Shown: one piece after another, positions 1-64,000 of the stretch | Numbering within the stretch: the first letter of the stretch is position 1 | Layout of the letters: every line of letters starts with the position of its first letter | DNA from: Bacteroidota bacterium | GTDB lineage: Bacteria > Bacteroidota > Bacteroidia > AKYH767-A > 2013-40CM-41-45 | NCBI GenBank assembly: GCA_043747595.1 | Contig: JAYTOX010000058.1 | Coordinates: forward strand, 22,562-86,561 | Reading direction: 5' to 3' | Length of the DNA: 64,000 nucleotides | Position numbers and translations under genes: made by a program | Notes under the pieces: model-generated | The model's database searches: none | What the model was told of the DNA's origin: nothing | What the model saw: only the letters and a program-made list of their open reading frames with translations

Positions 1-45
1 TAAGATATAGAGCAATTTATTCAACTATTTTTCCAATATTTCTCT

Positions 46-936
46 TTAAAAGGAGAATACTCTCGATATATTAAAGCCTAATCGAATTCCCATATTGTTC
101 CATTTAGAATCGGTATGCGTAAAAAATTGATTCTCTACCAGTCCAAAGCTATTGGTAAAGTGAATTTGAAAAACGTGGCCTCCTGTTTCTAATTCATAAC
201 CAATAGACATGCTATCATAATATTTTACTGTCGGAGAATAATCATTGATTCGATACGCATACTCACCTGTTATGGCAGCACGTTTGGTAAATTTGTAACG
301 GAACAGCGCTGATACACCAAACGCATCGTTCTGATCGGTGATGTGCAACACCTGATTGTAATGAACAAACCAAGGTGCTATTTGCAAAGAAAAATTAGGA
401 CTAAATTTTCTGCCTAACATCGCCTCGAAACAATACGATAAACGACTCGATTGATTTTGGTAAATGTCATAACCATTGGCTATAGCATTACCATCTTTCA
501 AATTTGTATAATATGTTCCGGCAAATAACGTAAGACCAAACGGCATTCTATTATCGGTTGTTTGTCGTAGTAAACGATACTTCAAAAATCCATCAACCAT
601 TTTTTCTTGACTGCTTCTTCCAATCCCAAACATAAAGCGACCATCGGGACTGTATTCCAAACTCAGTCGAATATTTGCCGGGCCGTCTAATCCCCATGCA
701 TTGTAAGAGCCGGAATTTATTGGACCAAAACGGTGAGAGATTCTAAAATCAAGTGTTCGCTTACCAACCGTTTCAAGAGTATGTTGATCAACTAATCGTG
801 TTGTTTTAAAAGTTGCTATTACATAATCTTTCGCATGATCGTTAGTGGAATCTAATCCACTCAACATATCCTGACCATTCATAGAAAAGCCGATGAAAAA
901 AAGTACAGCCGATAAAATAATTTTTTTGTTGATCAT
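46..936 (-). CDS. DUF5777-like outer-membrane beta-barrel protein (paralog of 54076..54978)
   Basis: Has an N-terminal signal peptide (MINKKIILSAVLFFIGFSMNGQ), alternating beta-strand pattern and a C-terminal aromatic residue. Shares clear blocks with the 54076..54978 product: RISHxFG, KFRLLxQTxxNxxPFxL, ETGGHVF. Confidence 0.6.
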   Translation of the reverse strand: MINKKIILSAVLFFIGFSMNGQDMLSGLDSTNDHAKDYVIATFKTTRLVDQHTLETVGKRTLDFRISHRFGPINSGSYNAWGLDGPANIRLSLEYSPDGRFMFGIGRSSQEKMVDGFLKYRLLRQTTDNRMPFGLTLFAGTYYTNLKDGNAIANGYDIYQNQSSRLSYCFEAMLGRKFSPNFSLQIAPWFVHYNQVLHITDQNDAFGVSALFRYKFTKRAAITGEYAYRINDYSPTVKYYDSMSIGYELETGGHVFQIHFTNSFGLVENQFFTHTDSKWNNMGIRLGFNISRVFSF

Positions 937-939
937 AAA

Positions 940-1329
940 TTAGTTGTTGAGTTTACCACGATTCAGCCAAGCTTCAATTTTTTGTATGCTACAATCATTG
1001 ATTTTACCGCTACCTAACGGCATCCATTTAGCAGAATTAATTGAAGTGCTATGCGTAATGGTTTCCAAAAATCTACCGCTGTTGTTTATTGTACTTATAA
1101 CATCTGCATACGTCCCTAATCCATAAAGGCTGGTAGAACCATCGGTGTTGTGACAATTAGAATCTCCACTTCCACAGCTATGAAGCATGATAGGAGAAAT
1201 ATCGTTTGCAAACGAAACCGTACCCGTTGTATCGCATGGTGCAGCAGCCGGATGAAGTTCATCTACATTATCGTAGTAACAGCTTGTAAATGCTGCCATG
1301 ACTAAACAAATTGCGAATATTTTTTTCAT
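940..1329 (-). CDS. small Cys-rich lipoprotein, PSCyt1-like (Planctomycete-type cytochrome c domain-like) with C-x6-C-H motif
   Basis: Has a lipoprotein signal (..AAFTSC). Shares blocks VSFANDIxPI..C....CH, MP and WIxxG with 1333..1716 and 55540..55902. Lies 3 nt from each flanking gene. Confidence 0.5.
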   Translation of the reverse strand: MKKIFAICLVMAAFTSCYYDNVDELHPAAAPCDTTGTVSFANDISPIMLHSCGSGDSNCHNTDGSTSLYGLGTYADVISTINNSGRFLETITHSTSINSAKWMPLGSGKINDCSIQKIEAWLNRGKLNN

Positions 1330-1332
1330 GAT

Positions 1333-1716
1333 TTAATTGTTCTTTGCTCCTTGTTCAATCCAAAGGTAAATTAATTTCACTTGATCGTCTGCTAAAACAG
1401 GCAAGGGTTTCGGTGGCATTACCTTAGCAAAAAGTCTATTGCTGATAGTTTGATAGATTTTACTACCGTGTGCATTCCCCGGAGAAATACCTCCTTTAAT
1501 TATATCATCGTAGGTAATTAATGCGAATACGGAACGATCTTGTCCTGCAACATTCCCGGTATGACATCCACTTTGCGTGCAATTTCCACCAAAGATTCCT
1601 TGAACATCATTGGCAAAAGATACATCTTTCAACGTCGACAGATCAGTATCGTGCCTGCATGCACTGAGCAAAAAAGCAATTCCGATAATCGAACTATAAA
1701 TGAGATTTTTTAGCAT
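1333..1716 (-). CDS. small Cys-rich lipoprotein, PSCyt1-like with C-x4-C-H motif (paralog of 940..1329)
   Basis: Has a lipoprotein signal (LLSAC). Carries the motif GNCTQSGCH and a C-terminal block KVMPP...LIYLWIEQGAKNN, which is nearly identical to the 940..1329 C-terminus. Confidence 0.5.
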   Translation of the reverse strand: MLKNLIYSSIIGIAFLLSACRHDTDLSTLKDVSFANDVQGIFGGNCTQSGCHTGNVAGQDRSVFALITYDDIIKGGISPGNAHGSKIYQTISNRLFAKVMPPKPLPVLADDQVKLIYLWIEQGAKNN

Positions 1717-2000
1717 GTTTTTTTGGATCTATTCAGCAATTTTATGAAGAGGTCAATAACGATAGATTATTTGTTTAGATCAATGAGCAAAAAATGAATT
1801 CAAAAATTGACACTTTTCAAACCTATATTCTCTATAAAGATTCAATACTACATGTAATTAATAAACGAAGCAAGAAAAATTCTGCTCAAGAGGTAAAATC
1901 TAGATTTGATCAGGTAGATTTACATTCTGAAAAATGTGATGCGTAAATGATTTTAGAATTATTCTCGGATATTAGCATTACTTTTATATTCTAAACAGCT

Positions 2001-2225
2001 ATGGAAATAAAAAAACAACCAAGCAACGATCCTTTACATGGAAAAACATTGGAGTCGATCGTTAACTATTTAGTTGAACAATATGGATGGGATGAGCTAG
2101 GTGAACGAATTCCAATAAATTGTTTCAGGTCGAACCCAACTGTCAAATCGAGTTTAACCTTTTTAAGAAAAACACCCTGGGCACGAAAAAAAGTAGAAGA
2201 CCTATACATTGAAACTATTGAGTAA
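2001..2225 (+). CDS. VF530/DUF2132 family small putative DNA-binding protein
   Basis: The 74-aa product carries [56 protein letters not shown], a match to the conserved DUF2132 core. Confidence 0.6.
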
Positions 2226-2282
2226 AAATAATTTCCGATTTCACCTTATGTACTTATTCAGTTCGATTAAACTTATATAACA

Positions 2283-2320
2283 TAAAAAAAGCGAACTACA
2301 ATTGTAATTCGCTTTTTGCC
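2283..2320. terminator. bidirectional rho-independent terminator between convergent genes
   Basis: AAAAAAAGCGAACTACAATTGTAATTCGCTTTTT forms a GC stem flanked by an A-run and a T-run. Confidence 0.5.
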
Positions 2321-2337
2321 TTTATAATAAATAATTT

Positions 2338-3474
2338 TTATTCTAACACCAACCGATCAATCTTACTTTGTTTCCCATCAATAAATATTTTGTAGAAATA
2401 AATTCCTCTCGACAAAGCCACTACATCTACATTCACCAAATTAGTATTGTCGAATGTATTGTTCAGAATTACATTGCCCATAATATCATAGAAAAGAATA
2501 TTGACCAATCGAACTGTTTTATCAAAACCAAAGTTCACTTGATTTGATGCCGGATTCGGATAAGTTGAAATTTTTGCTTCGTTGATATCGGCTATTGCAT
2601 TTACAGAACTCCCGGCTATATAACTCGACAAATTTAAGTAGTACACAAAATTTCCTGAACCATTATCTTCATCGGTCATAAAAATTTCATTGTTTGACAC
2701 GAACGATAACGATTCTTTTTGCGACCAGGCTCCGCTAATATTCACTTGCGTATGTTGTCCTGAAAAAAAGTTTGTGCCAATAAAATTTTTGAAGATGTGA
2801 AGATGCGAATTCGACATTAGAATCATAGCGCTACCATCGGCAGAGATATCGGCAGAGGTAATTCGATCATTCGTGTAGAAACTATCCACTAATGTTGCAA
2901 CATAACTTCCGGGGCTATCAGGTAAGCGGTACATCTTAGTGTATCCAATTGCTGCACCATCGGCTTTTGAAAATAAATACAAATTTCCATTAAAGTGAAA
3001 AAACGATTCCACATCGTAGTTTAGCCACGACGACGAAATATTTGCTTGATCAGAATAAGTGAAACTAATTGTTTGTGCAACTGCAGAAGTAGTTGATGCA
3101 CTTGGGTATGGAATTCGAAATATTTTCAGATTTGTTCTGATACAATTATTATTTCCAAAGTCGCCTATGAATAAATAGTTGCGTTGAGCATCATGAGTAA
3201 GATCTTCCCAATCATTATTAATGGCACCGTTGATAGTTATGGTTTGCTGCAATGCTCCGGCAGATGAAACACGATATAGGCGATTGTCGCCATAACCATC
3301 GTTATGCGTCCAATAAGAATCGTAACCATTGTAATCAAGGCCCGACGACTCTCTAAGCACGCTCGGCAACGAACCCTTTACTGTAGCAGTAATAGCAGAA
3401 GCAGTTTTAATGCTTAAAGCAAAAAGAAAGAGTAAGAACACCTGTTTAGGAATTCGAGTAAGTTTTATTTTCAT
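2338..3474 (-). CDS. secreted protein with T9SS C-terminal sorting domain (type A CTD)
   Basis: Has a signal peptide (MKIKLTRIPKQVFLLFLFALSIKTASA). The C-terminus ..YPNPASNQVNFGF..GIYFYKIFIDGKQSKIDRLVLE is typical of a Por secretion tail. Confidence 0.6.
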   Translation of the reverse strand: MKIKLTRIPKQVFLLFLFALSIKTASAITATVKGSLPSVLRESSGLDYNGYDSYWTHNDGYGDNRLYRVSSAGALQQTITINGAINNDWEDLTHDAQRNYLFIGDFGNNNCIRTNLKIFRIPYPSASTTSAVAQTISFTYSDQANISSSWLNYDVESFFHFNGNLYLFSKADGAAIGYTKMYRLPDSPGSYVATLVDSFYTNDRITSADISADGSAMILMSNSHLHIFKNFIGTNFFSGQHTQVNISGAWSQKESLSFVSNNEIFMTDEDNGSGNFVYYLNLSSYIAGSSVNAIADINEAKISTYPNPASNQVNFGFDKTVRLVNILFYDIMGNVILNNTFDNTNLVNVDVVALSRGIYFYKIFIDGKQSKIDRLVLE

Positions 3475-4020
3475 TTTCTAAGTATTGTTGGTGCTGCCCT
3501 ATTAACAAAAAGTGCACTCAGCAATATAAATCGCTGCAAAGATAAAATTATTGTAAAACTGTGGCTTTCTTACACTTAACCGGTTTTCAACAAAAGTATG
3601 TTTTGTGGGTTACTTTTGTGGATTCCAAAATTTTTAATCTACACGCTTAAGTTTGTTTTTCAGGAAATAAGTACGTGTTTCTACAGTTTGCCCAAAGTTT
3701 GTACAAAGAATATTTACCTTATTTTAAGTGAGACAATGAGTGCATTAAAATCGAAAACCTCACATAACGCTCTAATTTGCAATACTTAAAGAAGGTTTTT
3801 CTGTGGTAAATAATACCCAAACTGATGAATACCTACAATCAATAATTTTCATTTAGCTTTTAGTAGCTTGGTTTTATAAATCAAAATATACTTCCGACTA
3901 AATCAAAAATGTGAAAATAAATAAGGCCTCGACTACAAATCCTTTGCGAAATCACACTTAATTCACCCCCTCTTTCATTATTTTTTTACCTTCGCAGGCA
4001 CTCAAAATTTCTTCGATTCT

Positions 4021-7000
4021 ATGAATTATCAGCGCATTAATAATCTGATCGGCTGGCTAGTATTTCTAGTCGCTTCTTTCACTTACATTTCAACGATTGA
4101 ACCAACAGGCAGTTTCTGGGATTGTGGTGAGTTCATCGCAACCGCACACAAACTAGAAGTAGGTCACCCACCGGGCGCTCCATTCTTTTTAATGCTTGCC
4201 CGCGTGTTTATCCTCTTTGCCGGCGATAACGTAAAAATGATTCCGATTATGGTAAACACTCTGTCGGCTTTAATGGCGGCGTTTACTATTCTCTTTTTGT
4301 TTTGGACAATTACAGCGCTAGCAAAAAAATTAGTAACAAAAAGCGGAGAGTTAACGACCGAAAAAATTATTGCCATTATGGGTGCCGGTGCTGTAGGTGC
4401 CTTAGCCTACGCATTCAGCGATTCATTTTGGTTCTCTGCTGTTGAAGGCGAGGTATACGCAAGCTCATCGTTCTTTACTGCCATTGTTGTGTGGGCCATG
4501 TTCAAATGGGACAATGCATCGGAAGAAAAACACAATCTTCGTTGGCTTATTCTCATTGCTTACTTAATGGGATTAAGTATAGGAGTTCACTTACTGAACT
4601 TACTTACTATTCCTGCTTTAGCATTCGTCTACTATTTCAAACGTTATACAGTTACAAAAAAAGGTATTATTTATACTGGCATACTTGGTACGGCTATTTT
4701 AGGTTTTGTTCAATATGGAATTATCCAGGAGATGATCACATTAGCAGGATCTATCGATTTGTTTTTTGTAAACACATTGGGAATGCCTTTTGGAAGTGGA
4801 ATTATTCTTTATGGAATTATTATCATCGGATTTTTAATATGGGCATTTCGATACACTAAGAAAAAAGATATGCCACTATGGAATACAGCTGTTTTATGTG
4901 TGTCGTTCATTTTAATTGGATATTCTACTTTCGCTCAAATCGTAATTCGTTCGAATGCTAATCCACCGCTGGATGAAAATAATCCGGAAAACGTTTTCAA
5001 TTTTATTTCTTATTTGAAGCGTGAACAATACGGAGAGCGTCCGTTAGTAATAGGTCAAAACTACAATGCAAAAGTAATTGATCAGAAAGAAGGCGATATG
5101 AATTATGCCAAAATCGATGGTGTAAATAAATATGTTGAAGCAGGAAGAAAAATTGAACCTGTTTATGAAGCAGACAAGACGACTGTTTTCCCTCGTATGT
5201 GGAGTAATCAGGCAAACCATATTACTGAATACAAAAAGTGGGCTGACATAAAAGGCGATCGAAATCCAACCTTCGGCGACAATTTAAAATTCTTCTTTGT
5301 TTACCAATTAGGAGAAATGTATTGGCGATATTTTATGTGGAACTTCGCCGGTCGTCAGAATGATTTACAAGGTCCCGGAGGAATTACAAAAGGAAACTGG
5401 ATAAGTGGAATTAAATTTGTCGACGAAGCTCGCCTAGGACCTCAAGATAAATTACCTGAAGGCATGAAAAACAATCGTGCTCGAAATACGATGTTTTTCC
5501 TTCCGTTGATTTTAGGAATCATAGGAATGATTTATCATTATTCACGCGATAACAAAGATGCATGGGTAGTAATGCTTTTATTCTTCTTTACCGGAATAGC
5601 TATTGTTATTTATTTGAATGGAACACCGCAACAACCACGTGAACGAGATTACGCCTACGCAGGCTCCTTCTATGCTTTCGCTATGTGGATTGGAATTGGT
5701 GTACTTTCTATCTATGAATTGCTACGTAAAAAAATAAATGGTACTACCGCAGCATCAATTGCATCGGTACTCTGTTTAGTTGCTGTTCCATTTGTAATGG
5801 CCAAAGCAGAATGGAACGATCACGATCGCTCTAACCGTTACACATCGCGTGACTTTGCTAGCGATTATTTAAATAGTTGCGAGAAAAATGCAATTATTTT
5901 TACCAATGGCGATAACGACACTTTCCCTCTGTGGTATGCTCAAGAAGTTGAAAATATTAGAACTGATGTACGAGTAATCAATTTGAGTCTATTGAATACA
6001 GATTGGTACATCGATCAGTTAAAACGACAGTATTACAATTCAGATCCAATAAATATTTCATGGGCTTCCGACAAATACAATTTAGGTAAGCGCGATTACA
6101 TACCCTATTACGACCGAGGCTTAAAAGGAGCCGTTGAATTAAAAGAGTTAGTAGACTTTATGGGAAGCGATTCTCCTGATGCAAAAGCAAGAACAAACAG
6201 TGGAGAGCAAATTAATTATTTCCCTACTAAGAATATTAAATTCACAATTGATTCTGCCGAGGTAATTGCTAACGGTGTTGTATCGCCTGAGAATGCAAGT
6301 AAAATTGTGAAGACAATGGAATGGTCGATCAATGGTGGTTATTTAATGAAAAATGATTTGATCATTTTGAACATCATTGCAAATAACCAATGGAAACGTC
6401 CTATTTACTTTGCTACAACAGTAGGTGCCGATAATTATTTAAATCTGGAATCGTATTTCCAATTAGAAGGATTAGCATACAGACTTGTTCCTATCAAAAC
6501 TGCAACTCAAAACGAGATTGTACCAGGTAGCGTAGAAACTACAAAGATGTACAACAACGTAATGAACAAATTCGTTTATGGAAATATGAATATGGAAAAG
6601 GTTTATTTGGATGAGAATAATCTTCGAATGACAACCAATTTCAGAATTAACTTTTCGCGACTGGCAGAAGAGTTAATGAACGAAGGCAAAATGGATTCTG
6701 CTGTTAAAGTATTAGACAAGTGTATGCAGGAGTTGCCTGACAAAACGATTCCATTGAATTATTTCTCTGCTAAACTTGCAGAATTATATTATCGCGCCGG
6801 TGGTGCAATGAAAAATCAGAATCCTGCTGTAACAGGTGTTGATATGGAGTTGAATAAAACAAACGATCTAATAGCAAAAGGAAATGCAATCAACGAGCGT
6901 TTACTTACCATCTACGCCGGGAATATGGACTACTATGAAAGTTTAAAGAAAACTAAATTCTTTAAGTTAGTAGATACTGACATGAATCAAGCATTGTATA

Positions 7001-7104
7001 TTTTGCAAAACATATCCACTACATTGAAAGCAACCAATCAGAAAGCGTTAGCCGATAAAGCTGACAAAGTCTTTATGGATGCCGTACAAAAAGTAGGCAT
7101 GTAA
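4021..7104 (+). CDS. DUF2723 family GT-C-fold membrane glycosyltransferase-like protein (TMEM260-like), 1027 aa
   Basis: The N-terminal motif SFWDCGEFIATAHKLEVGHPPGAPFFLMLARVF and multiple TM helices are followed by a long soluble C-terminal region. Confidence 0.65.
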   Translation: MNYQRINNLIGWLVFLVASFTYISTIEPTGSFWDCGEFIATAHKLEVGHPPGAPFFLMLARVFILFAGDNVKMIPIMVNTLSALMAAFTILFLFWTITALAKKLVTKSGELTTEKIIAIMGAGAVGALAYAFSDSFWFSAVEGEVYASSSFFTAIVVWAMFKWDNASEEKHNLRWLILIAYLMGLSIGVHLLNLLTIPALAFVYYFKRYTVTKKGIIYTGILGTAILGFVQYGIIQEMITLAGSIDLFFVNTLGMPFGSGIILYGIIIIGFLIWAFRYTKKKDMPLWNTAVLCVSFILIGYSTFAQIVIRSNANPPLDENNPENVFNFISYLKREQYGERPLVIGQNYNAKVIDQKEGDMNYAKIDGVNKYVEAGRKIEPVYEADKTTVFPRMWSNQANHITEYKKWADIKGDRNPTFGDNLKFFFVYQLGEMYWRYFMWNFAGRQNDLQGPGGITKGNWISGIKFVDEARLGPQDKLPEGMKNNRARNTMFFLPLILGIIGMIYHYSRDNKDAWVVMLLFFFTGIAIVIYLNGTPQQPRERDYAYAGSFYAFAMWIGIGVLSIYELLRKKINGTTAASIASVLCLVAVPFVMAKAEWNDHDRSNRYTSRDFASDYLNSCEKNAIIFTNGDNDTFPLWYAQEVENIRTDVRVINLSLLNTDWYIDQLKRQYYNSDPINISWASDKYNLGKRDYIPYYDRGLKGAVELKELVDFMGSDSPDAKARTNSGEQINYFPTKNIKFTIDSAEVIANGVVSPENASKIVKTMEWSINGGYLMKNDLIILNIIANNQWKRPIYFATTVGADNYLNLESYFQLEGLAYRLVPIKTATQNEIVPGSVETTKMYNNVMNKFVYGNMNMEKVYLDENNLRMTTNFRINFSRLAEELMNEGKMDSAVKVLDKCMQELPDKTIPLNYFSAKLAELYYRAGGAMKNQNPAVTGVDMELNKTNDLIAKGNAINERLLTIYAGNMDYYESLKKTKFFKLVDTDMNQALYILQNISTTLKATNQKALADKADKVFMDAVQKVGM

Positions 7105-7119
7105 AAACAAATAATTATT

Positions 7120-7157
7120 AAATCCCCTTTCAATCAAATGAAAGGGGATTTTTTTTG
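7120..7157 (+). terminator. rho-independent terminator downstream of DUF2723 gene
   Basis: AATCCCCTTTCAATCAAATGAAAGGGGATTTTTTTTG forms a perfect 11-bp stem followed by T8. Confidence 0.6.
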
Positions 7158-7246
7158 CAGTAGAATTAGATAACTATTTATCGTGTTTATAATTTTTCAA
7201 TCAATACTATTTAGAAACAAAATGTAAGTCTTATCTTGTCTCTTCT

Positions 7247-7840
7247 ATGTTGCCATTTCAATCACTCTTAAAAAGTTTAATTTGGTCAGTAAAAACTCCG
7301 AACAAAGAAGTTTTTTTGACCTTTGATGACGGACCAATCCCTAACATTACTCCATGGGTTGTAAATGAATTGAAAAGATACAATGCAAAAGCTACATTTT
7401 TTTGTGTTGGCGATAATGTTAAAAAACATCCGGAGGTTTTTCAATTACTTTTGGATAATGGACATCGAGTTGGAAATCACACTATGAATCATTTGAATGG
7501 CTGGAAAAATTTTAACAAGACGTATTTTGAAAATATCAATGAAGCAGAAAAATTTATCGAGAGCAATTTATTTCGTCCACCATACGGAAAAATAAAACCT
7601 ACGCAAATTTTTCGTTTGAAGAAAAAATATAGAATAATAATGTGGGATGTATTAACATACGATTATGATGAAAATAAAACAGGCGAAGAATGTTTGAATA
7701 AAATAAAAAAAAATGTAAAGCCGGGATCAATCATTGTATTCCACGACAGTCTTAAAGCTGAAAAAAGATTGCGATATGCATTACCAAAGTGTTTAGAATT
7801 TTTAAAAACAGAGGGATACATTTTCTCCGCCATTAATTAA
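7247..7840 (+). CDS. polysaccharide deacetylase (NodB homology domain) family protein
   Basis: Carries FLTFDDGP..TFFCVGDNV...GHRVGNHTMNH, the NodB motifs including the Asp-Asp and His-His metal ligands. Confidence 0.7.
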   Translation: MLPFQSLLKSLIWSVKTPNKEVFLTFDDGPIPNITPWVVNELKRYNAKATFFCVGDNVKKHPEVFQLLLDNGHRVGNHTMNHLNGWKNFNKTYFENINEAEKFIESNLFRPPYGKIKPTQIFRLKKKYRIIMWDVLTYDYDENKTGEECLNKIKKNVKPGSIIVFHDSLKAEKRLRYALPKCLEFLKTEGYIFSAIN

Positions 7841-8706
7841 TGAAACTAGTTTTCTTTTTACTTTTAATTATCTTAATAACAACCGGAAGTTTTGCTCAAG
7901 AAAGACGCGGAACTATCGGTGTAGGTTTATCGGCAGGTGTTATGAACTACCAAGGCGATCTTGACGACAATTTCACGTTAGTATTTACCAAACCCGGATT
8001 TGGCGCACATGCTATTGTTTTATTATTTCCACGATTGCATTTTAAAATAACAGCATTACATGGAAGCATTTCTGCCAATGATGCACAGGCAAGTTTTACA
8101 AACAACGGAGCAAGAAATTTAAATTTCTATAGTACGATCGATGAAGGTGGATTACAAATTATGTATTCACTTCAAAACAGAAAACGAGGTTTCTCAAAAA
8201 GAAATTTTGCCGTGCCATATATCTTTGCGGGAGTTTCATATTTTCAATTTGCCCCTAAGCGAAAAATAAATGGTAAAGAATACGATCTACAATCAATCGG
8301 AACCGAAGGACAGAATTTAGCCGGCAATTACCCGAAGCCTTATAAGTTGCAACAACTGTCTATTCCAATTGGAGCTGGTTTTAAAATTCGTTTAAGCGAT
8401 CATTTTGATATTGGAGCAGAAACAGGATTTCGAAAAACCTTTACCGATTATCTCGACGATGTAAGTAATCGATACCCTGATAAAGTAGCTCTGCTCAATT
8501 CAGAAGGTCCCGTAGCCCTTTACCTATCCGATTCATCGGTCGAAGGTAAAGCATCCTTTGCTCAAAGAGGAAATCCGGCAAACAACGACTGGTATGTTTA
8601 CACAAATATTCACATTACTTATTATATGACAACTCATTTATTTAAAGAGATCAAACCAAAAAATAAACACAAAGGAGATAATTGCAAAGGACTTTTTCTT
8701 AAATAG
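7840..8706 (+). CDS. outer-membrane beta-barrel protein (DUF6089-like)
   Basis: Has a signal peptide and the start QERRGTIGVGLSAGVMNYQGDLDD. The ATG overlaps the previous stop (TAATGA), so translation is probably coupled. Confidence 0.5.
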   Translation: MKLVFFLLLIILITTGSFAQERRGTIGVGLSAGVMNYQGDLDDNFTLVFTKPGFGAHAIVLLFPRLHFKITALHGSISANDAQASFTNNGARNLNFYSTIDEGGLQIMYSLQNRKRGFSKRNFAVPYIFAGVSYFQFAPKRKINGKEYDLQSIGTEGQNLAGNYPKPYKLQQLSIPIGAGFKIRLSDHFDIGAETGFRKTFTDYLDDVSNRYPDKVALLNSEGPVALYLSDSSVEGKASFAQRGNPANNDWYVYTNIHITYYMTTHLFKEIKPKNKHKGDNCKGLFLK

Positions 8707-8736
8707 TTTTTTGGGATAAATATCTAATTTTTATAA

Positions 8737-10194
8737 TTACATTTTTTGATCTAACCAATTTTTATAATTAATAATATCGGCATCGGCTGCATCTTTTTTT
8801 ATCGGAGAAAGTATATGATGCTTAACTTCACTGAAGAAAATCTTTTCTTTCCACTGGCGATCCGATTTAATTAAGCGTTGAATTACTTCAACCATTAGGA
8901 CATCTCGCTCATTAGATGTTTTTTTGAAAAAATCCACAAAATCTTTTTTTATTAACCGAATTTTATTTTCAAGAACATCAAAATCTTGCAGTTCATATCG
9001 AATCATCAGTTCAACAATTGCGATTTTAAATTTCAAATTTATATCGGTAGAACCGTAGCCTTTTAATGTAAAGAGTAAATTTAAATTCCTAATTGACTGG
9101 TGATAATTTTTAATTTCAAAATAAGAGACAGCCAAATTCAGATAAATAAATACTTCATAAAATGGAACAGAAATAATTTTTTCCAGCGAACGCATCTCCT
9201 CTAGAATTTCTATTGTTCTATCTCGATCCGATTTACTATAATTAATTACCAGCGAATTATAATAGAAGAACAAATATTTATCATACAACAATCGACTATG
9301 TTCTTCCATTGCTATTTTCAACTTCCCTGCATATTCTAATGATGCTTTTATTTTATTGTTTTTAAACAAAGTGTTTATAATATAAACCAACATCTGTAAT
9401 TTTACATCATGATTATTTTTGTTGAATAATTTATCGGATGTAAAGTCTTCGAATGTTTTCAATAAATATTCTTCAAGAGCAAGGTAGTCGCGCTTTTGAA
9501 GGAGAATTTGACTTACAGAATGATAAATTTTAAAGCGCAACTGCGGACTTTTAAGCAACTCCTTATCTTCCGTGTATTGACTAATTGTTTGTTCGAGAAG
9601 ATGAACAATTGGATTTTCTTCGGACGAAAAATTTTGTGATACTTTCATCTTATAGCTTACTACAGCTAGAATATCGTCGATCGCTCTTATTTTCCTAATT
9701 TGCTCATGATTTTTATGGCGCAGCTGAATATATTTTTCAGGATCGATCGATAATATTTCGTGCGACAACCGAATATAATCGCCGTAAATAATATCGAGCA
9801 TCTCAGCATTTTCCATTTTCGTTGCTTTCGCTTCTGCTTTCTTTAAAAAGTACAACGCTGTTTTCGTATTATTTTTTTCCAAAAAAAACTTAGCGAGCGA
9901 TAAAAGATGCAATAAATTGAGATTGTGATCATCGTCAACATGCTGCAACATCATACTTTTATTAAGGTCTGATAACAGCCGATTTCTTAATCGGTAAAAT
10001 GCGTTCTTATCTTTTTTCTTATAAAGTGAAAGCAAAATTTTATCTTCATCATATTCATCGCCCGATTTACGCATGTAATCAAAGAGTCGTTCATCGAGAC
10101 GATCGTCGTGGTAATGACTTCTGGCAATATATAGTTTGAAGAACCGAACTTGTTCTCTCGACATCCCCTTAACGATAGAATTCAATATATCCAT
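8737..10194 (-). CDS. hypothetical cytoplasmic helical protein (485 aa)
   Basis: This is a long ORF with no signal peptide. It is Lys/Leu-rich and predicted helical, and I recognise no catalytic motif. Confidence 0.45.
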   Translation of the reverse strand: MDILNSIVKGMSREQVRFFKLYIARSHYHDDRLDERLFDYMRKSGDEYDEDKILLSLYKKKDKNAFYRLRNRLLSDLNKSMMLQHVDDDHNLNLLHLLSLAKFFLEKNNTKTALYFLKKAEAKATKMENAEMLDIIYGDYIRLSHEILSIDPEKYIQLRHKNHEQIRKIRAIDDILAVVSYKMKVSQNFSSEENPIVHLLEQTISQYTEDKELLKSPQLRFKIYHSVSQILLQKRDYLALEEYLLKTFEDFTSDKLFNKNNHDVKLQMLVYIINTLFKNNKIKASLEYAGKLKIAMEEHSRLLYDKYLFFYYNSLVINYSKSDRDRTIEILEEMRSLEKIISVPFYEVFIYLNLAVSYFEIKNYHQSIRNLNLLFTLKGYGSTDINLKFKIAIVELMIRYELQDFDVLENKIRLIKKDFVDFFKKTSNERDVLMVEVIQRLIKSDRQWKEKIFFSEVKHHILSPIKKDAADADIINYKNWLDQKM

Positions 10195-10356
10195 ACCTTT
10201 TACATGAGCAATTATTAAATAAACGAAATTGAATAGGTAAGAAATTTAGAAAAAAGAATAGCAACAACCAACAGAATCATTAAATTTGAATAGAAAAATT
10301 TGAAATTGCTTAAAATCTGATAAAAACAGATCAAACTTAATACTAAACCAACGCTT

Positions 10357-11043
10357 ATGCAGATCCGTCGCATACTATTTCTTAGCTTTTTTTGTCTAAT
10401 ATCAATAGGCACCTTTGCTCAGGTTCATTTACGAATTACAAGTTTGAGTCGTTTTCCTGTTGCTCCAAACGATACTGCTTTTGAGAGTCAAATCTATGAT
10501 AGTATTCTCGTTCAGGTTCAAAATATCGGGAATACAATTCTCACCGATAATATTTCAATTTACCTACAAAGTGCTCCGGCAAATCAAGTTGACACTATTT
10601 ACGACGATTCAAGTGCAACCTATACACTTCAACTTGGAGCATCTACAACTATAAGCAGTAATGGTTACCGCGCAAGGCCAATCCATTATGACGATGGCGA
10701 TAACATAGTAGTAGTATGGCCGGCAGCAAGATTTACCCCTTATACGTGCGATACGCTCACTTTCCACGTTTATTTTGTATCGCTTATTAATCAAATTCCT
10801 GATCGATTGACGCCTACAATTTCTATTGGTCCAAATCCTTCAACCAGCTTCATTTTAGTCGATTTGCCCGTCAAAAATACTTTCAAACAAGTAAGAATCA
10901 TCGATGGTAAAGGTGCTGAAATTAGGCAAATTGAGTCTGGTGAAAATTACATTTCGACTTCGTCGTGGCCAAGTGGAATCTATTTTTTAGAGCTGGTTGA
11001 TTCGAATGGACGAAAACAAGTTAAAAAGATAATCAAAGAATAG
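10357..11043 (+). CDS. secreted protein with T9SS C-terminal sorting domain
   Basis: Has a signal peptide. The C-terminus IGPNPSTSFILVDL...GIYFLELVDSNGRKQVKKIIKE is a T9SS tail. Confidence 0.55.
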   Translation: MQIRRILFLSFFCLISIGTFAQVHLRITSLSRFPVAPNDTAFESQIYDSILVQVQNIGNTILTDNISIYLQSAPANQVDTIYDDSSATYTLQLGASTTISSNGYRARPIHYDDGDNIVVVWPAARFTPYTCDTLTFHVYFVSLINQIPDRLTPTISIGPNPSTSFILVDLPVKNTFKQVRIIDGKGAEIRQIESGENYISTSSWPSGIYFLELVDSNGRKQVKKIIKE

Positions 11044-11094
11044 ACTGTTACCACGAATCTTCTGTTGAGAGAATGTCATTTAACAAACTAAGAT

Positions 11095-11102
11095 TATCTT
11101 TG
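11095..11102 (+). promoter_or_regulatory. candidate Bacteroidota sigma-A -7 element (TAnnTTTG) for ispG
   Basis: TATCTTTG lies 15 nt upstream of the ispG ATG. The -33 region reads TTTA rather than TTTG. Confidence 0.25.
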
Positions 11103-11116
11103 TTCTCCTCATTAGT

Positions 11117-13093
11117 ATGAAATTACAAACGCTCACAGCCGATTATTGCAATAGTCTCACAAACTACAACCGCCTTCTTACAAGAGAAGTGAACGTAGGC
11201 GATTTAATTATTGGAGGCAACCATCCTATTCGTGTGCAGTCGATGACTACCACAGATACGATGAATACAATTGCAACAGTAGAGCAAAGCATTAGAATGA
11301 TAGATGCCGGCTGTGAATTAGTTAGAATCACAGCTCCGAGTATTCATGAGGCGAAAAATTTAGAGAACATACGCAAAGAACTTCATAAGCGAGGTTATCA
11401 TGTTCCTTTAATTGCCGATATTCATTTTACTCCAAACGCTGCTGAAGCTGCGGCACGAATTGTAGAAAAGGTGCGAGTGAATCCGGGAAATTATGCCGAC
11501 AAGAAAAAATTTGAAACGCACGATTATTCAGATGCCACTTACGTTGACGAACTCGATCGTATTCGTGATCGTTTTATTCCTTTGGTAAATATTTGCAAAG
11601 AGTATGGTACAGCGATGCGAATCGGAACGAATCATGGTTCGTTGAGCGATAGAATACTGAGCAGATATGGCGACACTCCGCTCGGAATGGTTGAATCGGC
11701 ATTAGAGTTCCTCCGCATTTGCGAAAATGAAAACTACTTCAACATTGTGTTGTCGATGAAGTCGAGTAATCCACAAGTAATGGTTCAGGCATATCGATTG
11801 TTGATTACAAAAATGCAAGAAGAAGGAATGAACTATCCGTTGCATTTGGGAGTAACAGAAGCAGGCGAAGGAGAAGATGGCCGAATTAAATCTGCTGCGG
11901 GAATAGGAACACTTTTAGAAGACGGCATTGGCGATACAATTCGTGTGTCGCTTACCGAAGATCCTGAATTTGAAATACCCGTTGCTAAAGCACTAGTAGA
12001 TCGCTATCAGCGCCGACGAGAGCAATCAACATATATACCTTCTGTAGAAGAAATATCTCCGATAAATACGAAAGCGAATAACGAACTCACCTATTCGCCT
12101 TTCGATTATTCAAGAAGAGCAGCAGTACACATTCAAAATTTCGGCGAACACGAAGTTCCAAGAGTGATAGCAGACATCAGCCAACTTGAAAATATTACCG
12201 AAGCATCGTTATTTGCATGCGGCTATCAGTATGTTTTTGATACAGACAAATGGAATATTTCTGATCAGGCGTGCGATTATATTTTTTGTGGAAATAAAAC
12301 ACCTGAATTTGAAATACCCGGAACTTTGGGTGTAATTGTGAATGCCGACAAATGGATTCATAACAAGACGCGACATTTTCCATTTTTTACGTTTGAAAAT
12401 TATCTGAGTACACAATCAAGAAGTGATAAATTAAATTTTGTAAGTATTGAATTAAAAGATCTTTTCGGAAAAAATGGTCACGCAATAAAAGCTTTCGATG
12501 CTACAACTATTTTAGTAGCCAAAACAGCAAACGAACATGGCATGGCAGAACAACGGAGGCTATTTATTGAATTGAACAGAGCAGGAATTAATCTGCCGAT
12601 TGTTTCGCGAAGAAATTATAGTAGCAGCAATGCAGAAGAAGTTGCGTTACATGCATCAACAGATCTTGGCGCATTATTCTTAGATGGTTTTGGTGATGGA
12701 ATATGGATCAGTGCACCGAATGTAAGTGCGAGAAAACAAATCAATTCAACAGCATTTGGAATACTCCAAGCAACACGAACAAGAATTTCAAAAACAGAAT
12801 ATATTAGTTGTCCAAGTTGCGGACGAACACTTTTCGATTTGCAAGAAACCACAGCAAAAATTCGTTCGCGCACCGATCATTTAAAAGGTATCAAGATTGG
12901 AATTATGGGCTGCATAGTAAATGGTCCGGGAGAAATGGCTGATGCAGATTACGGCTATGTAGGCACAGGCGTAGGTAAAATAACACTGTATAAAGGTCGA
13001 GAAGTTGTTTCCCGAAATATCGATTCCGAAAATGCCGTTGATCAATTAATTGATCTTATTAAATCGCACGGTGATTGGGTGGAAAGGAAGTAA
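11117..13093 (+). CDS. ispG: 4-hydroxy-3-methylbut-2-en-1-yl diphosphate synthase (flavodoxin), long Bacteroidota-type with insertion domain
   Basis: The N-terminus carries NHPIRVQSMTTTDT and the C-terminus carries ISCPSCGRT...IMGCIVNGPGEMADADYGYVG. At 658 aa this fits the long-form GcpE. Confidence 0.9.
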   Translation: MKLQTLTADYCNSLTNYNRLLTREVNVGDLIIGGNHPIRVQSMTTTDTMNTIATVEQSIRMIDAGCELVRITAPSIHEAKNLENIRKELHKRGYHVPLIADIHFTPNAAEAAARIVEKVRVNPGNYADKKKFETHDYSDATYVDELDRIRDRFIPLVNICKEYGTAMRIGTNHGSLSDRILSRYGDTPLGMVESALEFLRICENENYFNIVLSMKSSNPQVMVQAYRLLITKMQEEGMNYPLHLGVTEAGEGEDGRIKSAAGIGTLLEDGIGDTIRVSLTEDPEFEIPVAKALVDRYQRRREQSTYIPSVEEISPINTKANNELTYSPFDYSRRAAVHIQNFGEHEVPRVIADISQLENITEASLFACGYQYVFDTDKWNISDQACDYIFCGNKTPEFEIPGTLGVIVNADKWIHNKTRHFPFFTFENYLSTQSRSDKLNFVSIELKDLFGKNGHAIKAFDATTILVAKTANEHGMAEQRRLFIELNRAGINLPIVSRRNYSSSNAEEVALHASTDLGALFLDGFGDGIWISAPNVSARKQINSTAFGILQATRTRISKTEYISCPSCGRTLFDLQETTAKIRSRTDHLKGIKIGIMGCIVNGPGEMADADYGYVGTGVGKITLYKGREVVSRNIDSENAVDQLIDLIKSHGDWVERK

Positions 13094-13313
13094 GAAGTAA
13101 GAAGTAAGAAGTAAGAAGTAAGAAGTAAGAAGTAAGAAGTAAGAAGTAAGAAGGGGCATTTTTTTCACTCACCAATTACCACTCACTACTCACTTAAAAG
13201 AAGTAAGAAGGGGCATTTTTTTCACTCACCAATTACCACTCACTACTCACTTAAAAGAAGTAAGAAAGTTACGCTTCATTTTTTTCACTCACCAATTACC
13301 ACTCACTACTCAC
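13086..13313 (+). repeat. composite intergenic repeat family A: (GAAGTAA)x~10 array + three tandem 47-bp units GGGCATTTTTTTCACTCACCAATTACCACTCACTACTCAC
   Basis: The array and units are read directly from the sequence. The ispG TAA stop is part of the first heptamer. The element fills the whole convergent ispG/kynA intergenic region. Confidence 0.75.
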
Positions 13314-13316
13314 CCA

Positions 13317-14267
13317 CTAAGCGATCACCGAATCAACCCAACCTTTACCCCACTCTTCCATTTCTTTTTCTGTCCACAATTCCGGATAAAATATTCTCCG
13401 TTGAAACCGTGGAGGTAAATATTTTTGCCAGTTAGTTCCGCCTGTCGCTTTAATATCTTCCGGATCTTTTTGTAAATAACGAACGGCCGATTTATAATGA
13501 CTCAATGGCCAGTTTACATTTACATTTACATCTAACATTTTCAATGTATCAATCAGCTTCTGATTTTTCTGATCTGCTTCTGGTAGTTTTCGTACCAACG
13601 CTCTAATATTTACATCAATATTAGTTTCTGCAAGCTTGATTAATTGAGCAGAATATTTTTCTTCAAACTGTTTTAACGTTAATGTTTTTTGTCCACTCTT
13701 TAATTCGGTAGCTCCTGCTTTCCAATATATGTGTTCAAACATTTCTTGTATAGCAGATTTACTATTGAAGCTCTCACGATTATCTTTTCCAACCAAGCGA
13801 ATAAAATCGGTAGCACATATTTCAATCATTCGATATTGAGCCGACTGAAATCCGCTCGCAGGCAATAAACTCATTCTGAATTTCAAAAATTGTTGATGCT
13901 CCATTCCATCCACCATAATTTCAAACGAACGAACAAGATTTTCAAAATAGCTATTCACTCGTCCCAATCGCGCAATCAAAAACTTCAACTCCGGTTTTTC
14001 TTGCGCGGCCATTTGCTGAAATTCATGTAGACACAATTTGAAATACAATTCTGTTATTTGATGATACATAATAAATATTTGTTCATCAGGGAAACTAGTC
14101 TTAGGACTTTGCAACGACAATAATGTATCGGCATGTATATAATCCCAATACGTTAAATAATCGGCATAGAGTAATCCGTCGAGGTAAGAAACAAGATCTT
14201 GCCCCATGGCATTATACTTTTTTTCCAGTTCCTCAATTCTGGTAATGATTTCCGGTTTTAATTCCAT
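13317..14267 (-). CDS. kynA: tryptophan 2,3-dioxygenase
   Basis: Carries YADYLTYWDYIHADTLLSLQSPKT..PDEQIFIMYHQITELYFKL, which matches the TDO signature Y.DYL...LLS.Q.P....DE..FI..HQ..EL.FK. The start is set at the internal Met (MELKPEI). Confidence 0.7.
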   Translation of the reverse strand: MELKPEIITRIEELEKKYNAMGQDLVSYLDGLLYADYLTYWDYIHADTLLSLQSPKTSFPDEQIFIMYHQITELYFKLCLHEFQQMAAQEKPELKFLIARLGRVNSYFENLVRSFEIMVDGMEHQQFLKFRMSLLPASGFQSAQYRMIEICATDFIRLVGKDNRESFNSKSAIQEMFEHIYWKAGATELKSGQKTLTLKQFEEKYSAQLIKLAETNIDVNIRALVRKLPEADQKNQKLIDTLKMLDVNVNVNWPLSHYKSAVRYLQKDPEDIKATGGTNWQKYLPPRFQRRIFYPELWTEKEMEEWGKGWVDSVIA

Positions 14268-14452
14268 AGGCGGAAGGTCGGAAAAAAACAGAAACAACAA
14301 AGCAGAAAAATGCACAAAGTAACGTGATACTTCTCAGTTAAAAAGAACCGAAAATTGTACTCTATAAATTAAATAAGCATTAAACGATTAGTTCACCACC
14401 AATCGGCCATTGGTTCACGCGATCCTTTAACTAAGGTCAACAATAAATCTAT

Positions 14453-14492
14453 TTGATAAAAAAAACCGGGAACAATTTTCATCGTTCCCGGT
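14453..14492 (-). terminator. rho-independent terminator for 14505..14801 gene
   Basis: On the minus strand CCGGGAACGATGAAAATTGTTCCCGG is followed by T8. Confidence 0.6.
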
Positions 14493-14504
14493 CTACAAGA
14501 GGTG

Positions 14505-14801
14505 TTATTTGCTTTCCTTTTTACTGTCCATTTTACCATCTCCCATTTTCTCTTTGTTCATTTTTTCCATCTTCATACATTCTGCTGTACAAACATGACC
14601 TTTTTCGCCATGAGCATACATGTGTTTACCATTCATGCAAGCAGCAGTACAAACATGCTCTTTCATCATTTTGTGATCAGTCATTTTCGAATCCATCGCT
14701 TTCGTTTCAGTCTTTTTAGTGTCAGTCGTTTTCGTTTGTGCGCTTACACTTACAGCTGCTAATAAGCCAATGATGGAAAATAATGCAATTACTTTTTTCA
14801 T
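14505..14801 (-). CDS. small secreted Met/His-rich protein with duplicated HVCTAxCM motif (putative metal-binding)
   Basis: Has a signal peptide (MKKVIALFSIIGLLAAVSVSAQ). Contains two copies of HVCTA(A/E)CM and many Met, His and Lys residues. Its own terminator lies downstream. Confidence 0.55.
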   Translation of the reverse strand: MKKVIALFSIIGLLAAVSVSAQTKTTDTKKTETKAMDSKMTDHKMMKEHVCTAACMNGKHMYAHGEKGHVCTAECMKMEKMNKEKMGDGKMDSKKESK

Positions 14802-15011
14802 TTTTTGTTTTTTTAAGAGTTAGAATATATAGATGATTAATTATTTTAAAGTGAGAAACACAAACCAATTTTTGCTTGCTATATTCAATTTACGAGTTAA
14901 TCCCCAAATCGGATTTATTCCGATACCTATTTAACTCTATAGTCGGAGTTAAATTGAAAACCTGACAACCCATTCCAACCTTTTAACAAATAATTAAAAT
15001 TTGTTTAAAAA

Positions 15012-15046
15012 AATAGCCCGAATTGAATTCAATCCGGGCTATAAAC
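15012..15046 (-). terminator. rho-independent terminator downstream of DUF3108 gene
   Basis: ATAGCCCGAATTGAATTCAATCCGGGCTAT is a perfect stem flanked by A/T runs. Confidence 0.55.
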
Positions 15047-15061
15047 TAAACCTAATTATTT

Positions 15062-15847
15062 TTACTTAACCAATGCCGGTGTGCTTGCTAGATTAGAGTA
15101 ACTCACCAAATCCATTTTTATTGATCCAACTAATATATCAGTTTGAACACGGATAGGTATTTTATTTGCATCATCGCTCACCCAAATCGTCATATCTTCT
15201 TGATCTTTAAAAACACGACCTTGTTGCAACATCGGTCGCAGTTTTATACATCTGAACTTGCCAACTTTACTATCTACAATTTCTCTTCCTAAAAATTTTA
15301 GGTTGAGAGGAATTACTTTATCATCTAAATAACCTGTAATCTCAAAAATGTCGCCTTCTTTTGCACCTGTAAAATCAATTGTTCGTGCGTAATAGAAAGA
15401 CGAAACAAGATCTTGTGTATTTTCAGGAATTGAGATTGTTGCCTTTTCGCTTTTTGCACTATCAACGAAGTGATTGAAACTTACATTCTGATTAATAATA
15501 TATCCGCCTTCATTTACACGACGAACAAAAAGCCAAGGTATAATAGCATCTTTATCGACTAAACTTTCATAACGATCGCGCACTTTAAAAAACCAATCGA
15601 ATGCACCTACCGATTTTCCGGTACCAACGAAATGATAGCAATCTCTTCCTCCTAAATTAGTGTAATCGGGTTGTACTTCGAGAGTGGCTTCACCGGCATC
15701 CATTATTCCATAATGGATTCTAAATTTTAAAACTTCGCCCGGTTTGAAAGCCGAATTGTTGATGGAACGTAATGTTTTTGGAGTAGCGCTAAAACCAATT
15801 TCTGACACAAAAAGTAAAGCGGCTAACAGACAAATTTTATTTTTCAT
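15062..15847 (-). CDS. DUF3108 domain-containing protein (secreted)
   Basis: The start is set at the internal Met (MKNKICLLAALLFVSEIGFSA), which gives a signal peptide. The sequence has DUF3108-like GEVLKFRIHYGIMDAGEATLEV. Confidence 0.55.
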   Translation of the reverse strand: MKNKICLLAALLFVSEIGFSATPKTLRSINNSAFKPGEVLKFRIHYGIMDAGEATLEVQPDYTNLGGRDCYHFVGTGKSVGAFDWFFKVRDRYESLVDKDAIIPWLFVRRVNEGGYIINQNVSFNHFVDSAKSEKATISIPENTQDLVSSFYYARTIDFTGAKEGDIFEITGYLDDKVIPLNLKFLGREIVDSKVGKFRCIKLRPMLQQGRVFKDQEDMTIWVSDDANKIPIRVQTDILVGSIKMDLVSYSNLASTPALVK

Positions 15848-15874
15848 ACAGTAGGAATTACAAACACTATACCG

Positions 15875-15912
15875 AAAAAAAAGCGGCTGATTTACAAACG
15901 TAAATAAGCCGC
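15875..15912 (-). terminator. candidate terminator after scpB
   Basis: The stem GCGGCT...AGCCGC is preceded on the plus strand by A8, which becomes a T-run on the minus strand. There is an extra palindrome AGCGATCAAATATTGATCGCT at the scpB stop. Confidence 0.4.
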
Positions 15913-15943
15913 GGATATTGGTAGCGATCAAATATTGATCGCT

Positions 15944-16804
15944 CTATTCTTCGTCGTTTTCAGCCGAAATATCTGTTGTTTCGTCAGCAGCTTCAACATT
16001 GTTTTCGTTTTCTAAGAAAATAGCTTTTCTGTCGGGCATTTCCATTACTTCATCGGCTGATGCAAGTTCCTCTAGGTCAGAACCTTCAATCGAATATTCT
16101 ATAAACTCAGATTCTTGAGCTACAATTTCAGCAACATTCTCACCTTCAATTGGACTTTCTTCAGATGAATCAGCCTCCACAACCATTTCCTCTTGATTAT
16201 CGGTAGTGTTTTCAGGTAATTCTGGAATATAATTGGAAGCATCGAGCATTTCTGAAGTCCCTATTTCGTTCGATTCTAAATGAATATCTTTCAACTGAGG
16301 AAGATCTTTCACGTTTTTAATACCGAAATAATCCATGAACGTGCGACTAGTACTATAAAGAACCGGGCGCCCAGGTGTATCACTTTTCCCCGAAATTTCA
16401 ATTAATTCCTTCTCAAGCAACTTATGAATAGCATAATCGCAACTTACCCCACGAATATGTTCAACTTCCGACTTCGCAATAGGCTGACGGTAAGCGATGA
16501 TAGCCAAGGTTTCCATCTGAGAAACAGAGAGTTTCTTCTTCGACTTATGCTGAATAAGCGAGTTAATAGTTGGATGATACTGTTTTTTAGTCAAAAACTG
16601 ATAGCCATCAGATATTTCCATAAGCTCAAACGAAAAATCGTCAGACACATATTTCGCCTTAATTTCCTCGATAGCGTTTAAAAGCTCTTCATTGGTTAAA
16701 TCCCAATCAAAAGATAGTTTCAGCGAGGCCTTTATTTCATCGAGCGAAATGCTTTGTTCTGAGCAGAATATAAGCGCTTCGACCTGTTGTTTTAATAACT
16801 CCAT
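15944..16804 (-). CDS. scpB: segregation and condensation protein B with acidic C-terminal tail
   Basis: Carries MELLKQQVEALIFCSEQSISLDEI...AIIAYRQPIAKSEVEHIRGV, the ScpB winged-helix repeats. Confidence 0.8.
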   Translation of the reverse strand: MELLKQQVEALIFCSEQSISLDEIKASLKLSFDWDLTNEELLNAIEEIKAKYVSDDFSFELMEISDGYQFLTKKQYHPTINSLIQHKSKKKLSVSQMETLAIIAYRQPIAKSEVEHIRGVSCDYAIHKLLEKELIEISGKSDTPGRPVLYSTSRTFMDYFGIKNVKDLPQLKDIHLESNEIGTSEMLDASNYIPELPENTTDNQEEMVVEADSSEESPIEGENVAEIVAQESEFIEYSIEGSDLEELASADEVMEMPDRKAIFLENENNVEAADETTDISAENDEE

Positions 16805-16973
16805 TCTTGAATAAATTAGAACTGCGAATATTGATAATTAATAGACTGAAAGCAAAATTATTTGTTGACAATTGTTAAAAAAAATAGTCGAATTTTAAGA
16901 GGAAAGCCTCAAAGTTCTATTTGAAATTTGTTAGATTGGATAACGGAGAAAAGAAGCTCTGAACCAATGAGAA

Positions 16974-19748
16974 TTACACGACAACATTCACAATTTTCCC
17001 ATGAACAACAATCATTCGTTTTGGTATTTGTCCGTTGAGAAGCTTAATAACATCAGCATTCGATAGCACTTCCTTTTCAACTTCTTCTTTCGTGAATGCT
17101 AAAGGAAGAGGCAAGTTGAATTTTGTTTTTCCGTTTACCGAAATCGGGTATGCAAATTCAGACTCTACAAGATACTCTTCATTACATTCAGGGAAAACAT
17201 CTTTCGTAACACTTTCTTTTTTACCTAGCAGCTCCCAAAGTTCTTCAGCAATATGAGGAGCATAAGGAGAAACAATTATAGCTAATGGCTCCAGAATTTT
17301 TCGCTTGTTGCATTTCAATTCTGTTAATTCATTTACACAAATCATAAAAGTACTAACAGAAGTATTGAAAGAAAATTTTTCAATATCCTCTTTTACTTTT
17401 TTAATAGTCTTGTGAAGAATTTTATACTCCGCTTTACTAGGTTCCGCATCGCTGATGTCAACAAGCATTTCCTTTCCCGGCTCTCCTGCCTTATGATATA
17501 ATTTCCAAAGTTTGCGAATAAAACCTGATGTTCCTGTAATTCCATTCGTGTTCCAAGGCTTTGATAATTCGAGAGGTCCTAAAAACATCTCATACAGACG
17601 AAGACAATCAGCGCCATATTTCTCGATCATCGAATCAGGACTTACCACATTCCATTTCGACTTCGACATTTTCTCTACTTCATTACCGCAAATGTATTTT
17701 CCATCTTCCAAAATGAATTCTGCATTTTTATATTCCTCTCGCCAATTTTTAAATGCATTAATATCGAGTACATCGCCTTCCACCATATTTACATCAACAT
17801 GCCATGCCGTTACATCAAAATCTTTATTCAATCCGGCTGAAACAAATTTGTTAGAGTCTTTAATACGATAAACAAAATTAGATCGCCCTTGAATCATTCC
17901 TTGGTTAATCAATTTCTTCGCAGGTTCTTCAATAGAAATAAATCCGCGATCGAATAAAAACTTTGTCCAAAAACGAACATACAATAAATGACCGGTCGCA
18001 TGTTCTGCCCCGCCCATATACAAATCTACATCCTTCCAATAATTCAACGCTTCCTTTGATGCAATTTCTTTTTCATTAGTTGCATCCATATAACGCAAAT
18101 AATACCAAGAAGAGCCGGCCCATCCCGGCATCGTCGTCGTTTCAATAGGATAACCTTTGTAATTAAAATCTTTCGCTCTAGCTAAAGGTGGCTCGCCGTC
18201 TTCTGTAGGTAAATATTTATCTACTTCAGGCAAAACAATTGGAAGATCTTTTTCATCGACAGTAAACGGAATTCCGTCTTTGTAATAAATTGGAATTGGT
18301 TCGCCCCAATAACGTTGACGACCGAAGATTGCATCACGCAAACGATAATTTATTTTTCCTTTACCTAGATTTCTGTTTTCTATTTTCTCAATCATTTTCT
18401 TGATTGCCGATTTTACATCAAGCCCATTTAGAAAATCAGAGTTAATAATGAGCCCTTCTTTTGCATCGTACGATTCATTTTCTATATTTCCACCAGAAAC
18501 AACTTCGACAATAGGAAGATTAAAATGTTTTGCAAACGCATAATCTCTGGAATCGTGTGCCGGCACAGCCATTACAGCGCCTGTTCCATAGCTGGCAAGT
18601 ACATAATCGCCAATCCAAATTGGAATTTTATTTCCACTAAAAGGATGTATTGCATAAGCACCGGTAAAAACGCCCGTAATATTTTTCACCTCCGCCATTC
18701 GTTCACGCTCACTTCTATTTTTTGCTTCAAGGATATACGAATTAACTTCATTTCGATATTCAGGAGTGGTAATCATATCGGCAAATTCATGTTCAGGCGC
18801 AATCGTCATATAGGTAGCGCCGAAAATTGTATCAGGACGAGTAGTAAAAATTAAAAGTTCCAGGTGAGAGTGTGCAATTTTAAAATTTAGTTCAGCACCT
18901 TCGCTACGACCAATCCAATTACGTTGCTGCTCCTTTAAAGAATCGCTCCATTCTATGTGATCAAGTCCTTCAAGTAATCGTTGAGCGTAAGCAGTAATTC
19001 TCATCGACCACTGTTTCATCAACTTTCGTTCTACAGGATAACCACCGCGTTCGCTCACACCATCTTTTACCTCTTCATTTGCTAAAACAGTACCAAGCAC
19101 AGGGCACCAATTCACAAAGCCTTCGGAGATATAAGCGAGACGATAATTTATTAAAATTTCTTGTTGTTCTTTTTCAGAAAAAGCGAGCCATTGATCATTA
19201 GAAAAAATCCGTTCTTCAGAAGTAACAGCAGAAATAGTTTGATTGCCCGATTTTTCAAATTCGTTTATCAGTGTTTTTATTTCTTCAGCTTTATTACTTT
19301 TCTTATTGTACCAAGAATTAAAAAACTGAATAAAGATCCACTGAGTCCATTTGTAATAGGCCGGATCCGATGTTCTGACCTCTCTCGACCAATCGAAAGA
19401 AAATCCGATCTGATCTAATTGTTGACGATAACGTGCAATATTTTGTTCGGTAGTAATTGCAGGATGTTGTCCGGTTTGAATGGCATATTGTTCGGCAGGA
19501 AGACCAAACGAATCGTATCCCATCGGATGCAGCACATTGAAACCTGTTAAACGTTTGTATCGAGCATAAATATCAGAAGCAATATAGCCAAGCGGATGAC
19601 CAACATGCAAACCGGCACCGGAAGGATAGGGGAACATATCGAGCACATAATATTTCTCTTTAGAAGAATTTGATTCAGCACGATACGACTGGTGTTTCCG
19701 CCAGTAGTCTTGCCATTTTTTTTCTATCGTAGTAAAGTTGTATTCCAT
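16974..19748 (-). CDS. leuS: leucine--tRNA ligase
   Basis: Has the HIGH-region HVGHPLGY, the KMSKSK motif, and the CP1 editing domain. The product is 924 aa. Confidence 0.95.
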
Positions 19749-19750
19749 AT

Positions 19751-19856
19751 TTTAGTGAGTGGTGAGTGGTGAATGGTGAGTAGTGAGTAAAAAAATCCAT
19801 CCATTTATGGCCTTCTTACTTCATCCTTCTTCCTTTTTACTTCATCCTTTCTTTAA
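19751..19856 (-). repeat. composite repeat family A copy (inverted orientation) abutting the leuS start codon
   Basis: The reverse complement reads (GAAGGATGAAGTAA..)-GGCCATAAATGGATGGATTTTTTT-ACTCACTACTCACCATTCACCACTCACCACTCAC. It lies 3 nt upstream of the leuS ATG. Confidence 0.65.
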
Positions 19857-20021
19857 TCAGTAGCGAGTAAACAATAGGTTTCCCAGTTATAAACTCCGCT
19901 GCTTGACTCCATTTAAACGCCATTTCTTCATTAACATGCGAATGTAGAAAAATAAGCCGAAAGGAGAGATTTTTTGACCCTAGTACCGATAAACTTTTTA
20001 TACTTTCGTTTTCTGAAAGTT

Positions 20022-20900
20022 ATGCAAATAGAACAGCCAAAAGAAGGAAGTAAGCGTTTAAGATCATCCTATGCCTCATCGATTATTAGCGTGTCGTTGG
20101 TGTTATTTATGTTGGGATTACTTGGCTTATTAGTAGTTGATGCGAAAAAAATAGGCGACTATTTAAAAGAGCATGTTCAGTTGAATGTGTACTTACAGGA
20201 AAATATCGGCCAACAAGATCTGGATCTATTTATGGTCGCATTGAATCAATCAGATTTTGTACGTTCGGCTCGTTATGTGAGTAAAGAAGAAGCGCTTGAC
20301 AGCTTAAAGAAGGAATTGGGAGAAAGCGCAACAGGAATGCTTGAGAGTAATCCGTTGCCGGCCACGATAGATATTAACGTAAAAGCGAGTTATGCGAATC
20401 CTGATAGTTTAAAACGGATCAAAGAACAAATGAGTACTATCAGATTGGTGAGAGATGTAAGTTACCAGCAAACGGAGATCAGTAAAATGAATCAAAATTT
20501 TAGAACGATAGCAATGATCATTCTAGTTTTTTGTGCTTTACTACTTTTTGTTGCAGTTGTATTAATAAACAATACAATTCGTTTGTCGATGTATAGCAAA
20601 CGTTTTTTGATAAAAAGTATGCAACTAGTAGGAGCTACAAAATCATTTATTCGTTGGCCATTTTTAAAAACCGGTTTTGTACATGGAATTTATTCGGGAA
20701 TAATAAGCAGTATATTGTTAGCCGTTGTAGTATATTTTATTCAGCGACAGTTTCCGGAATTCCAGCAGTTATCAGATCTTAAAATGATCGGACTTCTTTT
20801 CGCAGGAATGATTTTGATAGGTATTTTAGTGACATCACTCAGCACACTTTTTTCAGTAAGCAAATATTTGCGCTTGCATGTGGATGAACTTTATAATTAA
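20022..20900 (+). CDS. ftsX: cell division ABC transporter permease FtsX-like
   Basis: Has an N-terminal TM helix, a periplasmic domain and three C-terminal TM helices (FtsX topology). The start is set at the internal Met (MQIEQ). Confidence 0.65.
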   Translation: MQIEQPKEGSKRLRSSYASSIISVSLVLFMLGLLGLLVVDAKKIGDYLKEHVQLNVYLQENIGQQDLDLFMVALNQSDFVRSARYVSKEEALDSLKKELGESATGMLESNPLPATIDINVKASYANPDSLKRIKEQMSTIRLVRDVSYQQTEISKMNQNFRTIAMIILVFCALLLFVAVVLINNTIRLSMYSKRFLIKSMQLVGATKSFIRWPFLKTGFVHGIYSGIISSILLAVVVYFIQRQFPEFQQLSDLKMIGLLFAGMILIGILVTSLSTLFSVSKYLRLHVDELYN

Positions 20901-20944
20901 GCAAAGGCCCTTTTCTTGCTTTCTAAAATTTGTTAGCTTTATAT

Positions 20945-21402
20945 GAGGTAAAAAGTAAGAAGAGTAAGAAGTATGAAGTAAGAAGTATGAAGTAAGAAGT
21001 ATGAAGTAAGAAGGATGAAGTAAGAAGTAAGAAGTAAGAAGTAAGAAGTAAGAAGTAAGAAGTAAGAAGTATGAAGTATGAAGTAAGAAGTATGAAGTAA
21101 GAAGTAAGAAGGATGAAGTAAGAAGGATGAAGTAAGAAGTAAGAAGTAAGAAATAAGAAGTATGAAGTAAGAAGTTCGAAGTATTAAGTATGAAGTATGT
21201 CAAGGGGGACTCACCAATTACCACTCACCACTCACTAAAGAGAATGCCGTTCGGAATTAATAGTTGTTCTTCAAAAATAGTTCGTACATCTTACTAAACA
21301 TTCCGCTTTGCGGCAAAGGTCAAGTAGTAAGTAGTAAGTATGTCATAAATGGACGTGATTTTTTACTTACAACTTACCACTCACTACTTACCATTCTCAC
21401 TG
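20945..21402. repeat. compound repeat region: ~250-bp degenerate (GAAGTAA/GAAGTAT/GAAGGAT)n array + family A tail + family B unit + second family A copy
   Basis: The heptamer periodicity is visible by eye. The tail is GACTCACCAATTACCACTCACCACTCAC. A further copy ..TTTTTTACTTACAACTTACCACTCACTACTTACCATTCTCAC overlaps the CDS 3' end at 21374. Confidence 0.75.
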
Positions 21403-23968
21403 TTCGTACTTTATCTTCAAACAAAATTTTACCTATATAAATTCCCGGTGGAAGTTTTTCGTTGCTGAGCTGAATATCGTTTTTTCCGGATGTGAAAGTT
21501 ATTTTTTGCGACGATTCAACTTGGCCGGATGAATTGATTAATTGAAAAATTGCATTTCCACTTTTTGCAGAATTAAATTGAATTCGGAATTTTCCATCTG
21601 TAGGATTAGGATAAACAATAATCTGTTCCGATGAATTGCCAATAATATTATCAGCACTGAGCACTTCCAGCATATCGCCAACCATCATTCCACTTCCAAA
21701 ACTCGTGACCCAAATTAAATTTGGTTGATAAGGATCAAAGAAAACTCGCTCCGGCTGTCTAAATTGATAAGTACTAACATTCGTCCATGATGGTAATGCT
21801 AAATTCATATTAGATGATGTCCATAAACCATTGGTTTCTGTAGTGAGATATGCCTGATATAAATTCGAAGGATTAAAAGTGATTGAAGTAACTCTGTCGA
21901 ATTGAGAACCTGTCAATTTTGTCCAACTCAACCCACGATTGGAAGTTTTATACAATCCGCCAAGACCATTCGGTGCACCACCCCATCCGCTGAAGACACA
22001 TGCATACCAAGTATTTTGTGTAGCATCGTTCGGATCTATCACAACATCTTTTGTCCAATAGCGCATTCCGGCATCACTTACATCTGTCCATGAATTCGTG
22101 TTCGGATCGTAAATAAAAACACCGGAGCTCGCAGTGAATGTGCCGCTTGAATTTCTTCGTCCGGAGAATGAACAAACTACTTTACCATCGTTTAATACTA
22201 TGATACTTGCAGCGTGTCCTTCTGTGCGCGGAGGATTAGGAAGTTTTGTCCATGTAGATGTTTGTAGATTATTCAAATCATCGGTTCTGTAAATTCCTCC
22301 AAGCTGACTGCCTTGTGTACCGCCGAAATGAATTACAGATGCATACATTCTGTTTTGATTTGTTGGATCTATCGCTAACCAAAAAACAGGATGATTAAAT
22401 ACATGCAAATTGCTCCATGTACTTCCGCTGTCAGTAGAGAAAACGATTTTTCCATTTCCATCGCTGGCATCTAATTGTGCATCTGCAAGTCGTGTGCTTT
22501 GATACATATCATGAATGTTAGAACAAGCACCAAATAAATTTCCATTGGTGCTTTCTGCAATTCTATACAATGAGTTTACAGAAAATCCCGAGTATTGATA
22601 TCCCCAACTAGAACCACCATCATTGCTTGTTAGTCCACCAATATCGCTAAAGCAGCCAATCATTTTATTTGCAGAAGTCCAATGTACTTGCCAGCAAGTT
22701 GTATTTTCTAATCCTACACTGTGATACGCACGATTTTTTGGTGTTGGTATTCCGGCACTATGTTCATCTGATTGGGAAACGTAAGCTTGTCGCCATGATG
22801 TTCCTCCGTTCGAACTTACTTGGACATTAGAGAAATTACTAAAAATTACTTTTGATGAATTAAGTGGCGCAGCAGTTATTCCAAAACATGTTTCGCTCCA
22901 ACTAAAATTTTTGTCACCTTGATAGCCTTCCCAACCGGTTACGATATTAGCATTACTAATTGTTTGGTATATCGAAGACCATGTTGAACCTGCATCCGAT
23001 GATTTTAATACTAGTGGCGAACCGTTAGCATTATCATGTCCACCAAGGTAAATTGTATTAATATCATTCCACGCCATTGTACAATACATTACAAAATCGT
23101 TCGAGAAATTTATTCCCGTCGATTTTGGAACCCATGTACCATTGGCATTATCCATTGTATAAACCCCTTTAGCAAAATTGTAGTAGTCCCATGGTTTAAC
23201 TCCATTGTATGTACCTGATGAATTTGCAGTAATAGCAGTAAGTCGAAGTGTATTCCCTGATCTTGCTCCGGCGAATGACCAAATAACTTGTCCGGAAGTG
23301 ATACCGGAAGTATTCATCACAGAAAAATTAATTCCACCATCGCTGCTATGAATTAATCCGTCATTAGTGCCAATATAAATGTTTTGTCCGTCGAAGAAAA
23401 CGCCACCAAGAATTAATCCGGCGCCCATAGAGTTAGCAACTTTAACCAAATTAAAAGATGTTCCACCATCATTCGAAATCAAGATGTGGCCATACGCGCC
23501 AATGAGTAATTGATTTGGATTTGCATAATTTGCTTTCACAGAGTAAGCAGAACCGTAAGTTGACAGATTATAAGAATTCAATGTAGACCATGTTGCTCCA
23601 GCATCAAGCGATTTAACAGGGAATTCATTGTTGCCATCATTGTAAATAGTATAGGCAGTATGTCCATCGTTAGTAAATTCAAAAGTCGAAACATTTCCAA
23701 TTTGTAATTTTGAAAAGTCAGACTGATTATAACTTATACCAAAGTTAGTAGAATGAAAAAGTTGGCTCATATCGCAAGCAACATAATATTCATTATCGTT
23801 TGCCGGATTGATAGTAGGAAAAAATAAAGCACCACCGCCACCCATACCGGAATGATAAAAAGCGACAGGTTGAGCTTCAGTAAAAAGTGCGATTACACTT
23901 AGGCAAAGTGTCAGGAATGATTTGAGTTTCATTTTTCTTTTTTTTAGAATAGAAGAATAAATATCCAA
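21374..23968 (-). CDS. BNR/Asp-box repeat beta-propeller protein (GH74/sialidase-like) with T9SS C-terminal domain
   Basis: Has a signal peptide and at least seven S-x-D-x-G-x-T-W-type Asp-box repeats (SLDAGATWS, SSDAGSTWS, SSNGGTSWR, STDSGSTWS and others). The C-terminus YPNPTDGKFRIQF..GIYIGKI is a T9SS tail. The last codons (MVSSEW) are encoded by the family A repeat. Confidence 0.6.
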   Translation of the reverse strand: MDIYSSILKKRKMKLKSFLTLCLSVIALFTEAQPVAFYHSGMGGGGALFFPTINPANDNEYYVACDMSQLFHSTNFGISYNQSDFSKLQIGNVSTFEFTNDGHTAYTIYNDGNNEFPVKSLDAGATWSTLNSYNLSTYGSAYSVKANYANPNQLLIGAYGHILISNDGGTSFNLVKVANSMGAGLILGGVFFDGQNIYIGTNDGLIHSSDGGINFSVMNTSGITSGQVIWSFAGARSGNTLRLTAITANSSGTYNGVKPWDYYNFAKGVYTMDNANGTWVPKSTGINFSNDFVMYCTMAWNDINTIYLGGHDNANGSPLVLKSSDAGSTWSSIYQTISNANIVTGWEGYQGDKNFSWSETCFGITAAPLNSSKVIFSNFSNVQVSSNGGTSWRQAYVSQSDEHSAGIPTPKNRAYHSVGLENTTCWQVHWTSANKMIGCFSDIGGLTSNDGGSSWGYQYSGFSVNSLYRIAESTNGNLFGACSNIHDMYQSTRLADAQLDASDGNGKIVFSTDSGSTWSNLHVFNHPVFWLAIDPTNQNRMYASVIHFGGTQGSQLGGIYRTDDLNNLQTSTWTKLPNPPRTEGHAASIIVLNDGKVVCSFSGRRNSSGTFTASSGVFIYDPNTNSWTDVSDAGMRYWTKDVVIDPNDATQNTWYACVFSGWGGAPNGLGGLYKTSNRGLSWTKLTGSQFDRVTSITFNPSNLYQAYLTTETNGLWTSSNMNLALPSWTNVSTYQFRQPERVFFDPYQPNLIWVTSFGSGMMVGDMLEVLSADNIIGNSSEQIIVYPNPTDGKFRIQFNSAKSGNAIFQLINSSGQVESSQKITFTSGKNDIQLSNEKLPPGIYIGKILFEDKVRTVRMVSSEW

Positions 23969-24077
23969 TTAAGTAAAGGTATATATTCTATTGATAAATT
24001 GTATTCAAATAAGGCAATTAAAAATTAGCAGAGAAATGTAGCGTAGTTTCTTTATTATTCCGCTGAATTAAATTTAT

Positions 24078-24085
24078 TATCTTTG
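24078..24085 (+). promoter_or_regulatory. candidate -7 element TATCTTTG upstream of cytochrome c peroxidase gene
   Basis: TAnnTTTG lies 19 nt upstream of the ATG in a divergent intergenic region. Confidence 0.25.
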
Positions 24086-24103
24086 GAATAAGCATAGAAA
24101 AGT

Positions 24104-26032
24104 ATGGCAACGCGGCTATTAATTTTTATTTTCCTCATTGTACTGATAAGTTCTTTTACCCGAAATTCAAATTCAGGTGTTACAGATCGGAATGAAAACG
24201 TCAATGAAGTTGTTCATGCTATTTTTGATGCGAATAGTTCAGAGTTCATTTCTAAGTTAGAGCTTTTGAAGTCGTTGGCACAAAAAAATAATTTCGATAG
24301 CACCACTTTAATTAAAATGAAATCGGTTTTTCTTGAATGTAGAAATCTTTATAAGATCAACGAACTATTTTCAACCTACTTTTTTCCGACCAGCGATTTG
24401 AATTGTAATGGCCCGGTAATTTCGGAGGTGGAATATGAAGATGAGCCAAAGCAAATGATCGTAAAGCCGACAGGTTTGCAAGTAATAGAAGTCAATTTAT
24501 ATTCTAACCATGTTGCGGAAAATTCGAATAAGATTATTAAACAAATTTCACATCTAATTGATATTTATTCTTCTCTTACAAATGCTTTTCATTCCAAAAA
24601 AGTAAATGAAAAATATTTTATAGAAGCCATGCGTACCGAAGTCGATCGTCATTTCTCGCTTGGTATTGCAAATTTTGACACACCAATCTGTAGAAATTCT
24701 TTTGAAGAGATAAAGCAGTCGCTTGCTTCATTAGGAATTTTAATGAAATTAATTTATTCCGATAAGCCTTCAATTGAAATTGAGAAAATTAAAAATCAAT
24801 TGAACGATATAATTGAATATTTGAATAAATTTAAATTCATTGAAGATGTTGATTTACTTTTCTGTTTGAGTAAACAGTATGTTCCATTGAGTATAGCTAT
24901 CAGCGATTACTTTTATCAATTACCAAAAACAGAATATGCACAATCAACAGCATTACGGCCTGACCAGCAATCAATTTTCGATAAACGAGGATTCAATGCC
25001 TTCTTTTATAATCCGAGAGGAGAAAATAAAAATTATTCTGTTGAAGTAGCTGAGCTCGGCAAATTATTATTTTTTGATCCGATTTTATCGCTCAATAATA
25101 AACGAGCATGTGCTTCTTGCCACAGAGCCGATATGGCATTTACGGATCAACTTCCAACAAGCGCCGGTTTTCATGCAGGAAAATCTGTTTCACGCAATGC
25201 TCCTACAATTTTGAATGTCGCGCTTCAAAGAAATTATTTCTGGGATAATCGTTCTACAGATTTAGAAGATCAAGTAGGACAAGTTATTTTCAATTCCAAT
25301 GAAATGAAAAGTAGTTATGATTTGATTATTGAAAAACTTAATAGTTCGGCCGAATACAAATCAATTTTCAAAAAATCTTTTGCCGAAACCGAAGATACCG
25401 TGATAAATAAATTTTCTATTTCAAATGCTATTGCCGAATACGAAAGAAAGTTAATAGCGATGAATAGTAAATTCGATAAGAATGTGAGAGGAGAGTTGAA
25501 TGATTTTACAGCCGATGAAAAATTAGGATTTCAAATTTTCATGACGAAAGGTAATTGTGCTTCGTGTCATTATTTGCCTATGTTCAGCGGACTTGTTCCA
25601 CCGAATTATACAAAAAGCGAATTTGAAAATATCGGCACCACAAAAACAGCCGATTTTTTAAAACCCGTTTTTGATTCGGATAGCGGAAGAGGCGCACGTT
25701 ACCGCACAAGTATTTATGTTGGGTCATTCAAAACGCCAACATTGCGAAATGTTGCATTGACATTTCCATACATGCACAACGGAGCATTTAAAACGTTAGA
25801 ACAAGTAGTAGATTTTTATAATGAAGGAGGCGGTGCAGGATTGGGATTGGACGTACCCAACCAAACTCTTAATGCAACAAAATTGAATCTTACCGCATTG
25901 GAAAAGTCTGCATTGATTTCTTTTTTGTTTACACTTACAGACACATTAGGAATGACCGATCGTCCAAATCGTCTCCCATTATTTCCAAAAAATTCAATTC
26001 TGAATAAAAGAGTAGTTGGAGGAGAATATTAG
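24104..26032 (+). CDS. di-haem cytochrome c peroxidase family protein with ~300-aa N-terminal extension
   Basis: Has two CxxCH motifs (CASCHRADMAF and CASCHYLPMF) with the CCP/MauG spacing. A PTLRNVALTFPYMHNG block is also present. Confidence 0.8.
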   Translation: MATRLLIFIFLIVLISSFTRNSNSGVTDRNENVNEVVHAIFDANSSEFISKLELLKSLAQKNNFDSTTLIKMKSVFLECRNLYKINELFSTYFFPTSDLNCNGPVISEVEYEDEPKQMIVKPTGLQVIEVNLYSNHVAENSNKIIKQISHLIDIYSSLTNAFHSKKVNEKYFIEAMRTEVDRHFSLGIANFDTPICRNSFEEIKQSLASLGILMKLIYSDKPSIEIEKIKNQLNDIIEYLNKFKFIEDVDLLFCLSKQYVPLSIAISDYFYQLPKTEYAQSTALRPDQQSIFDKRGFNAFFYNPRGENKNYSVEVAELGKLLFFDPILSLNNKRACASCHRADMAFTDQLPTSAGFHAGKSVSRNAPTILNVALQRNYFWDNRSTDLEDQVGQVIFNSNEMKSSYDLIIEKLNSSAEYKSIFKKSFAETEDTVINKFSISNAIAEYERKLIAMNSKFDKNVRGELNDFTADEKLGFQIFMTKGNCASCHYLPMFSGLVPPNYTKSEFENIGTTKTADFLKPVFDSDSGRGARYRTSIYVGSFKTPTLRNVALTFPYMHNGAFKTLEQVVDFYNEGGGAGLGLDVPNQTLNATKLNLTALEKSALISFLFTLTDTLGMTDRPNRLPLFPKNSILNKRVVGGEY

Positions 26033-26127
26033 AGTGGGTTTCTGTTTTGCTGAAAGATGCATTTTGCGATAGGCGAGCACTCGTTCAACCAAGCAATATT
26101 CACAATTGTGCATTCTTCATTAATCTC

Positions 26128-26413
26128 CCGCTTCGACGTTCCGATGGCTATCGGAATCGTCCGTTGCATTAAACGTACGAATGATTCAATCTTTTACAAA
26201 ATCTGTATATCCCACTGCTGGCGACGAATTTGTCACTCTCACCGCTTCGACGATTCCGATAGCCATCGGAATCGTCGAAGCAGCGCAAAATTTATTCCCA
26301 GCAGAATTACTTTAATTATGTCCGACTGAAAGTTCAATAGCACAATCTGTCGCACAACATTCAACCAAGCAACTCCGCTTCGACGTTCCGATGGCTATCG
26401 GAATCGTCCGTTG
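26128..26413. repeat. REP-like palindromic repeat cluster (3 copies of GCTTCGACGTTCCGATGGCTATCGGAATCGTCCGTTG; middle copy inverted and a perfect 16-bp-stem palindrome)
   Basis: Copies lie at 26128-26166, 26242-26285 and 26385-26413. The same REP flanks the RAYT at 46.3-47.2 kb, and the conserved ~80-bp spacer is also shared. Confidence 0.75.
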
Positions 26414-26585
26414 TTATTGAGTAGTGAATATTCATGCACTTTTCAAGACTCATCAAAAACCGCCATTAACCAAACGTTCCCTTTTTAGTAGTTTTTGATT
26501 CTTGACTTCCCTTTTTTTGACTTTATTAAACGCTCTTGCTTATTGCTCTTTTTTCCTATCTTGCGCCCTTCTTGTACATATTACA

Positions 26586-26831
26586 ATGGCTAAAAAAGAT
26601 CTTAAAACAACAGTTGACTTCCCTTTTGGGAAAGAAAATATTATGTGGATGCTTGTCGGTATCGCTGTAATCATTATCGGATTTATCCTAATGATTGGTG
26701 GCGGCGCTACTGATCCGAAGGTTTTTAACCCGGAAATTTTTAGCACTCAACGTATCACCGTTGCTCCGGTATTGGTAATTGCAGGACTCATGATCGAGAT
26801 CTATGCGATCATGAAAAAGCCAAGAGATTAA
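26586..26831 (+). CDS. DUF3098 family small membrane protein
   Basis: Carries MAKKDLKTTVDFPFGKENIMWMLVGIAVIIIGFILMIGGG followed by a second TM helix. The internal Met is chosen as the start. Confidence 0.55.
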   Translation: MAKKDLKTTVDFPFGKENIMWMLVGIAVIIIGFILMIGGGATDPKVFNPEIFSTQRITVAPVLVIAGLMIEIYAIMKKPRD

Positions 26832-26882
26832 TTCACCGTATATTTTTCTGAAATTATTCAGAGCCTCCAACTCCTCTAATCA

Positions 26883-27701
26883 ATGAGCATTTTAAATGCA
26901 ATCATTCTAGCCATCATTGAAGGGCTGACTGAGTTTTTACCTATATCATCTACCGGTCACATGATTATCGGTTCTTCAATAATGGGAATCGCTGCTGCTC
27001 CTTTCACCAAATTATTTACTGTGTGTATTCAGTTTGGAGCCATTCTTTCTGTCGTTATTATTTATTGGAAAAAATTTATTCCCACAGGAAACTGGCAAGA
27101 AATAATTTCCTTTTACAAAAGATTACTCATTGCTTTTATTCCGGCCGTTATTTTTGGTTTACTCTTTAAAAAACACATCGATCTGCTTTTAGAAAATGTA
27201 GTCGTTGTAGCTATTGCTTTGCTTGTAGGCGGAATCATTTTTCTCTTACTCGATAAATGGTTTGCGTCGGTAGAAGAATACGGAGTCTCCGAATTAAAGT
27301 CAGACAAAAAAGCATTTTTGATAGGAAGCTTTCAAGTGCTTGCCATGGTTCCTGGTGTATCGCGATCGGCAGCTACAATTATTGGTGGACTTACACAAAA
27401 ACTAAACAAACGTGCAGCTGCCGAATTTTCTTTTTTCCTAGCCGTACCTACCATGTTTGCCGCAACAGTAAAAGACCTTTACGATTATTCGAAAGATGGT
27501 TTTAGTTTACAAGGCAACGAAATTTATCTTTTAGTGATTGGAAATGTAATTGCTTTTTTTGTGGCGTTACTTGCTATTAAATCGTTCGTTTCCTATTTAT
27601 CAAAACACGGTTTTAAAATTTTCGGATATTACCGCATCATAGTTGGACTAACAATTTTGATTTTGTATTGGATGGGAATAGATCTGAGAATGGTTTCCTA
27701 A
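26883..27701 (+). CDS. uppP: undecaprenyl-diphosphate phosphatase
   Basis: Carries [15 protein letters not shown] and [10 protein letters not shown], which are BacA/UppP signatures. The product is an 8-TM protein. Confidence 0.85.
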
Positions 27702-28417
27702 TGAAAGTTTCAACCGATCGAATTATACTGATCAACAAACCACTCGAGTGGACTTCGTTCGATGTGGTAGCGAAAATAAAACGCCCGCTGTTAAATGAAT
27801 ACCGTCTTACTTTTCCCGAAGAAGAACGGGCACAAATAAAAAAATACAAAGTTGGTCATGCCGGAACATTAGATCCGTTAGCAACAGGATTGCTTGTTAT
27901 TTGTTCAGGAAAATTTACTAAGTCGATTAGTGAAATACAAGACGCTGAAAAAGAATACACCGGCACCATCGTAGTTGGAGCCGTTACCGACTCGTACGAT
28001 TTGGAATCGGAGCCAAAAGATTTTAAAGATTATTCATTCATTACAAATGAAAATATTTTCAGTTTGGCGAAGAAGATGGAAGGAACACAACAGCAAGTGC
28101 CACCGATGTTCAGCGCAATAAAAGTGGACGGAGAACGAGCATACGAAAAGGCGCGTTTAGGGATAGATTTAGGGTTGAAGTCGAGGGAAATAACCATTAA
28201 CAGATTTGAGATAACCCGAATAGCACTCCCGGAAATTGATTTTAGAGTAGTGTGTACCAAAGGAACCTATATTAGAAGTCTGGCTCAAGATTTTGGCAAG
28301 AGTTTAGGTTCAGGAGCATACCTTTCGGCGCTTTGCAGGACAAGGATTGGGAAGTATGAGCTGGCAAATGCGCTATCACCGCTCGAATTTTTAGAGCAAC
28401 TTACTGAAAGCAAGTAG
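27701..28417 (+). CDS. truB: tRNA pseudouridine(55) synthase
   Basis: The catalytic motif HAGTLDPLATGLL is present. The start overlaps the uppP stop (TAATG). Confidence 0.85.
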   Translation: MKVSTDRIILINKPLEWTSFDVVAKIKRPLLNEYRLTFPEEERAQIKKYKVGHAGTLDPLATGLLVICSGKFTKSISEIQDAEKEYTGTIVVGAVTDSYDLESEPKDFKDYSFITNENIFSLAKKMEGTQQQVPPMFSAIKVDGERAYEKARLGIDLGLKSREITINRFEITRIALPEIDFRVVCTKGTYIRSLAQDFGKSLGSGAYLSALCRTRIGKYELANALSPLEFLEQLTESK

Positions 28418-28474
28418 CTTAAGTCCATTTAAAAATATTACAGAAAATGCTTTACAAGGGGGGTGTCCGTATAG

Positions 28475-28482
28475 TATATTTG
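28475..28482 (+). promoter_or_regulatory. candidate -7 element TATATTTG upstream of queA
   Basis: This matches TAnnTTTG and sits ~48 nt upstream of the queA ATG. TTTACA lies ~20 nt further upstream. Confidence 0.25.
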
Positions 28483-28530
28483 CCGCCCCTTTAGGCCTCA
28501 TTTAGAGACCAACTATTTTAAAATCAACCT

Positions 28531-29580
28531 ATGAAATTATCCCAGTTTAAAGTGAATGTGCCTGAGGCACTTATTGCGAATCATCCGGCAAAAAACCGAG
28601 AAGACGCGCGACTAATGGTCTTAGATAGAAAAACAGGTAAGATTGAGCATAAACACTTTAAAGATGTTCTTAGTTATTTCGACGAAGGAGATACGATGAT
28701 CGTGAACGATACGCGCGTATTTCCTGCTCGATTGTATGGTAATAAAGAAAAAACCGGTGCGAAGATCGAAGTGTTTTTACTTCGTGAATTGAACCGTGAA
28801 AGCCGCTTGTGGGATGTATTGGTTGATCCGGCGCGGAAGATCAGAATTGGTAACAAACTTTATTTTGGCGACGACGATTTGTTAGTAGCGGAAGTAATAG
28901 ATAATACAACATCGAGAGGGCGAACATTGCGTTTCCTTTTTGATGGTCCTTACGAAGAGTTTAAGAAGACGATTACATTACTTGGAAATACACCACTTCC
29001 TAAATATATAAAGCGTAAGGCAGAGCCGGAAGATGTAGAGCGGTATCAAACAGTATTTGCTCAAAACGAAGGAGCCGTAGCAGCACCAACAGCAGGACTA
29101 CATTTCAGTTTGCCATTGGTAAAACGTTTAGAATTGAAAGGTGTGAACTTTGCTAATGTTACGTTACACGTAGGACTAGGAACATTTCGTCCGGTGGAAG
29201 TAGAAGATTTAACGAAGCACAAGATGGATTCTGAGCAGGTGATTATTGGTCAGGATGCATGTGAGATCGTTAATAAGGCAAGAAGTGAGAAGAGAAAAGT
29301 TTGTGCAGTAGGAACAACGGTTATGCGAGCAATAGAATCGTCGGTAAGCACACAAGGGGAATTGAAACCATTCGACGGCTGGACAAACAAATTTATTTTT
29401 CCTCCATACGATTTCAGTGTTGCAAATTGTATGATTACAAATTTCCACATGCCTGAATCAACGTTACTGATGATGGTAGCAGCCTTTGCCGGTTATGATA
29501 ATATGATTAATGCGTATAAGATAGCAGTAAAAGAAAAATATCATTTCTATAGCTACGGCGATGCGATGTTGATACTTTAA
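28531..29580 (+). CDS. queA: S-adenosylmethionine:tRNA ribosyltransferase-isomerase
   Basis: Carries [43 protein letters not shown], the conserved QueA N-terminus. The product is 349 aa. Confidence 0.9.
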
Positions 29581-29721
29581 TAAGAAGTAAGAAGTAAGAA
29601 GTAAGAAGTAAGAAGTAAGAAGTAAGAAGTAAGAAGTAAGAAGTTGACAATGCCTAAAACAGATTGACCTATTTTAGGCATTGTCCTTTTTTACTCACCA
29701 CTCACTACTTACCACTCACCC
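29581..29721 (+). repeat. composite repeat family A copy: (TAAGAAG)x9 + terminator hairpin + TACTCACCACTCACTACTTACCACTCACC tail
   Basis: Begins at the queA stop codon. It fills the convergent queA/gdh intergenic region. Confidence 0.75.
29648..29692 (+). terminator. rho-independent terminator embedded in family A repeat
   Basis: CAATGCCTAAAACAGATTGACCTATTTTAGGCATTG is a 12-bp stem, followed by TCCTTTTTT. Confidence 0.6.
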
Positions 29722-29722
29722 A

Positions 29723-31147
29723 TTATGGGAAAATTCCCAGCGACTGATAGCTGACGCCTAACTTTCTGATACCGCTTACAAATGCAGCAGTACGTAAATC
29801 ATCAATTCGTTTATCGGTCTTTTTAATTTCTCTGATCTCGTTATATGCATAGATCATTGTTTCTTCTAAGCCGGAACGAACCAAATCAATTTCATCGCCT
29901 CCATGTGTGAGTGCTTTTCTCTGACGTGCGTCGAGCGAATTGCCTGTCATACTTTCAACCGCTGTGATGAGTTGGTAATTGGATAGTTCTCTAAATCGTT
30001 TTTCCATTCTACCAAAGCGAACGTGCGAAAGATTTTTCAACCATTCGAAATAAGAAACAGTAACACCTCCCGCGTTTAGAAAAAGATCGGGAATAATCAT
30101 TACATTTTTTTGATTAAGAATGATCTCTGCATTTTTAGTTACCGGACCATTCGCACCTTCTGCGATTATTTTCGCTTGTATTTTCGGAGCGTTCTCAGCA
30201 GTAATTTGATTTTCTAATGCGGCCGGAATTAAAATATCGCATGCCATTTCGAGCATCGACATTGGGTCAGTAATATTTTTAGCACCTAAATAATTTAAAA
30301 TGCTTCCACTTCCTTGACGATGTTTAAAAACTTCTTCTACATCTAATCCTTTTTCATTATAAATGCCGCCTTCACGTTCTAAAATACCGATGATAATTCC
30401 TCCACCTTCTTGACAAAATTTTGCTGAGTAATAACCAACATTTCCGAGACCTTGTACAATTATTTTCTTGCCTTCGATACCGGGTTCAAGTCCCAACTCT
30501 TTCATGTCATCTACATTGCTCAATGCTTCTCTTAAACCATAAAACAATCCTTGTCCGGTAGCTTCCGTCCGACCTTGAATACCGCCTTGACCTAATGGTT
30601 TACCGGTTACACAACCAAGTGCATTAAGGTCATCGTATTTGAATGTTGCATACGTATCGGCAATCCAGGCCATCTCACGAGAGCCGCTACCATAATCCGG
30701 TGCAGGAACATCGATCGCAGCGCCAATCATACTTTTCTTGATAAGCTCGGTAGTATAACGACGCGTAATTCTTTCTAATTGCTTGGTAGTATAATTTTGC
30801 GGATTCACTTTTATTCCACCTTTAGCACCACCGAACGGAACATCTACTACTGCGCATTTGAAAGTCATAAGTGTAGCGAGTGCTTTTACTTCGTCTTCGT
30901 TTACGAATTCACTGTAACGAATACCACCTTTCGTTGGCGATTTATGGTGACTATGTTGTACTCGAATACCTTCTACCACTTCGAGTTTACCATCTTTCTC
31001 TAATGGGAAAGAAAATTTATAAATACTGTTACAAATTTTTATTTGATGCAATAAACCCGGTTCAAAATCTGTTAGTGCAGCGGCCTTATCGAAATAAGCC
31101 ATTACATCATTATAGAATTTCCGGCCATTTTCAAGATCGTTATTCAT
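29723..31147 (-). CDS. gdh: Glu/Leu/Phe/Val dehydrogenase family, likely NAD-specific glutamate dehydrogenase
   Basis: The active-site block is KCAVVDVPFGGAKGGI. A Rossmann motif GLGNVG is also present. Confidence 0.85.
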   Translation of the reverse strand: MNNDLENGRKFYNDVMAYFDKAAALTDFEPGLLHQIKICNSIYKFSFPLEKDGKLEVVEGIRVQHSHHKSPTKGGIRYSEFVNEDEVKALATLMTFKCAVVDVPFGGAKGGIKVNPQNYTTKQLERITRRYTTELIKKSMIGAAIDVPAPDYGSGSREMAWIADTYATFKYDDLNALGCVTGKPLGQGGIQGRTEATGQGLFYGLREALSNVDDMKELGLEPGIEGKKIIVQGLGNVGYYSAKFCQEGGGIIIGILEREGGIYNEKGLDVEEVFKHRQGSGSILNYLGAKNITDPMSMLEMACDILIPAALENQITAENAPKIQAKIIAEGANGPVTKNAEIILNQKNVMIIPDLFLNAGGVTVSYFEWLKNLSHVRFGRMEKRFRELSNYQLITAVESMTGNSLDARQRKALTHGGDEIDLVRSGLEETMIYAYNEIREIKKTDKRIDDLRTAAFVSGIRKLGVSYQSLGIFP

Positions 31148-31298
31148 AGTTATTGTTTTTTAATAAGAGATGTGGACGATTAGATAAAATACATGTTTCA
31201 AATACCTCAGAAAGTTAAAAGTAAGATTTGAGAATACAAGACAAATACTGTTTTTTTTATCGACAAAATGAGACGAAACGACTGAATAAAAAGGTCAA

Positions 31299-31649
31299 TT
31301 AATCATCTCCGCTTTGCGCATTCAATCCACTGAAGATAGAATTGATAACAGTCAAGATAATACTAAAAAAGAAAGCCGTCCAAAATCCATCAACTCGAAA
31401 GCCGGGTACAATTCGATCGACGAGCAAAACGATAAACGCATTTATGACCAGCAAGAACAATCCCATCGTAAAAATGGTGATTGGAATAGTAAGAATAATT
31501 AAGAGCGGTTTGATGATTACATTCAGAAAAGCCAAAACAACAGCAACACTGAGTGCAGTAAGTACAGAATGAACATGAACACCTTTAAAAAGGAAAGCTG
31601 CGATTAAAACTGCAAGCGTACTTATTACCAATTGAGCAAGTAATTTCAT
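31299..31649 (-). CDS. phage holin 4-like (Holin IV superfamily) small membrane protein
   Basis: The 116-aa product has four predicted TM helices, with the pattern ..VINAFIVLLVDRIVPGFRVDGFW.. seen in chromosomal holin-family proteins. Confidence 0.45.
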   Translation of the reverse strand: MKLLAQLVISTLAVLIAAFLFKGVHVHSVLTALSVAVVLAFLNVIIKPLLIILTIPITIFTMGLFLLVINAFIVLLVDRIVPGFRVDGFWTAFFFSIILTVINSIFSGLNAQSGDD

Positions 31650-31670
31650 AGAAAAGCAAATTGAGTTAAT

Positions 31671-33449
31671 TTATTTCAACCTAATATCTTTAACATTCAT
31701 CTGAATGCTTGTTTTGTTATTGTATGTATTCTCTTCAATAGCATAGCAAATATCAAAAGGAATTTTACGTGAGATAAACGAAAAATGTTGTCCCATTTGA
31801 AAAGCAATTCCATCCAATCCGAAACGACGAGTTTCATCTTCAGCGAGATTAAGCTTCAAATGATTGTTTCCTACGATTCGTGAAAGTCCGGTGTCGCGCA
31901 CATTATCACTTCTGAAAACGGGGCTCATGTTTCCCGGACCGAAAGGAGCAAATTGTTTAAGTACATTAAAGAAAGAAGGAGTAATTTCTGAAAGTTTAAT
32001 TACAGCATCAATCTCAATTTCTTGTGTCAGGCTATTTTCTTCGATCGTAGAAGAAACAATTTCTTCGAAGCGCGTTTTAAATTCTTCGATGTGTTCTATT
32101 TTCATAGTAAGACCGGCAGCATACATGTGTCCACCAAATTGCTCGAGTAGATCGCTGCATCTTTCAATAGCATTGTAAACATCAAAATCTTTCACCGAAC
32201 GTGCAGAGCCGGTAGCTAAACCATTCGATTCAGTAAGAATGATAGTAGGACGATAATATTTTTCAGTCATCCGAGAGGCAACAATACCGATTACACCTTT
32301 ATGCCAGTCAGGATTAAACAAAACAGTAGAACGACGTCGAGCAAATTCAGAATCAATTTGAATCATGTCGAAGGCTTCTTGCGTAATTTTTACATCGAGA
32401 CTTTTACGTTCGTCGTTATGTTCTTTTATTCGCAGAGAATTCGCAATTGCTACAGCAGGATTTTCGGAGATGAGTAATTCGACAGCATGACGAGCATCGT
32501 CGATACGACCAGCAGCGTTGATACGAGGGCCTAAAATAAAAACAAGATCGTTTACAGTTAAATTATAGTGAGAAACTCTTCGATCATCGTCAAGCACATC
32601 TATATAGAGAGGAACCTTCTCCATTTCAAGAATAGCTTTTACACCATGACGCGGTTTGTAATTCAATTGCTTTAAACCGTAGTGAACTAAAATTCTATTT
32701 TCACCAACAAGAGGAACGATATCGGCAGCAGTACTGATGGCAACTAAGTCTAAAAATTCTTCGATCTCCTTGAAAGGAATATTATGACGTTGAGCATAAC
32801 CGGAAATTAATTTAAAACCAATTCCGCATCCGGAAAGTTCATCGAACGGATAAGTACAATCTGCTCTTTTAGGATCAAGTACAGCACAAGCATTCGGCAA
32901 TTCATCGCCGGGACGATGATGATCACAAATAATAAAATCGACACCTAACTTTTTTGCATCGGCTACTTTGTCGTTCGATTTAATACCGCAATCTAAAGCA
33001 ATGATTAATCGAAAATCATTTATAGCAGCGTATTCAATTCCGGCAGTAGAAATACCATACCCTTCTTTGTAACGATCGGGTAGGTAGAAGTCGACATTGT
33101 CGTAAAACTTTTTCAGAAAAGAATAAACGAGAGCAACAGCAGTAGTACCATCCACATCATAATCGCCATAGATCATGATCTTTTCATTATTCTTAATTGC
33201 TAGATCCATGCGATCTATCGCCTTATCCATATCACGCATTAAGAACGGATCGTGAAGGTCAGTAACAGAGGGGCGAAAAAAAAGTCGTGCCTGATCGAAT
33301 GTAGAAATACCTCGATGAACTAAAAGGTTTGCCAGGGTTTTATTAATGTTTAATTGCGAAGCTAAAGCAGCTACAATTTCCGGACTACCATCCGGTTTTA
33401 AACTCCATCTTTTCTCACGAATCTCTACATCTATCATATCGGTGTGCAA
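31671..33449 (-). CDS. recJ: single-stranded-DNA-specific exonuclease RecJ
   Basis: Has DHH motifs (DYDVDGTTAVAL, ALDCG..DHH) and a DHHA1 domain, with GGH in FGGHMYAAG. Confidence 0.85.
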   Translation of the reverse strand: MHTDMIDVEIREKRWSLKPDGSPEIVAALASQLNINKTLANLLVHRGISTFDQARLFFRPSVTDLHDPFLMRDMDKAIDRMDLAIKNNEKIMIYGDYDVDGTTAVALVYSFLKKFYDNVDFYLPDRYKEGYGISTAGIEYAAINDFRLIIALDCGIKSNDKVADAKKLGVDFIICDHHRPGDELPNACAVLDPKRADCTYPFDELSGCGIGFKLISGYAQRHNIPFKEIEEFLDLVAISTAADIVPLVGENRILVHYGLKQLNYKPRHGVKAILEMEKVPLYIDVLDDDRRVSHYNLTVNDLVFILGPRINAAGRIDDARHAVELLISENPAVAIANSLRIKEHNDERKSLDVKITQEAFDMIQIDSEFARRRSTVLFNPDWHKGVIGIVASRMTEKYYRPTIILTESNGLATGSARSVKDFDVYNAIERCSDLLEQFGGHMYAAGLTMKIEHIEEFKTRFEEIVSSTIEENSLTQEIEIDAVIKLSEITPSFFNVLKQFAPFGPGNMSPVFRSDNVRDTGLSRIVGNNHLKLNLAEDETRRFGLDGIAFQMGQHFSFISRKIPFDICYAIEENTYNNKTSIQMNVKDIRLK

Positions 33450-33582
33450 GATAATTAAAATGACACTCTAAAAATCTAAAATTATTAAAAGAAACGTACA
33501 AGATGCGGTTAAAAACTTTATTCTATGTAAATAATCAATTGAACGAGGTGAATAAACGTTTTTCCCCTGCTAAAAATTTAAT

Positions 33583-34314
33583 TTACTCGCCATCTTCATC
33601 ATCTTGTTCGGAAGATGAAGATTCAACATCAGGAGTATAATTTTTTCCGGCTACAACAATTACAATTTCACCTTTAACTGTTTTAGCACTGAAATGATCT
33701 TTACATTTCCTTAACGATCCATGAAAATTTTCTTCAAACATTTTAGATATTTCTCTCGAAACACTGGCGCTGCGTTCTTCACCAAAAATACCGATGAATT
33801 GTTCTAACGCTTTCACTAAACGATAAGGTGATTCGTAAAAAATCATTGTTCGTTCTTCTTCACGCAATTTTTCCAAGCGTGTTGCTCTTCCTTTTTTTTG
33901 CGGAAGGAAGCCTTCAAAAACAAATCGGTCGGTTGGCAAACCTGAGTTAACCAATGCAGGAACAAAAGCAGTAGCACCGGGCAATGTTTCAACACGAATA
34001 CCTTTTCGTAGACATTCACGCACTAATAAAAAACCGGGATCAGAAATTCCGGGCGTACCGGCATCAGAAATAAGAGCTATAATTTCGCCTGCTGAAATTC
34101 GTTCTACAATATCTTCTACGATTTTATGCTCATTGTGCATATGATACGATTGCAATCTTTTATCGATACCGAGATGGCGAAATAAATTTCCACTCACGCG
34201 CGTATCTTCTGCAAGAACAGCATTGGCTTCTTTAAGAATACGAATAGCTCGGAGAGTGATGTCTTCCAAATTACCTACGGGAGTTGGGACAATGTACAGC
34301 CCTTTTTTTTCCAT
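33583..34314 (-). CDS. rsmI: 16S rRNA (cytidine1402-2'-O)-methyltransferase
   Basis: Carries MEKKGLYIVPTPVGNLEDITLRAIRILKEANAVLAEDTR, the tetrapyrrole-methylase fold. The start is chosen at the internal Met, which overlaps the upstream stop (ATGA). Confidence 0.8.
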   Translation of the reverse strand: MEKKGLYIVPTPVGNLEDITLRAIRILKEANAVLAEDTRVSGNLFRHLGIDKRLQSYHMHNEHKIVEDIVERISAGEIIALISDAGTPGISDPGFLLVRECLRKGIRVETLPGATAFVPALVNSGLPTDRFVFEGFLPQKKGRATRLEKLREEERTMIFYESPYRLVKALEQFIGIFGEERSASVSREISKMFEENFHGSLRKCKDHFSAKTVKGEIVIVVAGKNYTPDVESSSSEQDDEDGE

Positions 34315-35219
34315 CAGCCTATATACCGACGTTCCACGATATCCATAAACAGCGACGCTTGAGCAGGATGTTTTTCCCAATTTAATTCGGTCGAAACATC
34401 TTTCATAAAAGCTTGTGCATGGAAAGCTGAACCGCAATTATTCAGAAGATCGACAGCAGCATTGTATCGGTGAGAATCGCCATTAAAAAGATGATTGATG
34501 AATTGAAATTTTTCATTAAGCCCGATTGAAGCGCCAATATCTTTAACAGGAATTCTATTTAAATGTTGAGATACACTATTGGAATGCTGACTGTGTGCAA
34601 TACGATCGGCCAGCGATTCTTTTCCTTCGAACGTATGAGCAACCGAAGATTTAGGTTCAAAATTATCGTTAAATTCTGTTGTCGAATTTTTATTACTGGA
34701 GCGTTCAATTACTGTTTCCGTTTTCGAAATCTCGGCCATTAATTTATCCATCGACATGTGAGAAGGCACTTCAACAGGAGCATCGCTTACTTCTTCTTTG
34801 CGAACAGGCTCCGGCTTTTTTGTTTCACTTTCTTTTGGCGTTGAATGAATGGGCGAAACACTTGCTGTTGGAATTGGCTCAACAGCAGGAGTAGGATTGT
34901 TAGCAGAAACCGGAATTTCCGGCGATGGAGCAGATTTAGGTTCAGGAACAAAAGCTAACTGCTTTTCATTCAATAGATCAAGAGCATTATGATAATGAAG
35001 TTGAAGTGCCAGTTCATACATTTTGCGGATCTCGGCTAAAAAAACATCCATTTCAACAGCCGGAATGGCCGATGAATGTGCTTGCATAAAACGATGAAGA
35101 TCTCTGATTCGTTCGGTCGATAAAATAAGTTGTTGGTGAATTATAGGACTTTGCATGCATCTTGTAACGGAGAATTGAAAAAGATGTTTGGTTTTGAAAA
35201 AAAAAAATTGCAAAACCAT
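34314..35219 (-). CDS. hypothetical Pro/Ser/Glu-rich protein, translationally coupled to rsmI
   Basis: The ORF has a low-complexity central region. Its start position is uncertain. It overlaps rsmI by 4 nt. Confidence 0.4.
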   Translation of the reverse strand: MVLQFFFFKTKHLFQFSVTRCMQSPIIHQQLILSTERIRDLHRFMQAHSSAIPAVEMDVFLAEIRKMYELALQLHYHNALDLLNEKQLAFVPEPKSAPSPEIPVSANNPTPAVEPIPTASVSPIHSTPKESETKKPEPVRKEEVSDAPVEVPSHMSMDKLMAEISKTETVIERSSNKNSTTEFNDNFEPKSSVAHTFEGKESLADRIAHSQHSNSVSQHLNRIPVKDIGASIGLNEKFQFINHLFNGDSHRYNAAVDLLNNCGSAFHAQAFMKDVSTELNWEKHPAQASLFMDIVERRYIG

Positions 35220-35363
35220 TTTTTTGGGACAATGTTTTTAAGCAAAAAACGATGTCCAAAAAATTCAACTTTATGATATTGCTGGCACTAAAAAATCATT
35301 AGTAAAACAGTTGTTTCGCTCTTTCACGCTTCCATTTCTATTGGAAAAACACTATTATTCACG

Positions 35364-35371
35364 TACGTTTG
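35364..35371 (+). promoter_or_regulatory. candidate -7 element TACGTTTG for tdk
   Basis: TAnnTTTG lies 19 nt upstream of the MFRETL start codon. This supports taking 35390 as the start. Confidence 0.3.
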
Positions 35372-35389
35372 CACTTGAAAATTTCTATT

Positions 35390-35977
35390 ATGTTCCGGGA
35401 AACCTTAAACGCGAGTAAAGTAAAAAAAGGCCATATTGAAGTGGTTTGTGGTTCTATGTTTTCCGGAAAAACGGAAGAGCTTATTCGCCGACTTAAAAGA
35501 GCAAAGATTGCACGTCAGAAAGTGGAGATTTTCAAACCTCGAATTGATGTACGGTACGACGAAGTAAATGTAGTTTCGCACGACAGCAATTCTATTCATA
35601 GTACACCGGTAGAATCGGCTTCACAAATTCTTTTGTTGGCAACAGATGTAGATGTTATTGGAATTGATGAGGCTCAATTTTTTGATGACGCATTACCAAC
35701 AATTTGTCAGACGTTGGCCGATCGCGGTATTCGTGTAATTGTAGCCGGGCTCGACATGGATTATTTAGGAAAGCCCTTTGGTCCGATTCCGAATTTATTA
35801 TCGATTGCAGAATATGTTACAAAAGTACATGCTATTTGCATGAATTGCGGTGACCTTGCAAATTATTCGCATCGTTTTGTAAAAGGCGATACACGAATTT
35901 TACTTGGAGAACAGGAAAGTTATGTTCCGCTTTGTCGTTATTGTTTTAACATGGAACGAGCCAAACAAAATGAGTGA
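35390..35977 (+). CDS. tdk: thymidine kinase
   Basis: Has the P-loop [17 protein letters not shown]. The C-terminus has a Zn ribbon (CMNCG...CRYC). Confidence 0.85.
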
Positions 35978-38453
35978 AACCATCTATAGTATACAGGAAC
36001 TTTCAACTATTTCGGGAGGAACACTTTCATTAAAATCTCCGGAGACGATTGATATAAGAAATTTGCTCACCGATAGTCGTCGTTATTTAGATGCCGAGCA
36101 TTCGTTGTTTTTTGCTATTAAAGGTGAGCGACATGATGGTCATAAATTTATTACAGAACTTTTTGGTGAAGGCGTACGCAATTTTGTAATTAGTGAGTGG
36201 AGAAATGAGTACCAATCAATTGCTGCAAATTTTATATTTGTAAACGATGCACTTTCCACACTTCAAAAAATAACTGCAAGTCATCGCAAGCGATTTCATT
36301 ATCCTGTAATAGGAATAACAGGAAGCAATGGAAAAACAATTGTAAAAGAATGGTTGTATCAATTATTACGTTCCGACATTGATATTGTACGAAGTCCAAA
36401 ATCGTATAATTCACAGATTGGTGTACCACTTTCAGTTTGGGGAATGCAAGATGAACATCAACTGGCAATTTTTGAAGCCGGCATTTCTATGCCTGGTGAA
36501 ATGCACAAATTAGAAGAAATAATTCAGCCAACCATCGGCATCTTTACAAACATAGGTTCGGCACACGACGAAAATTTTAAAAGTGAAAAAGAAAAAGTTC
36601 TTGAAAAGCTTGAATTGTTTAAAGGTGTTCATACATTTATTTATAATAAAGATTACCAAACGATTCATGAATCTATTTCTGAATTCAAATTTTCATTTCC
36701 AGAATTAAAAGTTTTCACTTGGTCGAGGAAGTCAAAATCGGATTTACAAATTGGACGCATTACAAAAAATTCGGAAGACACAGAGATTCAAGCCGTTTAT
36801 GAAAATAATTTTATCAAAATAACAATTCCTTTTATCGACGACGCTTCGGTTGAAAACGCAATTCAATGTTGGTCGTTAATGCTGGTATTAAAAATTGATC
36901 AAGAAACAATCGATGAACGAATGAGTTTGTTGAGTCCGGTAGCGATGCGATTAGAAATGAAAACCGGCATTAATAATTGTTCGGTGATCAACGATAGTTA
37001 CAATAGCGACATCGGTTCCTTGACAATAGCATTAGATTTTTTAAATCAACAAAAGCAACATATAAAAAAAACCGTTTTACTTTCTGATATTTTACAAAGC
37101 GGAAAAAATGAAACGATATTATACAAAGAAGTAGGCGACTTATTAAAAGCAAAAGGTATTCAATCGATTGTTGGTATTGGTCCGGCGATAAGTCGTCAGG
37201 TTGATTGTTTTTCGATGAACAAAAAATTTTATTTATCGACCGATGATTTTCTGCGCGATTTTTCTCCGACAAATTTCAGAGATGAAACCATTTTGTTGAA
37301 AGGAGCGAGAGTATTTGGTTTTGAGAAAATTTCGAAAGTGTTACAGCAGAAAGCACATGAAACAGTTTTAGAGATTAATTTAAATTCATTAGTTCACAAT
37401 TTAAATTATTATCGTTCGCGACTCAAACCACAGACGAAAATAATGGCGATGGTGAAAGCTACATCTTACGGAAGTGGAAGTTTTGAAGTAGCCAATATTC
37501 TACAATTTCATCACGTCGATTATTTGGCAGTAGCATACAGCGATGAAGGCGTTGAACTTCGGAAATCGGGAATTGGTTTGCCAATAATGGTGATGAATCC
37601 GGAGTTAATGAATTTCGAGCGAATGATTAAATATCGGTTAGAGCCGGAAGTTTATAACTTCAGACAACTGAATCAGCTTGCAGAAATATTCAACAAACAT
37701 ACCGGTGAACCCTTCAAAATTCATTTGAAGTTAGATACAGGAATGCATCGCTTAGGATTTGAGGAACGAGAGATTAACGAGTTGGTAGTACGACTTATTA
37801 ATAATAAAAATTTACATATTCAATCGGTATTTACACACTTAGCAGGAAGCGACGAAGCAGAGCACGATGGTTTTACCAAATTGCAATTTGATCGATTCAA
37901 AAAAATGAGTGACGAGATTATTCGTAATTTTAATTATCCAATTCTTCGACACACATTAAATTCATCGGGTATCCTCCGCTTTAGTGAGGCACAATATGAG
38001 ATGGTTCGGCTGGGAATTGGATTGTATGGAATAGCGGCCACCTCTAACGAGCAAAATCATTTACAACAAGTAGCAACATTAAAAACAACTATCTCACAAA
38101 TTAAAAATGTTCCCGCCAACGAAACAGTTGGTTATAGTAGAATGGGAAAGTTAAAACGTGATACGATAGTAGCGACCGTGGCGATAGGATATGCAGATGG
38201 AATAAGTAGAAGGCTGGGAAATGGAATTGGTAAAATGTTAGTGAATGGAAAACTAGCTCCAATAATTGGAAGTGTATGTATGGATATGTGTATGCTCGAC
38301 ATAACAGATATACCTGCAAAAGAAGGCGATGAAGTGATTGTATTCGGCACTGAATATCCGGTAACCGAAATGGCGAAAGCAGTAGGAACAATTCCTTATG
38401 AAGTTTTGGTAAATGTTTCGCAGCGGGTAAAGAGAGTATATTTTCAAGAATAG
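35970..38453 (+). CDS. murF: bifunctional UDP-N-acetylmuramoyl-tripeptide--D-alanyl-D-alanine ligase / alanine racemase fusion
   Basis: The N-terminal Mur ligase carries [11 protein letters not shown]. The C-terminal alanine racemase carries [11 protein letters not shown] with the PLP-Lys, and GYADG. The gene overlaps tdk by 8 nt. Confidence 0.8.
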
Positions 38454-38990
38454 AATTGGAAGTAAGTAAGGTCATGGGTCATGGGTCATTGGTCATGGGT
38501 CATGGGTCATGGGTCATTGGTCATGGGTCAAAGGTCATTATACTCTGCTTCTATTTACTTTTTACCAATTAGTTTTGGAATGATGAAGGATAAAGTAAGA
38601 AAGGTTAAAGGTTACTTTTTTTACTCACCTCGCAAAGCGGAATCTTTAGCGAAGCGGGATTCCGCTTACGCTTAGAATTAATTTAAAGCACTCAACATCG
38701 AACTTTTATTAAATCATTACTTACTTTGAAAGCATTTAATTTGATTGCTAACAAAAGCGGAATTCCGTTCGGCGTTTAAAGGCTTCCATTTTATTTCTTA
38801 CCTCCGCCTCTCTAAAAATTCCGCTTTGCGGTGGAATTCCGTTCGGCATATAATAGCTTCCATTTTATTTCTAACCTCCGCCTCTCTAAAAATTCCGCTT
38901 TGCGGTGGAGAAGCAAGAAGGGTCATTTTTTTACTCACCAATCACTACTCACTAAAAAATTTACTACTCACTAAAAAATTTAATTCTTAA
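38454..38990. repeat. compound repeat region: (GGTCATG)x~10 array, GCGGAATC/GATTCCGC hairpin, two tandem ~75-bp family B units (GGAATTCCGTTCGGC...AATTCCGCTTTGCGGTGGA), family A tail
   Basis: All components are read directly. The family A tail is AAGAAGGGTCATTTTTTTACTCACCAATCACTACTCAC. The region fills the 3'-3' intergenic space between murF-alr and the PAP2 gene. Confidence 0.7.
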
Positions 38991-40035
38991 CGAGCAGCCA
39001 ATTAATTCCTACGACGGGAATGCCTGATTGATATGATGGAAAAAATGTTGGTTTGAATTTAAATTTTTGCAGGTTCATGCTTTGTTGATTTTCTTTTTTA
39101 GAATCTACCTCTACTCTACCTCTATTGACGGCAATTTTTCCAAATGAATATCCGAGAGCAATACCAAGTGGATAATCGCTCGCCCAATGCACTCCATTGT
39201 TCAACATAGCAAAACCCAATAATCCCATTAGGCTATAACCAACAGGTCGAATAAATTTTTTCTCAGGATAATTTTCTGCAATCACCGTAACAGTTGCCAT
39301 TGCAGTTGCTAAATGTCCAGTAGGAAATGCATCGTGATTAGGAACATGGTCGGCATACACTTTCTGATTGGGAAAAAATCGCCAAACACCTCGAGGAACT
39401 GTCGTAGTATACGGACTTTCTCGTCCTGTAATGTGCTTAAGAAATTGTGTTGCAATTCCTGTTGTAAGAATGGCTTCTCCCAATTGTGATGCCGTTTGTA
39501 ATTCTCGATTGTCTTTGCTTATTAATCCTGCAGCCCAAAAGCTAAGTGCAATCGTTGTATGAGTCCAGCCATCACCTAAAAAGTACATTGCAGAATTGAT
39601 ATCCGTAGGAACATTAAACTGAATTGGAATTTTTTGTTTAGCTATTATTATTTTGCCATCTATTATTGCAGTTTGATTACTTGTTCCGGCGAGATTGAAA
39701 GCTGATCCTATATTTTTTGCGCCCACTAATATTTGGTCATCGAATGCATATAAAATAAGTGTTCCACCTGTTATCATTCCTAAATTAATCAACTGACTTT
39801 TCCGAAATGTTTTTTTTGCATACAATGCATAATCTTTCGGCAACGTACTTACAAAATGCAATGGTCGTGGTCGTTGATAAATAAAACTTTTTCCATTTGA
39901 AAATGAATAAGTCATTTCTCTTCTTTTATCAACAGTAATATTGGTAGACTTACCTATTAATGTTTCGTCTTTCGATAACGCAGAGAATGTAATGTTAGTG
40001 AAAACAAAAAATAAAATAAATGTGAAAATTTTCAT
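38980..40035 (-). CDS. PAP2 superfamily phosphatase with N-terminal secreted beta-rich domain
   Basis: The C-terminal PAP2 motifs are KxxxxxxRP-like, PTGHLATAMA and VHWASDYPLG. A signal peptide is present. Confidence 0.6.
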   Translation of the reverse strand: MKIFTFILFFVFTNITFSALSKDETLIGKSTNITVDKRREMTYSFSNGKSFIYQRPRPLHFVSTLPKDYALYAKKTFRKSQLINLGMITGGTLILYAFDDQILVGAKNIGSAFNLAGTSNQTAIIDGKIIIAKQKIPIQFNVPTDINSAMYFLGDGWTHTTIALSFWAAGLISKDNRELQTASQLGEAILTTGIATQFLKHITGRESPYTTTVPRGVWRFFPNQKVYADHVPNHDAFPTGHLATAMATVTVIAENYPEKKFIRPVGYSLMGLLGFAMLNNGVHWASDYPLGIALGYSFGKIAVNRGRVEVDSKKENQQSMNLQKFKFKPTFFPSYQSGIPVVGINWLLVKN

Positions 40036-40048
40036 TGGTGTATTGCGA

Positions 40049-41032
40049 CTAAAAAGTCATTGCAAGAGATGCAAAGCAAGTCTTTCCTGAATAGTTAATA
40101 AAATAAGAAGGATGGTATTTTCTTTTATGAATAAGAGAAGTTGTTGGACTAGTAGCAGCTTCCTGCTCTCTATTTTGTTTTGCGCGATTGCAAATTTGTT
40201 TTGCGCAGAAATAACCGAGTAGACCACCTGTAAAAACGTCGGACGACCAATGCTGATGTTCGATAATTCTTGAGACACCTACAAGCGATGCCAATGAATA
40301 AGAAATAATTGGGACTGCTTTTATTTCAGAATACTGAGTTGCAAAAACAGTAGCAATAGAAAATGCCGTTGCAGTATGACCGGAAGGAAATGCATCGAAA
40401 TAAGAAGGAGGTAATTTTTCGTTTCTTTCAGTCCATTGTTTTATTGGACCACTCCATCTATGATCTCCATTGATATAAAAATCGAATGGCCTAGCTCTTC
40501 CGGTTGATAATTTTATTAAACGAGTCCAGATAGAAGATGTAATTAATGCTTCACCGAGTAATGCAGATGTTTCAATTCCTTTTTCGTTGTGAGAAAGTAA
40601 GCTATACCCAGCAAACAAGGCAGAAAGTCCCAAACCATAATTACCTCCAAGTTCAGTAAAGGAAGCATTGAATCGAGAGAATGACTGATGTTTATCTTTC
40701 ACGGGACTAAAAAAATGATCGATGTTACGATCTTTAAGAATAAGGATTGTTGTTGCCAAAGCCCCTGCCCCAATTCCAATTATCTGATTCTTCTGAAGAT
40801 GTAAGGGAAAGGTTGCTTGTTTTACAAAATCTGTTTTTAATGATTTGAAAAAACGAGGATTATGAATGGCGTTCTTTTCGTGCTTCAGTTCAGAATTTCC
40901 AAGATCATAGCCGAACATATTTAAATGACAAAAAGAGAGAATTAATGTCCAGCCAAAAAATCGAATTTTTAGGCTAGATATTATCTGCATTGGGCTAGAT
41001 AAAAAAGAAAATAGAAGAGAATGTCTTTTCAA
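40049..41032 (-). CDS. PAP2 superfamily membrane phosphatase
   Basis: The motifs are TGRARPF, PSGHTATAFS and EHQHWSSDV. Confidence 0.65.
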   Translation of the reverse strand: MKRHSLLFSFLSSPMQIISSLKIRFFGWTLILSFCHLNMFGYDLGNSELKHEKNAIHNPRFFKSLKTDFVKQATFPLHLQKNQIIGIGAGALATTILILKDRNIDHFFSPVKDKHQSFSRFNASFTELGGNYGLGLSALFAGYSLLSHNEKGIETSALLGEALITSSIWTRLIKLSTGRARPFDFYINGDHRWSGPIKQWTERNEKLPPSYFDAFPSGHTATAFSIATVFATQYSEIKAVPIISYSLASLVGVSRIIEHQHWSSDVFTGGLLGYFCAKQICNRAKQNREQEAATSPTTSLIHKRKYHPSYFINYSGKTCFASLAMTF

Positions 41033-41229
41033 AATGAATTTAACCTTTTGAATAAGGTTGTAAGATATGAGTATTCACCAAATGAAAGAATGAGAAGAAT
41101 GTGAATTTTACACTCCACTATTTGATTACTTAAGAAGTGTTCCTAAAATTTAGAGACAACGAAAAAAGTAACTATTAAGCAATAAGTGTATAAAAAAGGA
41201 ATCCGAAAAAATACCTCAAAACAACTTTA

Positions 41230-42294
41230 TTAAAAGAACTTTGGCATCTTATTATTATGACGTGAACGCTGACCGCGCTTGATCATTGAGACATACGAAA
41301 AATTAATTTCGATACTACTTGTTGAGGCAGCTGATGTTGAAAGCGACGACACATTGCTATCGTATGAAATACCAAGACCTAACGTGTTATACTCAACTCT
41401 TGCATTCACCACGATTGCATCGTCCCAACGATAAAATCCTCCGAGATAAAAATAGGCTTCTTTTTGATAATTGGTATAGCGTGATTTAAACTGAATCTTA
41501 TTTTTAAATAATCCTCCAAACATAATTTCTTTCTGCGAGCCTTGCGACATAAAAATTGCTTTCGGTAAAATCCACATATAGGCATCGCGTGTTAACGCAA
41601 TTTCTCCGGAAGAATGAATAGTAAGCTTGCGTTGAAGTGGCGATTCTTGCTTTAAAAAGAATGTAACATTTGGACTTCCAACATGCGACATAGCTGCTCC
41701 GATATTAAATGAATTTACTCCATCAGGAACATAAAAATAATTTAACCCTGCGTTGAAATCAAGATAAGAGAATTGTTGTAGCTGAATATTTTCAAAGCTC
41801 GAGGCAGTTGGATCGAATGCATCTCCATTCCATTGTGAATCCCATGTTGCTTTAGTAAGGTCGATCGATTGTTGATTTAAACCTGCTTGAAATCCGACAG
41901 TAAGAAACTGATCATTTTGATCTGTGAGTGCTTGCGTGTATGAAAGTGAGCCTTCAAAAATTGTATTACTGTATCCGGCTAAACCTGCTTTGTCTTGATA
42001 GATCAACACACCTATTCCGAAATAATTACTTCCGATCAAACCTTTTCCCAACGGTGCATCGGCGGAAATATGAAAAGTGGTATACCCTTCACCTAAACCT
42101 GACCATTGGCGGCGATACAAATTACTTATGCGAGCCTTACCATCAAAAACGCCGGTGTTAGCAGGATTAACCACTAACGGCGCATTATAGAATTGAGAAA
42201 AATGGACATCCTGTGCAAGCATAGGTGTTGCAAACTGCAATGCTAAAGCAAATAGTACAACGATTATTTTTATGTCTTTCAAAATTCTTCGCAT
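41230..42294 (-). CDS. T9SS outer-membrane protein PorP/SprF family
   Basis: The N-terminus QDVHFSQFYNAPLVVNPANTG is the PorP/SprF signature. The gene lies immediately downstream of the type B CTD cargo gene. Confidence 0.8.
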   Translation of the reverse strand: MRRILKDIKIIVVLFALALQFATPMLAQDVHFSQFYNAPLVVNPANTGVFDGKARISNLYRRQWSGLGEGYTTFHISADAPLGKGLIGSNYFGIGVLIYQDKAGLAGYSNTIFEGSLSYTQALTDQNDQFLTVGFQAGLNQQSIDLTKATWDSQWNGDAFDPTASSFENIQLQQFSYLDFNAGLNYFYVPDGVNSFNIGAAMSHVGSPNVTFFLKQESPLQRKLTIHSSGEIALTRDAYMWILPKAIFMSQGSQKEIMFGGLFKNKIQFKSRYTNYQKEAYFYLGGFYRWDDAIVVNARVEYNTLGLGISYDSNVSSLSTSAASTSSIEINFSYVSMIKRGQRSRHNNKMPKFF

Positions 42295-42311
42295 TAAAAA
42301 TTAGTACTTAC

Positions 42312-44384
42312 TTATCTTACTAAGGTTACACTTCCTGTTTTACTTATTGTTTTACCATCAGAATAATTGATTGTTACAACATAAGTAAAAACACCCGGAT
42401 TCAAATCTTTTCCTTTATAACTTCCATCCCATCCAATCGACGGATTGTTAGTTTCAAATATTAGTTCTCCCCATCTATCATAAACTGAAAAACGAACACC
42501 ATATAGATTATTTCCTCGTAAGAATAAATAATCGTTGTGGCCATCGCCATTTGGAGAGAAAGAATTTGGAACAAAGAAATCGTTGTTATGCAAAATCGTA
42601 ACTACTACTTGTCTTGTTGTTGTACAGCCGAAACCATCGGAGATTGTACAAATGTAAATTGTAGTTTCGAGTGGACTTGCAATTGGTGTTGGCGATGTAG
42701 CACTATCTAATCCAAGCGTCGGCGACCAACTGTATGTTAATCCTCCGCCTGCTGTCATCTGATAACTGCTTCCGAAAAACATAGAAGTATCGGGTCCAAC
42801 AAAAGCCGTCGGAACACTTTCAATTCGTATGTAAGAATATTTTATTACTGTGTCAGAACCATATTGATTCGTGGCGATGAGCTGAACATCGTACAAACCA
42901 TCGGTAGCATATTGTATTCCACCTGGATTTTGTTGGCTGGAAGTATCAACGATTGCCCCCGGAAAATACCACGACCAAGAAGTAAAAGGTCCCCCGGCAA
43001 TTATTTGTCCGGCAAAAGCAATTGAAACGCGCGAACAAGCCTGAGTAATATTAGCAGTAAAATCTGCTTGAGGCAACGGGCAAACATTGGCAAGAATATA
43101 ATTTGTTTTGGTTAATGAGTCGGTGCCATATTGATTACCTACAGTAAGAGTTACAGAGTAAGTTCCGGGAGTTGCGTAGCATACCGTTGGATTAGCAGAA
43201 GTGCTGGTAGAAGGATTTCCACCGGGGAACGACCATAACCAAGAAGTAGCACCACCGGTTGAAAGATCGGTGAATGAAATACATTCTCTCTCACAAATAA
43301 CAGAATCGCTTGCTACGAAATCAGGATTTGGAGGCGTACAAGCATTTACAACCATGTAATTTAATTTTGTGGCAGTATCACTTCCGGCAGGACTAGAAAC
43401 GATAAGCTGAACAGAATAAGTTCCGGGATTTGCAAAAACAATATTAGTAGGATTTTGCGCCGATGATGTTCCGGGAGTTCCGCCGATAAAAGTCCAATTG
43501 TAATTAAGAGCTATAGTAGTTGTATCAGCAAAAAAATTAACAGAACCGCCGGCACATATTACAGTATCGCTTGCAGTGAAATCGGCGATCGGTGTTGTTA
43601 AGCTTGCTAATAAAATACTATCGATTGCTACAGATGGATTGCTGATTCCAGCACCCAATCCAAGATTCTTCCAACGAAAGCCAATTTTAACAGCAGGATT
43701 ATTATTAGCAGATGTAGGCAAAGCAATAGTGTATAACGACCATTTAAAGATGGTAGTATCACTAGCACAAAAAGCAGTTCTTGGTAATTCTGCAAGAGTA
43801 GTCCAAGCGCTTCCGTTGTAATACTCTACAAATGTATTGTCATTATTACTTCCCGGCTCATCTAATTTTCCTAACAAATAATTGAAGTTAAGGACGAGCG
43901 ATGAAACTCCAATGCAATTTATCACCGGCGATTCAACACGTTTTTCTGTTACTTCAGTAAGCATGAATCCACCCGGATCGTAGATAGCACCGCAATCGCC
44001 ATACGGACAACTAATCGCGGCCGTGGTACTATTTTCAGAACCAAAAACATTTCCAATATGTAGCGATCTTTTTGTTTGCGCAGCATTGGTTTTGCAACCT
44101 TTTACAGCACAATTACCTGAAGTTTGTCCGGGTTCCGTGGCACTGATAAACCACTCATTGGCTTTGGTACCTTGAGTTCCGATCGGGCTCACGCTCCAAA
44201 CACCACCCGAAGATGGACTCAAATAACCGGCAGCGATAGCACCGGAATCGCAGATACCAGATGTTGACCCAAAATCATCGAAGAAAATGGGAGTTTGTGC
44301 ATTGGCCTTCACTCCACAAAAGATGGAAATGATTGCGATAACGATGTTTCGGTAAAGTTTACCGGTAAAGTATTGGTGATCCAT
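42312..44384 (-). CDS. PKD-repeat secreted protein with gliding-motility-associated (type B) T9SS C-terminal domain
   Basis: The C-terminus FFVPNSFSPNGDGHNDYLF..VYDRWGELIFE..WDGSYKGKDLNPGVFTYVV matches the type B CTD. Several PKD-like repeats are present. Confidence 0.7.
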   Translation of the reverse strand: MDHQYFTGKLYRNIVIAIISIFCGVKANAQTPIFFDDFGSTSGICDSGAIAAGYLSPSSGGVWSVSPIGTQGTKANEWFISATEPGQTSGNCAVKGCKTNAAQTKRSLHIGNVFGSENSTTAAISCPYGDCGAIYDPGGFMLTEVTEKRVESPVINCIGVSSLVLNFNYLLGKLDEPGSNNDNTFVEYYNGSAWTTLAELPRTAFCASDTTIFKWSLYTIALPTSANNNPAVKIGFRWKNLGLGAGISNPSVAIDSILLASLTTPIADFTASDTVICAGGSVNFFADTTTIALNYNWTFIGGTPGTSSAQNPTNIVFANPGTYSVQLIVSSPAGSDTATKLNYMVVNACTPPNPDFVASDSVICERECISFTDLSTGGATSWLWSFPGGNPSTSTSANPTVCYATPGTYSVTLTVGNQYGTDSLTKTNYILANVCPLPQADFTANITQACSRVSIAFAGQIIAGGPFTSWSWYFPGAIVDTSSQQNPGGIQYATDGLYDVQLIATNQYGSDTVIKYSYIRIESVPTAFVGPDTSMFFGSSYQMTAGGGLTYSWSPTLGLDSATSPTPIASPLETTIYICTISDGFGCTTTRQVVVTILHNNDFFVPNSFSPNGDGHNDYLFLRGNNLYGVRFSVYDRWGELIFETNNPSIGWDGSYKGKDLNPGVFTYVVTINYSDGKTISKTGSVTLVR

Positions 44385-44434
44385 ACGATTTTAAAAGCGA
44401 ACCAATTTACACTTATTTTGGAAATTTCTCAACT

Positions 44435-45346
44435 TCACTTTTTATAAAGATCGGCAAATAAATAAAGGTTAAAATCCGCTTTTTGAGCTGCTTTACTTAT
44501 TTCTTGTCTGATCTCCTCTTTATTTATGTCTTTCATTCGATGACGACGAATTAAATGATAGGCCTTTTCGGCCAGCAAATAATTTTTTCTATCATTTTTT
44601 GAAAGTATATGTCCGTGGTTATTGATCTGATTTATTAGTTCTTCAACACCATTAAATTGTGACGCTACTGTTTTAATTACTGGAACATTCCAATCATCCT
44701 TCATTTGCTGATGCATCATTTTTTGGAGATTGTTAACTAACGTATCGGCACCTTCACGGTCAGCTTTATTGACCACGAAGATATCTGCAATTTCCATTAT
44801 GCCCGATTTAAGTGTTTGCACTTCATCGCCCGATTCAGGAACCATCACTACAACAGTAGTGTCGGCCAATCCTGCAATTTCAACTTCCGACTGACCAACA
44901 CCGACAGTTTCTACAATGACCATGTCGAAATTAGCGGCACAAAGTACATCTGTTATTTCAATAATTTTTTCTGAAAGTCCGCCGAGCGATCCTCTGGTGG
45001 CTAATGAGCGAATGAATACGTTATTATTATTGAAATGTTCCGCCATTCTTAAGCGATCGCCAAGGAGAGAACCAAAGTTAAAAGGCGACGTTGGGTCAAC
45101 CGCTACGATGGCCACATTTTTATTCTCTTTTTCGGTAAGTACACGAAGTAAAGCGTTGATGAGCGTACTTTTCCCGGCTCCGGGAGGCCCGGTAATACCG
45201 ACCACAGGTATATTTTTACGTTGAATATTTTTAAGAATAGTTTCCCAACCTTCCAATTCATTTTCCACAATAGTAATAGCACGAGCGATTGCTTTTCGGT
45301 CGCCTGAATCCAATGCACTAAGAAAGCTTTTGTAATCTTCGTTCAA
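44435..45346 (-). CDS. meaB: MeaB/ArgK-like methylmalonyl-CoA mutase-associated GTPase
   Basis: Has the P-loop GITGPPGAGKSTLI and the G-motifs DxxG and NKAD. Confidence 0.8.
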   Translation of the reverse strand: MNEDYKSFLSALDSGDRKAIARAITIVENELEGWETILKNIQRKNIPVVGITGPPGAGKSTLINALLRVLTEKENKNVAIVAVDPTSPFNFGSLLGDRLRMAEHFNNNNVFIRSLATRGSLGGLSEKIIEITDVLCAANFDMVIVETVGVGQSEVEIAGLADTTVVVMVPESGDEVQTLKSGIMEIADIFVVNKADREGADTLVNNLQKMMHQQMKDDWNVPVIKTVASQFNGVEELINQINNHGHILSKNDRKNYLLAEKAYHLIRRHRMKDINKEEIRQEISKAAQKADFNLYLFADLYKK

Positions 45347-45449
45347 GTAAATGGTATTTAGAGCAAAGAAACAAGAATCATTGAGAAATCAAAAGTGTTT
45401 TTATTGAAGAGATTGGTACAAGAAGGGTGAAGTAAGAAAAAATAACCCA

Positions 45450-46004
45450 TCACTCCATCTTTATCAATCTCTTTCTAAAAATATTTTTATCAGAAATTGC
45501 TTCGATAAAATAATTGCCCGAAGGAAGAAAACCAACATCAATCGTTTCATTTCCATTTACTTTTTTGGAATAAACTAGCGCTCCTAATTCATTGTACAAT
45601 TTTAATAAAATGTTTATTGGATAAACCGAATGAACCGACAATTCTTTCGTAATTGGATTCGGGTAAAATTGAATAGACTTATCATCAGATTCCTGTTCTT
45701 GAATTCCCGTTGAAAGTGAATCGCAAATACTTCCTATGACCGGGCCAAGGTTGTAGTTGACCATGTTTGGTAAACTTTGAATTGTCCGACCATTTCCTAA
45801 ATCAAAATAAGATTGTTGGTAATTGCAATTTACTCCCAAATTATCAGGAGTTAAAATTACATCCATGTGGTGAGTGTAATAAGTATTTGAAAAGGGCCCT
45901 TGGAAATTATCTCCCTTAGTTAAATAAATTCGATCATCAGGGCCTAATAGTATTTCTCCGCTAACGACGGATTTGCCACTCCCACTGCTTCGACGTTCCG
46001 ATAG
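45450..46004 (-). pseudogene. remnant of a T9SS cargo gene (CTD only) truncated at a REP/RAYT insertion
   Basis: The ORF ends with a T9SS CTD (IQFYPNPITKELSV...GNYFIEAISDKNIFRKRLIKME). It lacks a signal peptide and a functional domain. The upstream open frame runs into REP copy 45985-46023 and stops there. Confidence 0.4.
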
Positions 46005-46293
46005 CTATCGGAATCGTCCGTTGCATTAATAGTAAAACAGATTCAAGCTTGTACAAAATCTGTAAATCCCGCCGCGGACATTCGTCCGCAATAAATAACT
46101 CAACGCTTTTCCTTAGTGATTAAATTTTAAAATAGTTACTCTCATTCCTTGCTAGCGACGGAAATTGTAACTCCAACTGCTTCGACATTCCGATACCTGA
46201 TGCGACCAACTTCACTCAAACTTTTACTATTATCCAATAAAATAAATCCCCAGACTGCTTCGACGTTCCGATAGCTATCGGAATCGTCCATTG
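45985..46293. repeat. REP cluster (3 copies, one degenerate) with conserved spacer and second GTGGATATTCATCCAC hairpin
   Basis: CTGCTTCGACGTTCCGATAGCTATCGGAATCGTCCGTTG is present at 45985-46023 and 46255-46293. A degenerate copy lies at 46178-46208. Confidence 0.75.
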
Positions 46294-47205
46294 TTTTAAG
46301 TCGTGGATATTCATCCACTATTCAAAGCTCATCGTCTTACAAATAACAATTAAATTTGATAAGGTGTAATCATGTATTAAAAAAATTCCTGCTCGACACG
46401 GTAGTAACAGGCGGTGTAAGACAATCAATTTCTAGAACATTAGGTAGGCCATAGTAATTACGAGCCGAGCTAAATAAGTAATCCTGTTCATTGTAAACAA
46501 TTTTATCTACTACCGGATTTCGGTGGATATAATTCAGTTTCTGCCATGTTACCCGTTCGGTGTACAGTTCAATTGCATGATTTTTATCTTGCCAAATTTT
46601 ATGGTTTCTGTTTTTGGGATGTATTTTACCGGCATAAGCAAATTTGTCCAGTAGCCATTCCCTGCGACTCTCCGCTTCGTTCTCAATTACAAGAACTGCA
46701 TTTTTTGAGGTATGCCGTTTGAAATCCCTTACTACATGGTCGAGATCGAACGGCATTTTAGTGTTGGCTATTAGGTGCAAGTGACTTGGCATTAAACACC
46801 AGCCGAAAATATTTAGCCCTTTATTTTCTTGGCAATAGTTCAATGAGTCAACGATGAGTTGTTTTTGGTTTACACGAGTAAAAAGATCGATCCAATCAAC
46901 AACTGTCATCGTCATGAAATAAGTTTTGTCTTTGCGAATGTTATAATGAAGCCCTCTTGACATGATAAAATTAATTTTGTCAAAAATAATAGTAAGCAAT
47001 TCGCCGATCAATGATCATTTCTGTTTCAACCTTATAATTTCCATCTTTAATTAGTGAAATTGGCTGGCAAAGGTTTTTTAAAAGTGTAGCGATTGCTTCG
47101 AACGAACTGATGTATGCATTTAAATACGATGAGCTTTGAAGAGTGGATGAACATCCACAGCTAAAATACAACGGACGATTCCGATAGCTATCGGAACGTC
47201 GAAGC
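46255..47205 (-). mobile_element. REP-RAYT-REP unit (domesticated IS200-like transposase with flanking REP hairpins in inverted orientation)
   Basis: The architecture is read directly from the sequence. It matches the canonical RAYT/REP organisation. Confidence 0.6.
46370..47011 (-). CDS. REP-associated tyrosine transposase (RAYT; IS200/IS605-like HUH Y1 transposase)
   Basis: The HUH motif is CLMPSHLHLIA and the catalytic-Tyr block is YIHRNPVVDKIV. The gene is flanked by inverted REP copies (46255-46293 and 47169-47205). The true start may be the internal Met at 46963. Confidence 0.7.
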   Translation of the reverse strand: MIGELLTIIFDKINFIMSRGLHYNIRKDKTYFMTMTVVDWIDLFTRVNQKQLIVDSLNYCQENKGLNIFGWCLMPSHLHLIANTKMPFDLDHVVRDFKRHTSKNAVLVIENEAESRREWLLDKFAYAGKIHPKNRNHKIWQDKNHAIELYTERVTWQKLNYIHRNPVVDKIVYNEQDYLFSSARNYYGLPNVLEIDCLTPPVTTVSSRNFFNT

Positions 47206-47365
47206 GACGCAAGATTTATCAGCTTTGAGATTGCTTCGCACGAATAGATGTACGTGTACAAATACGATGAGCTTTGAAGGGTGGATGAATATCCACAGTT
47301 AAATACGACGGACGAATGTTCATCATAGCAAGCTCACCAATCACAACTTACCTCTCACTAAAAAT
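47040..47365. repeat. REP copy (inverted) + tandemly duplicated ~115-bp unit containing AGTGGATGAAyATCCAC hairpin + degenerate family A tail
   Basis: The block GATTGCTTCG.ACGAA..GATGTA....AATACGATGAGCTTTGAAG.GTGGATGAA.ATCCACAG occurs twice. CTCACCAATCACAACTTACCTCTCAC lies at 47331-47360. Confidence 0.55.
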
Positions 47366-47401
47366 AACTAAAACGAATTATTCAGTAACCATTATTAATT
47401 A

Positions 47402-48160
47402 TTAATTGCCCCTCCAGTGTTCCCTCAGTTTTTTATATTTCAAAAAAGTTGAGTATGCAGAAATGCGAGCAATTGTAAATCCTGCCCCGCCATCTAAAAA
47501 CCCAAAATGAACTATGTAATGATGCAGAAATTTAGCAATGGGATTCAATATCAATTTATACAACGGCGCCTTTTTCTTTAAATCGAAATATGCTTTTGCT
47601 GCTATGGTAGTAAAATATTCTGCTTGTTTGTAATGCTCTTCTACTGTATAGTAACTATAATGCAATAGATCACCTTTTAATTTTCCTATTGAATCGTTAG
47701 CTGCGTTCAATTCATACTTGTCGTGCGGATTTATTCCTTTCCACTCCCCTTTTCTACTGTCGAACAATCGCAATTTTGTATCGGGATACCATCCACTATG
47801 ATGAATCCATTTACCACAATAATTAGTAAGGCGATTCATTGTGTAACCCGTTTTTTCAAAATTATTTTTTACTTCAATAATTGAATTGATCAATGTAAAA
47901 TTCAATTCTTCATCGGCATCTAGTGAAAGTACGTAAGGAAATTTTGCTTGAGTAATGGCCCAATTTTTTTGTTGCAGGTGCCCTTCAAATGTATGCTCAA
48001 TAAAACGAGCACCTTTTGCCACACAAATATCTTTTGTTTTGTCTTTACTGAATGAATCAACAACCACTATATCATCGGCAACCAATCGAACGCTATCCAG
48101 ACAACGACCAATATTTCGTTCTTCATTGAAAGTAATAATAACAACAGAAAGTTTGATCAT
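47402..48160 (-). CDS. family 2 glycosyltransferase (LPS core-type)
   Basis: Carries LSVVIITFNEERNIGRCLDSV...DDIVVVDSFSKD...SLDADEE, which are the GT2 DxD motifs. Confidence 0.8.
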   Translation of the reverse strand: MIKLSVVIITFNEERNIGRCLDSVRLVADDIVVVDSFSKDKTKDICVAKGARFIEHTFEGHLQQKNWAITQAKFPYVLSLDADEELNFTLINSIIEVKNNFEKTGYTMNRLTNYCGKWIHHSGWYPDTKLRLFDSRKGEWKGINPHDKYELNAANDSIGKLKGDLLHYSYYTVEEHYKQAEYFTTIAAKAYFDLKKKAPLYKLILNPIAKFLHHYIVHFGFLDGGAGFTIARISAYSTFLKYKKLREHWRGN

Positions 48161-48180
48161 AGGTATTTCAAAAATATATT

Positions 48181-49761
48181 TTATTCGGGCTTAATAATAG
48201 ATTTATTTTGAACATGGGTAAAGAAAAAGAGATAGAAAAAAGCCACAAACGTTGCTCCAGGCTGTGTTTCTAATGTATCTTCTGTAAGCATCGAAACCAT
48301 TGCGATGATCAGGAAAAACACAAAGAGCATTGAATAATTTTGTTTGGAAAGAACAGGATAAAGTAATGCAAAAAGAAAATACATCAATCCTATTATTCCG
48401 AAAGCCACCGTAATTGCTAAATACTGATTGTGTGCTCTCAAACGATGATCTTGATCGAGTTGTGTATTCATTGAAACATATTGTTCTTTAAATGCCAACG
48501 GAAGATCTCCTGTGCCGACACCAACAAATGGATGAGCAGCAATAATTCCCAAAGCCGCTTTCCAAAATTCAAATCGCTGCGAAACAGAATGCCCACTTGG
48601 ATTTTCACCATGCACAAGTTGATCAAATTCCCAAATTACTTGCTTGATTCTATTTTGAAGATTTGAAGTTTCTTGAAAATCGAAATTCGCAATTCCATTT
48701 TCAATCGACTTAATTTCAAATTCGTTTAAGGCCTTAACTCCCTCGGCATCTTTTTTTAATCCTTTACTTGTAAGAAAGCGAATGATAGTAGAATAGATTC
48801 TTTGCCCTTTATTATCTAACGAATCATAATCGATTGAGCTTCTTTCATTCCATGCATTTCGTAATTCCGATTCGCATACAAACATATTTACAGGATAACC
48901 ATTTTCTCGTTCCGTATTTTCAGGATGAAATTCGTAATGATTTCCCATGGCGGTTGTATCACCAACAGAAATTTGGTATTCCTTTTTTACATAATATTTT
49001 TTTACAAGAGAACTCAAATATAAAACCATTGCAAGTGGAATACCAATGGCGAAAACAAAAAATCCGAAACGAAATAGTTTATTTTTCGATTTGAAGATTT
49101 GGTACGTTAGCGCTGCAAATAAAATTATTGAAAGTGTAATTATTCCTGTGAGCGATTCAACAACTATTAAAAATAAAACGAACCAGCTTATAAGCAGCGG
49201 TAAAATTATTTTCTGAATTCCCTTTACTTCTTCGGTATAAAAAAGATAGTAAACCATCGAAACAATGGCGATGCAAGTAAAAAGTGCAAATCGAATGTGG
49301 GAAATATGGTAAATAAAAATATCTCGTATGTCATGAATCTCACGATGTATTAAACCGGTGAGAACTGCCAATGCAGAAAATGTTCCTGCTAAAACTGCAA
49401 AAACAAAAACGGTTAATACAAGTTTGAATTGCTTCTGAGTGAGTGGTTGGTTCCCGGCTATAATCAAAGGTAAAATCAATAGCGGAAGTTTTATTCGCAG
49501 ATCTTTAAATCCATCGGAAAGTTCGGATGTCCACACTAATCCAATCAAATGCATGATCCAAATTCCGGTGATGAACAATGCTGTTCTATTTAAAAAGAAT
49601 CGTTTGAATTTATCTTTTACATTTCCTTCGAAAAGAAAAGATCCGGCTAAAAAAAACTGAGCTAGACTTGTTAAGAACAACGACACCGGCAATCCACTCA
49701 CCAATAAAATTAATCCGGTGAGATATAAATAAGGCGTCTTGTAATTTAATTGTAGCTTCAA
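48181..49761 (-). CDS. O-antigen ligase (Wzy_C) family polytopic membrane protein with periplasmic insert
   Basis: Has more than 10 TM helices. The C-terminal block HNQYLAITVAFGIIGL..LTEDTLETQPGATFVAFFYLFFF is typical of Wzy_C. Confidence 0.55.
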   Translation of the reverse strand: MKLQLNYKTPYLYLTGLILLVSGLPVSLFLTSLAQFFLAGSFLFEGNVKDKFKRFFLNRTALFITGIWIMHLIGLVWTSELSDGFKDLRIKLPLLILPLIIAGNQPLTQKQFKLVLTVFVFAVLAGTFSALAVLTGLIHREIHDIRDIFIYHISHIRFALFTCIAIVSMVYYLFYTEEVKGIQKIILPLLISWFVLFLIVVESLTGIITLSIILFAALTYQIFKSKNKLFRFGFFVFAIGIPLAMVLYLSSLVKKYYVKKEYQISVGDTTAMGNHYEFHPENTERENGYPVNMFVCESELRNAWNERSSIDYDSLDNKGQRIYSTIIRFLTSKGLKKDAEGVKALNEFEIKSIENGIANFDFQETSNLQNRIKQVIWEFDQLVHGENPSGHSVSQRFEFWKAALGIIAAHPFVGVGTGDLPLAFKEQYVSMNTQLDQDHRLRAHNQYLAITVAFGIIGLMYFLFALLYPVLSKQNYSMLFVFFLIIAMVSMLTEDTLETQPGATFVAFFYLFFFTHVQNKSIIKPE

Positions 49762-49802
49762 GAAATTCTATGTAGTGGTTTTAATAAATCAATTTCGAAC
49801 GT

Positions 49803-51497
49803 TTACTTTCCATCGCCTGTACTACCTGCATTCGCACTATATGTTCCTTTCAATACCGATGTATAAGTAGGCTGATCGTTTAAAACTTCGATAGCTTTCT
49901 TTACATCCAAATCGTGCGTTAACGATTCTTTGATCCGGCCTTTTAAATATCCGTAACGAGAAACTATTTCATCTTCTACAAGTGATGTGATGTCGGCTCT
50001 GTTTTTTTGGATATCTGTTTGCTTGTCATGTTTTAATTTAAGCCTTAATGCTTCTATATCATCTTTCAACTGTGAGAAATATAATTCGTCTTCTGCATTT
50101 TTCTTAAATTCATCGAGCGATTTCTCACTCTTCGTAACATAATCATATTCTTTATCGCCAATGAAAGCTACAAAGTCGTTCCAATCGGCTTCCGACAAAT
50201 TAAAGTCTTCTGTGTTAATCGTAGGGTGCAGTGTTCGATATCTACTCGCATAATCGAATACAATATTTTTATTCATTAGGCTTACACTAATAGGATTTAA
50301 TTTTTTCGAAACAGTTACCATATCAGGTTTAATTCCTCCGCCATCAAAAACCGAGCGACCAACTTTCGTTTTAAACTCATTCATTAAAGAATCAGGAACT
50401 TTTCCAACACTTCCATCTTCGTTTCTATGAGTGTAATCGAGTGCTTGAATACATCGACCACTAGGAATATAATATTTCGCTGTAGTAATTTTTAATTGTG
50501 CATTATAAGAGAGTGGACGTGTAGTTTGAACCAATCCTTTCCCAAATGTTTTTTGTCCAATAATTACTGCACGATCGAGATCCTGCAAAGATCCAGATAC
50601 AATTTCTGAAGCAGAAGCGGAACCGCTGTTCACCAACAAAACAAGAGCGAGAGTAGGATCAATTGCTTCATTGATTGCTTTGTAACTTTTATTTAAATCT
50701 TTCAGCTTGCCTCTAGTGCTTACTATTTCCTGACCTTTCGGAACAAAAATATTAGAAATATTTACCGCTTCATTTAATAATCCACCTGGGTTTCCTCTTA
50801 AATCGATGACTAAACCTTTCAAAGAATTTTTAGATTTCAAATCTTTCAATGCATCAGCAACATCTTTACTGCAATTTTCGGTGAAACTATTCAGCTTAAT
50901 ATAACCGATTGAATTGTTCAACATTCCATAGTAAGGAATAGACTTAATTTTAATTTCTTCACGAGTAAGTAATCGTTCGAACGCTTTTTCTTCTCCTTCT
51001 CTTTTGATTAAAAGTTTCACTTCCGTTTTCGGTGATCCTTTAAGCATGCGACTAATTTCATCGGTACGTTTTAATTTTGTAGAGCGTCCATCAATTTCCA
51101 AAATCACATCACCGGCTCTTAGTCCGGCTTTGTCGGCAGGAAACCCTTCGTAAGGTTCTGAGATAGCAACGTAGTCGCCTTTCTGACGAACAACTGCTCC
51201 GATACCACCATATTGCCCGGTGGTCATAAACCGATAATCTTCGATATCAGATTCAGGAATGTAATTAGTGTATGGATCGAGAGTTGACAACATTTCATCG
51301 ATCCCTTTTTTCATAAGCTTACCGGGGTCGACCGAATCGACATAATAAATATTTACTTCACGATATAAGTTTGAAAAAATATCGAGGTTTTTTGCTACTT
51401 CGAAATATTCGTCGACGAAAGCAAAAGTACCGATAGAAAGTACCGCTGTAAGTAGAACGATAAATCTAATTTTATTTTTAAGAATGAATTTTTTCAT
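49803..51497 (-). CDS. ctpA: S41 family carboxy-terminal processing peptidase (PDZ-containing)
   Basis: Carries GLVIDLRGNPGGLLNEAV, the S41 catalytic Ser/Lys region, and a PDZ domain (GDVILEIDG). Confidence 0.85.
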   Translation of the reverse strand: MKKFILKNKIRFIVLLTAVLSIGTFAFVDEYFEVAKNLDIFSNLYREVNIYYVDSVDPGKLMKKGIDEMLSTLDPYTNYIPESDIEDYRFMTTGQYGGIGAVVRQKGDYVAISEPYEGFPADKAGLRAGDVILEIDGRSTKLKRTDEISRMLKGSPKTEVKLLIKREGEEKAFERLLTREEIKIKSIPYYGMLNNSIGYIKLNSFTENCSKDVADALKDLKSKNSLKGLVIDLRGNPGGLLNEAVNISNIFVPKGQEIVSTRGKLKDLNKSYKAINEAIDPTLALVLLVNSGSASASEIVSGSLQDLDRAVIIGQKTFGKGLVQTTRPLSYNAQLKITTAKYYIPSGRCIQALDYTHRNEDGSVGKVPDSLMNEFKTKVGRSVFDGGGIKPDMVTVSKKLNPISVSLMNKNIVFDYASRYRTLHPTINTEDFNLSEADWNDFVAFIGDKEYDYVTKSEKSLDEFKKNAEDELYFSQLKDDIEALRLKLKHDKQTDIQKNRADITSLVEDEIVSRYGYLKGRIKESLTHDLDVKKAIEVLNDQPTYTSVLKGTYSANAGSTGDGK

Positions 51498-51515
51498 GAT
51501 ACAGAGAATACTTTT

Positions 51516-51749
51516 TTATGGTAAAGGGTCATAGCCGGAGCCGCCCCATGGATGGCAACGAGAGATTCTTTTTATTGCGAGATACAATCCTTTAAACGGA
51601 CCATATTTTTTTAAGGCTTGAATTCCATAAGCAGAGCAAGTAGGATCGAATCGGCAACTAGGTCTCAACAAAGGTGAAAGCGCCAATTGATAAAAGCGAA
51701 TAAGACCTATGAAGATTTTAGCTAGTATGCGTGATAATATCCTTAGCAA
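51516..51749 (-). CDS. yidD: membrane protein insertion efficiency factor YidD
   Basis: Carries [44 protein letters not shown]. Confidence 0.8.
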
Positions 51750-52128
51750 AGCGTTGTAGAATTAATTTTAATTTTTCTTCTGTTTCATTATAGGTAATAA
51801 TATTTTTACCGGAAAAATAACAGAGGAGAGCAACTTGAATTTTCTTGTCAGAGATTAACGTATAAATATCTGCTTTATTTTTTCTGTACGACTCACGCAT
51901 TAATCGTTTCATCCGATTTCTATCAACAGCTTTTTTAAAAAAACGTTTAGGTACACTGAAAGCAATTTGAGCAGGAAAATCTGTTTCCAACGGAGTAGCG
52001 ATCCAAGTAAGTTTAAAAGGGGGCATTGAAATTATTTTTCCTTTTGAAACCAGTAATTCGATTGCTTTACGGCTACTTAGTCGCTCTGCTTTCTTAAAAG
52101 TATAACGACGAGGTGTAGCGGCGTTCAT
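51718..52128 (-). CDS. rnpA: ribonuclease P protein component
   Basis: Carries [21 protein letters not shown] and a basic RNR-like region ([17 protein letters not shown]). It lies upstream of yidD as in the canonical operon. Confidence 0.75.
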
Positions 52129-52134
52129 TGGAAA

Positions 52135-52884
52135 TTACTTATTAGCTTTCTTGATATATTGTTCAAGCGCCATAGTCATAGAAGGGGCCGCAGGAACAGG
52201 AGCTTGAATATCTAAACGGAGGCCGGCATCGGCCACAGCCTGAGCGGTAGTAGGACCAAAAGCGGCGATGCGCGTATTGTTTTGTTTGAATTTCGGAAAA
52301 TTTTTGAAGAGAGAGGTGATTCCTGAAGGGCTAAAAAATACGAGCACATCATAGTTTACCTCCGCCAGATCGGAGAGGTCGGAGGCTACCGTTTTATAAA
52401 TAACAGCTTTTGTATAATCGATTGAAAAAGAATCGAGTGTTTCAAAAATTTCTTGTTTGTGAATATCAGTACAAGGAACAAGAAATTTTTCTTTTTTATG
52501 CTTTTTGATTAGGTCCATCAGATCGTTGATGGTTTGTTTTCCAAAAAAGATCTTACGTTTTCTATAGACTACGAATTTTTGAAGGTAATAAGCAGTTGAC
52601 TCAGAGATGCAGAAATACTTCATGGTTTCAGGAACAGTGACACGCATTTCAATGCACATGCGGAAAAAATTGTCGGCAGCATTTCGGCTGGTCAAAATTA
52701 CTGCAGTATGCTCAGCAATATTCACTTTATCTTGCCTAAAATCTTTGGCAGCAATCGGCTCTACATGAATAAACGGTCTGAAATCAATTTTAAGGTTGAA
52801 TTTCTTCGACAAATCGAAATAGGGCGACTTTTCTGTTTCGGGCTTTGGCTGTGTAACCAGGATACTTTTAACTTTCAAACTCAT
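52135..52884 (-). CDS. hemD: uroporphyrinogen-III synthase
   Basis: Has the HemD-like fold pattern (ILVTQPKPE..., two-lobed with about 250 aa). The assignment rests on overall similarity only. Confidence 0.6.
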   Translation of the reverse strand: MSLKVKSILVTQPKPETEKSPYFDLSKKFNLKIDFRPFIHVEPIAAKDFRQDKVNIAEHTAVILTSRNAADNFFRMCIEMRVTVPETMKYFCISESTAYYLQKFVVYRKRKIFFGKQTINDLMDLIKKHKKEKFLVPCTDIHKQEIFETLDSFSIDYTKAVIYKTVASDLSDLAEVNYDVLVFFSPSGITSLFKNFPKFKQNNTRIAAFGPTTAQAVADAGLRLDIQAPVPAAPSMTMALEQYIKKANK

Positions 52885-52930
52885 ACTAAGGATTTCCGTT
52901 TTCGCTATAAGTCTCGGGGTGCACAGGTGA

Positions 52931-53827
52931 TTAAGACCACATAATTCGTATCAAAATCATCAAGGGCGCAATTTCAAGAGTGCAAAGATATAAAAATAAG
53001 TAAAGCAGCGAGAAAGTTGACGTACTGAGTCCAATAAGAATACCCCTAAAAATTCGATAACCGAAGGCAAGGCCAACAATAGAAAGCCCTAAAACAATAA
53101 ACCAATGGGAAGAGAACACCTGATTATAGGCCATTAAAAAAATAAACGGAAGCAGAACAATTCCAAGTATGTTATTGATAAGAAACGTATTGAAAATATA
53201 AGTGGCCATTTCTCTTTCTAAATTAAAGAGCCGGCCGGCAATTTTCAAGATCAGAAATTTCAGTGCATAAACGAGTGAAATCAGGACTGCAAAAAGGAGA
53301 AAACGATTGAATCCGGAGCCTACTCCTCCCAGTCTCCAGCCATAATTCAAGCTTATTAGATAAAGAAAGAGCGCTGCTATGAGATTAAAAACGAGACTTA
53401 AATACGTTGACGTTCGCTGAACGAGTATATTTTCATCCCTAACAATCTGATTGGTGAGATTATTATTGACAAAAGCCAATACCATTTGCGAAAAATATTT
53501 GGTGTAAAAAATTCGTAAAGCGGCATAAACACCTAAAACTAAAAGGAGAATTGGAAAAAACCAATCGGGCGATGAGGCTGTTTTTGAAATTGGTGTTTCG
53601 TTGGCAGGATGAAGAAAATGGCCATGATAGAGGTTGGAATACACAGGTCTATTGGCAGAATCGGCTGCATAAAATGCGAGCGTATCGAACTTCCATGCAG
53701 CTCGCATTGAACTATCGATGTTAGATTTTTGAACAAGCCCTTCTGGTTTACTGAAAATATACATCGACGAATCATTCGAATGAAACGCAGAAGAATCAGA
53801 AAAAAAAACAGTAGAATCGGGCGACAT
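52931..53827 (-). CDS. DUF4271 domain-containing membrane protein
   Basis: Has multiple TM helices after a soluble N-terminus. It carries DUF4271-like blocks and lies in the typical position next to hemD in Bacteroidota. Confidence 0.55.
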   Translation of the reverse strand: MSPDSTVFFSDSSAFHSNDSSMYIFSKPEGLVQKSNIDSSMRAAWKFDTLAFYAADSANRPVYSNLYHGHFLHPANETPISKTASSPDWFFPILLLVLGVYAALRIFYTKYFSQMVLAFVNNNLTNQIVRDENILVQRTSTYLSLVFNLIAALFLYLISLNYGWRLGGVGSGFNRFLLFAVLISLVYALKFLILKIAGRLFNLEREMATYIFNTFLINNILGIVLLPFIFLMAYNQVFSSHWFIVLGLSIVGLAFGYRIFRGILIGLSTSTFSLLYLFLYLCTLEIAPLMILIRIMWS

Positions 53828-54075
53828 TTAGAGTAGGAAACCTATAAGTAGAGAGTTTTTTGATGGCAACTATCTGCAAAGATAAATTCAATTTACAATT
53901 TAATACGCTTTGAAATTTAAAATGTTGCTAAAGGCAGAATTGAAGTAGGCCAGGAATTTAAAATTGGGTTCGAAAGAAAAAGTGGGAAAAGCAGCCTCTC
54001 AGTTTACGAAGCGGTATTGCTATTTCTCAAAAGATTCGTATTTATACGTTATCGATAAAGAAAAACCAAGAGCAA

Positions 54076-54978
54076 TTATTTCTTTGTCGTAGTTTTTGGA
54101 TCGCCTACCAACTTGAACATTCTGGAAATATTAAAGCTAAATTTAAATCCTCCCTTTTGCCACGAGTCCATAGTATTAACCAGGTAATCGTTTTCCAAAA
54201 TACCCGAGGCATTACTGAACATGATTGTAAATACGTGGCCGCCGGTTTCTATTTCTATTCCGGCTCCAATTACATCTGTATGCTGAAGGACCAATCGATT
54301 TCGATTCAATGTATTGGAATAATCAAAAATAATTGAAGCGCTTGGAGTAAATTTAAATCTGAACCCTCCAGATAAACTGAACGTATTGTTATCATCATCG
54401 GCAGGAACAAAATTTCGGTGAACATATGTTGGTATTACGACAACACTAAAACGAGAGGAAAATTTTCTGGCTAGTATCAGTTGCGAAACATAAACTAAAC
54501 GATAAGCGTCGCTCGTATAATCCATTCTATCTTGGGTAGAATAAGTTAAATTAGCAAAACCGGAAAGCGAAAAAGGAATTGAATTATTTTCAGTTTGATC
54601 GAGTAATCGAAATTTAACAAGTCCTTCTAAATCTTCATTCCTTTTGCAACGGCTCACACCAATCATAATATGGTCCGTTAGTCCGTAATGAAACCCAATT
54701 CGAATATCGCTCGACTGGTCAAAACCATATAAGTTATGAAATCCGCCGCCGCTTTGTGTGCCAACATTTCCGAAGAGATGGCTTATACGCACATCTAAGT
54801 TTTTTTTCTTGACAGTTTCGTTTGTGTGGATATTAATTAATTTATTTCCTTTAAACATACCGATTACCGGTAAATTAGATTTCGGTTTTTCATTTTGCAA
54901 TAATTTAAGGAGATCGTCTTGAGCAAAAAGAAAGGTAGGCAAGAAAAAGAAAAGTAAGTAGAGTAAATATTTATTCAT
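54076..54978 (-). CDS. DUF5777-like outer-membrane beta-barrel protein (paralog of 46..936)
   Basis: Has a signal peptide (LLYLLFFFLPTFLFAQ). Shares the blocks DVRISHLFG, VKFRLLDQTENNSIPFSL and IEIETGGHVFTIMFSN with 46..936. It is the last gene of the operon. Confidence 0.6.
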   Translation of the reverse strand: MNKYLLYLLFFFLPTFLFAQDDLLKLLQNEKPKSNLPVIGMFKGNKLINIHTNETVKKKNLDVRISHLFGNVGTQSGGGFHNLYGFDQSSDIRIGFHYGLTDHIMIGVSRCKRNEDLEGLVKFRLLDQTENNSIPFSLSGFANLTYSTQDRMDYTSDAYRLVYVSQLILARKFSSRFSVVVIPTYVHRNFVPADDDNNTFSLSGGFRFKFTPSASIIFDYSNTLNRNRLVLQHTDVIGAGIEIETGGHVFTIMFSNASGILENDYLVNTMDSWQKGGFKFSFNISRMFKLVGDPKTTTKK

Positions 54979-55538
54979 TTATTAATAACGTTTTTACCGG
55001 TTGCACGATAATCTAAAGTAACATTCACATCTATAATTTCTGCAATATTATGAAATAATAATTTCGGAACAGTAATATTAAAATCTTTTAATGCAACTTT
55101 GAAATTGGAGTTGATAGAGAAAGTGTTTCCATCTTTCTTATAAACCCCGTTTAGCTCAAGTTCTTTTTCAACTCCATGGATAGAAATAATTCCTTTAGCA
55201 GTAACATTATGTTCTCCATCAGAAAATGTTGCAATGGAATCTTGAATTATTCCTTTGAAGGAGGCCATAGGAAACTTATCGCTTTCCATATATTTTTCAT
55301 TGAAATGTTCTTCCATCAATTCTTTAGCGAAATGAAAATTTCGGATAGGAATAACTACGGCAATTTCATTGGTTGAACTATTAATAAAACTTGCAGCCTG
55401 TTTATTTTCTGCTTTAATATCTTCAATGGGAGCATGAGAATAAAAAGTAACAATCCCGCTCACCGCATTATATATGTTTTGCGAAAACGATGGAGTGCAG
55501 TAAATAATTAAAAAAAGAATCAGTGTTATTTTTTTCAT
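54975..55538 (-). CDS. YceI-like (lipocalin-like, polyisoprenoid-binding) periplasmic protein
   Basis: Has a signal peptide and YceI-like blocks (VSGIVTFYSHAP...; ...ITVPKLL...IEIIDVNVTLDYRA). It overlaps the DUF5777 gene by 4 nt. Confidence 0.65.
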   Translation of the reverse strand: MKKITLILFLIIYCTPSFSQNIYNAVSGIVTFYSHAPIEDIKAENKQAASFINSSTNEIAVVIPIRNFHFAKELMEEHFNEKYMESDKFPMASFKGIIQDSIATFSDGEHNVTAKGIISIHGVEKELELNGVYKKDGNTFSINSNFKVALKDFNITVPKLLFHNIAEIIDVNVTLDYRATGKNVINK

Positions 55539-55539
55539 T

Positions 55540-55902
55540 TTATTTTTCGGGGTAACCTTGTTGAATCCACGATTTCAATTGAAAGTAATCGCATTCACTA
55601 ATATGATACTTTTCGGGCATGTGCTGAGGGTCGTTCAAAGGGAGGTCTATTCTGTATTCTATGGTTCCCGAACGAATTCGATTGACAACTGTTTTATAGT
55701 TGGTATAATCATAAGCGCCTTTTCCTCCGGGTGCATGACATTCAGTAAAATTGCAATTCGCATTCAAGATCGGTAAAATATTGGTGTTAAATGTAAATCG
55801 AACGCTATCACAATTATTCGGACGGAAAATAGTTTCAACCATCTTTTCCTTTGTACAAGAAATTATGGTTAAGCAAAAAAGACCGATCCAAATAGATTTC
55901 AT
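55540..55902 (-). CDS. small Cys-rich lipoprotein, PSCyt1-like with C-x4-C-H motif (third paralog)
   Basis: Has a lipoprotein signal (LFCLTIISC) and carries ILPILNANCNFTECHAPGG...MPEKY...LKSWIQQGYPEK. The internal Met is chosen as the start. Confidence 0.5.
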   Translation of the reverse strand: MKSIWIGLFCLTIISCTKEKMVETIFRPNNCDSVRFTFNTNILPILNANCNFTECHAPGGKGAYDYTNYKTVVNRIRSGTIEYRIDLPLNDPQHMPEKYHISECDYFQLKSWIQQGYPEK

Positions 55903-55971
55903 ACTTGAATCAAATATAGGAAAAGGAATCTGTCTTAGCAATTCAATTTACATGAACTGCTTCAATAAAAT

Positions 55972-56646
55972 TTAAAAAATAGCTTGTGTTCTTTCCACAA
56001 CCCAGTAAAGAGCGATTAACGAAATACAGAGAGAAACAGGAATAGTCACAAATTTTCGATACCAATTTTGGTCAGAAAAACGAGTTTGGAAAACGATAAT
56101 GGCAAGAAAAATAACGGCCGTTTGTCCTGCTTCTACGCCAATATTAAACGATATCAGAGCCGACATAAAATCCTTTTCAGGCAAACCGATATCTGCTAAG
56201 ACGCCGGCAAATCCTAGTCCGTGGATAAGTCCGAATAAAAAAACGACGATAAGCCTCCACCACTTCAGTTCTGTTATTAAAATATTTTCTACTCCAATAA
56301 AAACTATTGATAGCGCAATTAAAGGCTCAACTATTGCTCCTTGCGGATGAATCATATTGTTCATCGCCAGTGCCAATGTTATGGAATGAGCAATTGTAAA
56401 ACACGTTACTTGAGCCAAAACAATTTTTAATTTCGGATTAAATAAAAATATGCCTAATACAAATAAAATATGATCGAAACCAAGAGGAAGAATGTGTTGA
56501 AATCCAAGTTTCAGATATTCCCAAAACAAATTGACCTTCGACATACCCTCAAGATCGTAAGCCATAGTGTGAGCTGAGCTTGAAAATGAAATCAAGGTAA
56601 ACAAGCAAAAGCTGATCAAGAATTTATTTTCGGTATTCAACTTCAT
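55972..56646 (-). CDS. HupE/UreJ family metal (Ni/Co-type) transporter
   Basis: Has 6 TM helices. His-rich motifs (HILPLGFDHILFVLG, HGLGFAGVL) are in TM segments, as in HupE/UreJ. The start overlaps the TPR gene stop (ATGA). Confidence 0.65.
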   Translation of the reverse strand: MKLNTENKFLISFCLFTLISFSSSAHTMAYDLEGMSKVNLFWEYLKLGFQHILPLGFDHILFVLGIFLFNPKLKIVLAQVTCFTIAHSITLALAMNNMIHPQGAIVEPLIALSIVFIGVENILITELKWWRLIVVFLFGLIHGLGFAGVLADIGLPEKDFMSALISFNIGVEAGQTAVIFLAIIVFQTRFSDQNWYRKFVTIPVSLCISLIALYWVVERTQAIF

Positions 56647-57974
56647 CAGTTAGCGGCTAAATAATTTTTATTTTCCCATTTCAACAAAACAGGTAAAAAC
56701 GGATTTGTACTTAAAGCCGATTGAATCAGCTTTACACCTTCAACACGGTTTCCTGATTTACTGAGTATAAGTCCGGCTTGATAATGAAGAACTGGATTCT
56801 GTGAATTCGTTCTTAAAGCTCTCACGACATATTTATTTGCTTTTTCAAAATCGCCTCGTTTGTAATATACCCAAGCTAAAGTTTGCTCAACATCAATATT
56901 ATCGGGACGGCGATTATATTCTATCAAAGCATGTTTTAATGCTTTGTTATAATCATAGGCGTTAATGTACGCGATAGCAAGTTCTTTATCGGCATAATGA
57001 CCATGATTTTTAACGCTCTCATCACCACTCACGCCAGCAAGCAATTCAATGGTTTTCTGCGCAGCTATGTATGCTAATTTAGGTTGGTTACTTATTCGAT
57101 ATACTTCCGACAACTCTTCTTCAAAAGAGAAATCGTCGATTATAGCAATGGCTTTTTTCAAATAATTAATTGAAGCAATGTAGTTACGCTTTGCTTTTTC
57201 AATGCGAGCCAAACCTGCATAAGCAAAAGAAAAAATAGGGCGATAATAGATTGCTGTTTCATATTGAAGTTGCGCTGAATCGAGCTGACCAGTTTGCTCA
57301 TACAAATGTCCGAGTTGAATTCGCGTCCATTCTGTAGCTTCCATTCCGGGATAGCCGGACTGAAGCGATAATTTCATTGCACTGATTGCTCCTGGATAAT
57401 CGCCATGAATTTCTCTTAAGTAGGAAATTCTACTATACGATCGATTATCAGGACGAAGTAATGCCATTTTATCGGCCATCACAATTGCATTTTGGTAGTC
57501 GCCATTTTCTACAAATGCATCGGTGAGAATTCCATAAACAGCAGTGCTATAAGGATTGATTCGTTGTGCATCTACAGCTATTGGAATTGCATCAGAAAAA
57601 TGATGTTGCGATAAAAGCACAGTTGCCTTTCCTATTAAGGATTCAAAATTTGTTGAATCTTTTTTAAGTACACTGCTAAAAAGTTCCAATGCCTTCGGAT
57701 CATAATAAGCATGCTCTCCTGATTCTCTCGACTCTTGAATATATGCAAACCCTAACTTCACTTTTGCTTCTTGGTTTTCAGGATTGATGCGAAGCGTTTC
57801 GATAAGCGATTGAATCGCTGCTTTACTATTAATCCATTCATTAGAAGATGCTGATTGACCTTGACGAATTTTAATTCCAAGTTTCAACTGATCAGGAGTT
57901 CTAAATTCTATGATTGCAAAAGAAAAGATGCTCACAAAAGAAAGAAGAAAAATGTATGCGATATTTTTTTTCAT
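56646..57974 (-). CDS. tetratricopeptide repeat protein (periplasmic/membrane-anchored)
   Basis: Has multiple TPR-like helical repeats and an N-terminal TM/signal (MKKNIAYIFLLSFVSIFSFAII). Confidence 0.65.
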   Translation of the reverse strand: MKKNIAYIFLLSFVSIFSFAIIEFRTPDQLKLGIKIRQGQSASSNEWINSKAAIQSLIETLRINPENQEAKVKLGFAYIQESRESGEHAYYDPKALELFSSVLKKDSTNFESLIGKATVLLSQHHFSDAIPIAVDAQRINPYSTAVYGILTDAFVENGDYQNAIVMADKMALLRPDNRSYSRISYLREIHGDYPGAISAMKLSLQSGYPGMEATEWTRIQLGHLYEQTGQLDSAQLQYETAIYYRPIFSFAYAGLARIEKAKRNYIASINYLKKAIAIIDDFSFEEELSEVYRISNQPKLAYIAAQKTIELLAGVSGDESVKNHGHYADKELAIAYINAYDYNKALKHALIEYNRRPDNIDVEQTLAWVYYKRGDFEKANKYVVRALRTNSQNPVLHYQAGLILSKSGNRVEGVKLIQSALSTNPFLPVLLKWENKNYLAAN

Positions 57975-58052
57975 GGTTCGAGTAATTGAAAAGATATATT
58001 TAAAAATAAGGACCGAAGCGATACACACTTCGGTCCTTGCTAAAAACAACCA

Positions 58053-60128
58053 CTATTTAGCAATAGTAATTTTGATAGATTGAACTGTTGATCCATTGTT
58101 TTGAAGCACTGCAAAATAATTGCCCGACGTTTGACTTAACCACTTCACTTCGTAGCTATCGGCATCACGCATTTCATTGTTAACAGGAACAGCAACTATA
58201 CGACCCATAGAATCATAAATCTTCAAAGTTACTTTCGTTTTTGAAGTAACACGGAATTTAATATTTACCGATTCAGTAGATGGATTTGGATACGATTCCA
58301 TTAAAAGTTGAGGCGAACCTACATTCAATCCGCCTGTTGGATTAACAGCAGTGAGTACATAGCCTCCTGTACATAATCCATAACCACTCCATGGCAATTG
58401 AACATAAGGAAATGATGTGCGGAAAGTAGTATCGTTTTGCTCAACACCTGTAGTATAACCCAAAACACCTAGCAATTGAGGAGTAAGCGGACTATTTCCA
58501 ATTGTATAATCGTCGTAGAACAATCCAACTGCTGCAAGAGCGGCACCCGATACAGCTTGAAGTTCAATACGAGTTACATCATCTTCCAAACGACGACCAT
58601 TCGGGAATCCATCCATATTCGGAATATTTTGAATTGCAGTAGAAGTATTGAAACGACTATCTGTTAATCCAAGAACTGCTGCCTGAATAATACCAAGTGA
58701 GCTAAAGTCGGCCGAGTTACGAGCTGTAACCGGAACCGCCATATTAAGACGTAACATATCTCCAAAAGTTGGAAGGAAGTTATTGATGAAAGGTTTTCCG
58801 GCTGATAATGGATTACCTGGAGTTTTCCCTGTGAATAATTGATACGGTGCAAGATTCGGAACGCCTGTGTAGAAGATTGGAAGTAAATCGGCTGAACGTG
58901 GTTTACCCGCGCGCAATAAATATTTTCCGAAGATGGCAGTATCAAGTGCAGTACCTTGCGTAGCAGCATTGCCATACAATACATACAATCCATCGTGTGT
59001 ATTTCCAAAATCTACATTTCCTAAAACAGTTGGAGATGCGCGTTGAATTCTTAGGCTCGACAATGCCGGAACTGCTCCGCCAAACAAACTGTCGTCCATA
59101 TAAAGTCCAAGCTCCGGATTACAGAAATAATCATCGAAGTATGTAGAGTCTTGATAAGGAGTAAGGCTATTCCAAAAATCTTTCATACCAATTGGAATAA
59201 CAGCTTCATTAGTTAAAGGCATTCCTAAGCGAGAAACTTGAACGAAATTTCCTGTGTGTGATTCCGTTCCATTACCATTAAGTGTGCGAATGGCTGGACG
59301 ACTAGCAGAAGCCCATACACCGATAACGAAATCGCCATCGAGAATACTTGAAGCTTGCGCAACTGTCTTACCATCTTTTTGTAAGTCAGAGATATTTATT
59401 TTTAGAGCAATAACATGAACGTTTTTACATTTCAATCCATCTTTTGGAGCATCTACACCGGTACCACCAGCACGAGTTTGACCGAGGTCAAAAATTCCAC
59501 CTAAGTCAACAAAAAACGGATCGTCGGCAGGACCACAATAAACAGATTCTCCACTAGTAGCAGTTGTAATTGCATTGGTAAAGAGTGTTTCGTAGTCAGG
59601 TGAATTTAATCCTACACCTGAAGAAATAGACCGCGGGCCAATATTTGGTGGCGGCACAATTCCATTGGTTACGATTGTTGAAAAAGCTCCACCATTTACA
59701 CTTTTCTCTGCTGTGTAAGTTGTTTTCAAATTCTCTGCACCTAATCTGATATTAAAAAACGTTGATGGATCTTGATTTACTTTAGCGAAAGTGAAACGAT
59801 AAGTAATGTCGTCGCCTGCTGTTGCACCATTATTTTTTACGTGAATTTCATAACGAACATTTTCTCCGAATGAAAAATAATTTGGTCCGCCTTGCGGTAA
59901 TTCTGCAGGAACATAGGCTGCAATAATTGTTACTTTGTTCGAATCTTGCGGATCGCGGAAGGCATACAGATCTGTATTATCTGCAACCGGATCGTTACTA
60001 ATAAGCGGAGCTTCACGATGGCTCGACGCTGTCAACTGATTCTGTTGACTTGCAAAGAAAAGTCCTCCACCAATAAGGAGAAGGGCTATTGAAGCAATAG
60101 AAAGTCGTTTTTTTGTAGACGTTTTCAT
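58053..60128 (-). CDS. DUF4331 domain protein with T9SS C-terminal sorting domain
   Basis: Has a signal peptide followed by SSHREAPLISNDPVADNTDLYAF, the hallmark DUF4331 N-terminus. The C-terminus ESYPNPSTESVNIKF...GNYFAVLQNNGSTVQSIKITIAK is a T9SS CTD. Confidence 0.7.
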   Translation of the reverse strand: MKTSTKKRLSIASIALLLIGGGLFFASQQNQLTASSHREAPLISNDPVADNTDLYAFRDPQDSNKVTIIAAYVPAELPQGGPNYFSFGENVRYEIHVKNNGATAGDDITYRFTFAKVNQDPSTFFNIRLGAENLKTTYTAEKSVNGGAFSTIVTNGIVPPPNIGPRSISSGVGLNSPDYETLFTNAITTATSGESVYCGPADDPFFVDLGGIFDLGQTRAGGTGVDAPKDGLKCKNVHVIALKINISDLQKDGKTVAQASSILDGDFVIGVWASASRPAIRTLNGNGTESHTGNFVQVSRLGMPLTNEAVIPIGMKDFWNSLTPYQDSTYFDDYFCNPELGLYMDDSLFGGAVPALSSLRIQRASPTVLGNVDFGNTHDGLYVLYGNAATQGTALDTAIFGKYLLRAGKPRSADLLPIFYTGVPNLAPYQLFTGKTPGNPLSAGKPFINNFLPTFGDMLRLNMAVPVTARNSADFSSLGIIQAAVLGLTDSRFNTSTAIQNIPNMDGFPNGRRLEDDVTRIELQAVSGAALAAVGLFYDDYTIGNSPLTPQLLGVLGYTTGVEQNDTTFRTSFPYVQLPWSGYGLCTGGYVLTAVNPTGGLNVGSPQLLMESYPNPSTESVNIKFRVTSKTKVTLKIYDSMGRIVAVPVNNEMRDADSYEVKWLSQTSGNYFAVLQNNGSTVQSIKITIAK

Positions 60129-60522
60129 ATTCTAATGAATTTGGTTAATAATAAATATTGATAGATTTAATTAAACTTTAGAACACTTACGTGAGTAGAG
60201 AACAGGTTGGATTGCCGGAAATGCTAATTTAATTGAAAATAAAAATGATGTCATTAACTGAGAGGAAAAAAATATGAAATTGCCGTAGTTTAGTGGAAAA
60301 TGAATACTTTTTGGCACCCTTTATTGAAAAGAGCAAAAAGAAAAGTCTAAAACAACTTCAGCAATTCACTCATGATTAGGAAAAAAAGCTAGGAGAGAAC
60401 TATATCGAATAAATTTGATTTCATTTGAAATAAAATCAACTTAAAAAAAGGAGTAATAACCTGATAAAGTTTATTTCGAAAATTTTCTGATGACATAATT
60501 TCTACTCGGATTAAAAAGAATT

Positions 60523-61758
60523 TTATTCCTCAATAACCAATCGTTTAGAAATCGTTAGATTTTTAACTAAAATTTTTACAATATAGATCCCTGAAGGAAT
60601 CCACTCTAAATCAACCTTATCATTGTAACTTTCTTTTTCCATCACAAGTTTTCCATAGATATTGTAAATAGAAATATGTTTTAAAGAAAGATACTGATCA
60701 GCATCTGAAAATAAAAGTTGAAAACTATTTCCGGCAGGATTAGGGAATAAATCAATTGAGTTAGATCCGGTTTTATTCTCCTCTATCGAAGTCGCTATGT
60801 CAACTGTATGTCGAACAATTACTTCATTATCTAAAATAACATTTGTGCTCCAAATAAATTGTGCGTCGTTTGAAGCATCATCAAAAATATTTGTAAAATT
60901 AGTATACGCCGGCTTATTATTTACTCCAATTGTAGCATTTGAATAAAGAGTAGCGGCCGGCCACAAACTGTCATTGAAAGTAGGTTCAGACCAATTTGCC
61001 GGACGACTCCAATGCAAACCATAGAAGGATGTTCCGTTATTGACATCTGCTGTTGAACAATTATTCGACAAACGCAACGAACCATTTTCTGTCGGACAAG
61101 TGAGATCGGTAATTGGTGCTGTATAAAAAGTTTGCGCTTTCCAGTCGCTGCCGGTCTTTGCAATAATAGTGTTGTTGGCATCTTTAAAAACTGCAACCAT
61201 TCCACCATCGCCATCATGATATTGAAATCCGTTGCTCACTTCGGAACCTAATCCTAAATGTTCTTCCCAATCAACCAATAGCATGGCAATGGTAAAAGGT
61301 CTGCTCACTCGAAATCTTACAATATTTGAATTGAACTGCGTATACGGAACATTGTCTTTCCCAACAGGAATTCCATTAATATACATTTCAAAATAATTAT
61401 CTGCAAAAATAAAAGCAGTGATCAATTCACCATTCGGATCAATGGTAATAATGTCAGAACCATTGAGGGCAGCAAGTGCTGCTGAGCTATTTGTGAAATT
61501 TGCACCATTGCAAACGTTGTTTAAATCTGAAGCAAATGGAAATGTACTATTCAAATAATTTATAACTGCCGGAACTACCCAAACTGAATTATCGCTAGCT
61601 ACAATGGTTCCTACTCCGGCTATTCGTCCACTTGTACAAGTGTATAAATTACTTGTTGTAGTTGTTGCTAAGCCTTGAGTAACCGAAGCTGTTCCTAAAT
61701 ATTGAGAATATGAATTGAATGAAATAAATAAAAGTAAACTAAAGGCAAGTTGTTTCAT
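60523..61758 (-). CDS. secreted protein with T9SS C-terminal sorting domain
   Basis: Has a signal peptide. The C-terminus LFPNPAGNSFQLLF..SGIYIVKILVKNLTISKRLVIEE is a T9SS tail. Confidence 0.55.
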   Translation of the reverse strand: MKQLAFSLLLFISFNSYSQYLGTASVTQGLATTTTSNLYTCTSGRIAGVGTIVASDNSVWVVPAVINYLNSTFPFASDLNNVCNGANFTNSSAALAALNGSDIITIDPNGELITAFIFADNYFEMYINGIPVGKDNVPYTQFNSNIVRFRVSRPFTIAMLLVDWEEHLGLGSEVSNGFQYHDGDGGMVAVFKDANNTIIAKTGSDWKAQTFYTAPITDLTCPTENGSLRLSNNCSTADVNNGTSFYGLHWSRPANWSEPTFNDSLWPAATLYSNATIGVNNKPAYTNFTNIFDDASNDAQFIWSTNVILDNEVIVRHTVDIATSIEENKTGSNSIDLFPNPAGNSFQLLFSDADQYLSLKHISIYNIYGKLVMEKESYNDKVDLEWIPSGIYIVKILVKNLTISKRLVIEE

Positions 61759-61804
61759 TTAATTTTAAGGTTTAGTAACGATTAATTTAAAGGTTGAAGA
61801 GTTC

Positions 61805-63466
61805 TTATTGATGAATTAATTTAAACGTTTTAATTTCATTAATACATTTTAAACTTAATAAATAAATTCCTTGACTTACATTCCCTTCAATACTGAAAGA
61901 ATAATTTTGCCCTTCATTTAATTTTACATTTTTATTTTCTTGAATAATCTGCCCTGTACAATCGTATAATGTTATCGTAACATTATTTAATTCCAACGAA
62001 GAAATAATTTCTACTTTCATATTAAAAGGATTAACCACTTGAATCATTGAAGTCGCACTAAAAGCCGGTTCATCAACTGAAGTGATCATATTACAATTAT
62101 ATGCAATTGGATTTAATTCAATAGGGCTGCCGGGAGTAAGCGTTTGTCCGTTGAAACCCGAATAGTTAATAGGATAATAAGAGCATCTGAAAACTGCATT
62201 CATTACAGGAGTTGTTCCTTGACTCACTATTCCGTTTTGCCCTATCGGATTTACATATCGCCAAACTGTAGTTTTAGTTGAATCGATTTCAAAAAAATTT
62301 CCTTTCGAGCCTTCACAAATAATTGTATTTCCATTTGGCAATCGTTGTGCGCCTGAGATATTCATCGAATAAAAGTCGGTTGGTGTTGATGCAGCATATT
62401 TCCAAAAAGCAGAATCGGGAAGAAAAGGAAGATTAGTTGCAATTGAATAATTCCCTAACGAATCGATTGGAGGAAAAAACTGATCGATGGTTGAATAACT
62501 ACCGCCAGGTCTTCCGGGTCCATTATTAAAAAGCAAAATACTTCCGGCATTTGGCATCCCGTTTTCAATCCAGCGAGCATTATGTTGACCGAATAATTTT
62601 TTATCGCTCGCAGTACCTCGATTATAAGCCGCAGCGTTTCCCCATCGATACATCAAATCTCCACCTCTTGAATGAACACCTCCGCTATGTGAAGATGACT
62701 CAATAGTTGAAGTGCTGTGATCGATAATCCACACTTCACTTAAGTTATGTGCACTTAAAATTATTTGATCGAGAGTCGGGTTATAGTCGAGTGCATTGCA
62801 ATGAAGCCAATCGGCAGCAGTACTTGCAGTAAAATTTAGATTGATTAATTCAGGATGCTGGGAAACATTTCCATAGTTCGCTTTTGTAGAATCGAAATCT
62901 TGAATCAAATGATCCCAAGCATGCCACTCCCAAACAATATTTGCAGCATTGATTCCGACAGGCTGCAACTCTACAATTTTTTCAGACCAGAGTGTTGTAC
63001 CAAGCAACGACGGATTTCTTCCGGCGGCAATTGCTTCATTTGAAGTTTTTAATTCCCATACAATTGCCAGAACGTTTCCATTTGGCAATACTCGAATGTC
63101 GTGGTGTTGACATTGCGTTGTAGAAGACAATGTGTACGACCAAATCAAGTTACTATTCCAATCAAATAATTCAACTATTCCTCCATTTCCACCGGCAGTG
63201 AAAACATTGTTGTTAGTACTTCCCGGACGTAAGAGATTTCCATCTTGCAAAAGATAAACAGACTGACCGGGGTGATGAGTTCCTGCCCAAGAATGAACTA
63301 AGTATCCGCACTTGTCAATCAGATAAGAATTGTTTGAACTAATAGGAGAGAACAAAACATACCCATTTGCAGAGCCAACATTTTGCGTAAATAATCCAAC
63401 CGTTTGCTGGGCTAATAAATTATACGAGCAGACAATTGCAAAGATAAAGAGTACAATTTTTTTCAT
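61805..63466 (-). CDS. arylsulfotransferase (ASST)-like beta-propeller protein with T9SS C-terminal domain
   Basis: The N-terminal block GLFTQNVGSANGYVLFSPISSNNSYLIDKCGYLVHSW resembles the ASST family start. The C-terminus has a T9SS CTD. The start is set at the internal Met MKKIVLF. Confidence 0.45.
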   Translation of the reverse strand: MKKIVLFIFAIVCSYNLLAQQTVGLFTQNVGSANGYVLFSPISSNNSYLIDKCGYLVHSWAGTHHPGQSVYLLQDGNLLRPGSTNNNVFTAGGNGGIVELFDWNSNLIWSYTLSSTTQCQHHDIRVLPNGNVLAIVWELKTSNEAIAAGRNPSLLGTTLWSEKIVELQPVGINAANIVWEWHAWDHLIQDFDSTKANYGNVSQHPELINLNFTASTAADWLHCNALDYNPTLDQIILSAHNLSEVWIIDHSTSTIESSSHSGGVHSRGGDLMYRWGNAAAYNRGTASDKKLFGQHNARWIENGMPNAGSILLFNNGPGRPGGSYSTIDQFFPPIDSLGNYSIATNLPFLPDSAFWKYAASTPTDFYSMNISGAQRLPNGNTIICEGSKGNFFEIDSTKTTVWRYVNPIGQNGIVSQGTTPVMNAVFRCSYYPINYSGFNGQTLTPGSPIELNPIAYNCNMITSVDEPAFSATSMIQVVNPFNMKVEIISSLELNNVTITLYDCTGQIIQENKNVKLNEGQNYSFSIEGNVSQGIYLLSLKCINEIKTFKLIHQ

Positions 63467-63470
63467 TTTA

Positions 63471-64000
63471 TTATTTACGTAAGTGGATTTGGCATCCGAT
63501 TGATTTTGTTTCTTTAATTTGTATTTCATTTCCTTTTAATAAAGCGTCAACTGCACTTTCAATATACTTTGTCGTTACTTTAGTAGGCTCAGCTCCGTTA
63601 TCATCTATAGCTCCATTGTATTTCACAATATAAGCACCCTTTTCTTTCCAGATTACGAAAGCGTGTGGAGTTTTTTGAGCTTGAAAGTTTTTGGCAACAG
63701 TTTGAAATCCGTCGTACAGATAAGGGTAATTAAATTTTTCGGCTTTTGCCTTAGCAATCATTTTCAGATATGAATCCTCTTCATAAGTAAGCGTATCGGT
63801 CGAACTAATAGCGATAACCGGTACATCAAGCGATTTGTATTTTAGGTTCAATTTGTTAATTCGTTGAGGATATAACTTAGCAAATGGGCAATGGTTGCAG
63901 GTAAAAATAATTACAAAGCCTTTCGCTTTAGGATAATCTTTTAAAGAAACATTTTTTCCATTAATATTTTTTAAAGAAAAATCGTTTACGCTTTTGCCAT
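63471..64000 (-). CDS. TlpA/ResA-like thiol:disulfide oxidoreductase (thioredoxin fold), N-terminus beyond window end
   Basis: The in-frame upstream extension gives GFVIIFTCNHCPFAK, a CxxC motif. AhpC/TSA-redoxin-like blocks follow. The frame is open at the window edge. Confidence 0.65.
   Translation of the reverse strand, partial: GKSVNDFSLKNINGKNVSLKDYPKAKGFVIIFTCNHCPFAKLYPQRINKLNLKYKSLDVPVIAISSTDTLTYEEDSYLKMIAKAKAEKFNYPYLYDGFQTVAKNFQAQKTPHAFVIWKEKGAYIVKYNGAIDDNGAEPTKVTTKYIESAVDALLKGNEIQIKETKSIGCQIHLRK

Follow-up and report, generated by a model that had tools for sequence, protein, structure and literature searches.

We have analysed a 64-kb stretch of Bacteroidota DNA, referred to here as the window, and suggest that the genes at positions 46..1716 on balance form a complete three-gene operon, coding for two lipid-anchored monohaem c-type cytochrome domains and then for a 12-stranded DUF5777 outer-membrane beta-barrel. 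The operon is a derived, YceI-less copy of a module, and it belongs to one clade of operons with a Cx5/6/9CH loop in the barrel-proximal cytochrome. The locus at 54076..55902 of the same window is a standard copy. Across Bacteroidota, the evidence leans towards a module in which a DUF5777 barrel goes with a one-electron carrier, either a member of this cytochrome c family or a lipoprotein of the Tat-Rieske kind, and usually with YceI as well. The two copies are laid out as follows.

1333..1716, minus strand: lipoB, operon gene 1, distal to the barrel; 127 aa; predicted lipoprotein monohaem cytochrome c domain, Cx4CH type
940..1329, minus strand: lipoA, operon gene 2, adjacent to the barrel; 129 aa; predicted lipoprotein monohaem cytochrome c domain, Cx6CH type
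46..936, minus strand: barrel 1; 296 aa; DUF5777 outer-membrane beta-barrel with 12 predicted strands and a signal-peptidase-I signal ending ..NG|QD
55540..55902 (ATG start at 55902), minus strand: lipoC of the second locus; predicted lipoprotein monohaem cytochrome c domain, Cx4CH type
54975..55538, minus strand: YceI-family lipocalin (PF04264, 46.5 bits)
54076..54978, minus strand: barrel 2 of the second locus; outer-membrane beta-barrel of the DUF5777 family and ancient paralog of barrel 1

The window-start operon and its barrel

An earlier reading of the letters alone (the sequence-only reading) had placed three genes with 3-nt gaps at 46-1716. The open reading frames on the minus strand agree with this, and the two gaps, lipoB to lipoA and lipoA to barrel 1, read TAAatcATG and TAAtttATG. 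By exact count, the window holds three members of the lipoprotein family, two DUF5777 barrels and one YceI. An exact-sequence lookup of barrel 1 returned no match, and its genomic context was taken from the 96%-identical P0031. At locus L087, whose barrel is 96% identical to barrel 1, the operon stops after the barrel, and the edge of the window therefore truncates nothing of the 46..1716 operon.

Both barrels match PF19089 over its full length (profile positions 1-247 of 247), with 288 bits for barrel 1 and 263 bits for barrel 2 at a cut-off of 23.1, and the features of DUF5777 membership, a transmembrane beta-barrel fold and an N-terminal signal peptide, are predicted. Alignment of the two bears out the proposal that they are paralogs: they are 36% identical over 278 residues (E 7e-59) and both contain the blocks on which that proposal was based, RISHRFG/RISHLFG, YRLLRQTTDNRMPFGL/FRLLDQTENNSIPFSL and ETGGHVF. 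Since each barrel has a set of orthologs of its own (54-96% identity overall; 54-92% for barrel 2), the two are ancient paralogs and not recent duplicates. If the barrel has the topology usual for outer-membrane proteins, its invariant ETGGH would lie in a periplasmic turn; together with the conserved N-terminal segment ATFK..R....H, it may mark candidate sites for a partner or ligand. Full-text literature searches retrieved no papers on DUF5777 or DUF4331.

Small lipoproteins as predicted cytochrome c domains

We predict that lipoA, lipoB and lipoC are divergent monohaem c-type cytochrome domains, an assignment drawn mainly from sequence profiles and with modest support from the fold. Their putative lipoboxes are LLSAC (lipoB), FTSC (lipoA) and IISC (lipoC), with a cysteine that is invariant in alignments A2, A3 and A6. 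Pairwise similarity among the three is weak, with E-values of 3e-7 for lipoA and lipoB, 1e-5 for lipoA and lipoC and 0.009 for lipoB and lipoC. Nevertheless, a family profile built without lipoB and lipoC gives 36.5 bits for lipoB and 45.9 bits for lipoC, with a maximum of 7.3 bits among 1000 shuffles, showing that the similarity is real despite the weak pairwise values. It is carried by ordered blocks rather than by composition alone, which in the alignment of homologs are the lipobox Cys, F..I.PI...C-x(n)-CH, a Tyr, MP and W..G, the Trp lying in the C-terminal helix. The relationship proposed earlier between the two window-start lipoproteins and 55540..55902 is thus that of one family. Their description as Cys lipoproteins needs amending in one respect: a lipoprotein family they are, and the cysteines would be those of the C-x(n)-CH haem attachment of c-type cytochrome domains.

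Among the 156 family domains in the loci analysed, Cys..Cys-His is conserved in 156, Met-Pro in 155 and Trp in 156. The corresponding residues of lipoB are C46-TQSG-C51-H52, M100-P101 (nt 1414..1419) and W119, and lipoC has the MP, the W and a second pair of cysteines. The second pair, which is C32/C113 in lipoA, is shared by lipoA and lipoC and missing in lipoB; it probably forms a disulfide.

Curated models for cytochrome c did not reach the three proteins directly. No Pfam model matched lipoA, lipoB or lipoC above its cut-off: lipoB scored 19.3 bits against PSCyt1 (cut-off 22), and lipoA and lipoC had no match at all. The matches in NCBIfam, to LIC11213_lipo and cytochrome c551, were all sub-threshold. 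The family was placed through its relatives. A profile search of 1.84 billion cluster representatives (E ≤ 1e-3) found 14,954 of them, many with 2-8 tandem copies of the domain, and the top relatives exceed the Pfam cut-offs of Cytochrome_CBB3, PSCyt1, Cytochrom_C and PccH. A profile made from the Cx6CH lipoA clade only recovered 6 of the 8 certified cytochromes tested, at 24-53 bits per domain (shuffles 5.3). The four weak profile matches in the PDB are all cytochrome c domains, three of which align at the haem motif, and at the level of sequence the family MP falls opposite MPK in QcrC, a cytochrome c subunit (7q21_C). We did not count a comparison of the A6 and A3 profiles as evidence because lipoB is in both alignments.

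The two structure models are of moderate confidence (pLDDT 75 and 71), and when the lipoA model was compared with the PDB by Foldseek, no match was significant, the best being FoxE at E 2.8. Since the genome encodes a canonical di-haem cytochrome c peroxidase at 24104..26032, it should be able to mature c-type cytochromes, and we infer covalent haem at the C-x(n)-CH of the family.

Spacing of the candidate haem-attachment motif

The motifs of the three window proteins were read from the sequence.

1561..1581, minus strand: CTQSGCH (Cx4CH), candidate haem-attachment motif of lipoB
1150..1176, minus strand: CGSGDSNCH (Cx6CH), stretched candidate haem-attachment motif of lipoA
55735..55755, minus strand: CNFTECH (Cx4CH), motif of lipoC

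The canonical CxxCH is absent from all three. In the 156 locus domains, the number of residues between the cysteines is 2 in 70, 3 in 4, 4 in 71, 5 in 2, 6 in 8 and 9 in 1, and the Cx4CH motifs of the family follow the consensus C-[AT]-x-[SP]-G-C-H. The distant members P0029 and P0030 have canonical CxxCH, P0027 and P0028 have Cx5CH, and the lipoA clade has Cx6CH. All 420 domains of the top 150 wider relatives contain C..CH, with a spacing of 2 in 231 and of 4 in 172. As the commonest architecture among these relatives (55/150 proteins) is a Cx4CH domain fused to a following CxxCH domain, the order lipoB then lipoA looks like a split di-domain unit.

Conserved linkage across Bacteroidota

A scan based on DUF5777, in which each species was represented by one genome, brought up at least 599 relatives, and the 80 best loci, all from Bacteroidota, were analysed. 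Carriers available in culture that it turned up include Dyadobacter, Emticicia, Hymenobacter, Pinibacter and Adhaeribacter. Neighbour families were defined by unbiased clustering of open reading frames (ORFs), and the cytochrome family by HMM as well. Their occurrence in these 80 best loci was as follows.

DUF5777: 80/80 (ORF clustering)
YceI: 67/80 (ORF clustering)
Cytochrome family: 62/80 by clustering, 63 by HMM
tRNA_anti-like OB protein: 37/80 (ORF clustering)
Tat-signal Rieske [2Fe-2S] lipoprotein: 10/80 (ORF clustering)

In 63 of the 80 loci the cytochrome adjoins the barrel on the same strand, and only one stray match was seen elsewhere in those loci. For the reverse test, metagenomes were scanned with A6, an alignment of the lipoB type, and loci with enough downstream sequence were counted. 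Starting from the cytochrome, the barrel is present in 47 of 50 informative loci and absent from three, and L097 and L103 were inspected as exceptions. That the barrel and the lipoprotein recur as a unit, as the sequence-only reading had it, is therefore well founded in both directions. It had further asked whether DUF5777 and the lipoprotein family always co-occur. The pairing is the usual one, while the partner is replaceable: a Tat-Rieske lipoprotein that passes the PF00355 cut-off lies directly upstream of the barrel in nine loci without the cytochrome. A small one-electron carrier is found beside the barrel in 72 of 77 informative DUF5777 loci, and in the five others no redox partner was detectable. 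The fact that a Rieske protein can stand in for the haem c protein speaks for a redox role of the module.

YceI accompanies the barrel in 67/80 loci; in most lineages it therefore belongs to the core of the module and is not an addition.

The second locus and its accessory insert

Upstream of the second locus, and co-transcribed with it, are three further genes identified by Pfam.

55972..60128, minus strand: accessory insert DUF4331-TPR-HupE, consisting of the following three genes
58053..60128, minus strand: DUF4331 protein with a type-9 secretion (T9SS) tail
56646..58049, minus strand: TPR protein
55972..56646, minus strand: HupE_UreJ_2 membrane protein

The earlier suggestion that YceI, HupE, TPR and DUF4331 had all been added at 54-60 kb holds for the last three and fails for YceI, as the count above shows. 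In close relatives the syntenic order is cytochrome, YceI, barrel, DUF4271, HEM4 and RNase P; DUF4331-TPR-HupE is present in L091/L092 and absent from the otherwise syntenic L089/L093. Moreover, phmmer with the HupE, TPR and DUF4331 proteins of the window found no match in any of the 80 best genomic DUF5777 loci, and we rejected the trio as part of the core module. Being variable among syntenic relatives and missing from the 80 loci, the trio is a variable insert. No solved relative of DUF4331 was found, and the YceI of the window matches the BcnB structure (5ixg) weakly. Pairs of ECF sigma and anti-sigma genes are seen upstream in L089, L091 and L093.

A derived clade with a variable loop and without YceI

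We examined 74 operons in which two single-domain cytochrome genes lie directly upstream of the barrel. The distal gene, at the position of lipoB, encodes Cx4CH in 70 of the 74. The barrel-proximal gene, at the position of lipoA, is variable (Cx2 in 26, Cx3 in 14, Cx5 in 12, Cx6 in 16 and Cx9 in 6), and Gly, Ser, Thr and Asn are prominent among the residues inserted in its motif loop. Downstream of the barrel, YceI is found in 32 of 41 Cx2/3 operons versus 0 of 25 Cx5/6/9 operons (Fisher p 5e-11). In a neighbour-joining tree of the barrels, all Cx5/6/9 operons, that of the window included, form one contiguous clade in which the loop lengths are interspersed. Because the loop-expanded operons all fall in a single clade, the Fisher p for the absence of YceI is not independent evidence, and we rejected the correlation as such. 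Most likely, YceI was lost once and the loop then underwent repeated indels.

Possible role of the module

That an outer-membrane barrel regularly goes with a lipid-anchored one-electron carrier, and mostly with YceI too, suggests a redox function at this membrane, and at the level of the module we somewhat favour electron transfer there. In the scheme that we infer for the localisation and orientation of the module at the outer membrane, its electron flow and its substrate, the cytochromes would be exported by Sec, lipidated and loaded with covalent haem at C-x(n)-CH, the axial ligands being the His and the invariant Met. From their anchor in the outer membrane, the lipoproteins would draw electrons one at a time out of the periplasmic c-type pool. 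The distal cytochrome, of the Cx4CH type, would hand them to the variable-loop cytochrome next to the barrel, and this one to a substrate held at the barrel or passing through it. By analogy with YceI/cytochrome b561 (BcnA/LcoA), the chemistry that we would put first is redox of quinones or lipid radicals at this membrane; the naming of a specific antioxidant or quinone (lipid-radical) substrate is tentative. YceI binds ubiquinone-8 and acts with cytochrome b561 against lipid peroxidation (PMC9113575). For the window-start operon, YceI could be supplied in trans by the second locus, and as this operon has no YceI of its own, the analogy based on YceI is weaker for this copy.

Several known systems resemble the module in part and differ from it in other respects. 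In BcnA/LcoA (PMC9113575), too, a conserved operon encodes a YceI lipocalin and a haem electron-transfer protein of the envelope. There the haem partner is a membrane b561, whereas here it is a c-type lipoprotein, or its Rieske replacement, with an outer-membrane barrel as third component. No cytochrome b561 was seen beside YceI in the window loci: the window-start operon has no YceI, and in the second locus YceI adjoins lipoC. Cbp2D of Cellvibrio, which combines a YceI-like X158 domain with two c-type cytochrome domains (PMC8981238), is another case of extracytoplasmic electron transfer, although it is a single secreted multidomain protein with a carbohydrate-binding module, canonical CxxCH and no barrel. 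Class-I-like cytochromes c such as PccH, FoxE and PSCyt1 differ from the window proteins, which have Cx4CH/Cx6CH in place of CxxCH, are lipoproteins, fall under the Pfam cut-offs and are encoded with DUF5777. Cyc2 and MtrAB/PCC resemble the module in that a c-type cytochrome is genetically coupled to an outer-membrane beta-barrel, suggesting redox at or across this membrane. Their barrels, however, are wide (about 16-26 strands) and enclose or are fused to the cytochrome, which is multihaem in MtrAB/PCC and a fused monohaem domain in Cyc2, in contrast to the 12 strands and the unfused monohaem cytochromes seen here. An MtrAB-type sheath was rejected for the DUF5777 barrel on its 12 strands, and a Cyc2-type fusion because neither the DUF5777 relatives nor the window yielded a protein that joins cytochrome and barrel.

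The main alternative, unlikely though with some points in its favour, is that the module is a split porin-cytochrome, in which the barrel would be a channel for metal ions (Fe, Cu, Ni/Co) and the lipoprotein cytochromes would oxidise or reduce the metal at its periplasmic mouth, much as an unfused analogue of Cyc2 for uptake or detoxification. The best structural neighbours of lipoA include the Fe(II) oxidase FoxE beside PccH; genes for a membrane protein of the HupE/UreJ type and a secreted DUF4331 share the transcription unit of the second locus in L091/L092 as well as in the window; the ECF sigma/anti-sigma pairs of L089, L091 and L093 would fit, as would the CxxCH proteins with a T9SS tail in five loci. 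Against this, the trio with HupE and DUF4331 is found in none of the 80 genomic DUF5777 loci and is missing from the close, syntenic relatives L089/L093, the commonest partner, YceI, is a binder of lipid or quinone with no obvious role in metal transport, fused cytochrome-barrel proteins were not found, and the fold matches of the barrel to 12-stranded barrels are generic.

Still less probable, in our view, is that the stretched-motif proteins, especially Cx6CH lipoA, have kept the cytochrome fold and lost covalent haem, so that the Cys pair and His would form a disulfide or bind a metal, and the protein would cap the barrel in a structural or chaperone role. Published haem motifs comprise CXCK, CX2CK, CX3CH, CX4CH, CX11CH, CX15CH and CX17CH; Cx5CH, Cx6CH and Cx9CH are not on this list (PMC11492766). 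Within one clade the loop drifts between 5, 6 and 9 residues through Gly/Ser/Thr/Asn-rich inserts, the lipoA clade goes undetected by Pfam cytochrome models, and long motifs elsewhere need dedicated synthases, as does CX15CH (PMC10663686). On the other hand, the retention of both Cys, His, Met-Pro and Trp in 155-156 of 156 domains is hard to explain without haem. Cx4CH, which is likewise non-canonical, is an accepted haem-binding variant (PMC11492766) and is as common in the family as CxxCH, and at the operon position of lipoA there are also orthologs with Cx2CH or Cx3CH. Finally, that small Cys lipoproteins of similar composition came to lie beside a barrel gene by chance is hardly credible and was refuted: the marginal lipoB-lipoC BLAST value (E 0.009) would fit it, and against it stand profile scores far above shuffles, ordered conserved blocks, the 3-nt gaps and a linkage seen in both directions (63/80 and 47/50) over independent lineages.

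Significance

We return to electron transfer at the outer membrane as the preferred reading. The parts of the module are known folds; the literature searched describes neither the module as such nor a monohaem lipoprotein whose haem motif is stretched and variable. Extra residues between the haem-binding cysteines are shared with the CX3CH and CX4CH motifs of multihaem cytochromes and with the CX15CH of MccA/SirA. What differs here is that the domain is monohaem and that an orthologous Cx2/3/5/6/9CH series occupies one operon position. In its fullest form, our proposal is a possible one, to be held loosely: that DUF5777 and YceI, with a cytochrome c or a Rieske protein as lipoprotein partner, make up an unrecognised Bacteroidota outer-membrane electron-transfer system, which would bring reducing power to this membrane for quinone/lipid-radical or metal redox, with a functional Cx2/3/5/6/9CH motif series in the barrel-proximal cytochrome that is matured by an unusually permissive or a dedicated System II synthase.

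The analysis defines a three-part module of one-electron carrier, 12-stranded barrel and YceI, with at least 599 representative genomes of Bacteroidota as carriers, and offers a concrete, testable biochemical identity for DUF5777 and for a family whose members, like the relatives of the barrel, are annotated as hypothetical proteins. It bears on how electrons are delivered or used at the outer membrane of aerobic Bacteroidota. Tolerance of cytochrome c synthases has so far been described for CxxCH, CX3CH, CX4CH and a few very long motifs with dedicated synthases; if our proposal is true, the Cx2/3/5/6/9CH series would show, as an experiment made by nature, how wide a range of substrates these enzymes accept.

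Redox partners and accessory genes of the DUF5777 module

In ten of the relatives' loci (L025, L026, L027, L029, L030, L032, L035, L037, L060 and L067), the gene immediately 5' of DUF5777 encodes a Tat-signal Rieske [2Fe-2S] lipoprotein; it precedes the barrel, which lies at ~6001, by some 450-550 nt. The hosts are Dyadobacter, Emticicia, Arcicella and related Cytophagales. This lipoprotein is the sole redox partner in nine of the ten loci; L026 carries, in addition, a di-domain cytochrome downstream of YceI. A Rieske gene is also found beside the barrel in L005, on the opposite strand.

In 37 of loci L031-L085 (e.g. L031:4917-5345), the module has a fourth gene, usually placed between the cytochrome and YceI, for a small OB-fold protein with a membrane anchor (PF12869, tRNA_anti-like). 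The window lacks this gene. Five loci encode, within or adjoining the module, proteins with an N-terminal CxxCH motif:

L018:7506-8342, CxxCH protein
L023:4769-5617, CxxCH protein
L054:4468-5349, CxxCH protein
L055:2491-3711, CxxCH protein (407 aa)
L072:4533-5384, CxxCH protein

Their size is typically ~280 aa and the motif variants are CTDCH, CSGCH and CTSCH. The L018 protein, the only one of the five scanned, has a C-terminal T9SS sorting domain, and the five may be surface-exported cytochromes.

The nearest metagenomic relatives of lipoB (L094-L097, 55% identity) have three consecutive cytochrome genes, with four, four and six residues between the cysteines of the C-x(n)-CH motif (e.g. L097:2095-3499). 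No barrel was found in the ~3 kb downstream of the cytochromes in L097, the only one of these with sufficient downstream sequence.

Genomic surroundings in the window

51718..53827, minus strand, DUF4271, uroporphyrinogen-III synthase (HEM4) and RNase P protein, immediately 3' of barrel 2
1818..1825, minus strand, candidate -7 promoter element TAGGTTTG

HEM4 is a haem-biosynthesis enzyme. The DUF4271-HEM4-RNase P order is kept downstream of the barrel in the second-locus relatives L089, L091 and L093, and its adjacency to barrel 2 may reflect lineage synteny, not a functional link. Immediately 5' of the cytochrome-YceI-barrel unit, the same relatives encode an ECF sigma factor paired with an RskA_C anti-sigma factor (L089:6708-8012, L091:1871-3233, L093:6577-7925); no such pair adjoins the second locus in the window. 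At the window-start operon, the short motif TAGGTTTG, which precedes the start of lipoB by ~100 nt, fits the Bacteroidota -7 consensus TAnnTTTG.

The window has a high density of T9SS cargo with Por_Secre_tail or CHU_C domains, including one arylsulfotransferase-like protein:

2338..3474
21374..23968
42312..44384
60523..61758, T9SS sorting signal, encoded 5' of DUF4331
61805..63529

The DUF4331 protein (58053..60128) also bears a T9SS tail.

24104..26032, plus strand, di-haem cytochrome c peroxidase-domain protein, 642 aa

This protein has two canonical CASCH motifs and an unassigned ~300-aa N-terminal region ahead of its PF03150 domain (residues 315-464). Di-haem cytochrome c peroxidases depend on a small cytochrome c to supply electrons. 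The presence of this protein shows that c-type cytochromes are matured in the organism.

Follow-up and report, generated by a model that had tools for sequence, protein, structure and literature searches.

A 64-kb window (the whole stretch of DNA analysed here) from an uncultured Bacteroidia MAG contains a dispersed, multi-copy family of intergenic modules that consist almost entirely of tandem 7-base repeats arranged around a run of seven T's. We counted at least nine composite copies in these 64 kb, and every site of the original prediction, which had listed eight or more, exists. In order, the composite has a (GAAGTAA)n array rich in purines, then in some copies a GGTCAT-type unit, next a T6-7 run, and finally an (ACTCACC)n-type array. 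We favor, with a probability of roughly 0.55, the reading that these are composite heptanucleotide microsatellite modules of an STRR/LSSR-like kind, which lengthen through 7-nt slippage, are dispersed by recombination, and lie on or replace terminators, and that they are not a terminator-bearing transposon. The copies and related features are as follows.

13087..13313, forward strand: copy A, filling the convergent ispG/TDO gap from stop codon to stop codon
19749..19849, reverse strand: copy B, in inverted orientation within the divergent leuS/ftsX gap
20948..21235, forward strand: copy C, with a 35-unit GTAAGAA/GTATGAA/GGATGAA array at 20948-21197
21322..21392, forward strand: copy D, with (AAGTAGT)x2.7, centre GTCATAAATGGACGTGA, T6 at 21359-21364, and tail ACTTACAACTTACCACTCACTACTTACC
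29581..29720, forward strand: copy E, in the convergent queA/gdh gap
38470..38538, forward strand: GGTCATG/GGTCATT array (x10), directly 3' of AAGTAAGTAA
38581..38629, forward strand: copy F, with a degenerate purine-rich arm; absent from the original prediction
38909..38982, forward strand: copy G, with GAGAAGCAAGAAG, GGTCA, and T7 at 38926-38932, ending at the stop of a PAP2 gene
45417..45460, forward strand: weak remnant AAGAAGGGTGAAGTAAGAAAAAATAACCCATCACTCCATC
47333..47362, forward strand: tail-only copy CTCACCAATCACAACTTACCTCTCACTAAAAA, like the tail of copy G, in a co-directional gap

Copy A opens with (GAAGTAA)x9.6 at 13087-13153 (100% matches by TRF), followed by three tandem 57-bp units composed of GAAGTAAGAAG, GGGCA, T7, and a 28-nt tail, CACTCACCAATTACCACTCACTACTCAC; the third unit has GCTTCA in place of GGGCA. 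The T-runs lie at 13159-13165, 13216-13222, and 13279-13285 and the tails at 13166-13193, 13223-13250, and 13286-13313. Since TRF identified a local 57-bp tandem triplication here (13141-13313, x2.9), the three exact tails do not represent three independent insertions. Copy B has the reverse orientation that had been predicted for 19.75-19.86 kb: its tail, as the reverse complement, occupies 19754-19788 and ends 5 nt from the leuS ATG (19746-19748), and it is followed by A7 at 19789-19795, the centre CCATCCATTTATGG, and a degenerate left arm at 19811-19849. The GTAAGAA/GTATGAA array of copy C (x35.4 at 20948-21197 by TRF) is joined to the tail GACTCACCAATTACCACTCACCACTCAC at 21208-21235 through GTATGTCAAGGGGG, without a T-run. 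A 123-aa ORF on the reverse strand (20853-21224) crosses this copy. The arms of copy D are near-perfect inverse complements. Copy E consists of (TAAGAAG)x9.1 at 29581-29644 (100% matches by TRF), a 14-bp hairpin with arms at 29646-29659 and 29672-29685, T6 at 29687-29692, and the tail ACTCACCACTCACTACTTACCACTCACC at 29693-29720. In copy F, T7 (38616-38622) is followed by just one ACTCACC unit (38623-38629), and copy G continues after its T7 with ACTCACCAATCACTACTCAC and two TAAAAAATTT(ACTACTCAC) units; the sequence of copy G is identical in two independent Logan assemblies. The array at 38470-38538 is an amplified form of the GGTCAT unit that separates left arm from T-run in copies A and G and in the Bacteroidota MAG L013.

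Several structural claims of the original prediction could be sharpened from these copies. The T-run, described for every copy, is missing from copy C. The supposed remnant near 47.33 kb is a clear tail-only copy, and that near 45.42 kb is weak. The stop codons of ispG and queA had both been described as the first heptamer of their arrays; that of ispG (13091-13093) does lie within the first GAAGTAA unit, and that of queA (29578-29580) only adjoins the first TAAGAAG unit, outside it.

The periodicity of these arrays is exclusive. The sole tandem period in the window is 7 (and 14), with 15 segments covering 852 nt against 0-3 segments for the other periods from 3 to 13, and period 7 is likewise the sole tandem period in relatives. 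TRF returned period-7 arrays of x9.6, x35.4, x9.1, and x9.9, although the lengths of such long arrays may be wrong because they are taken from short-read MAG assemblies. The units run head to tail, and all arrays are intergenic, in five gaps of the 64 kb. The 28-nt tail, noted earlier to have 7-nt periodicity, is itself a heptamer array; it has four matches in the window against 0 expected, exact at 13166, 13223, and 13286 and with 2 mismatches at 21208. Clusters of at least three ACT[CT]AC units numbered nine in the window and none in simulations, and all eight window occurrences of the pattern T{5,}C?ACT[CT]AC fall within composites. Most copies have a 7-nt T-run, a constancy that may reflect a constraint. 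We considered whether a continuous 7-nt phase runs across the module, as in copy E (112 nt, 16x7), and rejected this since copy A is out of phase, with a tandem unit of 57 nt. The two arms of the module are near inverse complements, with pairing on the reverse strand via G.U.

Copies are found mostly downstream of genes rather than upstream. The T-run core occupies 4/5 convergent gaps and 1/28 other gaps of the window (Fisher p=6e-4), in keeping with the earlier statement that most copies sit between convergent genes. This bias fits a function in termination or insulation as well as it fits tolerance of extra DNA. The arrays also grade out of gene ends: the end of ispG, ...AGGAAGTAA, passes into (GAAGTAA)n, and in the close relative L001 the series at the gene end reads GGAAGTA, GGAAGTC, AAAAGTC.

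We compared the sites with those of related genomes; the homologues of queA and ispG are from Bacteroidia. Array-rich (window, L001, and L002) and array-free lineages (L016 and L021-L023) share ~90% queA identity. The orthologue of copy B in L001 differs by exactly one 7-nt unit, and an array lies upstream of leuS at the same place in L001 and L002. Copy D has an orthologue in L001; copy C is missing there, as part of a ~390-bp indel, either gained or lost, within D's left arm. Indel boundaries relative to L001 fall inside arrays, without target duplication. At the ispG/TDO site, the window carries GAAGTAA...ACTCACC, L001 (ispG 94% identical in amino acids) carries AAAAGTC...GAATTAC/GATTCAC, and L002 (ispG 80%) carries AATTGAG...CTCAATT. 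The TDO genes of L026 and L001 are 99.1% identical, yet their downstream arrays and neighbour genes differ, and a breakpoint of synteny between L026 and the window lies within ~5 nt of the T7-ACTCACC cores of copies F and A3. Copy number or sequence thus varies between related genomes at B, C, ispG/TDO, and the TDO-flanking arrays. With 7-nt and ~390-bp indels, unit swaps at one site, and differing arrays beside 99%-identical genes, turnover among relatives is rapid, and the predicted high variability between close relatives was borne out.

Array-free relatives have other sequences at these sites. At queA/gdh, L016, L021, and L022 carry AAAAAACGATTGAC-CAAA-GTCAATCGTTTTTTTTT, a compact bidirectional terminator (A-run/stem/T-run), and L023 carries another canonical terminator; in L023, ispG and TDO overlap. 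One array-free relative has a 9-bp gap at a site that spans 526 bp in the window. The hairpin with 7-nt periodic arms in L019 and the arrays plus hairpin in L020 would represent intermediate states between array-free and array-rich. A short match is suggestive of homology between the loop of copy E (AAAACAGATTGACC) and an arm of the putative ancestral terminator (AAAAAACGATTGACC).

The family is not confined to the window, an outcome on which the original prediction had staked its claim. The non-array junction AAGG-GTCA-T7-ACTCAC, common to copies A and G, also occurs in L001 and in the Bacteroidota MAGs L008 and L013. Our composite scan of GTDB representatives gave nine matches, of which L008, L013, and possibly L005 are real and the rest are chance and array-free. 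The MAGs that share junction and unit order are labelled Flavobacterium sp. and Bacteroidota bacterium, and the 57-bp unit of copy A is homologous to a 61-bp unit of L013. The junction is essentially absent from the JGI metagenomes scanned (two matches, both chance), and viral contigs gave 0 matches for both patterns.

We then folded the copies as RNA and compared them with shuffled sequences. Copy E folds at -27.9 kcal/mol on the forward strand (z -6.6) and -38.8 kcal/mol on the reverse (z -7.9), copy D gave z-scores of -3.2 forward and -5.6 reverse, and the reverse RNA of copy A folds at -20.7 kcal/mol (z -3.2) with a forward z of about 0. Forward RNAs of copies A, C, and G are no more structured than shuffles (z about 0 to +2.4). 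The hairpin said to precede the T-run often is convincing in E only, weak in B and D, and absent from A, C, and G. By predicted structure, copy E (29646-29692, hairpin plus U-run) is the textbook terminator it had been called; for stem plus U-run, D and B fit in part and A, C, and G do not. Only one or two copies are thus predicted to look like true transcription terminators, and termination would be a property of individual copies and not of the whole family, so the earlier label "terminator-carrying" does not hold for the family: the fold is of terminator grade in E and partly in D. A scan of the window for sigma-70 promoters and terminators showed no enrichment and missed copy E because its loop is 12 nt; Rfam 15 covariance models gave 0 matches at the gathering score over the whole window, and a tRNA scan found nothing. 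Co-directional genes of the window have ordinary compact terminators (14494-14463 and 15042-15013).

We consider it less likely that the whole module was selected as a dedicated bidirectional terminator or insulator that stops both convergent transcripts. Each transcript would pass through a purine-rich, stop-codon-rich array, then a U7/A7 run, then a G-free pyrimidine-rich array, and would end either intrinsically (a G.U hairpin between the arms, then a U-rich array) or through Rho at a G-free C/U-rich rut site. The strong enrichment of the core at convergent gaps, the symmetry of the layout in both reading directions, the conserved T-run length, and the reverse RNAs of A, D, and E that beat shuffles (z -3.2, -5.6, and -7.9) all agree with this reading, as does copy E, canonical and located where relatives have their compact bidirectional terminator. 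However, A, C, and G are without forward structure, C lacks the T-run, and B is in a divergent promoter region adjoining the leuS start codon. In relatives, overlapping ispG/TDO genes or a 9-bp gap imply that no terminator is needed at those sites, and the wholesale swap to unrelated heptamers in L001 argues against a sequence-specific function. Co-directional genes of the window rely on ordinary compact terminators, and the Rho route is pure conjecture.

A non-autonomous mobile element (MITE- or REPIN-like), with its transposase elsewhere and the arrays as secondary decoration, would account for a non-repetitive junction shared by dispersed copies within the genome and across MAGs, for gains relative to relatives, and for a location preference typical of REP elements and MITEs. 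We consider this unlikely, as the copies have no terminal inverted repeats, target-site duplications, or defined ends, fill gaps from one stop codon to the next, and merge gradually with the ends of genes; the 64-kb window, Pfam lists included, holds no transposase or RAYT gene, and the viral and JGI searches likewise gave no support. Still less probable is that the arrays bind proteins or ribosomes as RNA, with one OB-fold protein (Csp-/S1-like) per heptamer or with the G-free ACTCACC array as an unstructured leader aiding SD-independent translation. Copy B, whose tail ends 5 nt before the leuS ATG, with arrays likewise in L001 and L002, suits the leader version, and such a role has been proposed for TAACTGA repeats (MacGregor 2015, PMC4679880), but most copies are 3' of genes and the heptamers vary freely between relatives. 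Small repetitive peptides encoded on the reverse strand, which reads AAAAAAATG and then stop-codon-free (CTTCTTA)n, were rejected as highly improbable. Such a reading draws on the CAT that precedes the T-run in A1-A3, G, and L013 and on the 123-aa ORF through copy C; against it, frames, lengths, and sequences downstream are unrelated between copies (the product of A differs from the MTLLASPPQSGIFREAE... of G), B has no ATG at the run, its L001 orthologues end differently, and 7-nt changes of array length shift the reading frame. Lastly, the arrays could have been left by an enzymatic process, active and specific to this lineage, centred on the T7-ACTCACC core, rather than by passive slippage, a speculative proposal that we also regard as unlikely. 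One candidate is a recombinase or nuclease with 7-nt staggered cuts, where fill-in repair duplicates the overlapping 7 nt; a second would be a factor of replication or repair that makes the template slip by 7 nt. Such a process would also drive within-species rearrangements with breakpoints at cores, and since array-rich and array-free lineages share ~90% queA identity, gene content could name the responsible factor.

Under the microsatellite reading that we prefer, the basic module would be a short string of 7-nt units, GAAGTAA, GGGTCAT, TTTTTTT, and ACTCACC, each of which could amplify or contract in 7-nt steps by slipped-strand replication, yielding perfect young arrays and degenerate old ones; 100% unit identity points to recent expansion. 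Recombination between arrays would carry copies from one intergenic site to another or substitute one for another, as suggested by the shared non-array junctions and the rearrangement breakpoints at cores. Modules would build up between the 3' ends of convergent genes, in spacers that tolerate additional DNA, and may lie over, or have taken the place of, the compact bidirectional intrinsic terminators of array-free sister lineages. Because the arms are near inverse complements with G.U pairing on the reverse strand, some copies (E, D, and A in reverse) would keep hairpin and U-rich structures and could terminate transcription through them. We infer, rather than observe, slippage, recombination, and any transcriptional effect. 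Slippage alone is insufficient: other MAGs have this junction and unit order too, a recurrence that needs horizontal spread, conserved common descent, or selection. Counting against this reading, copy B is ~95% identical to its L001 orthologue compared with 65% at four-fold sites, although a 99%-identical recombination tract adjoins it. This contrast looked like purifying selection on copy B, but recombination has made a mosaic of the two genomes, with tracts of 99-100% identity beside B, so we draw no conclusion about selection.

This lineage offers an unusually clean comparison, as sister genomes with shared gene order and ~90% protein identity differ in repeat state, from array-free with compact bidirectional terminators, through apparently intermediate hairpins with periodic arms, to convergent spacers filled with arrays from stop to stop. 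It makes testable how arrays arise (from terminator arms and gene ends) and which factor gives the 7-nt bias; if an enzymatic process were true, the long-standing excess of bacterial heptanucleotides would be explained. In practice, short-read assemblies break at the modules, which also give rise to spurious ORFs, 20853-21224(-) among them, mark strain-level rearrangement hot spots, and would serve as sensitive strain-typing markers.

Bacteria have been known since 1990 to carry heptanucleotide tandem repeats, and no other long simple repeats are as strongly over-represented. Although the original prediction could assign the element to no known family, it belongs among these repeats, an intergenic class that includes STRR, LSSR, and the Xanthomonas and Bacteroidetes arrays. 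Like REP/REPIN elements and terminator-carrying MITEs, the modules are short, non-coding, multi-copy, intergenic, often convergent, and hairpin-capable; unlike them, they have a microsatellite body and no defined palindromic unit. No 20-40 nt imperfect palindrome was found in the family and no RAYT gene was seen in the window, and of MITE features we found only arm-arm quasi-complementarity, without terminal inverted repeats or target-site duplication. These gaps also hold a distinct family of small hairpins (ATTCCGCTTTGCGG) that comes closer to REPs, again with no RAYT gene seen. Bidirectional intrinsic terminators resemble the modules in position and in copy E (A-rich stretch, 14-bp stem, U6 run), but in most copies no GC-rich stem adjoins the T-run, and the 60-250 nt contributed by the arrays would be superfluous in a terminator. 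Cyanobacterial STRRs (Calothrix, Anabaena, and Nostoc) share tandem 7-nt units, intergenic location, many loci, and several unit types, and GGTCATT (2/10 units at 38470) is a circular permutation of TTGGTCA, which we take to be STRR2. The phylum and unit sequences differ, however, and the window family has a fixed unit order round T7, paired near-complementary arms, and mainly convergent 3' ends. With a Bacteroidia host, units GAAGTAA and ACTCACC, and no HIP1 enrichment, the modules are not STRRs in the strict sense, and a cyanobacterial origin was rejected in view of the missing HIP1 enrichment and the Bacteroidia homologues of ispG and queA.

Heptanucleotide SSRs are over-represented in bacteria, with polymerase slippage proposed as the cause (PMC4692102, which cites the heptanucleotide LSSRs of Mrazek 2007). 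The heptameric SSRs of Xanthomonas (GGGAATC) and Nostoc (GGGGAYT) (Rehm et al. 2015, PMC4692102) are likewise intergenic, form inverted pairs (70-75 cases of two nearby inverted arrays in Xanthomonas), and vary between strains, with extensive length and sequence variation at the same intergenic sites of related Xanthomonas. Those repeats are G-rich and G-quadruplex-forming, whereas the window arrays are AT-rich, without G-tracts, and centred on T7, and our convergent-gap bias is much stronger than the 16% of Xanthomonas repeats between convergent genes (PMC4692102). Literature searches for this composite in Bacteroidota found only MacGregor 2015 (PMC4679880), on TAACTGA repeats that run in direct orientation in Beggiatoaceae, Cyanobacteria, and five Bacteroidetes. 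These are mixed with other heptamers, missing from close relatives with the same gene order, and carry stop codons forward while being open in reverse; they were suggested to take part in rearrangement, and CspB was noted to bind one heptamer per protein (PMC4679880). Our modules share with them the intergenic Bacteroidetes heptamer direct repeats of mixed types that are missing in syntenic close relatives. They differ in unit sequence and in the composite T7 module, which is not described there, and TAACTGA repeats lie mostly just upstream of start codons, as only copy B does here. We regard the family as a variant, first described here, of the known but unexplained heptanucleotide-repeat phenomenon of bacteria.

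All of the sites listed in the original prediction, which described a terminator-carrying miniature repeat of unassigned family, were present in the window, and we found one further copy (F). Family A modules consist of a purine-rich left arm, a GGTCA-type unit, a T-run and an ACTCACC-type tail, and in two convergent gaps they occur together with a second repeat family.

13087-13313: copy A (tandem units A1-A3), between ispG and TDO; TRF reports a perfect (GAAGTAA)x9.6 at 13087-13153
19749-19849: copy B, inverted, between leuS and ftsX
20948-21235: copy C; TRF reports a GTAAGAA/GTATGAA array at 20948-21197, 35 units as assembled
21322-21392: copy D
29581-29720: copy E, between queA and gdh; TRF reports a perfect (TAAGAAG)x9.1 at 29581-29644
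38470-38538: (GGTCATG/GGTCATT)x10 array, its GGTCA unit the same as at the centre of family A copies
38581-38629: copy F
38909-38982: copy G, ending at the PAP2 stop
21236-21315, 38630-38680, 38757-38905: GC-rich mini-hairpin family

Family A is a real feature of this AT-rich window (GC ∼36%), in which HIP1 showed no excess. The 28-mer tail had four matches against none expected, and nine clusters of ACT[CT]AC units were observed against none in simulations. Period 7, with its multiple 14, stood alone in a scan of the window for tandem periods (15 segments, 852 nt; 0-3 segments for each other period from 3 to 13), as it did in the relatives. T{5,}C?ACT[CT]AC occurs eight times, each time inside a composite with purine-rich heptamers at its left. 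On the gene map, the core (the T-run/ACTCACC junction) occupied 4 of 5 convergent gaps versus 1 of 28 other gaps of at least 30 bp (Fisher p = 6e-4); the sole convergent gap without it is just 30 bp long.

Alignment of 11 copies, anchored on the T-run, gave the unit order (GAAGTAA)n, AAGG, one or more GGTCA/GGGTCA-type units, T7 and (ACTCACY/ACTTACC)n. As predicted, the tail is periodic at 7 nt (CACTCAC CAATTAC CACTCAC TACTCAC). A GGTCAT heptamer, amplified tenfold at 38470-38538, forms the middle piece, and most copies have exactly seven T in the T-run. The module is thus a series of heptamer types, each amplifiable. The GGTCATT variant circularly permutes to TTGGTCA, which we take to be cyanobacterial STRR2. 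Other details needed correction: copy C has no T-run, the three exact tails belong to a 57-bp local tandem triplication, and of the two stop codons placed in the first heptamer, that of ispG lies inside the first unit while that of queA abuts the array from outside. Rfam families gave no match to the module. In the sequence, read in the sense of either gene of a convergent pair, a purine-rich array comes first and offers stops in every frame within 21 nt (TAA in GAAGTAA, TGA in GGTGAGT); the far array is G-free and pyrimidine-rich.

The mini-hairpin family, built on ATTCCGCTTTGCGG and GCCGTTCGGAAT, is REP-like and includes a 74-bp unit in two tandem copies (38759-38909). Its motif had 5 matches versus 1.1 expected, all within two convergent gaps where family A is also present; L026 carries homologous copies.

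The best protein matches of the long-form IspG, QueA, LeuRS, FtsX and T9SS-tailed proteins were from uncultured "Bacteroidia/Bacteroidota bacterium" MAGs. We compared syntenic relatives L001 (GCA_043749635.1; 94% ispG protein identity), L002-L004 (80%, ispG) and L016-L023 (88-93%, queA), two Logan assemblies of the same species (L024, L025), and GCA_043778905.1 with two ENA assemblies (L026-L028). Across 1100-22400, four-fold-site identity to L001 averages 0.65, yet several tracts (e.g. 16300-16800, 19900-20100 and 11000-11100) are 99-100% identical, and identity is 97.7% in the gene at 10357-11043; this mosaic suggests that the two lineages have recently recombined. Copy B differs from its L001 orthologue by exactly one 7-nt unit and is 95% identical versus 65% at four-fold sites; because the genomes are such a mosaic, this apparent conservation is uninformative. 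The rest of the leuS/ftsX spacer is strongly conserved (window 19850-19973, L001 18770-18890, L002 18690-18785), with AACATGCGAATGTAGAAAAATAAG common to the window, L002, L016 and L023; it is probably an ftsX promoter or leader, and Rfam had no match for it.

High strain variability had been predicted, and elsewhere array lengths and sequences bore this out. Downstream of ftsX, L001 has a single short D-type module, into whose left arm the window has an extra ∼390 bp (array C, tail and another repeat). The ispG/TDO spacer differs from stop to stop:

Window: GAAGTAA...ACTCACC
L001: AAAAGTC...GAATTAC/GATTCAC
L002: AATTGAG with its complement CTCAATT

The arrays grade out of gene ends: the ispG end ...AGGAAGTAA runs into (GAAGTAA)n, the L001 left series reads GGAAGTA, GGAAGTC, AAAAGTC, and the L001 right array resembles the TDO end CCGATTCAACC. 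Gene content is also variable between ftsX and the DUF3098 gene (21374-26032), a spot flanked by copies C and D: an 864-aa T9SS-tailed protein and a 642-aa MauG-like di-haem peroxidase are encoded in the window, L002 has a methyltransferase there, and L016 has nothing.

Heptamer arrays were absent from the more distant L016-L018 and L021-L023. In these array-free relatives queA/gdh holds a compact bidirectional terminator, AAAAAACGATTGAC-CAAA-GTCAATCGTTTTTTTTT or AAAAAAGGCTGTCC-GTT-GGACAGCCTTTT; ispG and TDO overlap in L023, and the gap downstream of MurF-Alr is 9 bp in L016 versus 526 bp in the window. L019 (a queA/gdh hairpin whose arms have 7-nt periodicity) and L020 (arrays, central hairpin and T-run) look like intermediate states, and AAAACAGATTGACC, kept in the loop of E, may be a remnant of an ancestral terminator arm.

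The cores may also coincide with rearrangement.

Synteny break: L026 5809-5813 versus window 38631 and 13278, ∼5 nt or less from the T7-ACTCACC cores of F and A3

From its stop codon onward, the L026 TDO gene shares 99.1% identity with the L001 gene; it is followed by T8 and an ACTCACC-type tail and faces PAP2, whereas L001 TDO faces ispG. Three independent assemblies (L026-L028) agree on this arrangement, which is either a within-species inversion/translocation at the repeats or a shared repeat-induced assembly chimera. The independent assemblies L024 (end 6376) and L025 (end 4725) both break off on base 1 of the 74-bp tandem repeat adjoining copy G. Because the repeats break short-read assemblies, published array lengths, such as that of C, may be unreliable. 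The arrays also cause annotation artefacts: a 123-aa ORF (20853-21224, minus strand) spans array C because TTACTTC repeats contain no stop codons, and the L001 leuS call runs 15 codons longer through the tail of copy B.

Scanning 185,579 species genomes, a set outside which the window's own genome lies, with GAAGTAAGAAG...TTTTT(N)ACTCAC gave 9 matches. Two of these, both at convergent junctions in other Bacteroidota MAGs, are genuine composites, so the same junction recurs beyond the window. L013, labelled Flavobacterium sp., has a 61-bp unit repeated in tandem, a homologue of the 57-bp unit in copy A. In L008 (6660-6736, minus strand), T7 is followed by a hexamer array (ACTCAC)x12, the sole non-7 period among all copies, and then by ACTTACC and ACCGACC; the same gap holds further (GGTGAGT/GGTGATT)x12 and AATTGTA-type arrays. 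A third match, L005, is possibly related. Labelled Candidatus Gracilibacteria, this MAG (GC 0.44) contains six heptamer arrays within 8 kb (300-6220), together with a AAGAAGTAAG...T7-ACTCAC junction in reverse orientation that runs up to a start codon; its label is doubtful because of long ORFs under table 11, and it could be a mis-binned contig or reflect a wider distribution of the phenomenon. The junction was absent from viral contigs, and its only two matches in JGI metagenomes were chance.

Could the module be a dedicated terminator or insulator? Its two arms are close to inverse complements of each other (GTAAGAA differs from the tail reverse complement GTGAGTA at 2/7 positions, one of which becomes a G·U pair in reverse-strand RNA), and reverse-strand RNA folds better than shuffles (z of -3.2 for A1, -5.6 for D and -7.9 for E). 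On the forward strand structure was confined to E (-27.9 kcal/mol, z -6.6; U6 after a 14-bp stem) and to D (z -3.2); folds of A, C and G showed no structure relative to shuffles, which counts against a dedicated role, as do the position of copy B in a promoter region, the relatives that need no spacer at the same sites, and the wholesale sequence replacement between relatives. We regard this explanation as less probable than the one favored below. Readings of the module as a MITE, a protein-binding site or a peptide-coding element are less likely still.

We favor, at a probability of roughly 0.55, microsatellite modules whose arrays would grow by slippage, spread by recombination and be tolerated at gene 3′ ends, with some copies retaining terminator activity. 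They are useful chiefly as a comparative system in which the unexplained heptamer bias can be studied, and as markers of structural variation between strains.

Intergenic heptanucleotide repeats are an already known class, so family A is not unassignable as had been supposed. STRRs occur in Cyanobacteria. In the literature, no long simple repeats are more over-represented in bacteria than those with a 7-nt unit, with polymerase slippage as the proposed cause. In Xanthomonas, 70-75 pairs of inverted GGGAATC arrays occupy conserved intergenic sites and vary strongly between strains (PMC4692102). MacGregor described heptamer arrays in five Bacteroidetes that close relatives lack despite sharing the gene order, and suggested a role in rearrangement (PMC4679880). 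New here are the fixed order of unit types about a T7 core, the filling of convergent spacers from stop to stop, what looks like derivation from bidirectional terminators or an overlay on them, one junction that recurs in different MAGs, and the breakpoints at cores.

Follow-up and report, generated by a model that had tools for sequence, protein, structure and literature searches.

The window, by which we mean the whole 64-kb stretch of DNA that was analysed, carries on its minus strand a real, conserved gene for a small protein with an export signal, as an earlier note on this DNA had proposed. Judged by its sequence, this protein belongs to a new Bacteroidota family of exported Cys4His4-repeat proteins. 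The 27-residue module of four cysteines and four histidines on which the family is built was previously undescribed; the family is new, and the job that we propose for it is of a known kind. We consider it probable, at roughly 0.6, that this small Sec-exported protein is a high-affinity periplasmic metal binder whose eight-ligand module folds around metal ions. To our knowledge, little work has addressed how Bacteroidota handle metals in the periplasm, and the proteins familiar from textbooks, MerP, CusF, CopC and PcoE, are proteobacterial.

The gene and its product

The gene begins with an ATG at 14801 and ends with a stop codon at 14505-14507, and together with its terminator it accounts for the span 14453-14801. 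The length of 98 aa given earlier is correct, and the strand is minus. Compared with the closest relatives (L001-L004 and L012), 15 of the 16 nucleotide differences are synonymous and only one is non-synonymous, a pattern indicating that the gene is under purifying selection. There is no second copy within the 64-kb window, and two of the three occurrences of H-x-C-x3-C in a six-frame translation of the whole window lie inside this ORF. The features of the locus are collected in Table 1.

Table 1. Features of the gene, its protein product and its flanking regions.
Feature	Position	Strand	Basis or remark
Complete CDS, 98 codons plus stop	14505..14801	-	ORF list (frame, length)
Signal peptide (Sec/SPase-I), aa 1-21, MKKVIALFSIIGLLAAVSVSA	14739..14801	-	sequence features; predicted cleavage before Gln22
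Linker, low-complexity, Lys/Thr/Met-rich, aa 22-44, QTKTTDTKKTETKAMDSKMTDHK	14670..14738	-	lineage-variable composition; AlphaFold pLDDT <50
Core Cys4His4 unit, aa 49-75	14577..14657	-	conservation over 94 units and 334 unit windows
First half-motif, HVCTAACM, aa 49-56	14634..14657	-	sequence
Second half-motif, HVCTAECM, aa 69-76	14574..14597	-	sequence
C-terminal tail, Met/Lys-rich, aa 77-98, KMEKMNKEKMGDGKMDSKKESK	14508..14573	-	unusually long for the family
Intrinsic terminator, 14-bp stem and 4-nt loop at 14463-14494, T-run at 14453-14462	14453..14494	-	terminator scan, RNA fold
Upstream intergenic region, containing the gene's own putative promoter	14802..15012	-	bounded by terminator 15013-15042

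The gene does have its own terminator, as had been claimed: the stem folds with a ΔG of -21.6 kcal/mol (z = -4.67), and none of 200 shuffled sequences was equally stable. A second terminator on the same strand, at 15042..15013, closes the upstream DUF3108 gene, and therefore the gene is a monocistronic unit. Past its own terminator lies a convergent-free gap with no downstream cistron. The window copy is thus an orphan, monocistronic version of the family; the earlier description of a stand-alone gene holds for this locus, and the same arrangement is found in the syntenic ortholog P0022. Among the window ORFs of at least 150 aa there are no copper or other metal-resistance genes, in agreement with the earlier remark that copper-resistance neighbours are absent.

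Small palindromes are present upstream of the gene at 14929-14954 and 14908-14924. A scan for sigma-70-type consensus sequences, whose coverage does not extend to Bacteroidota promoters, returned none upstream of the gene. Since the intergenic region is about 95% identical to that of relatives, the same level as the coding sequence, comparing the upstream region with relatives is uninformative. No common motif indicative of a shared ECF-type promoter was found among 18 upstream regions of linked sigma genes and the window gene. Rfam searches of the leader and upstream region gave chance matches only, and a leader RNA or riboswitch was rejected, the leader fold having a z of -2.0 with 8 of 200 shuffles as stable.

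The N terminus has the typical features of the signal peptide that had been proposed, namely a KK n-region, a hydrophobic core and V-S-A at positions -3 to -1 of the predicted site. The Gln at +1 agrees with the Q-rule of Bacteroidetes (PMC5837995), and an [ASG]Q cleavage site is found in 128 of 147 family members; a lipobox is present in about 9 of the 147 (10 regex matches, one of them spurious). All members bear one or the other, an SPase-I site of the A|Q type or a lipobox, and this consistently extracytoplasmic location counts in favour of periplasmic metal binding. We would expect the Sec pathway to export the protein across the inner membrane and the signal peptide to be removed before Gln22.

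The predicted mature protein of 77 aa contains 17 Lys, 11 Met (14%), 9 Thr, 7 Glu, 5 each of Asp, Ala, His and Gly, and 4 Cys, and Pro is absent from the protein altogether. The earlier statement that Met, His, Lys, Thr and Asp dominate the mature part is only roughly right because Lys, Met and Thr dominate, whereas His and Asp are merely enriched. The Met-rich arms contain MxxH three times, plus HxxM, MxM, MxxM and MxxxM. Most family members have a tail of only 2-5 residues after the last Cys, which the window protein exceeds, and the C-terminal residue is Met in 85 of 147 members but not in the window protein.

A Cys4His4 unit and the family that shares it

The two HVCTA(A/E)CM motifs that had been described as repeats are indeed present and, when read against the relatives, are the halves of one unit, H-x-C-x3-C-x4-H-x3-H-x4-H-x-C-x3-C, which in the window protein runs H49-x-C51-x3-C55-x4-H60-x3-H64-x4-H69-x-C71-x3-C75. 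We defined the family by an N-terminal Sec or lipoprotein signal, small size and at least one unit of the pattern H-x-C-x3-C-x4-[HC]-x3-[HC]-G-E-K-G-H-x-C-x3-C. The window protein has all of these features, with all eight ligand positions present, and it matches other members over its full length (E = 1e-54 to P0001, 1e-20 to 1e-35 to diverse members). A homolog search with the window protein returned 71 relatives, and a search with the unit profile returned 252 clusters at 50% identity, almost entirely from Bacteroidota. Homologs occur in about 123 species-level genomes, with 1-3 units per protein, and culturable carriers include Chitinophaga ginsengisoli DSM 18107, Niastella vici DJ57 and Sediminibacterium magnilacihabitans DSM 22423; among 72,556 plasmids there was no tblastn match. 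One profile match of 1434 aa (P0094) was rejected as a member, being an array of eukaryote-type CCHC zinc knuckles with only 10 matching profile positions (17-26).

Over 94 units and 334 unit windows, the four Cys are invariant, the four His are near-invariant and the spacing is fixed; a Tyr, a Glu and a Gly are also conserved across the 94 units. In a 63-sequence alignment of the unit, the invariant residues are H5, C7, C11, G21, E22, H25, C27 and C31. Swaps of His for Cys are confined to two positions in the 334 windows, position 10 (His in 298, Cys in 15) and position 14 (His in 287, Cys in 28). More than four Cys are found in 43 of these windows, 42 with five and one with six, and therefore intramolecular disulfides cannot take up all of the Cys. 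Free-standing half-units also exist and retain [H/C]-G-E-K-G-H-x-C-x3-C, that is, four ligands, and several members have His/Asp-rich tails such as SHGHDHDHDHDH and HDGHGHGDGHGY. The Met positions, on the other hand, are variable, with Met at position -4 in 42 of the 94 units and at position 11 in 59, and the linkers differ in composition by lineage, being K/T-rich, built of (KMD)n repeats or Pro/Ala/Thr-rich. A reading of CxxxCK as a variant haem-attachment motif was dropped, since only about 60% of units have Lys after the second Cys and none has His there.

Neither the protein nor the unit profile had a significant match in Pfam, NCBIfam or PDB sequences. An hmmscan against Pfam-A and NCBIfam at E<=10 gave only spurious sub-threshold matches (Eclosion, Laterosporulin, UPF0239, WGxxGxxG and PG1828). 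AlphaFold2 yielded no usable model, either for the full window protein with a 30-sequence alignment (pLDDT 53) or for a 34-aa unit with 63 sequences (pLDDT 59). The lack of a confident metal-free fold would be expected for a small metal-dependent module, and we count it as weak evidence for one.

Genomic context of the relatives

Across 80 loci of relatives, mer operons are the only metal-specific genomic link that we found for the family. A family lipoprotein is encoded in the order ArsR–MerT::HMA–family lipoprotein–MerA at L081, L082 (Sediminibacterium magnilacihabitans DSM 22423) and L083, and the same order recurs in a second subclade, 49% identical, represented by P0165 on three contigs. 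MerT::HMA is also linked to a family gene at L089 and L059. Placement next to merT and merA is a property of the lipoprotein subfamily (L081-L083 and L093-L095), and the window gene lacks it. The linkage is confined to this one subfamily. What it implies may not hold for the window protein, a soluble protein with a single unit.

An ECF σ gene lies near the family gene at 17 of the 80 loci, and one of a second type at 4 more. A protein of about 90 aa with C12/H38/C42/C45, resembling the zinc anti-σ RsrA, is found in 13 of 13 cluster members, and this spacing equals that of RsrA's zinc ligands, a redox-sensing CHCC motif (PMC4960319). A DUF6789 membrane protein with a Met content of 10-18% is present at 17 of the 80 loci. 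The gene order of this ECF σ module varies among Bacteroidales, Chitinophagales, Sphingobacteriales and Chlorobiota, and the same module accompanies P0003, the closest two-unit relative of the window protein. Redox proteins are found in some of the neighbourhoods: a thioredoxin-like protein is encoded between σ and the family gene at L032/L024, MsrB is a neighbour at L044 and AhpC at L077, and thioredoxins and AhpC lie downstream of the mer-type locus.

Elsewhere, a PF01663 phosphodiesterase gene lies 50-170 nt upstream of the family gene and co-directional with it at 8 loci, cytochrome P460-like CxxCH proteins are adjacent at 4 loci, a CcmF operon is present at L034/L084 and a multihaem cytochrome at L055; the remaining neighbours include a TonB receptor and housekeeping genes, and about 20 of the 80 loci have no co-directional partner at all. 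Such heterogeneous contexts (phosphodiesterase, CcmF operon, cytochromes, TonB receptor, housekeeping genes) weigh against a role in metal binding, as does the lack of a metal-related neighbour at the window locus itself. No cop, cus, pco or sil gene was found in the window or within 5 kb of the 80 loci, and no multicopper-oxidase or Cu-ATPase gene lies within 5 kb of these loci.

Proposed metal binding, its alternatives and related systems

The earlier note had read the protein as binding Cu(I) or Ag(I) in the periplasm, perhaps as a metallochaperone, in the manner of CusF, CopC and PcoE, with Met and His as the ligands and the C-x3-C pair as an optional additional thiol site. Like the window protein, whose flanks contain Met and His, CusF, CopC and PcoE/SilE are small periplasmic proteins; their ligands are Met, His or Trp, and Cys is absent. 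The Met/His motifs in the arms of the window protein, the long (K-M-D)n repeats of some relatives and the Met-rich DUF6789 partner all suit this model, as does the exported peptide CutF, which senses Cu through a CxxxC motif (PMC9973294). Nevertheless, we regard the model as quite unlikely. There is no detectable match to CusF (PF11604), CopC (PF04234) or PcoE/SilE in Pfam-A or NCBIfam even at E<=10, no Cu-related gene lies near the 80 loci, and Met/His ligands that would define a Cu(I)/Ag(I) site are not conserved in the 94 units, whole lineages having Met-poor P/A/T linkers. The invariant residues are instead Cys and His, and the C-x3-C pairs, far from being optional, prove to be the invariant core of the family. 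CutF itself shares with the window protein a Sec signal peptide, small size, the absence of a Pfam domain and a CxxxC on the periplasmic side. However, CutF is proteobacterial, has a single CxxxC, carries a Pro-rich stalling motif at its C terminus and controls the translation of a multicopper oxidase encoded downstream (PMC9973294), whereas the window protein has a conserved eight-ligand unit and lacks both the stalling motif, being devoid of Pro, and the downstream oxidase gene, its own terminator ending the unit.

Cysteines in the oxidising periplasm tend towards disulfides, and a thiol-redox protein or oxidant scavenger has to be weighed more seriously. Here the four Cys would cycle between dithiol and disulfide in a twin C-x3-C helical hairpin and, with the many Met, would buffer the periplasm against oxidative, HOCl or disulfide stress, either sacrificially or as a redox relay, the His being structural or tuning the pKa. 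The C-x3-C-x15-C-x3-C spacing conforms to the twin-CX3C pattern of disulfide-stapled hairpins such as the small Tims, which also reside in an oxidising compartment. The thioredoxin-like, MsrB and AhpC partners and the redox-type anti-σ suit a thiol-redox role no less than metal handling, and the Met content of the mature protein is in keeping with it. We favour metal ligation over a purely disulfide role because of the His-Cys swaps at two fixed positions, the five-Cys units, the independent half-units with one Cys pair yet two His, and the His/Asp-rich tails. Neither these tails nor four near-invariant His have a role in a disulfide relay, the Met positions are not conserved and a family gene sits between merT and merA. 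Moreover, twin CX3C proteins require even, fully paired Cys, which the windows with five or six Cys and the half-units with a single C-x3-C do not show; the connector of the family also differs in having three Gly and two conserved His, and there is no Pfam match to twin CX3C proteins. We therefore consider the redox explanation unlikely. It is very unlikely that the protein assists exported metallo- or haem enzymes as an accessory factor, for example as a Zn donor to the PafA-like phosphodiesterase of Sediminibacterium-type genomes or as a helper in cytochrome c/P460 maturation. The phosphodiesterase and cytochrome neighbours described above point in this direction, but the phosphodiesterase block is a conserved syntenic housekeeping stretch within one clade and its linkage may therefore stem from common descent and not from function, cytochromes are linked in only a few, dissimilar cases, and none of these partners is present at the window locus. 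Hardly credible is an extracellular role as a secreted Cys-rich peptide, be it a bacteriocin, a defensin-like toxin or a RiPP precursor, a reading to which weak sub-threshold matches to Laterosporulin and Eclosion-hormone in Pfam and to a bacteriocin PDB chain (E 0.008-0.6) might lead. These matches are far below curated cut-offs and driven by Cys spacing, and the reading was rejected: the leader is of the usual Sec or lipoprotein kind, the 80 loci show no recurrent modification enzyme or other processing gene, immunity gene or ABC exporter, and multi-unit and lipoprotein forms are unsuited to a bacteriocin.

Several known metal-binding systems resemble the family in part. Like MerP and other HMA proteins (PF00403), its members are small, exported and Cys-containing, and one subfamily takes the place that merP usually has between merT and merA. 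The mer-linked subfamily likely has the role of MerP: it would bind periplasmic Hg(II) and hand it on to MerT. The window protein nonetheless has no PF00403 match and no GMxCxxC motif, and MerP is a 70-aa βαββαβ fold with 2 Cys, unlike the 27-aa unit with 4 Cys and 4 His. Since MerT in these operons already carries a fused HMA domain, the family protein is an addition and not a simple replacement of merP. With bacterial metallothioneins (SmtA/BmtA) and Csp proteins, the family has in common a Cys(/His)-rich composition, repeated short motifs and a likely buffering role, and Csp1 is exported and uses CxxxC. SmtA, however, is cytosolic and Csp is a four-helix bundle of about 120 aa with 13-18 Cys, in contrast to a 27-aa unit with equal numbers of Cys and His; there is no match to SmtA or Csp (DUF326) in Pfam at E<=10 and no PDB sequence match below E = 0.2. 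The stretch K-H-M-Y-A-H-G-E-K-G-H-x-C recalls the H-x3-H–TGEKP–x-C junction between C2H2 fingers, with the same Cys2His2-type ligand chemistry, and C-G-E-K-G-H recalls the turn of a CCHC zinc knuckle. The best PDB matches are to ZBTB20 fingers, are not significant (E = 0.21-0.36) and cover 14 residues only. Unlike these fingers and knuckles, the family is exported and bacterial, has no nucleic-acid context and has the spacing C-x3-C-x4-H-x3-H; the resemblance is convergence at most.

Metal binding, which the earlier note had proposed, is the best-supported function, on comparative evidence that was beyond that note's reach. From these comparisons we infer that one 27-residue module would be the functional part of the window protein, with H49, C51, C55, H60, H64, H69, C71 and C75 as potential ligands, and that it would fold around metal ions; as to stoichiometry, the most economical layout would be a pair of neighbouring Cys2His2-type sites or a single small cluster. 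In the periplasm the protein may act as a high-affinity buffer or as a hand-off chaperone for soft or borderline ions, with Hg(II), Cu(I), Cd(II) and Zn(II) as candidates, and the flexible Lys/Met-rich arms flanking the module may help to catch them. The lipoprotein relatives encoded between merT::HMA and merA would take up periplasmic Hg(II) as MerP does, and those linked to the ECF σ, RsrA-like anti-σ and DUF6789 genes would be part of a response to thiol-reactive stress. A more specific proposal, to which we give somewhat less than even odds, is that the unit represents a metal-binding fold of its own, new and self-contained, which functions in the periplasm and is specific to the Bacteroidota and their FCB relatives: a tandem Cys2His2 mini-finger serving as the phylum's own soft-metal shuttle. 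It would be a so far unrecognised part (a MerP-like Hg(II) acceptor) of Bacteroidota mer operons and, paired with DUF6789, the effector of an RsrA-like ECF σ/anti-σ regulon for sensing thiol-reactive metals.

If the metal-binding reading is true, the family would be a phylum-specific module for binding metal, as yet unannotated, that fits eight ligands into a very compact design. It would then also be a missing part of Bacteroidota mercury-resistance operons, which have so far been described as ArsR–MerT/P–MerA only (PMC10587081, PMC3466566). On the same reading, the output genes of a widespread ECF σ/zinc-anti-σ module would acquire a function and the uncharacterised DUF6789 membrane family a first lead, and a repeatable, exported metal-binding unit of 27 residues could serve in designs for biosensing or bioremediation. 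Even as a redox protein, it would define a new effector of thiol stress in the periplasm. About 250 sequence clusters that are now labelled 'hypothetical protein' could receive a name.

The window gene and its product

The span 14453-14801, in which the earlier note had located a small secreted protein with its own terminator, contains a single ORF, whose location we corrected to the minus strand. The intrinsic terminator was confirmed directly 3' of the CDS (14-bp stem followed by a T-run; ΔG -21.6 kcal/mol, z = -4.67). A second terminator ends the upstream DUF3108 gene, and therefore the window gene is its own transcription unit, with a promoter region of about 210 bp. Two small palindromes in this leader/promoter region are identical in the closest relatives and could be operator sites or leader hairpins; the region has no match in Rfam.

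The N-terminus of the 98-aa product is a textbook predicted Sec signal peptide, MKKVIALFSIIGLLAAVSVSA/Q (the slash marks the cleavage site), and Gln at +1 follows the Bacteroidetes 'Q-rule' (PMC5837995). The two motifs described previously were found at aa 49-56 (HVCTAACM) and aa 69-76 (HVCTAECM); when the complete window is translated in six frames, the pattern H-x-C-x3-C appears only three times, two of them inside this ORF. The mature protein (77 aa; K17, M11, T9, E7, D, A, H and G 5 each, C4) is dominated by Met, Lys and Thr as had been stated, and not by His and Asp. After the last Cys it carries a 23-residue Met/Lys-rich tail that lacks the C-terminal Met of the family. When the CDS was compared with five near-identical metagenomic relatives, 15 of the 16 nucleotide differences were synonymous, so the reading frame is clearly under purifying selection.

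The gene is flanked by the DUF3108, ScpB, LeuRS and FtsX genes on one side and by those for tryptophan 2,3-dioxygenase and IspG on the other. These neighbours have housekeeping or unrelated roles, none of them informative on function, and no copper or heavy-metal genes are found among window ORFs of at least 150 aa. A syntenic ortholog, the protein P0022 (59% identity), is encoded at the same position adjoining the dioxygenase gene. Thus the description of the gene as stand-alone, without copper-resistance neighbours, is correct, and the arrangement is stable in the lineage. The spacer that separates ispG from the dioxygenase gene contains two tandem repeat arrays. Elsewhere in the window, a six-gene cluster (54076-60128) may be a metal-related uptake cluster; a YceI–DUF5777 pair like the one in this cluster lies directly upstream of the family gene in loci L005/L006 (4367-5954).

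Features of the window (window positions)
Feature	Position	Strand	Details
Window CDS	14505..14801	minus	ATG start, 98 aa
Intrinsic terminator 3' of CDS	14494..14463	minus
Terminator of DUF3108 gene	15042..15013	minus
Two small leader/promoter palindromes	14908-14924 / 14929-14954		ATCGGAATAAATCCGAT; ATTTAACTC-N8-GAGTTAAAT (arms 100% complementary)
Tandem array	13087-13153		GAAGTAA x 9.6, 100% match
Tandem array	13141-13313		57-nt unit x 2.9
DUF4331 protein with T9SS C-terminal domain	58053-60128	minus	cluster 54076-60128
TPR protein	56646-58049	minus	same cluster
HupE/UreJ_2 permease	55972-56646	minus	same cluster
133-aa ORF	55540-55941	minus	same cluster
YceI	54975-55538	minus	same cluster
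DUF5777 β-barrel	54076-54978	minus	same cluster
Second DUF5777 gene	46-936	minus

A family of exported Cys4His4-repeat proteins

Searches of Pfam, NCBIfam and PDB sequences with the window protein returned nothing above noise. A search of 5.8 billion proteins yielded 71 relatives, all of 62-150 aa and all unnamed or 'hypothetical'. A profile of the repeat unit, run against 1.84 billion cluster representatives, matched 252 clusters (123 at E<=1e-10), all short proteins except P0094, which is an unrelated CCHC zinc-knuckle array of eukaryotic type with matches at 10 positions. Among GTDB contigs (one genome per species), 123 stretches encode a relative, almost all from Bacteroidota (Chitinophagaceae, Saprospiraceae, Flavobacteriales, Bacteroidales, Sphingobacteriales) and a few from Chlorobiota and Kapaibacteria; a plasmid search found no member.

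Members consist of a signal peptide or lipobox, a low-complexity linker and then one to three units, and the signal-peptide site is of the A/Q type in 128 of 147 proteins. Linker composition varies, from (K-M-D)n repeats to stretches rich in Pro, Ala and Thr. In Sediminibacterium-type members, long (K-M-D)n or KMDKKMDSKMD repeats separate the signal peptide from the unit (L008 6001-6294, L062, L063, P0035, P0039, P0050, P0054, P0057, P0068). Met makes up about 6% of mature parts family-wide, and 85 of the 147 proteins (from the set P0001-P0212 and loci L005-L091) end in Met (64 in 'KM'), usually 3-4 residues past the last Cys; this terminal Met might serve as a ligand or as a processing signal, or might be a feature of translation.

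The consensus unit is [ML]-K-[DE]-H-V-C-T-A-A-C-K-x-G-K-H-[MV]-Y-A-H-G-E-K-G-H-V-C-T-x-x-C-K-K, and therefore the apparent duplication of HVCTAxCM represents the two halves of one unit. Its ligand layout is pseudo-palindromic, H(-1)-x-C1-x3-C5-x4-H10-x3-H14-x4-H19-x-C21-x3-C25. The four Cys and H(-1) are invariant in 94 units, in which H10, Y12, A13, H14, G15, E16, K17, G18 and H19 are conserved at 91-99%. Across 334 unit-length segments, Cys is the sole recurrent substitute for H10 (15 cases) and for H14 (28 cases), 42 segments contain five Cys and one contains six. Such His/Cys interchange at fixed positions, together with odd Cys counts, is expected of metal ligands and not of a purely disulfide-stapled scaffold. 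Free-standing half-units retain a complete four-ligand set, [H/C]14-G-E-K-G-H19-x-C21-x3-C25, and several members have His/Asp-rich tails (…SHGHDHDHDHDH, …HDGHGHGDGHGY, DDHAGHDHSGHDH…). The conservation pattern thus points to metal ligation by Cys and His, which supports the metal-binding part of the earlier note and not its copper-type Met/His site, as Met is not conserved (42 of 94 units at position -4, 59 of 94 at position 11). The closest PDB likeness is to the H-x3-H–TGEKP–x-C junction of C2H2 zinc fingers (E ~0.2, not significant), a chemically apt, convergent resemblance. AlphaFold2 gave no confident apo fold (pLDDT 53 and 59).

Gene neighbourhoods of the family

We called ORFs in 80 non-redundant loci and clustered the 692 neighbours, using Pfam to name those that recurred. 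In the commonest module the family gene is grouped with three others: one for an ECF sigma factor (17 loci, plus four with a second type), one for a ~90-aa soluble protein and one for a DUF6789 membrane protein (17 loci). Four loci additionally encode a cytochrome-P460-like CxxCH protein. P0003, the closest two-unit relative of the window protein, is located in exactly this module. Gene order within it differs among Bacteroidales, Chitinophagales, Sphingobacteriales and Chlorobiota; this favours a functional link over inherited synteny.

The ~90-aa protein, whose gene adjoins that of an ECF sigma factor, has no Pfam match. The residues C12/H38/C42/C45 are present in 13 of 13 cluster members (L007 5673-5915, L023, L026, L031, L033, L038, L048, L049, L051, L057, L067, L081, L089) and their spacing, C-x25-H-x3-C-x2-C, which recurs in the protein of L099 (1062-1343), is that of the zinc ligands Cys11/His37/Cys41/Cys44 of the redox-sensing anti-sigma factor RsrA (PMC4960319). 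These proteins probably represent a ZAS anti-sigma family, so far unannotated, in Bacteroidota and Chlorobiota. The DUF6789 proteins encoded next to the family gene (L024 1301-1717, L032 4966-5382, L010 6340-6756 and 14 further loci) contain 10-18% Met, with motifs such as MMGMPKMSPPAMLANML. The searched literature reports no function for DUF6789, and the one paper naming this family is on an unrelated subject; the DUF6789 proteins are candidate carriers of soft metals.

Genes for a lipoprotein subfamily that has an additional half-unit lie within mer operons, in the order ArsR-type regulator, MerT fused to an HMA domain, family protein and a 553-571-aa MerA. This operon is found in L081, L082 (Sediminibacterium magnilacihabitans DSM 22423) and L083, and again in a second, only 49% identical subclade (P0165; one genome and two metagenome contigs). 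The 571-aa MerA proteins contain CVNVGC, with an HMA motif at the N-terminus and a CC pair at the C-terminus; the MerA of the P0165 locus (553 aa) was assigned by Pfam domains only. MerT::HMA is also joined to the DUF6789 module in L089 and L059, the former with ECF σ/anti-σ genes as well. Bacteroidetes mer operons use ArsR regulators (PMC3466566), and the characterised Gelidibacter operon (ArsR–MerT/P–MerA–hypothetical) has nothing between merT/P and merA (PMC10587081); a family gene at that position appears to be undescribed in the searched literature. In GCA_026003255.1, a co-directional run downstream of the mer operon (L093 7023-9890, L094 3332-6199) encodes a T9SS-CTD protein, two thioredoxin-like proteins, AhpC/TSA and a CMD protein, which suggests an extended mercury and thiol-stress island.

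Other neighbours include a CcmF operon, a multihaem cytochrome, Crp/Fnr regulators and a TonB-dependent receptor. In L034 and L084 the family gene follows a co-directional run with a CcmF-like cytochrome c assembly protein (941 aa), to which L084 adds a DUF2520/Rossmann protein and two small unassigned ORFs. In eight Sediminibacterium-type loci a PF01663 (PafA-like) phosphodiesterase gene lies 50-170 nt directly upstream, probably as clade synteny, and Nramp and a DtxR-type regulator are encoded about 2 kb from such family genes.

Proposed function

Family members are small exported proteins with an eight-ligand unit that accepts ligand-type substitutions; the window gene is under selection, and family genes are recurrently co-encoded with Hg(II) transport/reduction genes and a thiol-stress σ/anti-σ pair. 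We propose, with a probability of roughly 0.6 and from sequence evidence, that the unit binds one or two soft or borderline metal ions and folds around them with Cys2His2-type coordination, and that the protein would serve as a high-affinity periplasmic buffer or as a chaperone that hands the metal on. Members in mer operons would be MerP-like Hg(II) acceptors upstream of MerT; those in ECF modules would be effectors made on induction, which may form a pair of binder and membrane carrier with DUF6789. The orphan copy in the window would be expressed constitutively or under separate regulation, and its Met/Lys-rich arms may help to capture ions. Mercury is the only metal with direct genomic support, which comes from a single subfamily; the Met-rich partner and arms are consistent with copper, and both the Cys2His2 chemistry and the His/Asp tails would suit zinc and cadmium.

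A thiol-redox or oxidant-scavenging role, which we consider unlikely, would account for the redox-type anti-σ and for the thiol-redox partners, namely a thioredoxin-like protein between σ and family gene in L032/L024, MsrB in L044, AhpC in L077, and thioredoxins and AhpC after the P0165 mer locus. However, it leaves unexplained the invariant His, the His/Cys swaps, the five-Cys units, the half-units and the placement in mer operons. The Met/His-type Cu(I)/Ag(I) binder proposed previously is less probable again: it depends on non-conserved residues, membership tests for CusF, CopC and PcoE failed, and no CopA-type ATPase, Cus, CopC/D or multicopper oxidase gene lies within 5 kb of any of the 80 loci. 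There is little support for an accessory to a metallo- or haem-enzyme, which is improbable, or for a bacteriocin or RiPP, which is very improbable.

By analogy, the proposed metal buffer or chaperone may work like MerP, a periplasmic metallothionein or Csp, and it shares a signal peptide and CxxxC with the copper-sensing peptide CutF (PMC9973294); the window protein belongs to none of these families by sequence match or by defining motif and context, a location in mer operons being seen in the lipoprotein subfamily and not for the window gene. The proteins are best classed as a new family whose job is of a known kind, with a compact and previously unannotated unit design. Their links to mer operons and to ECF/ZAS genes are new leads, and the culturable carriers of the family make the hypothesis directly testable.

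Follow-up and report, generated by a model that had tools for sequence, protein, structure and literature searches.

A RAYT gene bracketed by inverted two-hairpin REP modules in a Bacteroidota genome

The RAYT gene and its repeats

In the 64-kb stretch of Bacteroidota DNA analysed here (hereafter, the window), a gene for a REP-associated tyrosine transposase (RAYT, or TnpA_REP) lies among repeated hairpin sequences (REPs), and a RAYT-free cluster of the same repeats lies at 26 kb. These are the only two REP loci within the window. Their features are given below in window coordinates, with hp2 denoting the second hairpin of the repeat module; REP types A and B are described in the next section.

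26130–26439, + strand: REP cluster lacking a RAYT, flanked by the cytochrome c peroxidase and DUF3098 genes and made up of a REP with spacer S1 (REP 26130–26166), a palindromic fused REP (26244–26281), a REP (26377–26413) and a degenerate hp2 (26424–26439).
45956–46198, + strand: distal REP doublet, 92% identical to related locus L051 over 243 nt. First half: 5' extension (45956–45986), type-A REP (45987–46023) and spacer S1 (46024–46072). Second half: short type-B-like hairpin GCGGACATTCGTCCGC (46074–46089), second 5' extension and truncated REP (46176–46198).
46257–46338, + strand: downstream module, opposite in orientation to the upstream modules (inverted repeats I1, I3 and I4), with a type-A REP (46257–46293), hp2 (46303–46318) and then the AAAGCTCATCGT block.
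46370–46963, − strand: RAYT (TnpA_REP) coding sequence, intact, 197 aa, identified by NF047646, Y1_Tnp, the homologue alignment, and a structural model with Foldseek.
47068–47205, − strand: inner upstream module (nhmmer module profile, E=1.6e-29; DNA fold), with a type-A REP (47169–47205), hp2 (47143–47158), the AAAGCTCATCGT block and a tail end CGAAGCAATC (47091–47100).
47211–47328, − strand: outer upstream module (direct repeat D1, 89 nt at 81%; nhmmer E=6.4e-29), with hp2 (47281–47296) and a degenerate hairpin 1 (47303–47320).

The RAYT is enclosed in an open reading frame spanning 46370..47011 on the minus strand, and its likely start is the ATG at 46963; the resulting length of 197 aa is the modal length among homologues. 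The protein carries the motif SHLHLIA, with the HUH histidines in H61-L-H63, and the motif YIHRNPV, with Tyr145, as well as WQ at residues 140–141 and SS at 165–166. In an alignment of about 37 homologues, with identity down to 55%, residues H61, H63, W140, Q141, H147, N149, P150, S165 and S166 were invariant, and Y145 was nearly so. Residues 11–165 matched positions 8–146 (of 146) of the NCBIfam equivalog model NF047646, 'REP-associated tyrosine transposase' (REP_Tyr_transpos), with 92 bits, above the cut-off of 80. The Pfam model Y1_Tnp was passed narrowly (23.9 vs. a cut-off of 23), and the IS200 model NF033573 was failed (14.9 vs. a cut-off of 55). The family comprises 2150 database clusters, mainly from Bacteroidia metagenomes, and JGI labels the homologues 'REP element-mobilizing transposase RayT'.

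We built an AlphaFold model of the RAYT on the homologue alignment (pLDDT 80, pTM 0.77) and compared it with the PDB using Foldseek. The first-ranked match was 4er8_A (E=1.8e-5, prob 1.00, TM 0.56/0.66), which is the E. coli RAYT in complex with a REP hairpin (PDB 4ER8); the next matches were the ISDra2, IS608 and IS200 TnpA structures. A phmmer search of the RAYT against PDB sequences returned no match, so the kinship with 4ER8 is visible at the level of the fold only. An earlier, sequence-only reading of this DNA had proposed an open reading frame with an HUH motif and a catalytic Tyr, and both motifs were found, their key residues conserved among the homologues. The same reading had named the lack of an HUH/Y1 fold as a possible refutation, and the best PDB match of the model proved to be a RAYT.

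Two copies of the 37-nt REP, GCTTCGACGTTCCGATAGCTATCGGAATCGTCCGTTG, are perfect, those at 45987 (+) and 47169 (−), and three differ from it at one position, those at 46257 (+), 26130 (+) and 26377 (+). The REP was absent from 100 shuffles of the sequence, and its 18-nt core was counted six times in the window versus zero times in the shuffles. The REPs at 46257–46293 and 47169–47205 lie on either side of the RAYT and are inverted relative to each other, which bears out the opposed 37-bp repeats described from the sequence, and the inverted similarity reaches over ~82 nt (46257–46338 on the plus strand vs. 47123–47205 on the minus strand). The inner and outer upstream modules stand in tandem, head to tail, with a spacing of 138 nt. 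Spacer S1 is common to the REPs at 45987 and 26130 and to related locus L014. Every REP copy in the window is extragenic, both clusters start 75–100 nt past a stop codon, and the hairpins, folded as single-stranded DNA, were more stable than shuffled folds (z between −4 and −8.9).

The gene upstream of the 26-kb cluster does encode a CCP_MauG di-haem cytochrome c peroxidase, as first proposed. Two further statements about this cluster held in part. A palindromic REP copy is present (26244–26281), but its stem folds with 17 bp rather than the 16 bp given; and of a threefold repeat of REP plus hp2 past the peroxidase gene, the REP cluster stands and the threefold hp2 does not, there being a single degenerate copy (GTGAATATTCATGCAC, 26424). 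Confinement of the REP to the RAYT locus had been listed as another possible refutation; the repeat recurs at 26.1–26.4 kb, and related MAGs also carry it at loci without a RAYT.

Anatomy and turnover of the repeat module

Comparison of the window with its relatives resolved the repeat unit into a composite module of about 125–138 nt, of which the 37-mer is only a part. The module runs in the order GCTT foot, hairpin 1, a linker of ~8–10 nt, hp2, the AAAGCTCATCGT block and a tail ending in CGAAGCAATC. Hp2 has the form GTGGAT-N4-ATCCAC, varies less in sequence than hairpin 1, and occurs as GTGGATATTCATCCAC three times around the RAYT (46303, 47143 and 47281). Hairpin 1 is imperfect, with an invariant G.T at its second pair, and exists in two REP types, A and B. 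In type A, the stem starts with TT/AA, the loop is 4 nt long, and the adjacent CGTC is paired with an upstream GACG. Type B is the commoner of the two; carried by close relatives at corresponding positions, it is a shorter, 24-nt hairpin 1, GCTTCGACGGACATTCGTCCGTTG, with the layout GCTT-CGACGGAC-ATTC-GTCCGTTG. The sole difference between the two is that type A has an 18-bp palindrome, TTCCGATAGCTATCGGAA, instead of the five loop-side bases GACAT; the 37-nt REP of the window is derived from the 24-nt REP of its lineage. Across lineages, all eight pairs of hairpin 1 were kept in every sequence, and three of the eight had changed on both sides, while controls in which the pairing was slid dropped to 25–47%. 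With three independent lineages only, this covariation is supportive of the predicted stem rather than strong.

Scanning 185,579 species genomes for the REP core (type-A pattern) yielded 14 loci, eight of which had the family flanks and were thus true to the family; these lay in four uncultured 'Bacteroidota bacterium' MAGs. Among 29 metagenome matches to the REP core, none had the family flanks (0/29). RAYT-free modules were found in related MAGs at L004, L007, L010, L013 and L014. The last of these (JANLPR01) is syntenic with 19.9–26.3 kb of the window at 90–95% identity, and the two have the peroxidase gene and the first REP in common. The orthologous cluster in L014 holds two REPs, the second being normal at the site of the palindromic fusion in the window, and the genes downstream differ. 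Several short contigs stop exactly at the start of a repeat.

The neighbouring glycosyltransferase, used as a query, led to three orthologous RAYT loci (L051, L052 and L055), which share with the window the gene order GT2 / RAYT / T9SS-tail protein / MeaB. The RAYT DNA in these loci is 97.3% identical to that of the window, vs. 91–94% for the flanking DNA, and in this comparison of close relatives the RAYT is at least as conserved as its neighbours. Between GT2 and RAYT lie one (L052), two (window), three (L055) or five (L051) tandem modules, as counted in metagenome assemblies, in which tandem repeats may be collapsed. At matching positions, hairpin 1 is of either type, A or B. Of the 504-aa T9SS-tail gene present in L051, the window retains a C-terminal remnant that abuts the REP cluster, and a deletion of ~1.2–1.4 kb lies beside the cluster among near-identical relatives. 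We also considered that the truncated T9SS reading frame and the gene downstream of the L014 cluster might be two halves of one gene, split by an inversion between the two REP loci; at 31% identity the two are paralogues, and this candidate was rejected. Together, the 1-to-5-copy range, the swapped hairpin types and the neighbouring deletion reveal dynamic repeats. This turnover fits RAYT catalysis, slippage or recombination alike, and the observations do not tell these processes apart.

At lower amino acid identity to the window RAYT, we found loci L044 (86%), L045 (76%), L061/L062 (70%) and L058 (64%). In all of them, inverted modules of foot, hairpin 1 and hp2 bracket the RAYT, and the genomic contexts are unlike that of the window. 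L044 also holds another 197-aa gene, which is not a RAYT. The MAG JANOVM01 has two RAYT copies at different places, one intact and the other a pseudogene that REP-like hairpins interrupt; sharing just 72% identity, they are not recent duplicates. In one related MAG the family occupies other loci, and one of these is a pseudogene, so the gene changes place or disappears over longer periods. Movement of the whole unit over long times is evident.

A probable REPtron weighed against other explanations

The RAYTs of Bacteroidetes have been classified as subclass 2.6 (Quentin et al. 2018, PMC6006769), which equals Group 5 (Bertels et al. 2017, PMC5581495). We consider it very probable that the locus is a REPtron, in which an intact RAYT, probably single and vertically inherited and a putative member of subclass 2.6/Group 5, is surrounded by its inverted cognate repeats. 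The RAYT/REP interpretation, which had been put forward from the sequence, is supported by the pass on NF047646, the failure on the IS200 model, the fold and the recurrence of the repeat. If it works like E. coli TnpA_REP and the TnpA enzymes of IS608 and ISDra2 (PMC6006769), the RAYT would bind single-stranded DNA at the folded hairpin and its foot. With the help of the HUH histidines and a metal ion, Tyr145 would cut beside the hairpin, and the strand would be rejoined. Such cutting and rejoining would disperse gene-less REP modules or alter their arrangement, for example those of the cluster at 26.1–26.4 kb, and the RAYT gene would stay in place as a single copy while the modules move.

The gene and its inverted ends might instead be an IS200/IS605-type insertion sequence, autonomous and transposing as a whole, the dispersed hairpins being solo ends or MITE-like derivatives. 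Some of our observations are of the kind that such an element would produce: homologous RAYT units, flanked in the same way, are found in unrelated contexts in more distant MAGs (L044, L009, L045 and L058), one MAG has an intact and a decayed copy, and most contigs with homologues are shorter than 2 kb, as repeats would give. However, the window has one RAYT copy in 64 kb, three relatives have the gene at the same locus and 97.3% identical, and the copies in JANOVM01, at 72% identity, include no near-identical pair. The protein itself also argues against an insertion sequence of this type, since it scores 14.9 on the IS200 model (cut-off 55) and its Tyr motif is YxxxN (N149), the RAYT type, rather than YxxxQ. 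No tnpB is present, and the window flanks are inverted repeats, unlike the ends of IS200/IS605 elements, which are not inverted. We therefore regard an autonomous insertion sequence as improbable.

Still less credible, in our estimation, is that the hairpins are regulatory or terminator structures of the host, with the transposase an incidental relic and the copy number altered by slippage or assembly artefact only. The extragenic position of all copies, and the start of both clusters 75–100 nt after a stop codon, would suit such a role, as would a T-rich run (TTGTTTTTT) that follows the short type-B REPs in relatives, and slippage can alter tandem arrays without an enzyme. Yet no terminator-like sites were scored at the window copies, and these had no Rfam match. 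Inverted two-hairpin flanks with co-varying stems accompany the RAYT down to 64% identity, which is not expected of an incidental neighbour, and the RAYT is intact, with conservation that equals or exceeds that of the genes beside it.

Within the REPtron reading, a bolder proposal is that the two-hairpin module of ~125 nt is the true substrate of subclass 2.6 and is amplifying now, so that the arrays, swaps and deletion would be products of RAYT catalysis rather than of slippage. We find this doubtful. If it were true, the locus would offer a natural system for probing the function of the Bacteroidota RAYT class.

Comparison with known systems

Knowledge of RAYTs and REPs comes almost wholly from Proteobacteria, and the Bacteroidota class (2.6/Group 5) has merely been catalogued. 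The sequence-only reading had called Bacteroidota RAYTs poorly documented, which is right as to the thin coverage and wrong in so far as they already stand in the catalogues as subclass 2.6/Group 5; our literature search for newer work on them gave nothing relevant, and the literature searched contained no activity data for any subclass 2.6 enzyme. The locus is a clear but ordinary further example of this class, with a repeat anatomy somewhat better resolved here than in the literature. Together with its relatives, it provides a clean anatomy for 2.6/Group 5, consisting of the foot, a co-varying hairpin 1 with a fixed G.T, hp2, and natural variants at one orthologous site. This anatomy can be used in the design of binding and cleavage assays and in the annotation of repeats in Bacteroidota MAGs, where the modules break assemblies. 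The general picture of RAYTs is unchanged.

The E. coli TnpA_REP (YafM) and its REP/BIME elements were reportedly described by Ton-Hoang and by Messing in 2012. The window RAYT resembles this enzyme (PDB 4ER8) in its HUH/Y1 fold, for which it is the best structural match, and in being a single gene within inverted REPs. As in the E. coli BIMEs, REPs and linkers form mosaic tandem clusters of variable copy number. In contrast, the sequences of the two proteins are only 19% identical, the REP foot reads GCTT here vs. GTAG in E. coli, and a second conserved hairpin is present here. The window RAYT is also ~30 residues longer, owing to an extra helix (101–114) and a C-terminal extension.

Subclass 2.6 has the signature NH[LIV]H, WQ, YIH[QN]NP and a C-terminal SS, and its members were described with flanking 'atypical secondary structures', copies of which occur elsewhere in the genome (PMC6006769). 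The window RAYT shares with them the Bacteroidota host, WQ, YIH-x-NP, a C-terminal extension with the conserved SS, a length of about 180–200 aa, and flanking hairpins that recur elsewhere. It differs from the published signature in its HUH motif, which reads SHLH rather than NH[LIV]H; among the aligned homologues, the more distant ones have NHLH, and YIHQNP or YIHNNP is found vs. YIHRNP in the window. The signature is closer to that of 2.6 than to that of 2.4 (YIxNNP, no SS). The type-B REP is built like the subclass 2.6 REPs of Table S1, for example GCTGGCGCGAGCATATGCTCGTGCC, with a GCTN foot, an 8–10-bp stem and a 3–4-nt loop (PMC6006769), and a stem mismatch near the foot is common to the subclass 2.6 REPs and the window family. 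Unlike Table S1, which has single hairpins only, the window has two-hairpin flanks of ~82–136 nt that include a conserved hp2 and are partly in tandem, and its 37-nt REP contains the extra 18-bp palindrome. By motif signature and REP build, the RAYT is a putative member of subclass 2.6, with the S of SHLH counting against it.

The locus also resembles the TIRtrons or TIRYTs, with 'double palindromic TIRs' (Di Nocera et al. 2013, PMC3733652), which likewise combine a RAYT-like gene with long, inverted, two-palindrome flanks. TIRtron repeat families also occur as single, dimeric or clustered copies elsewhere, and the examples in that paper come from Proteobacteria and Acidobacteria, unlike the Bacteroidota host here. 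The CGTC-tagged REPs have an 8–9-bp stem that starts with A/T pairs, a 4–5-nt loop and an unpaired terminal CGTC, and are reported without a transposase (PMC3733652). To this superfamily the type-A hairpin bears only a loose likeness; its CGTC pairs with GACG.

Finally, like REPINs (Bertels and Rainey 2011, PMC3116915), the repeats are short and non-autonomous, and REPINs are presumed to owe their mobility to a RAYT that is single-copy and passed on vertically. A REPIN, however, consists of two inverted REPs in one long hairpin, whereas here two different hairpins occur, mostly as direct or tandem copies. The REPs at 26130, 26377, 45987 and 46257 all share one orientation, and the upstream modules run head to tail, unlike the REPIN architecture; the only inverted REP fusion in the window is that at 26244–26281.

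REP copies beside the RAYT gene and near 26 kb

Next to the RAYT gene of the window, a unique 54-nt segment (window 46196-46249) separates the proximal REP from the REP doublet, whereas its counterpart in L051 (8490-8543), a close relative with the same GT2/RAYT/T9SS/MeaB locus, lies beyond the doublet. Thus, the 243-nt doublet has switched sides relative to this segment. The two loci also differ where the REP cluster adjoins its neighboring gene:

window 45450-45985, minus strand: remnant of a T9SS-sorted protein, C-terminal part only (Por_Secre_tail domain), adjoining the REP cluster

At the same locus, the T9SS-sorted protein of L051 has 504 aa, compared with this C-terminal remnant, and the ~1.2-1.4 kb absent from the window are missing exactly at the REP cluster edge. 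The open frame of the remnant extends into a REP hairpin.

In the cluster near 26 kb, window 26244-26300 was compared with positions 1400-1547 of L014 (JANLPR01), a relative syntenic with window 19.9-26.3 kb. The divergence point between the window and this 95%-identical relative falls within the second REP hairpin, and the genes downstream of this REP are those for DUF3098, UppP and TruB in the window vs. a secreted protein in L014. The second REP copy of the window resembles two inverted REPs fused head to head, given that the right half of this copy precedes the reverse complement of the usual REP 5′ flank.

The Bacteroidetes −7 promoter consensus is TAnnTTTG, which is matched by TATTTTTG in window 46964-46995 (minus strand), about 20 nt 5′ of the RAYT ATG. 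The RAYT gene may be transcribed from its own promoter, which would lie downstream of the module array.

Additional hairpins and similar repeats in other genomes

At three loci, the loop of the second REP-module hairpin (hp2) contains a third, GC-rich hairpin (GCCTGCC...GGCAGGC), which also occurs within a RAYT pseudogene (L009). The sites of this third hairpin in the comparison loci are:

L005 6780-6810
L007 6142-6170
L009 5545-5575 and 5880-5910
L044 7272-7316

In L044, the locus of a more distant RAYT relative, this hairpin carries the same GCTTCGACG foot, so that the lineage seems to have a single foot with several interchangeable hairpins.

Separately, the exact 23-mer TTCCGATAGCTATCGGAATCGTC, or its arms with a different loop, is also present in unrelated Bacteroidota, where the flanking sequences are quite different; by a rough count, this is more often than expected by chance:

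L001, L011, L026, L043: Crocinitomicaceae
L006, L012, L015, L029: Paludibacter

The Crocinitomicaceae copies are embedded in a longer hairpin, TTTGTAACGACGG...TCGTCGTTACAAA. A tandem array with no relation to REPs was observed upstream of a small gene at L045 1767-1956 (MAG JADKEM01); it consists of a 7-nt unit (TTATGAG, GTTATGA-like), and a partner array in inverted orientation follows at a distance of 25 nt.

Decayed RAYT genes in relatives

L005 6865-6921: remnant of a RAYT C-terminus, 19 residues
L009 5635-6214, minus strand: RAYT pseudogene (MAG JANOVM01)

The L005 remnant immediately adjoins a REP + hp2 module and looks like an almost erased RAYT locus. In the L009 pseudogene, which has additional insertions and a stop, the region encoding the catalytic tyrosine motif is replaced by a REP-like hairpin (TTCCGATAATTATCGGAA). 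REP insertions in RAYT genes were reported to be typical for subclass 2.4, but not for the Bacteroidetes subclass 2.6, in the nomenclature of Quentin et al. (2018; PMC6006769).
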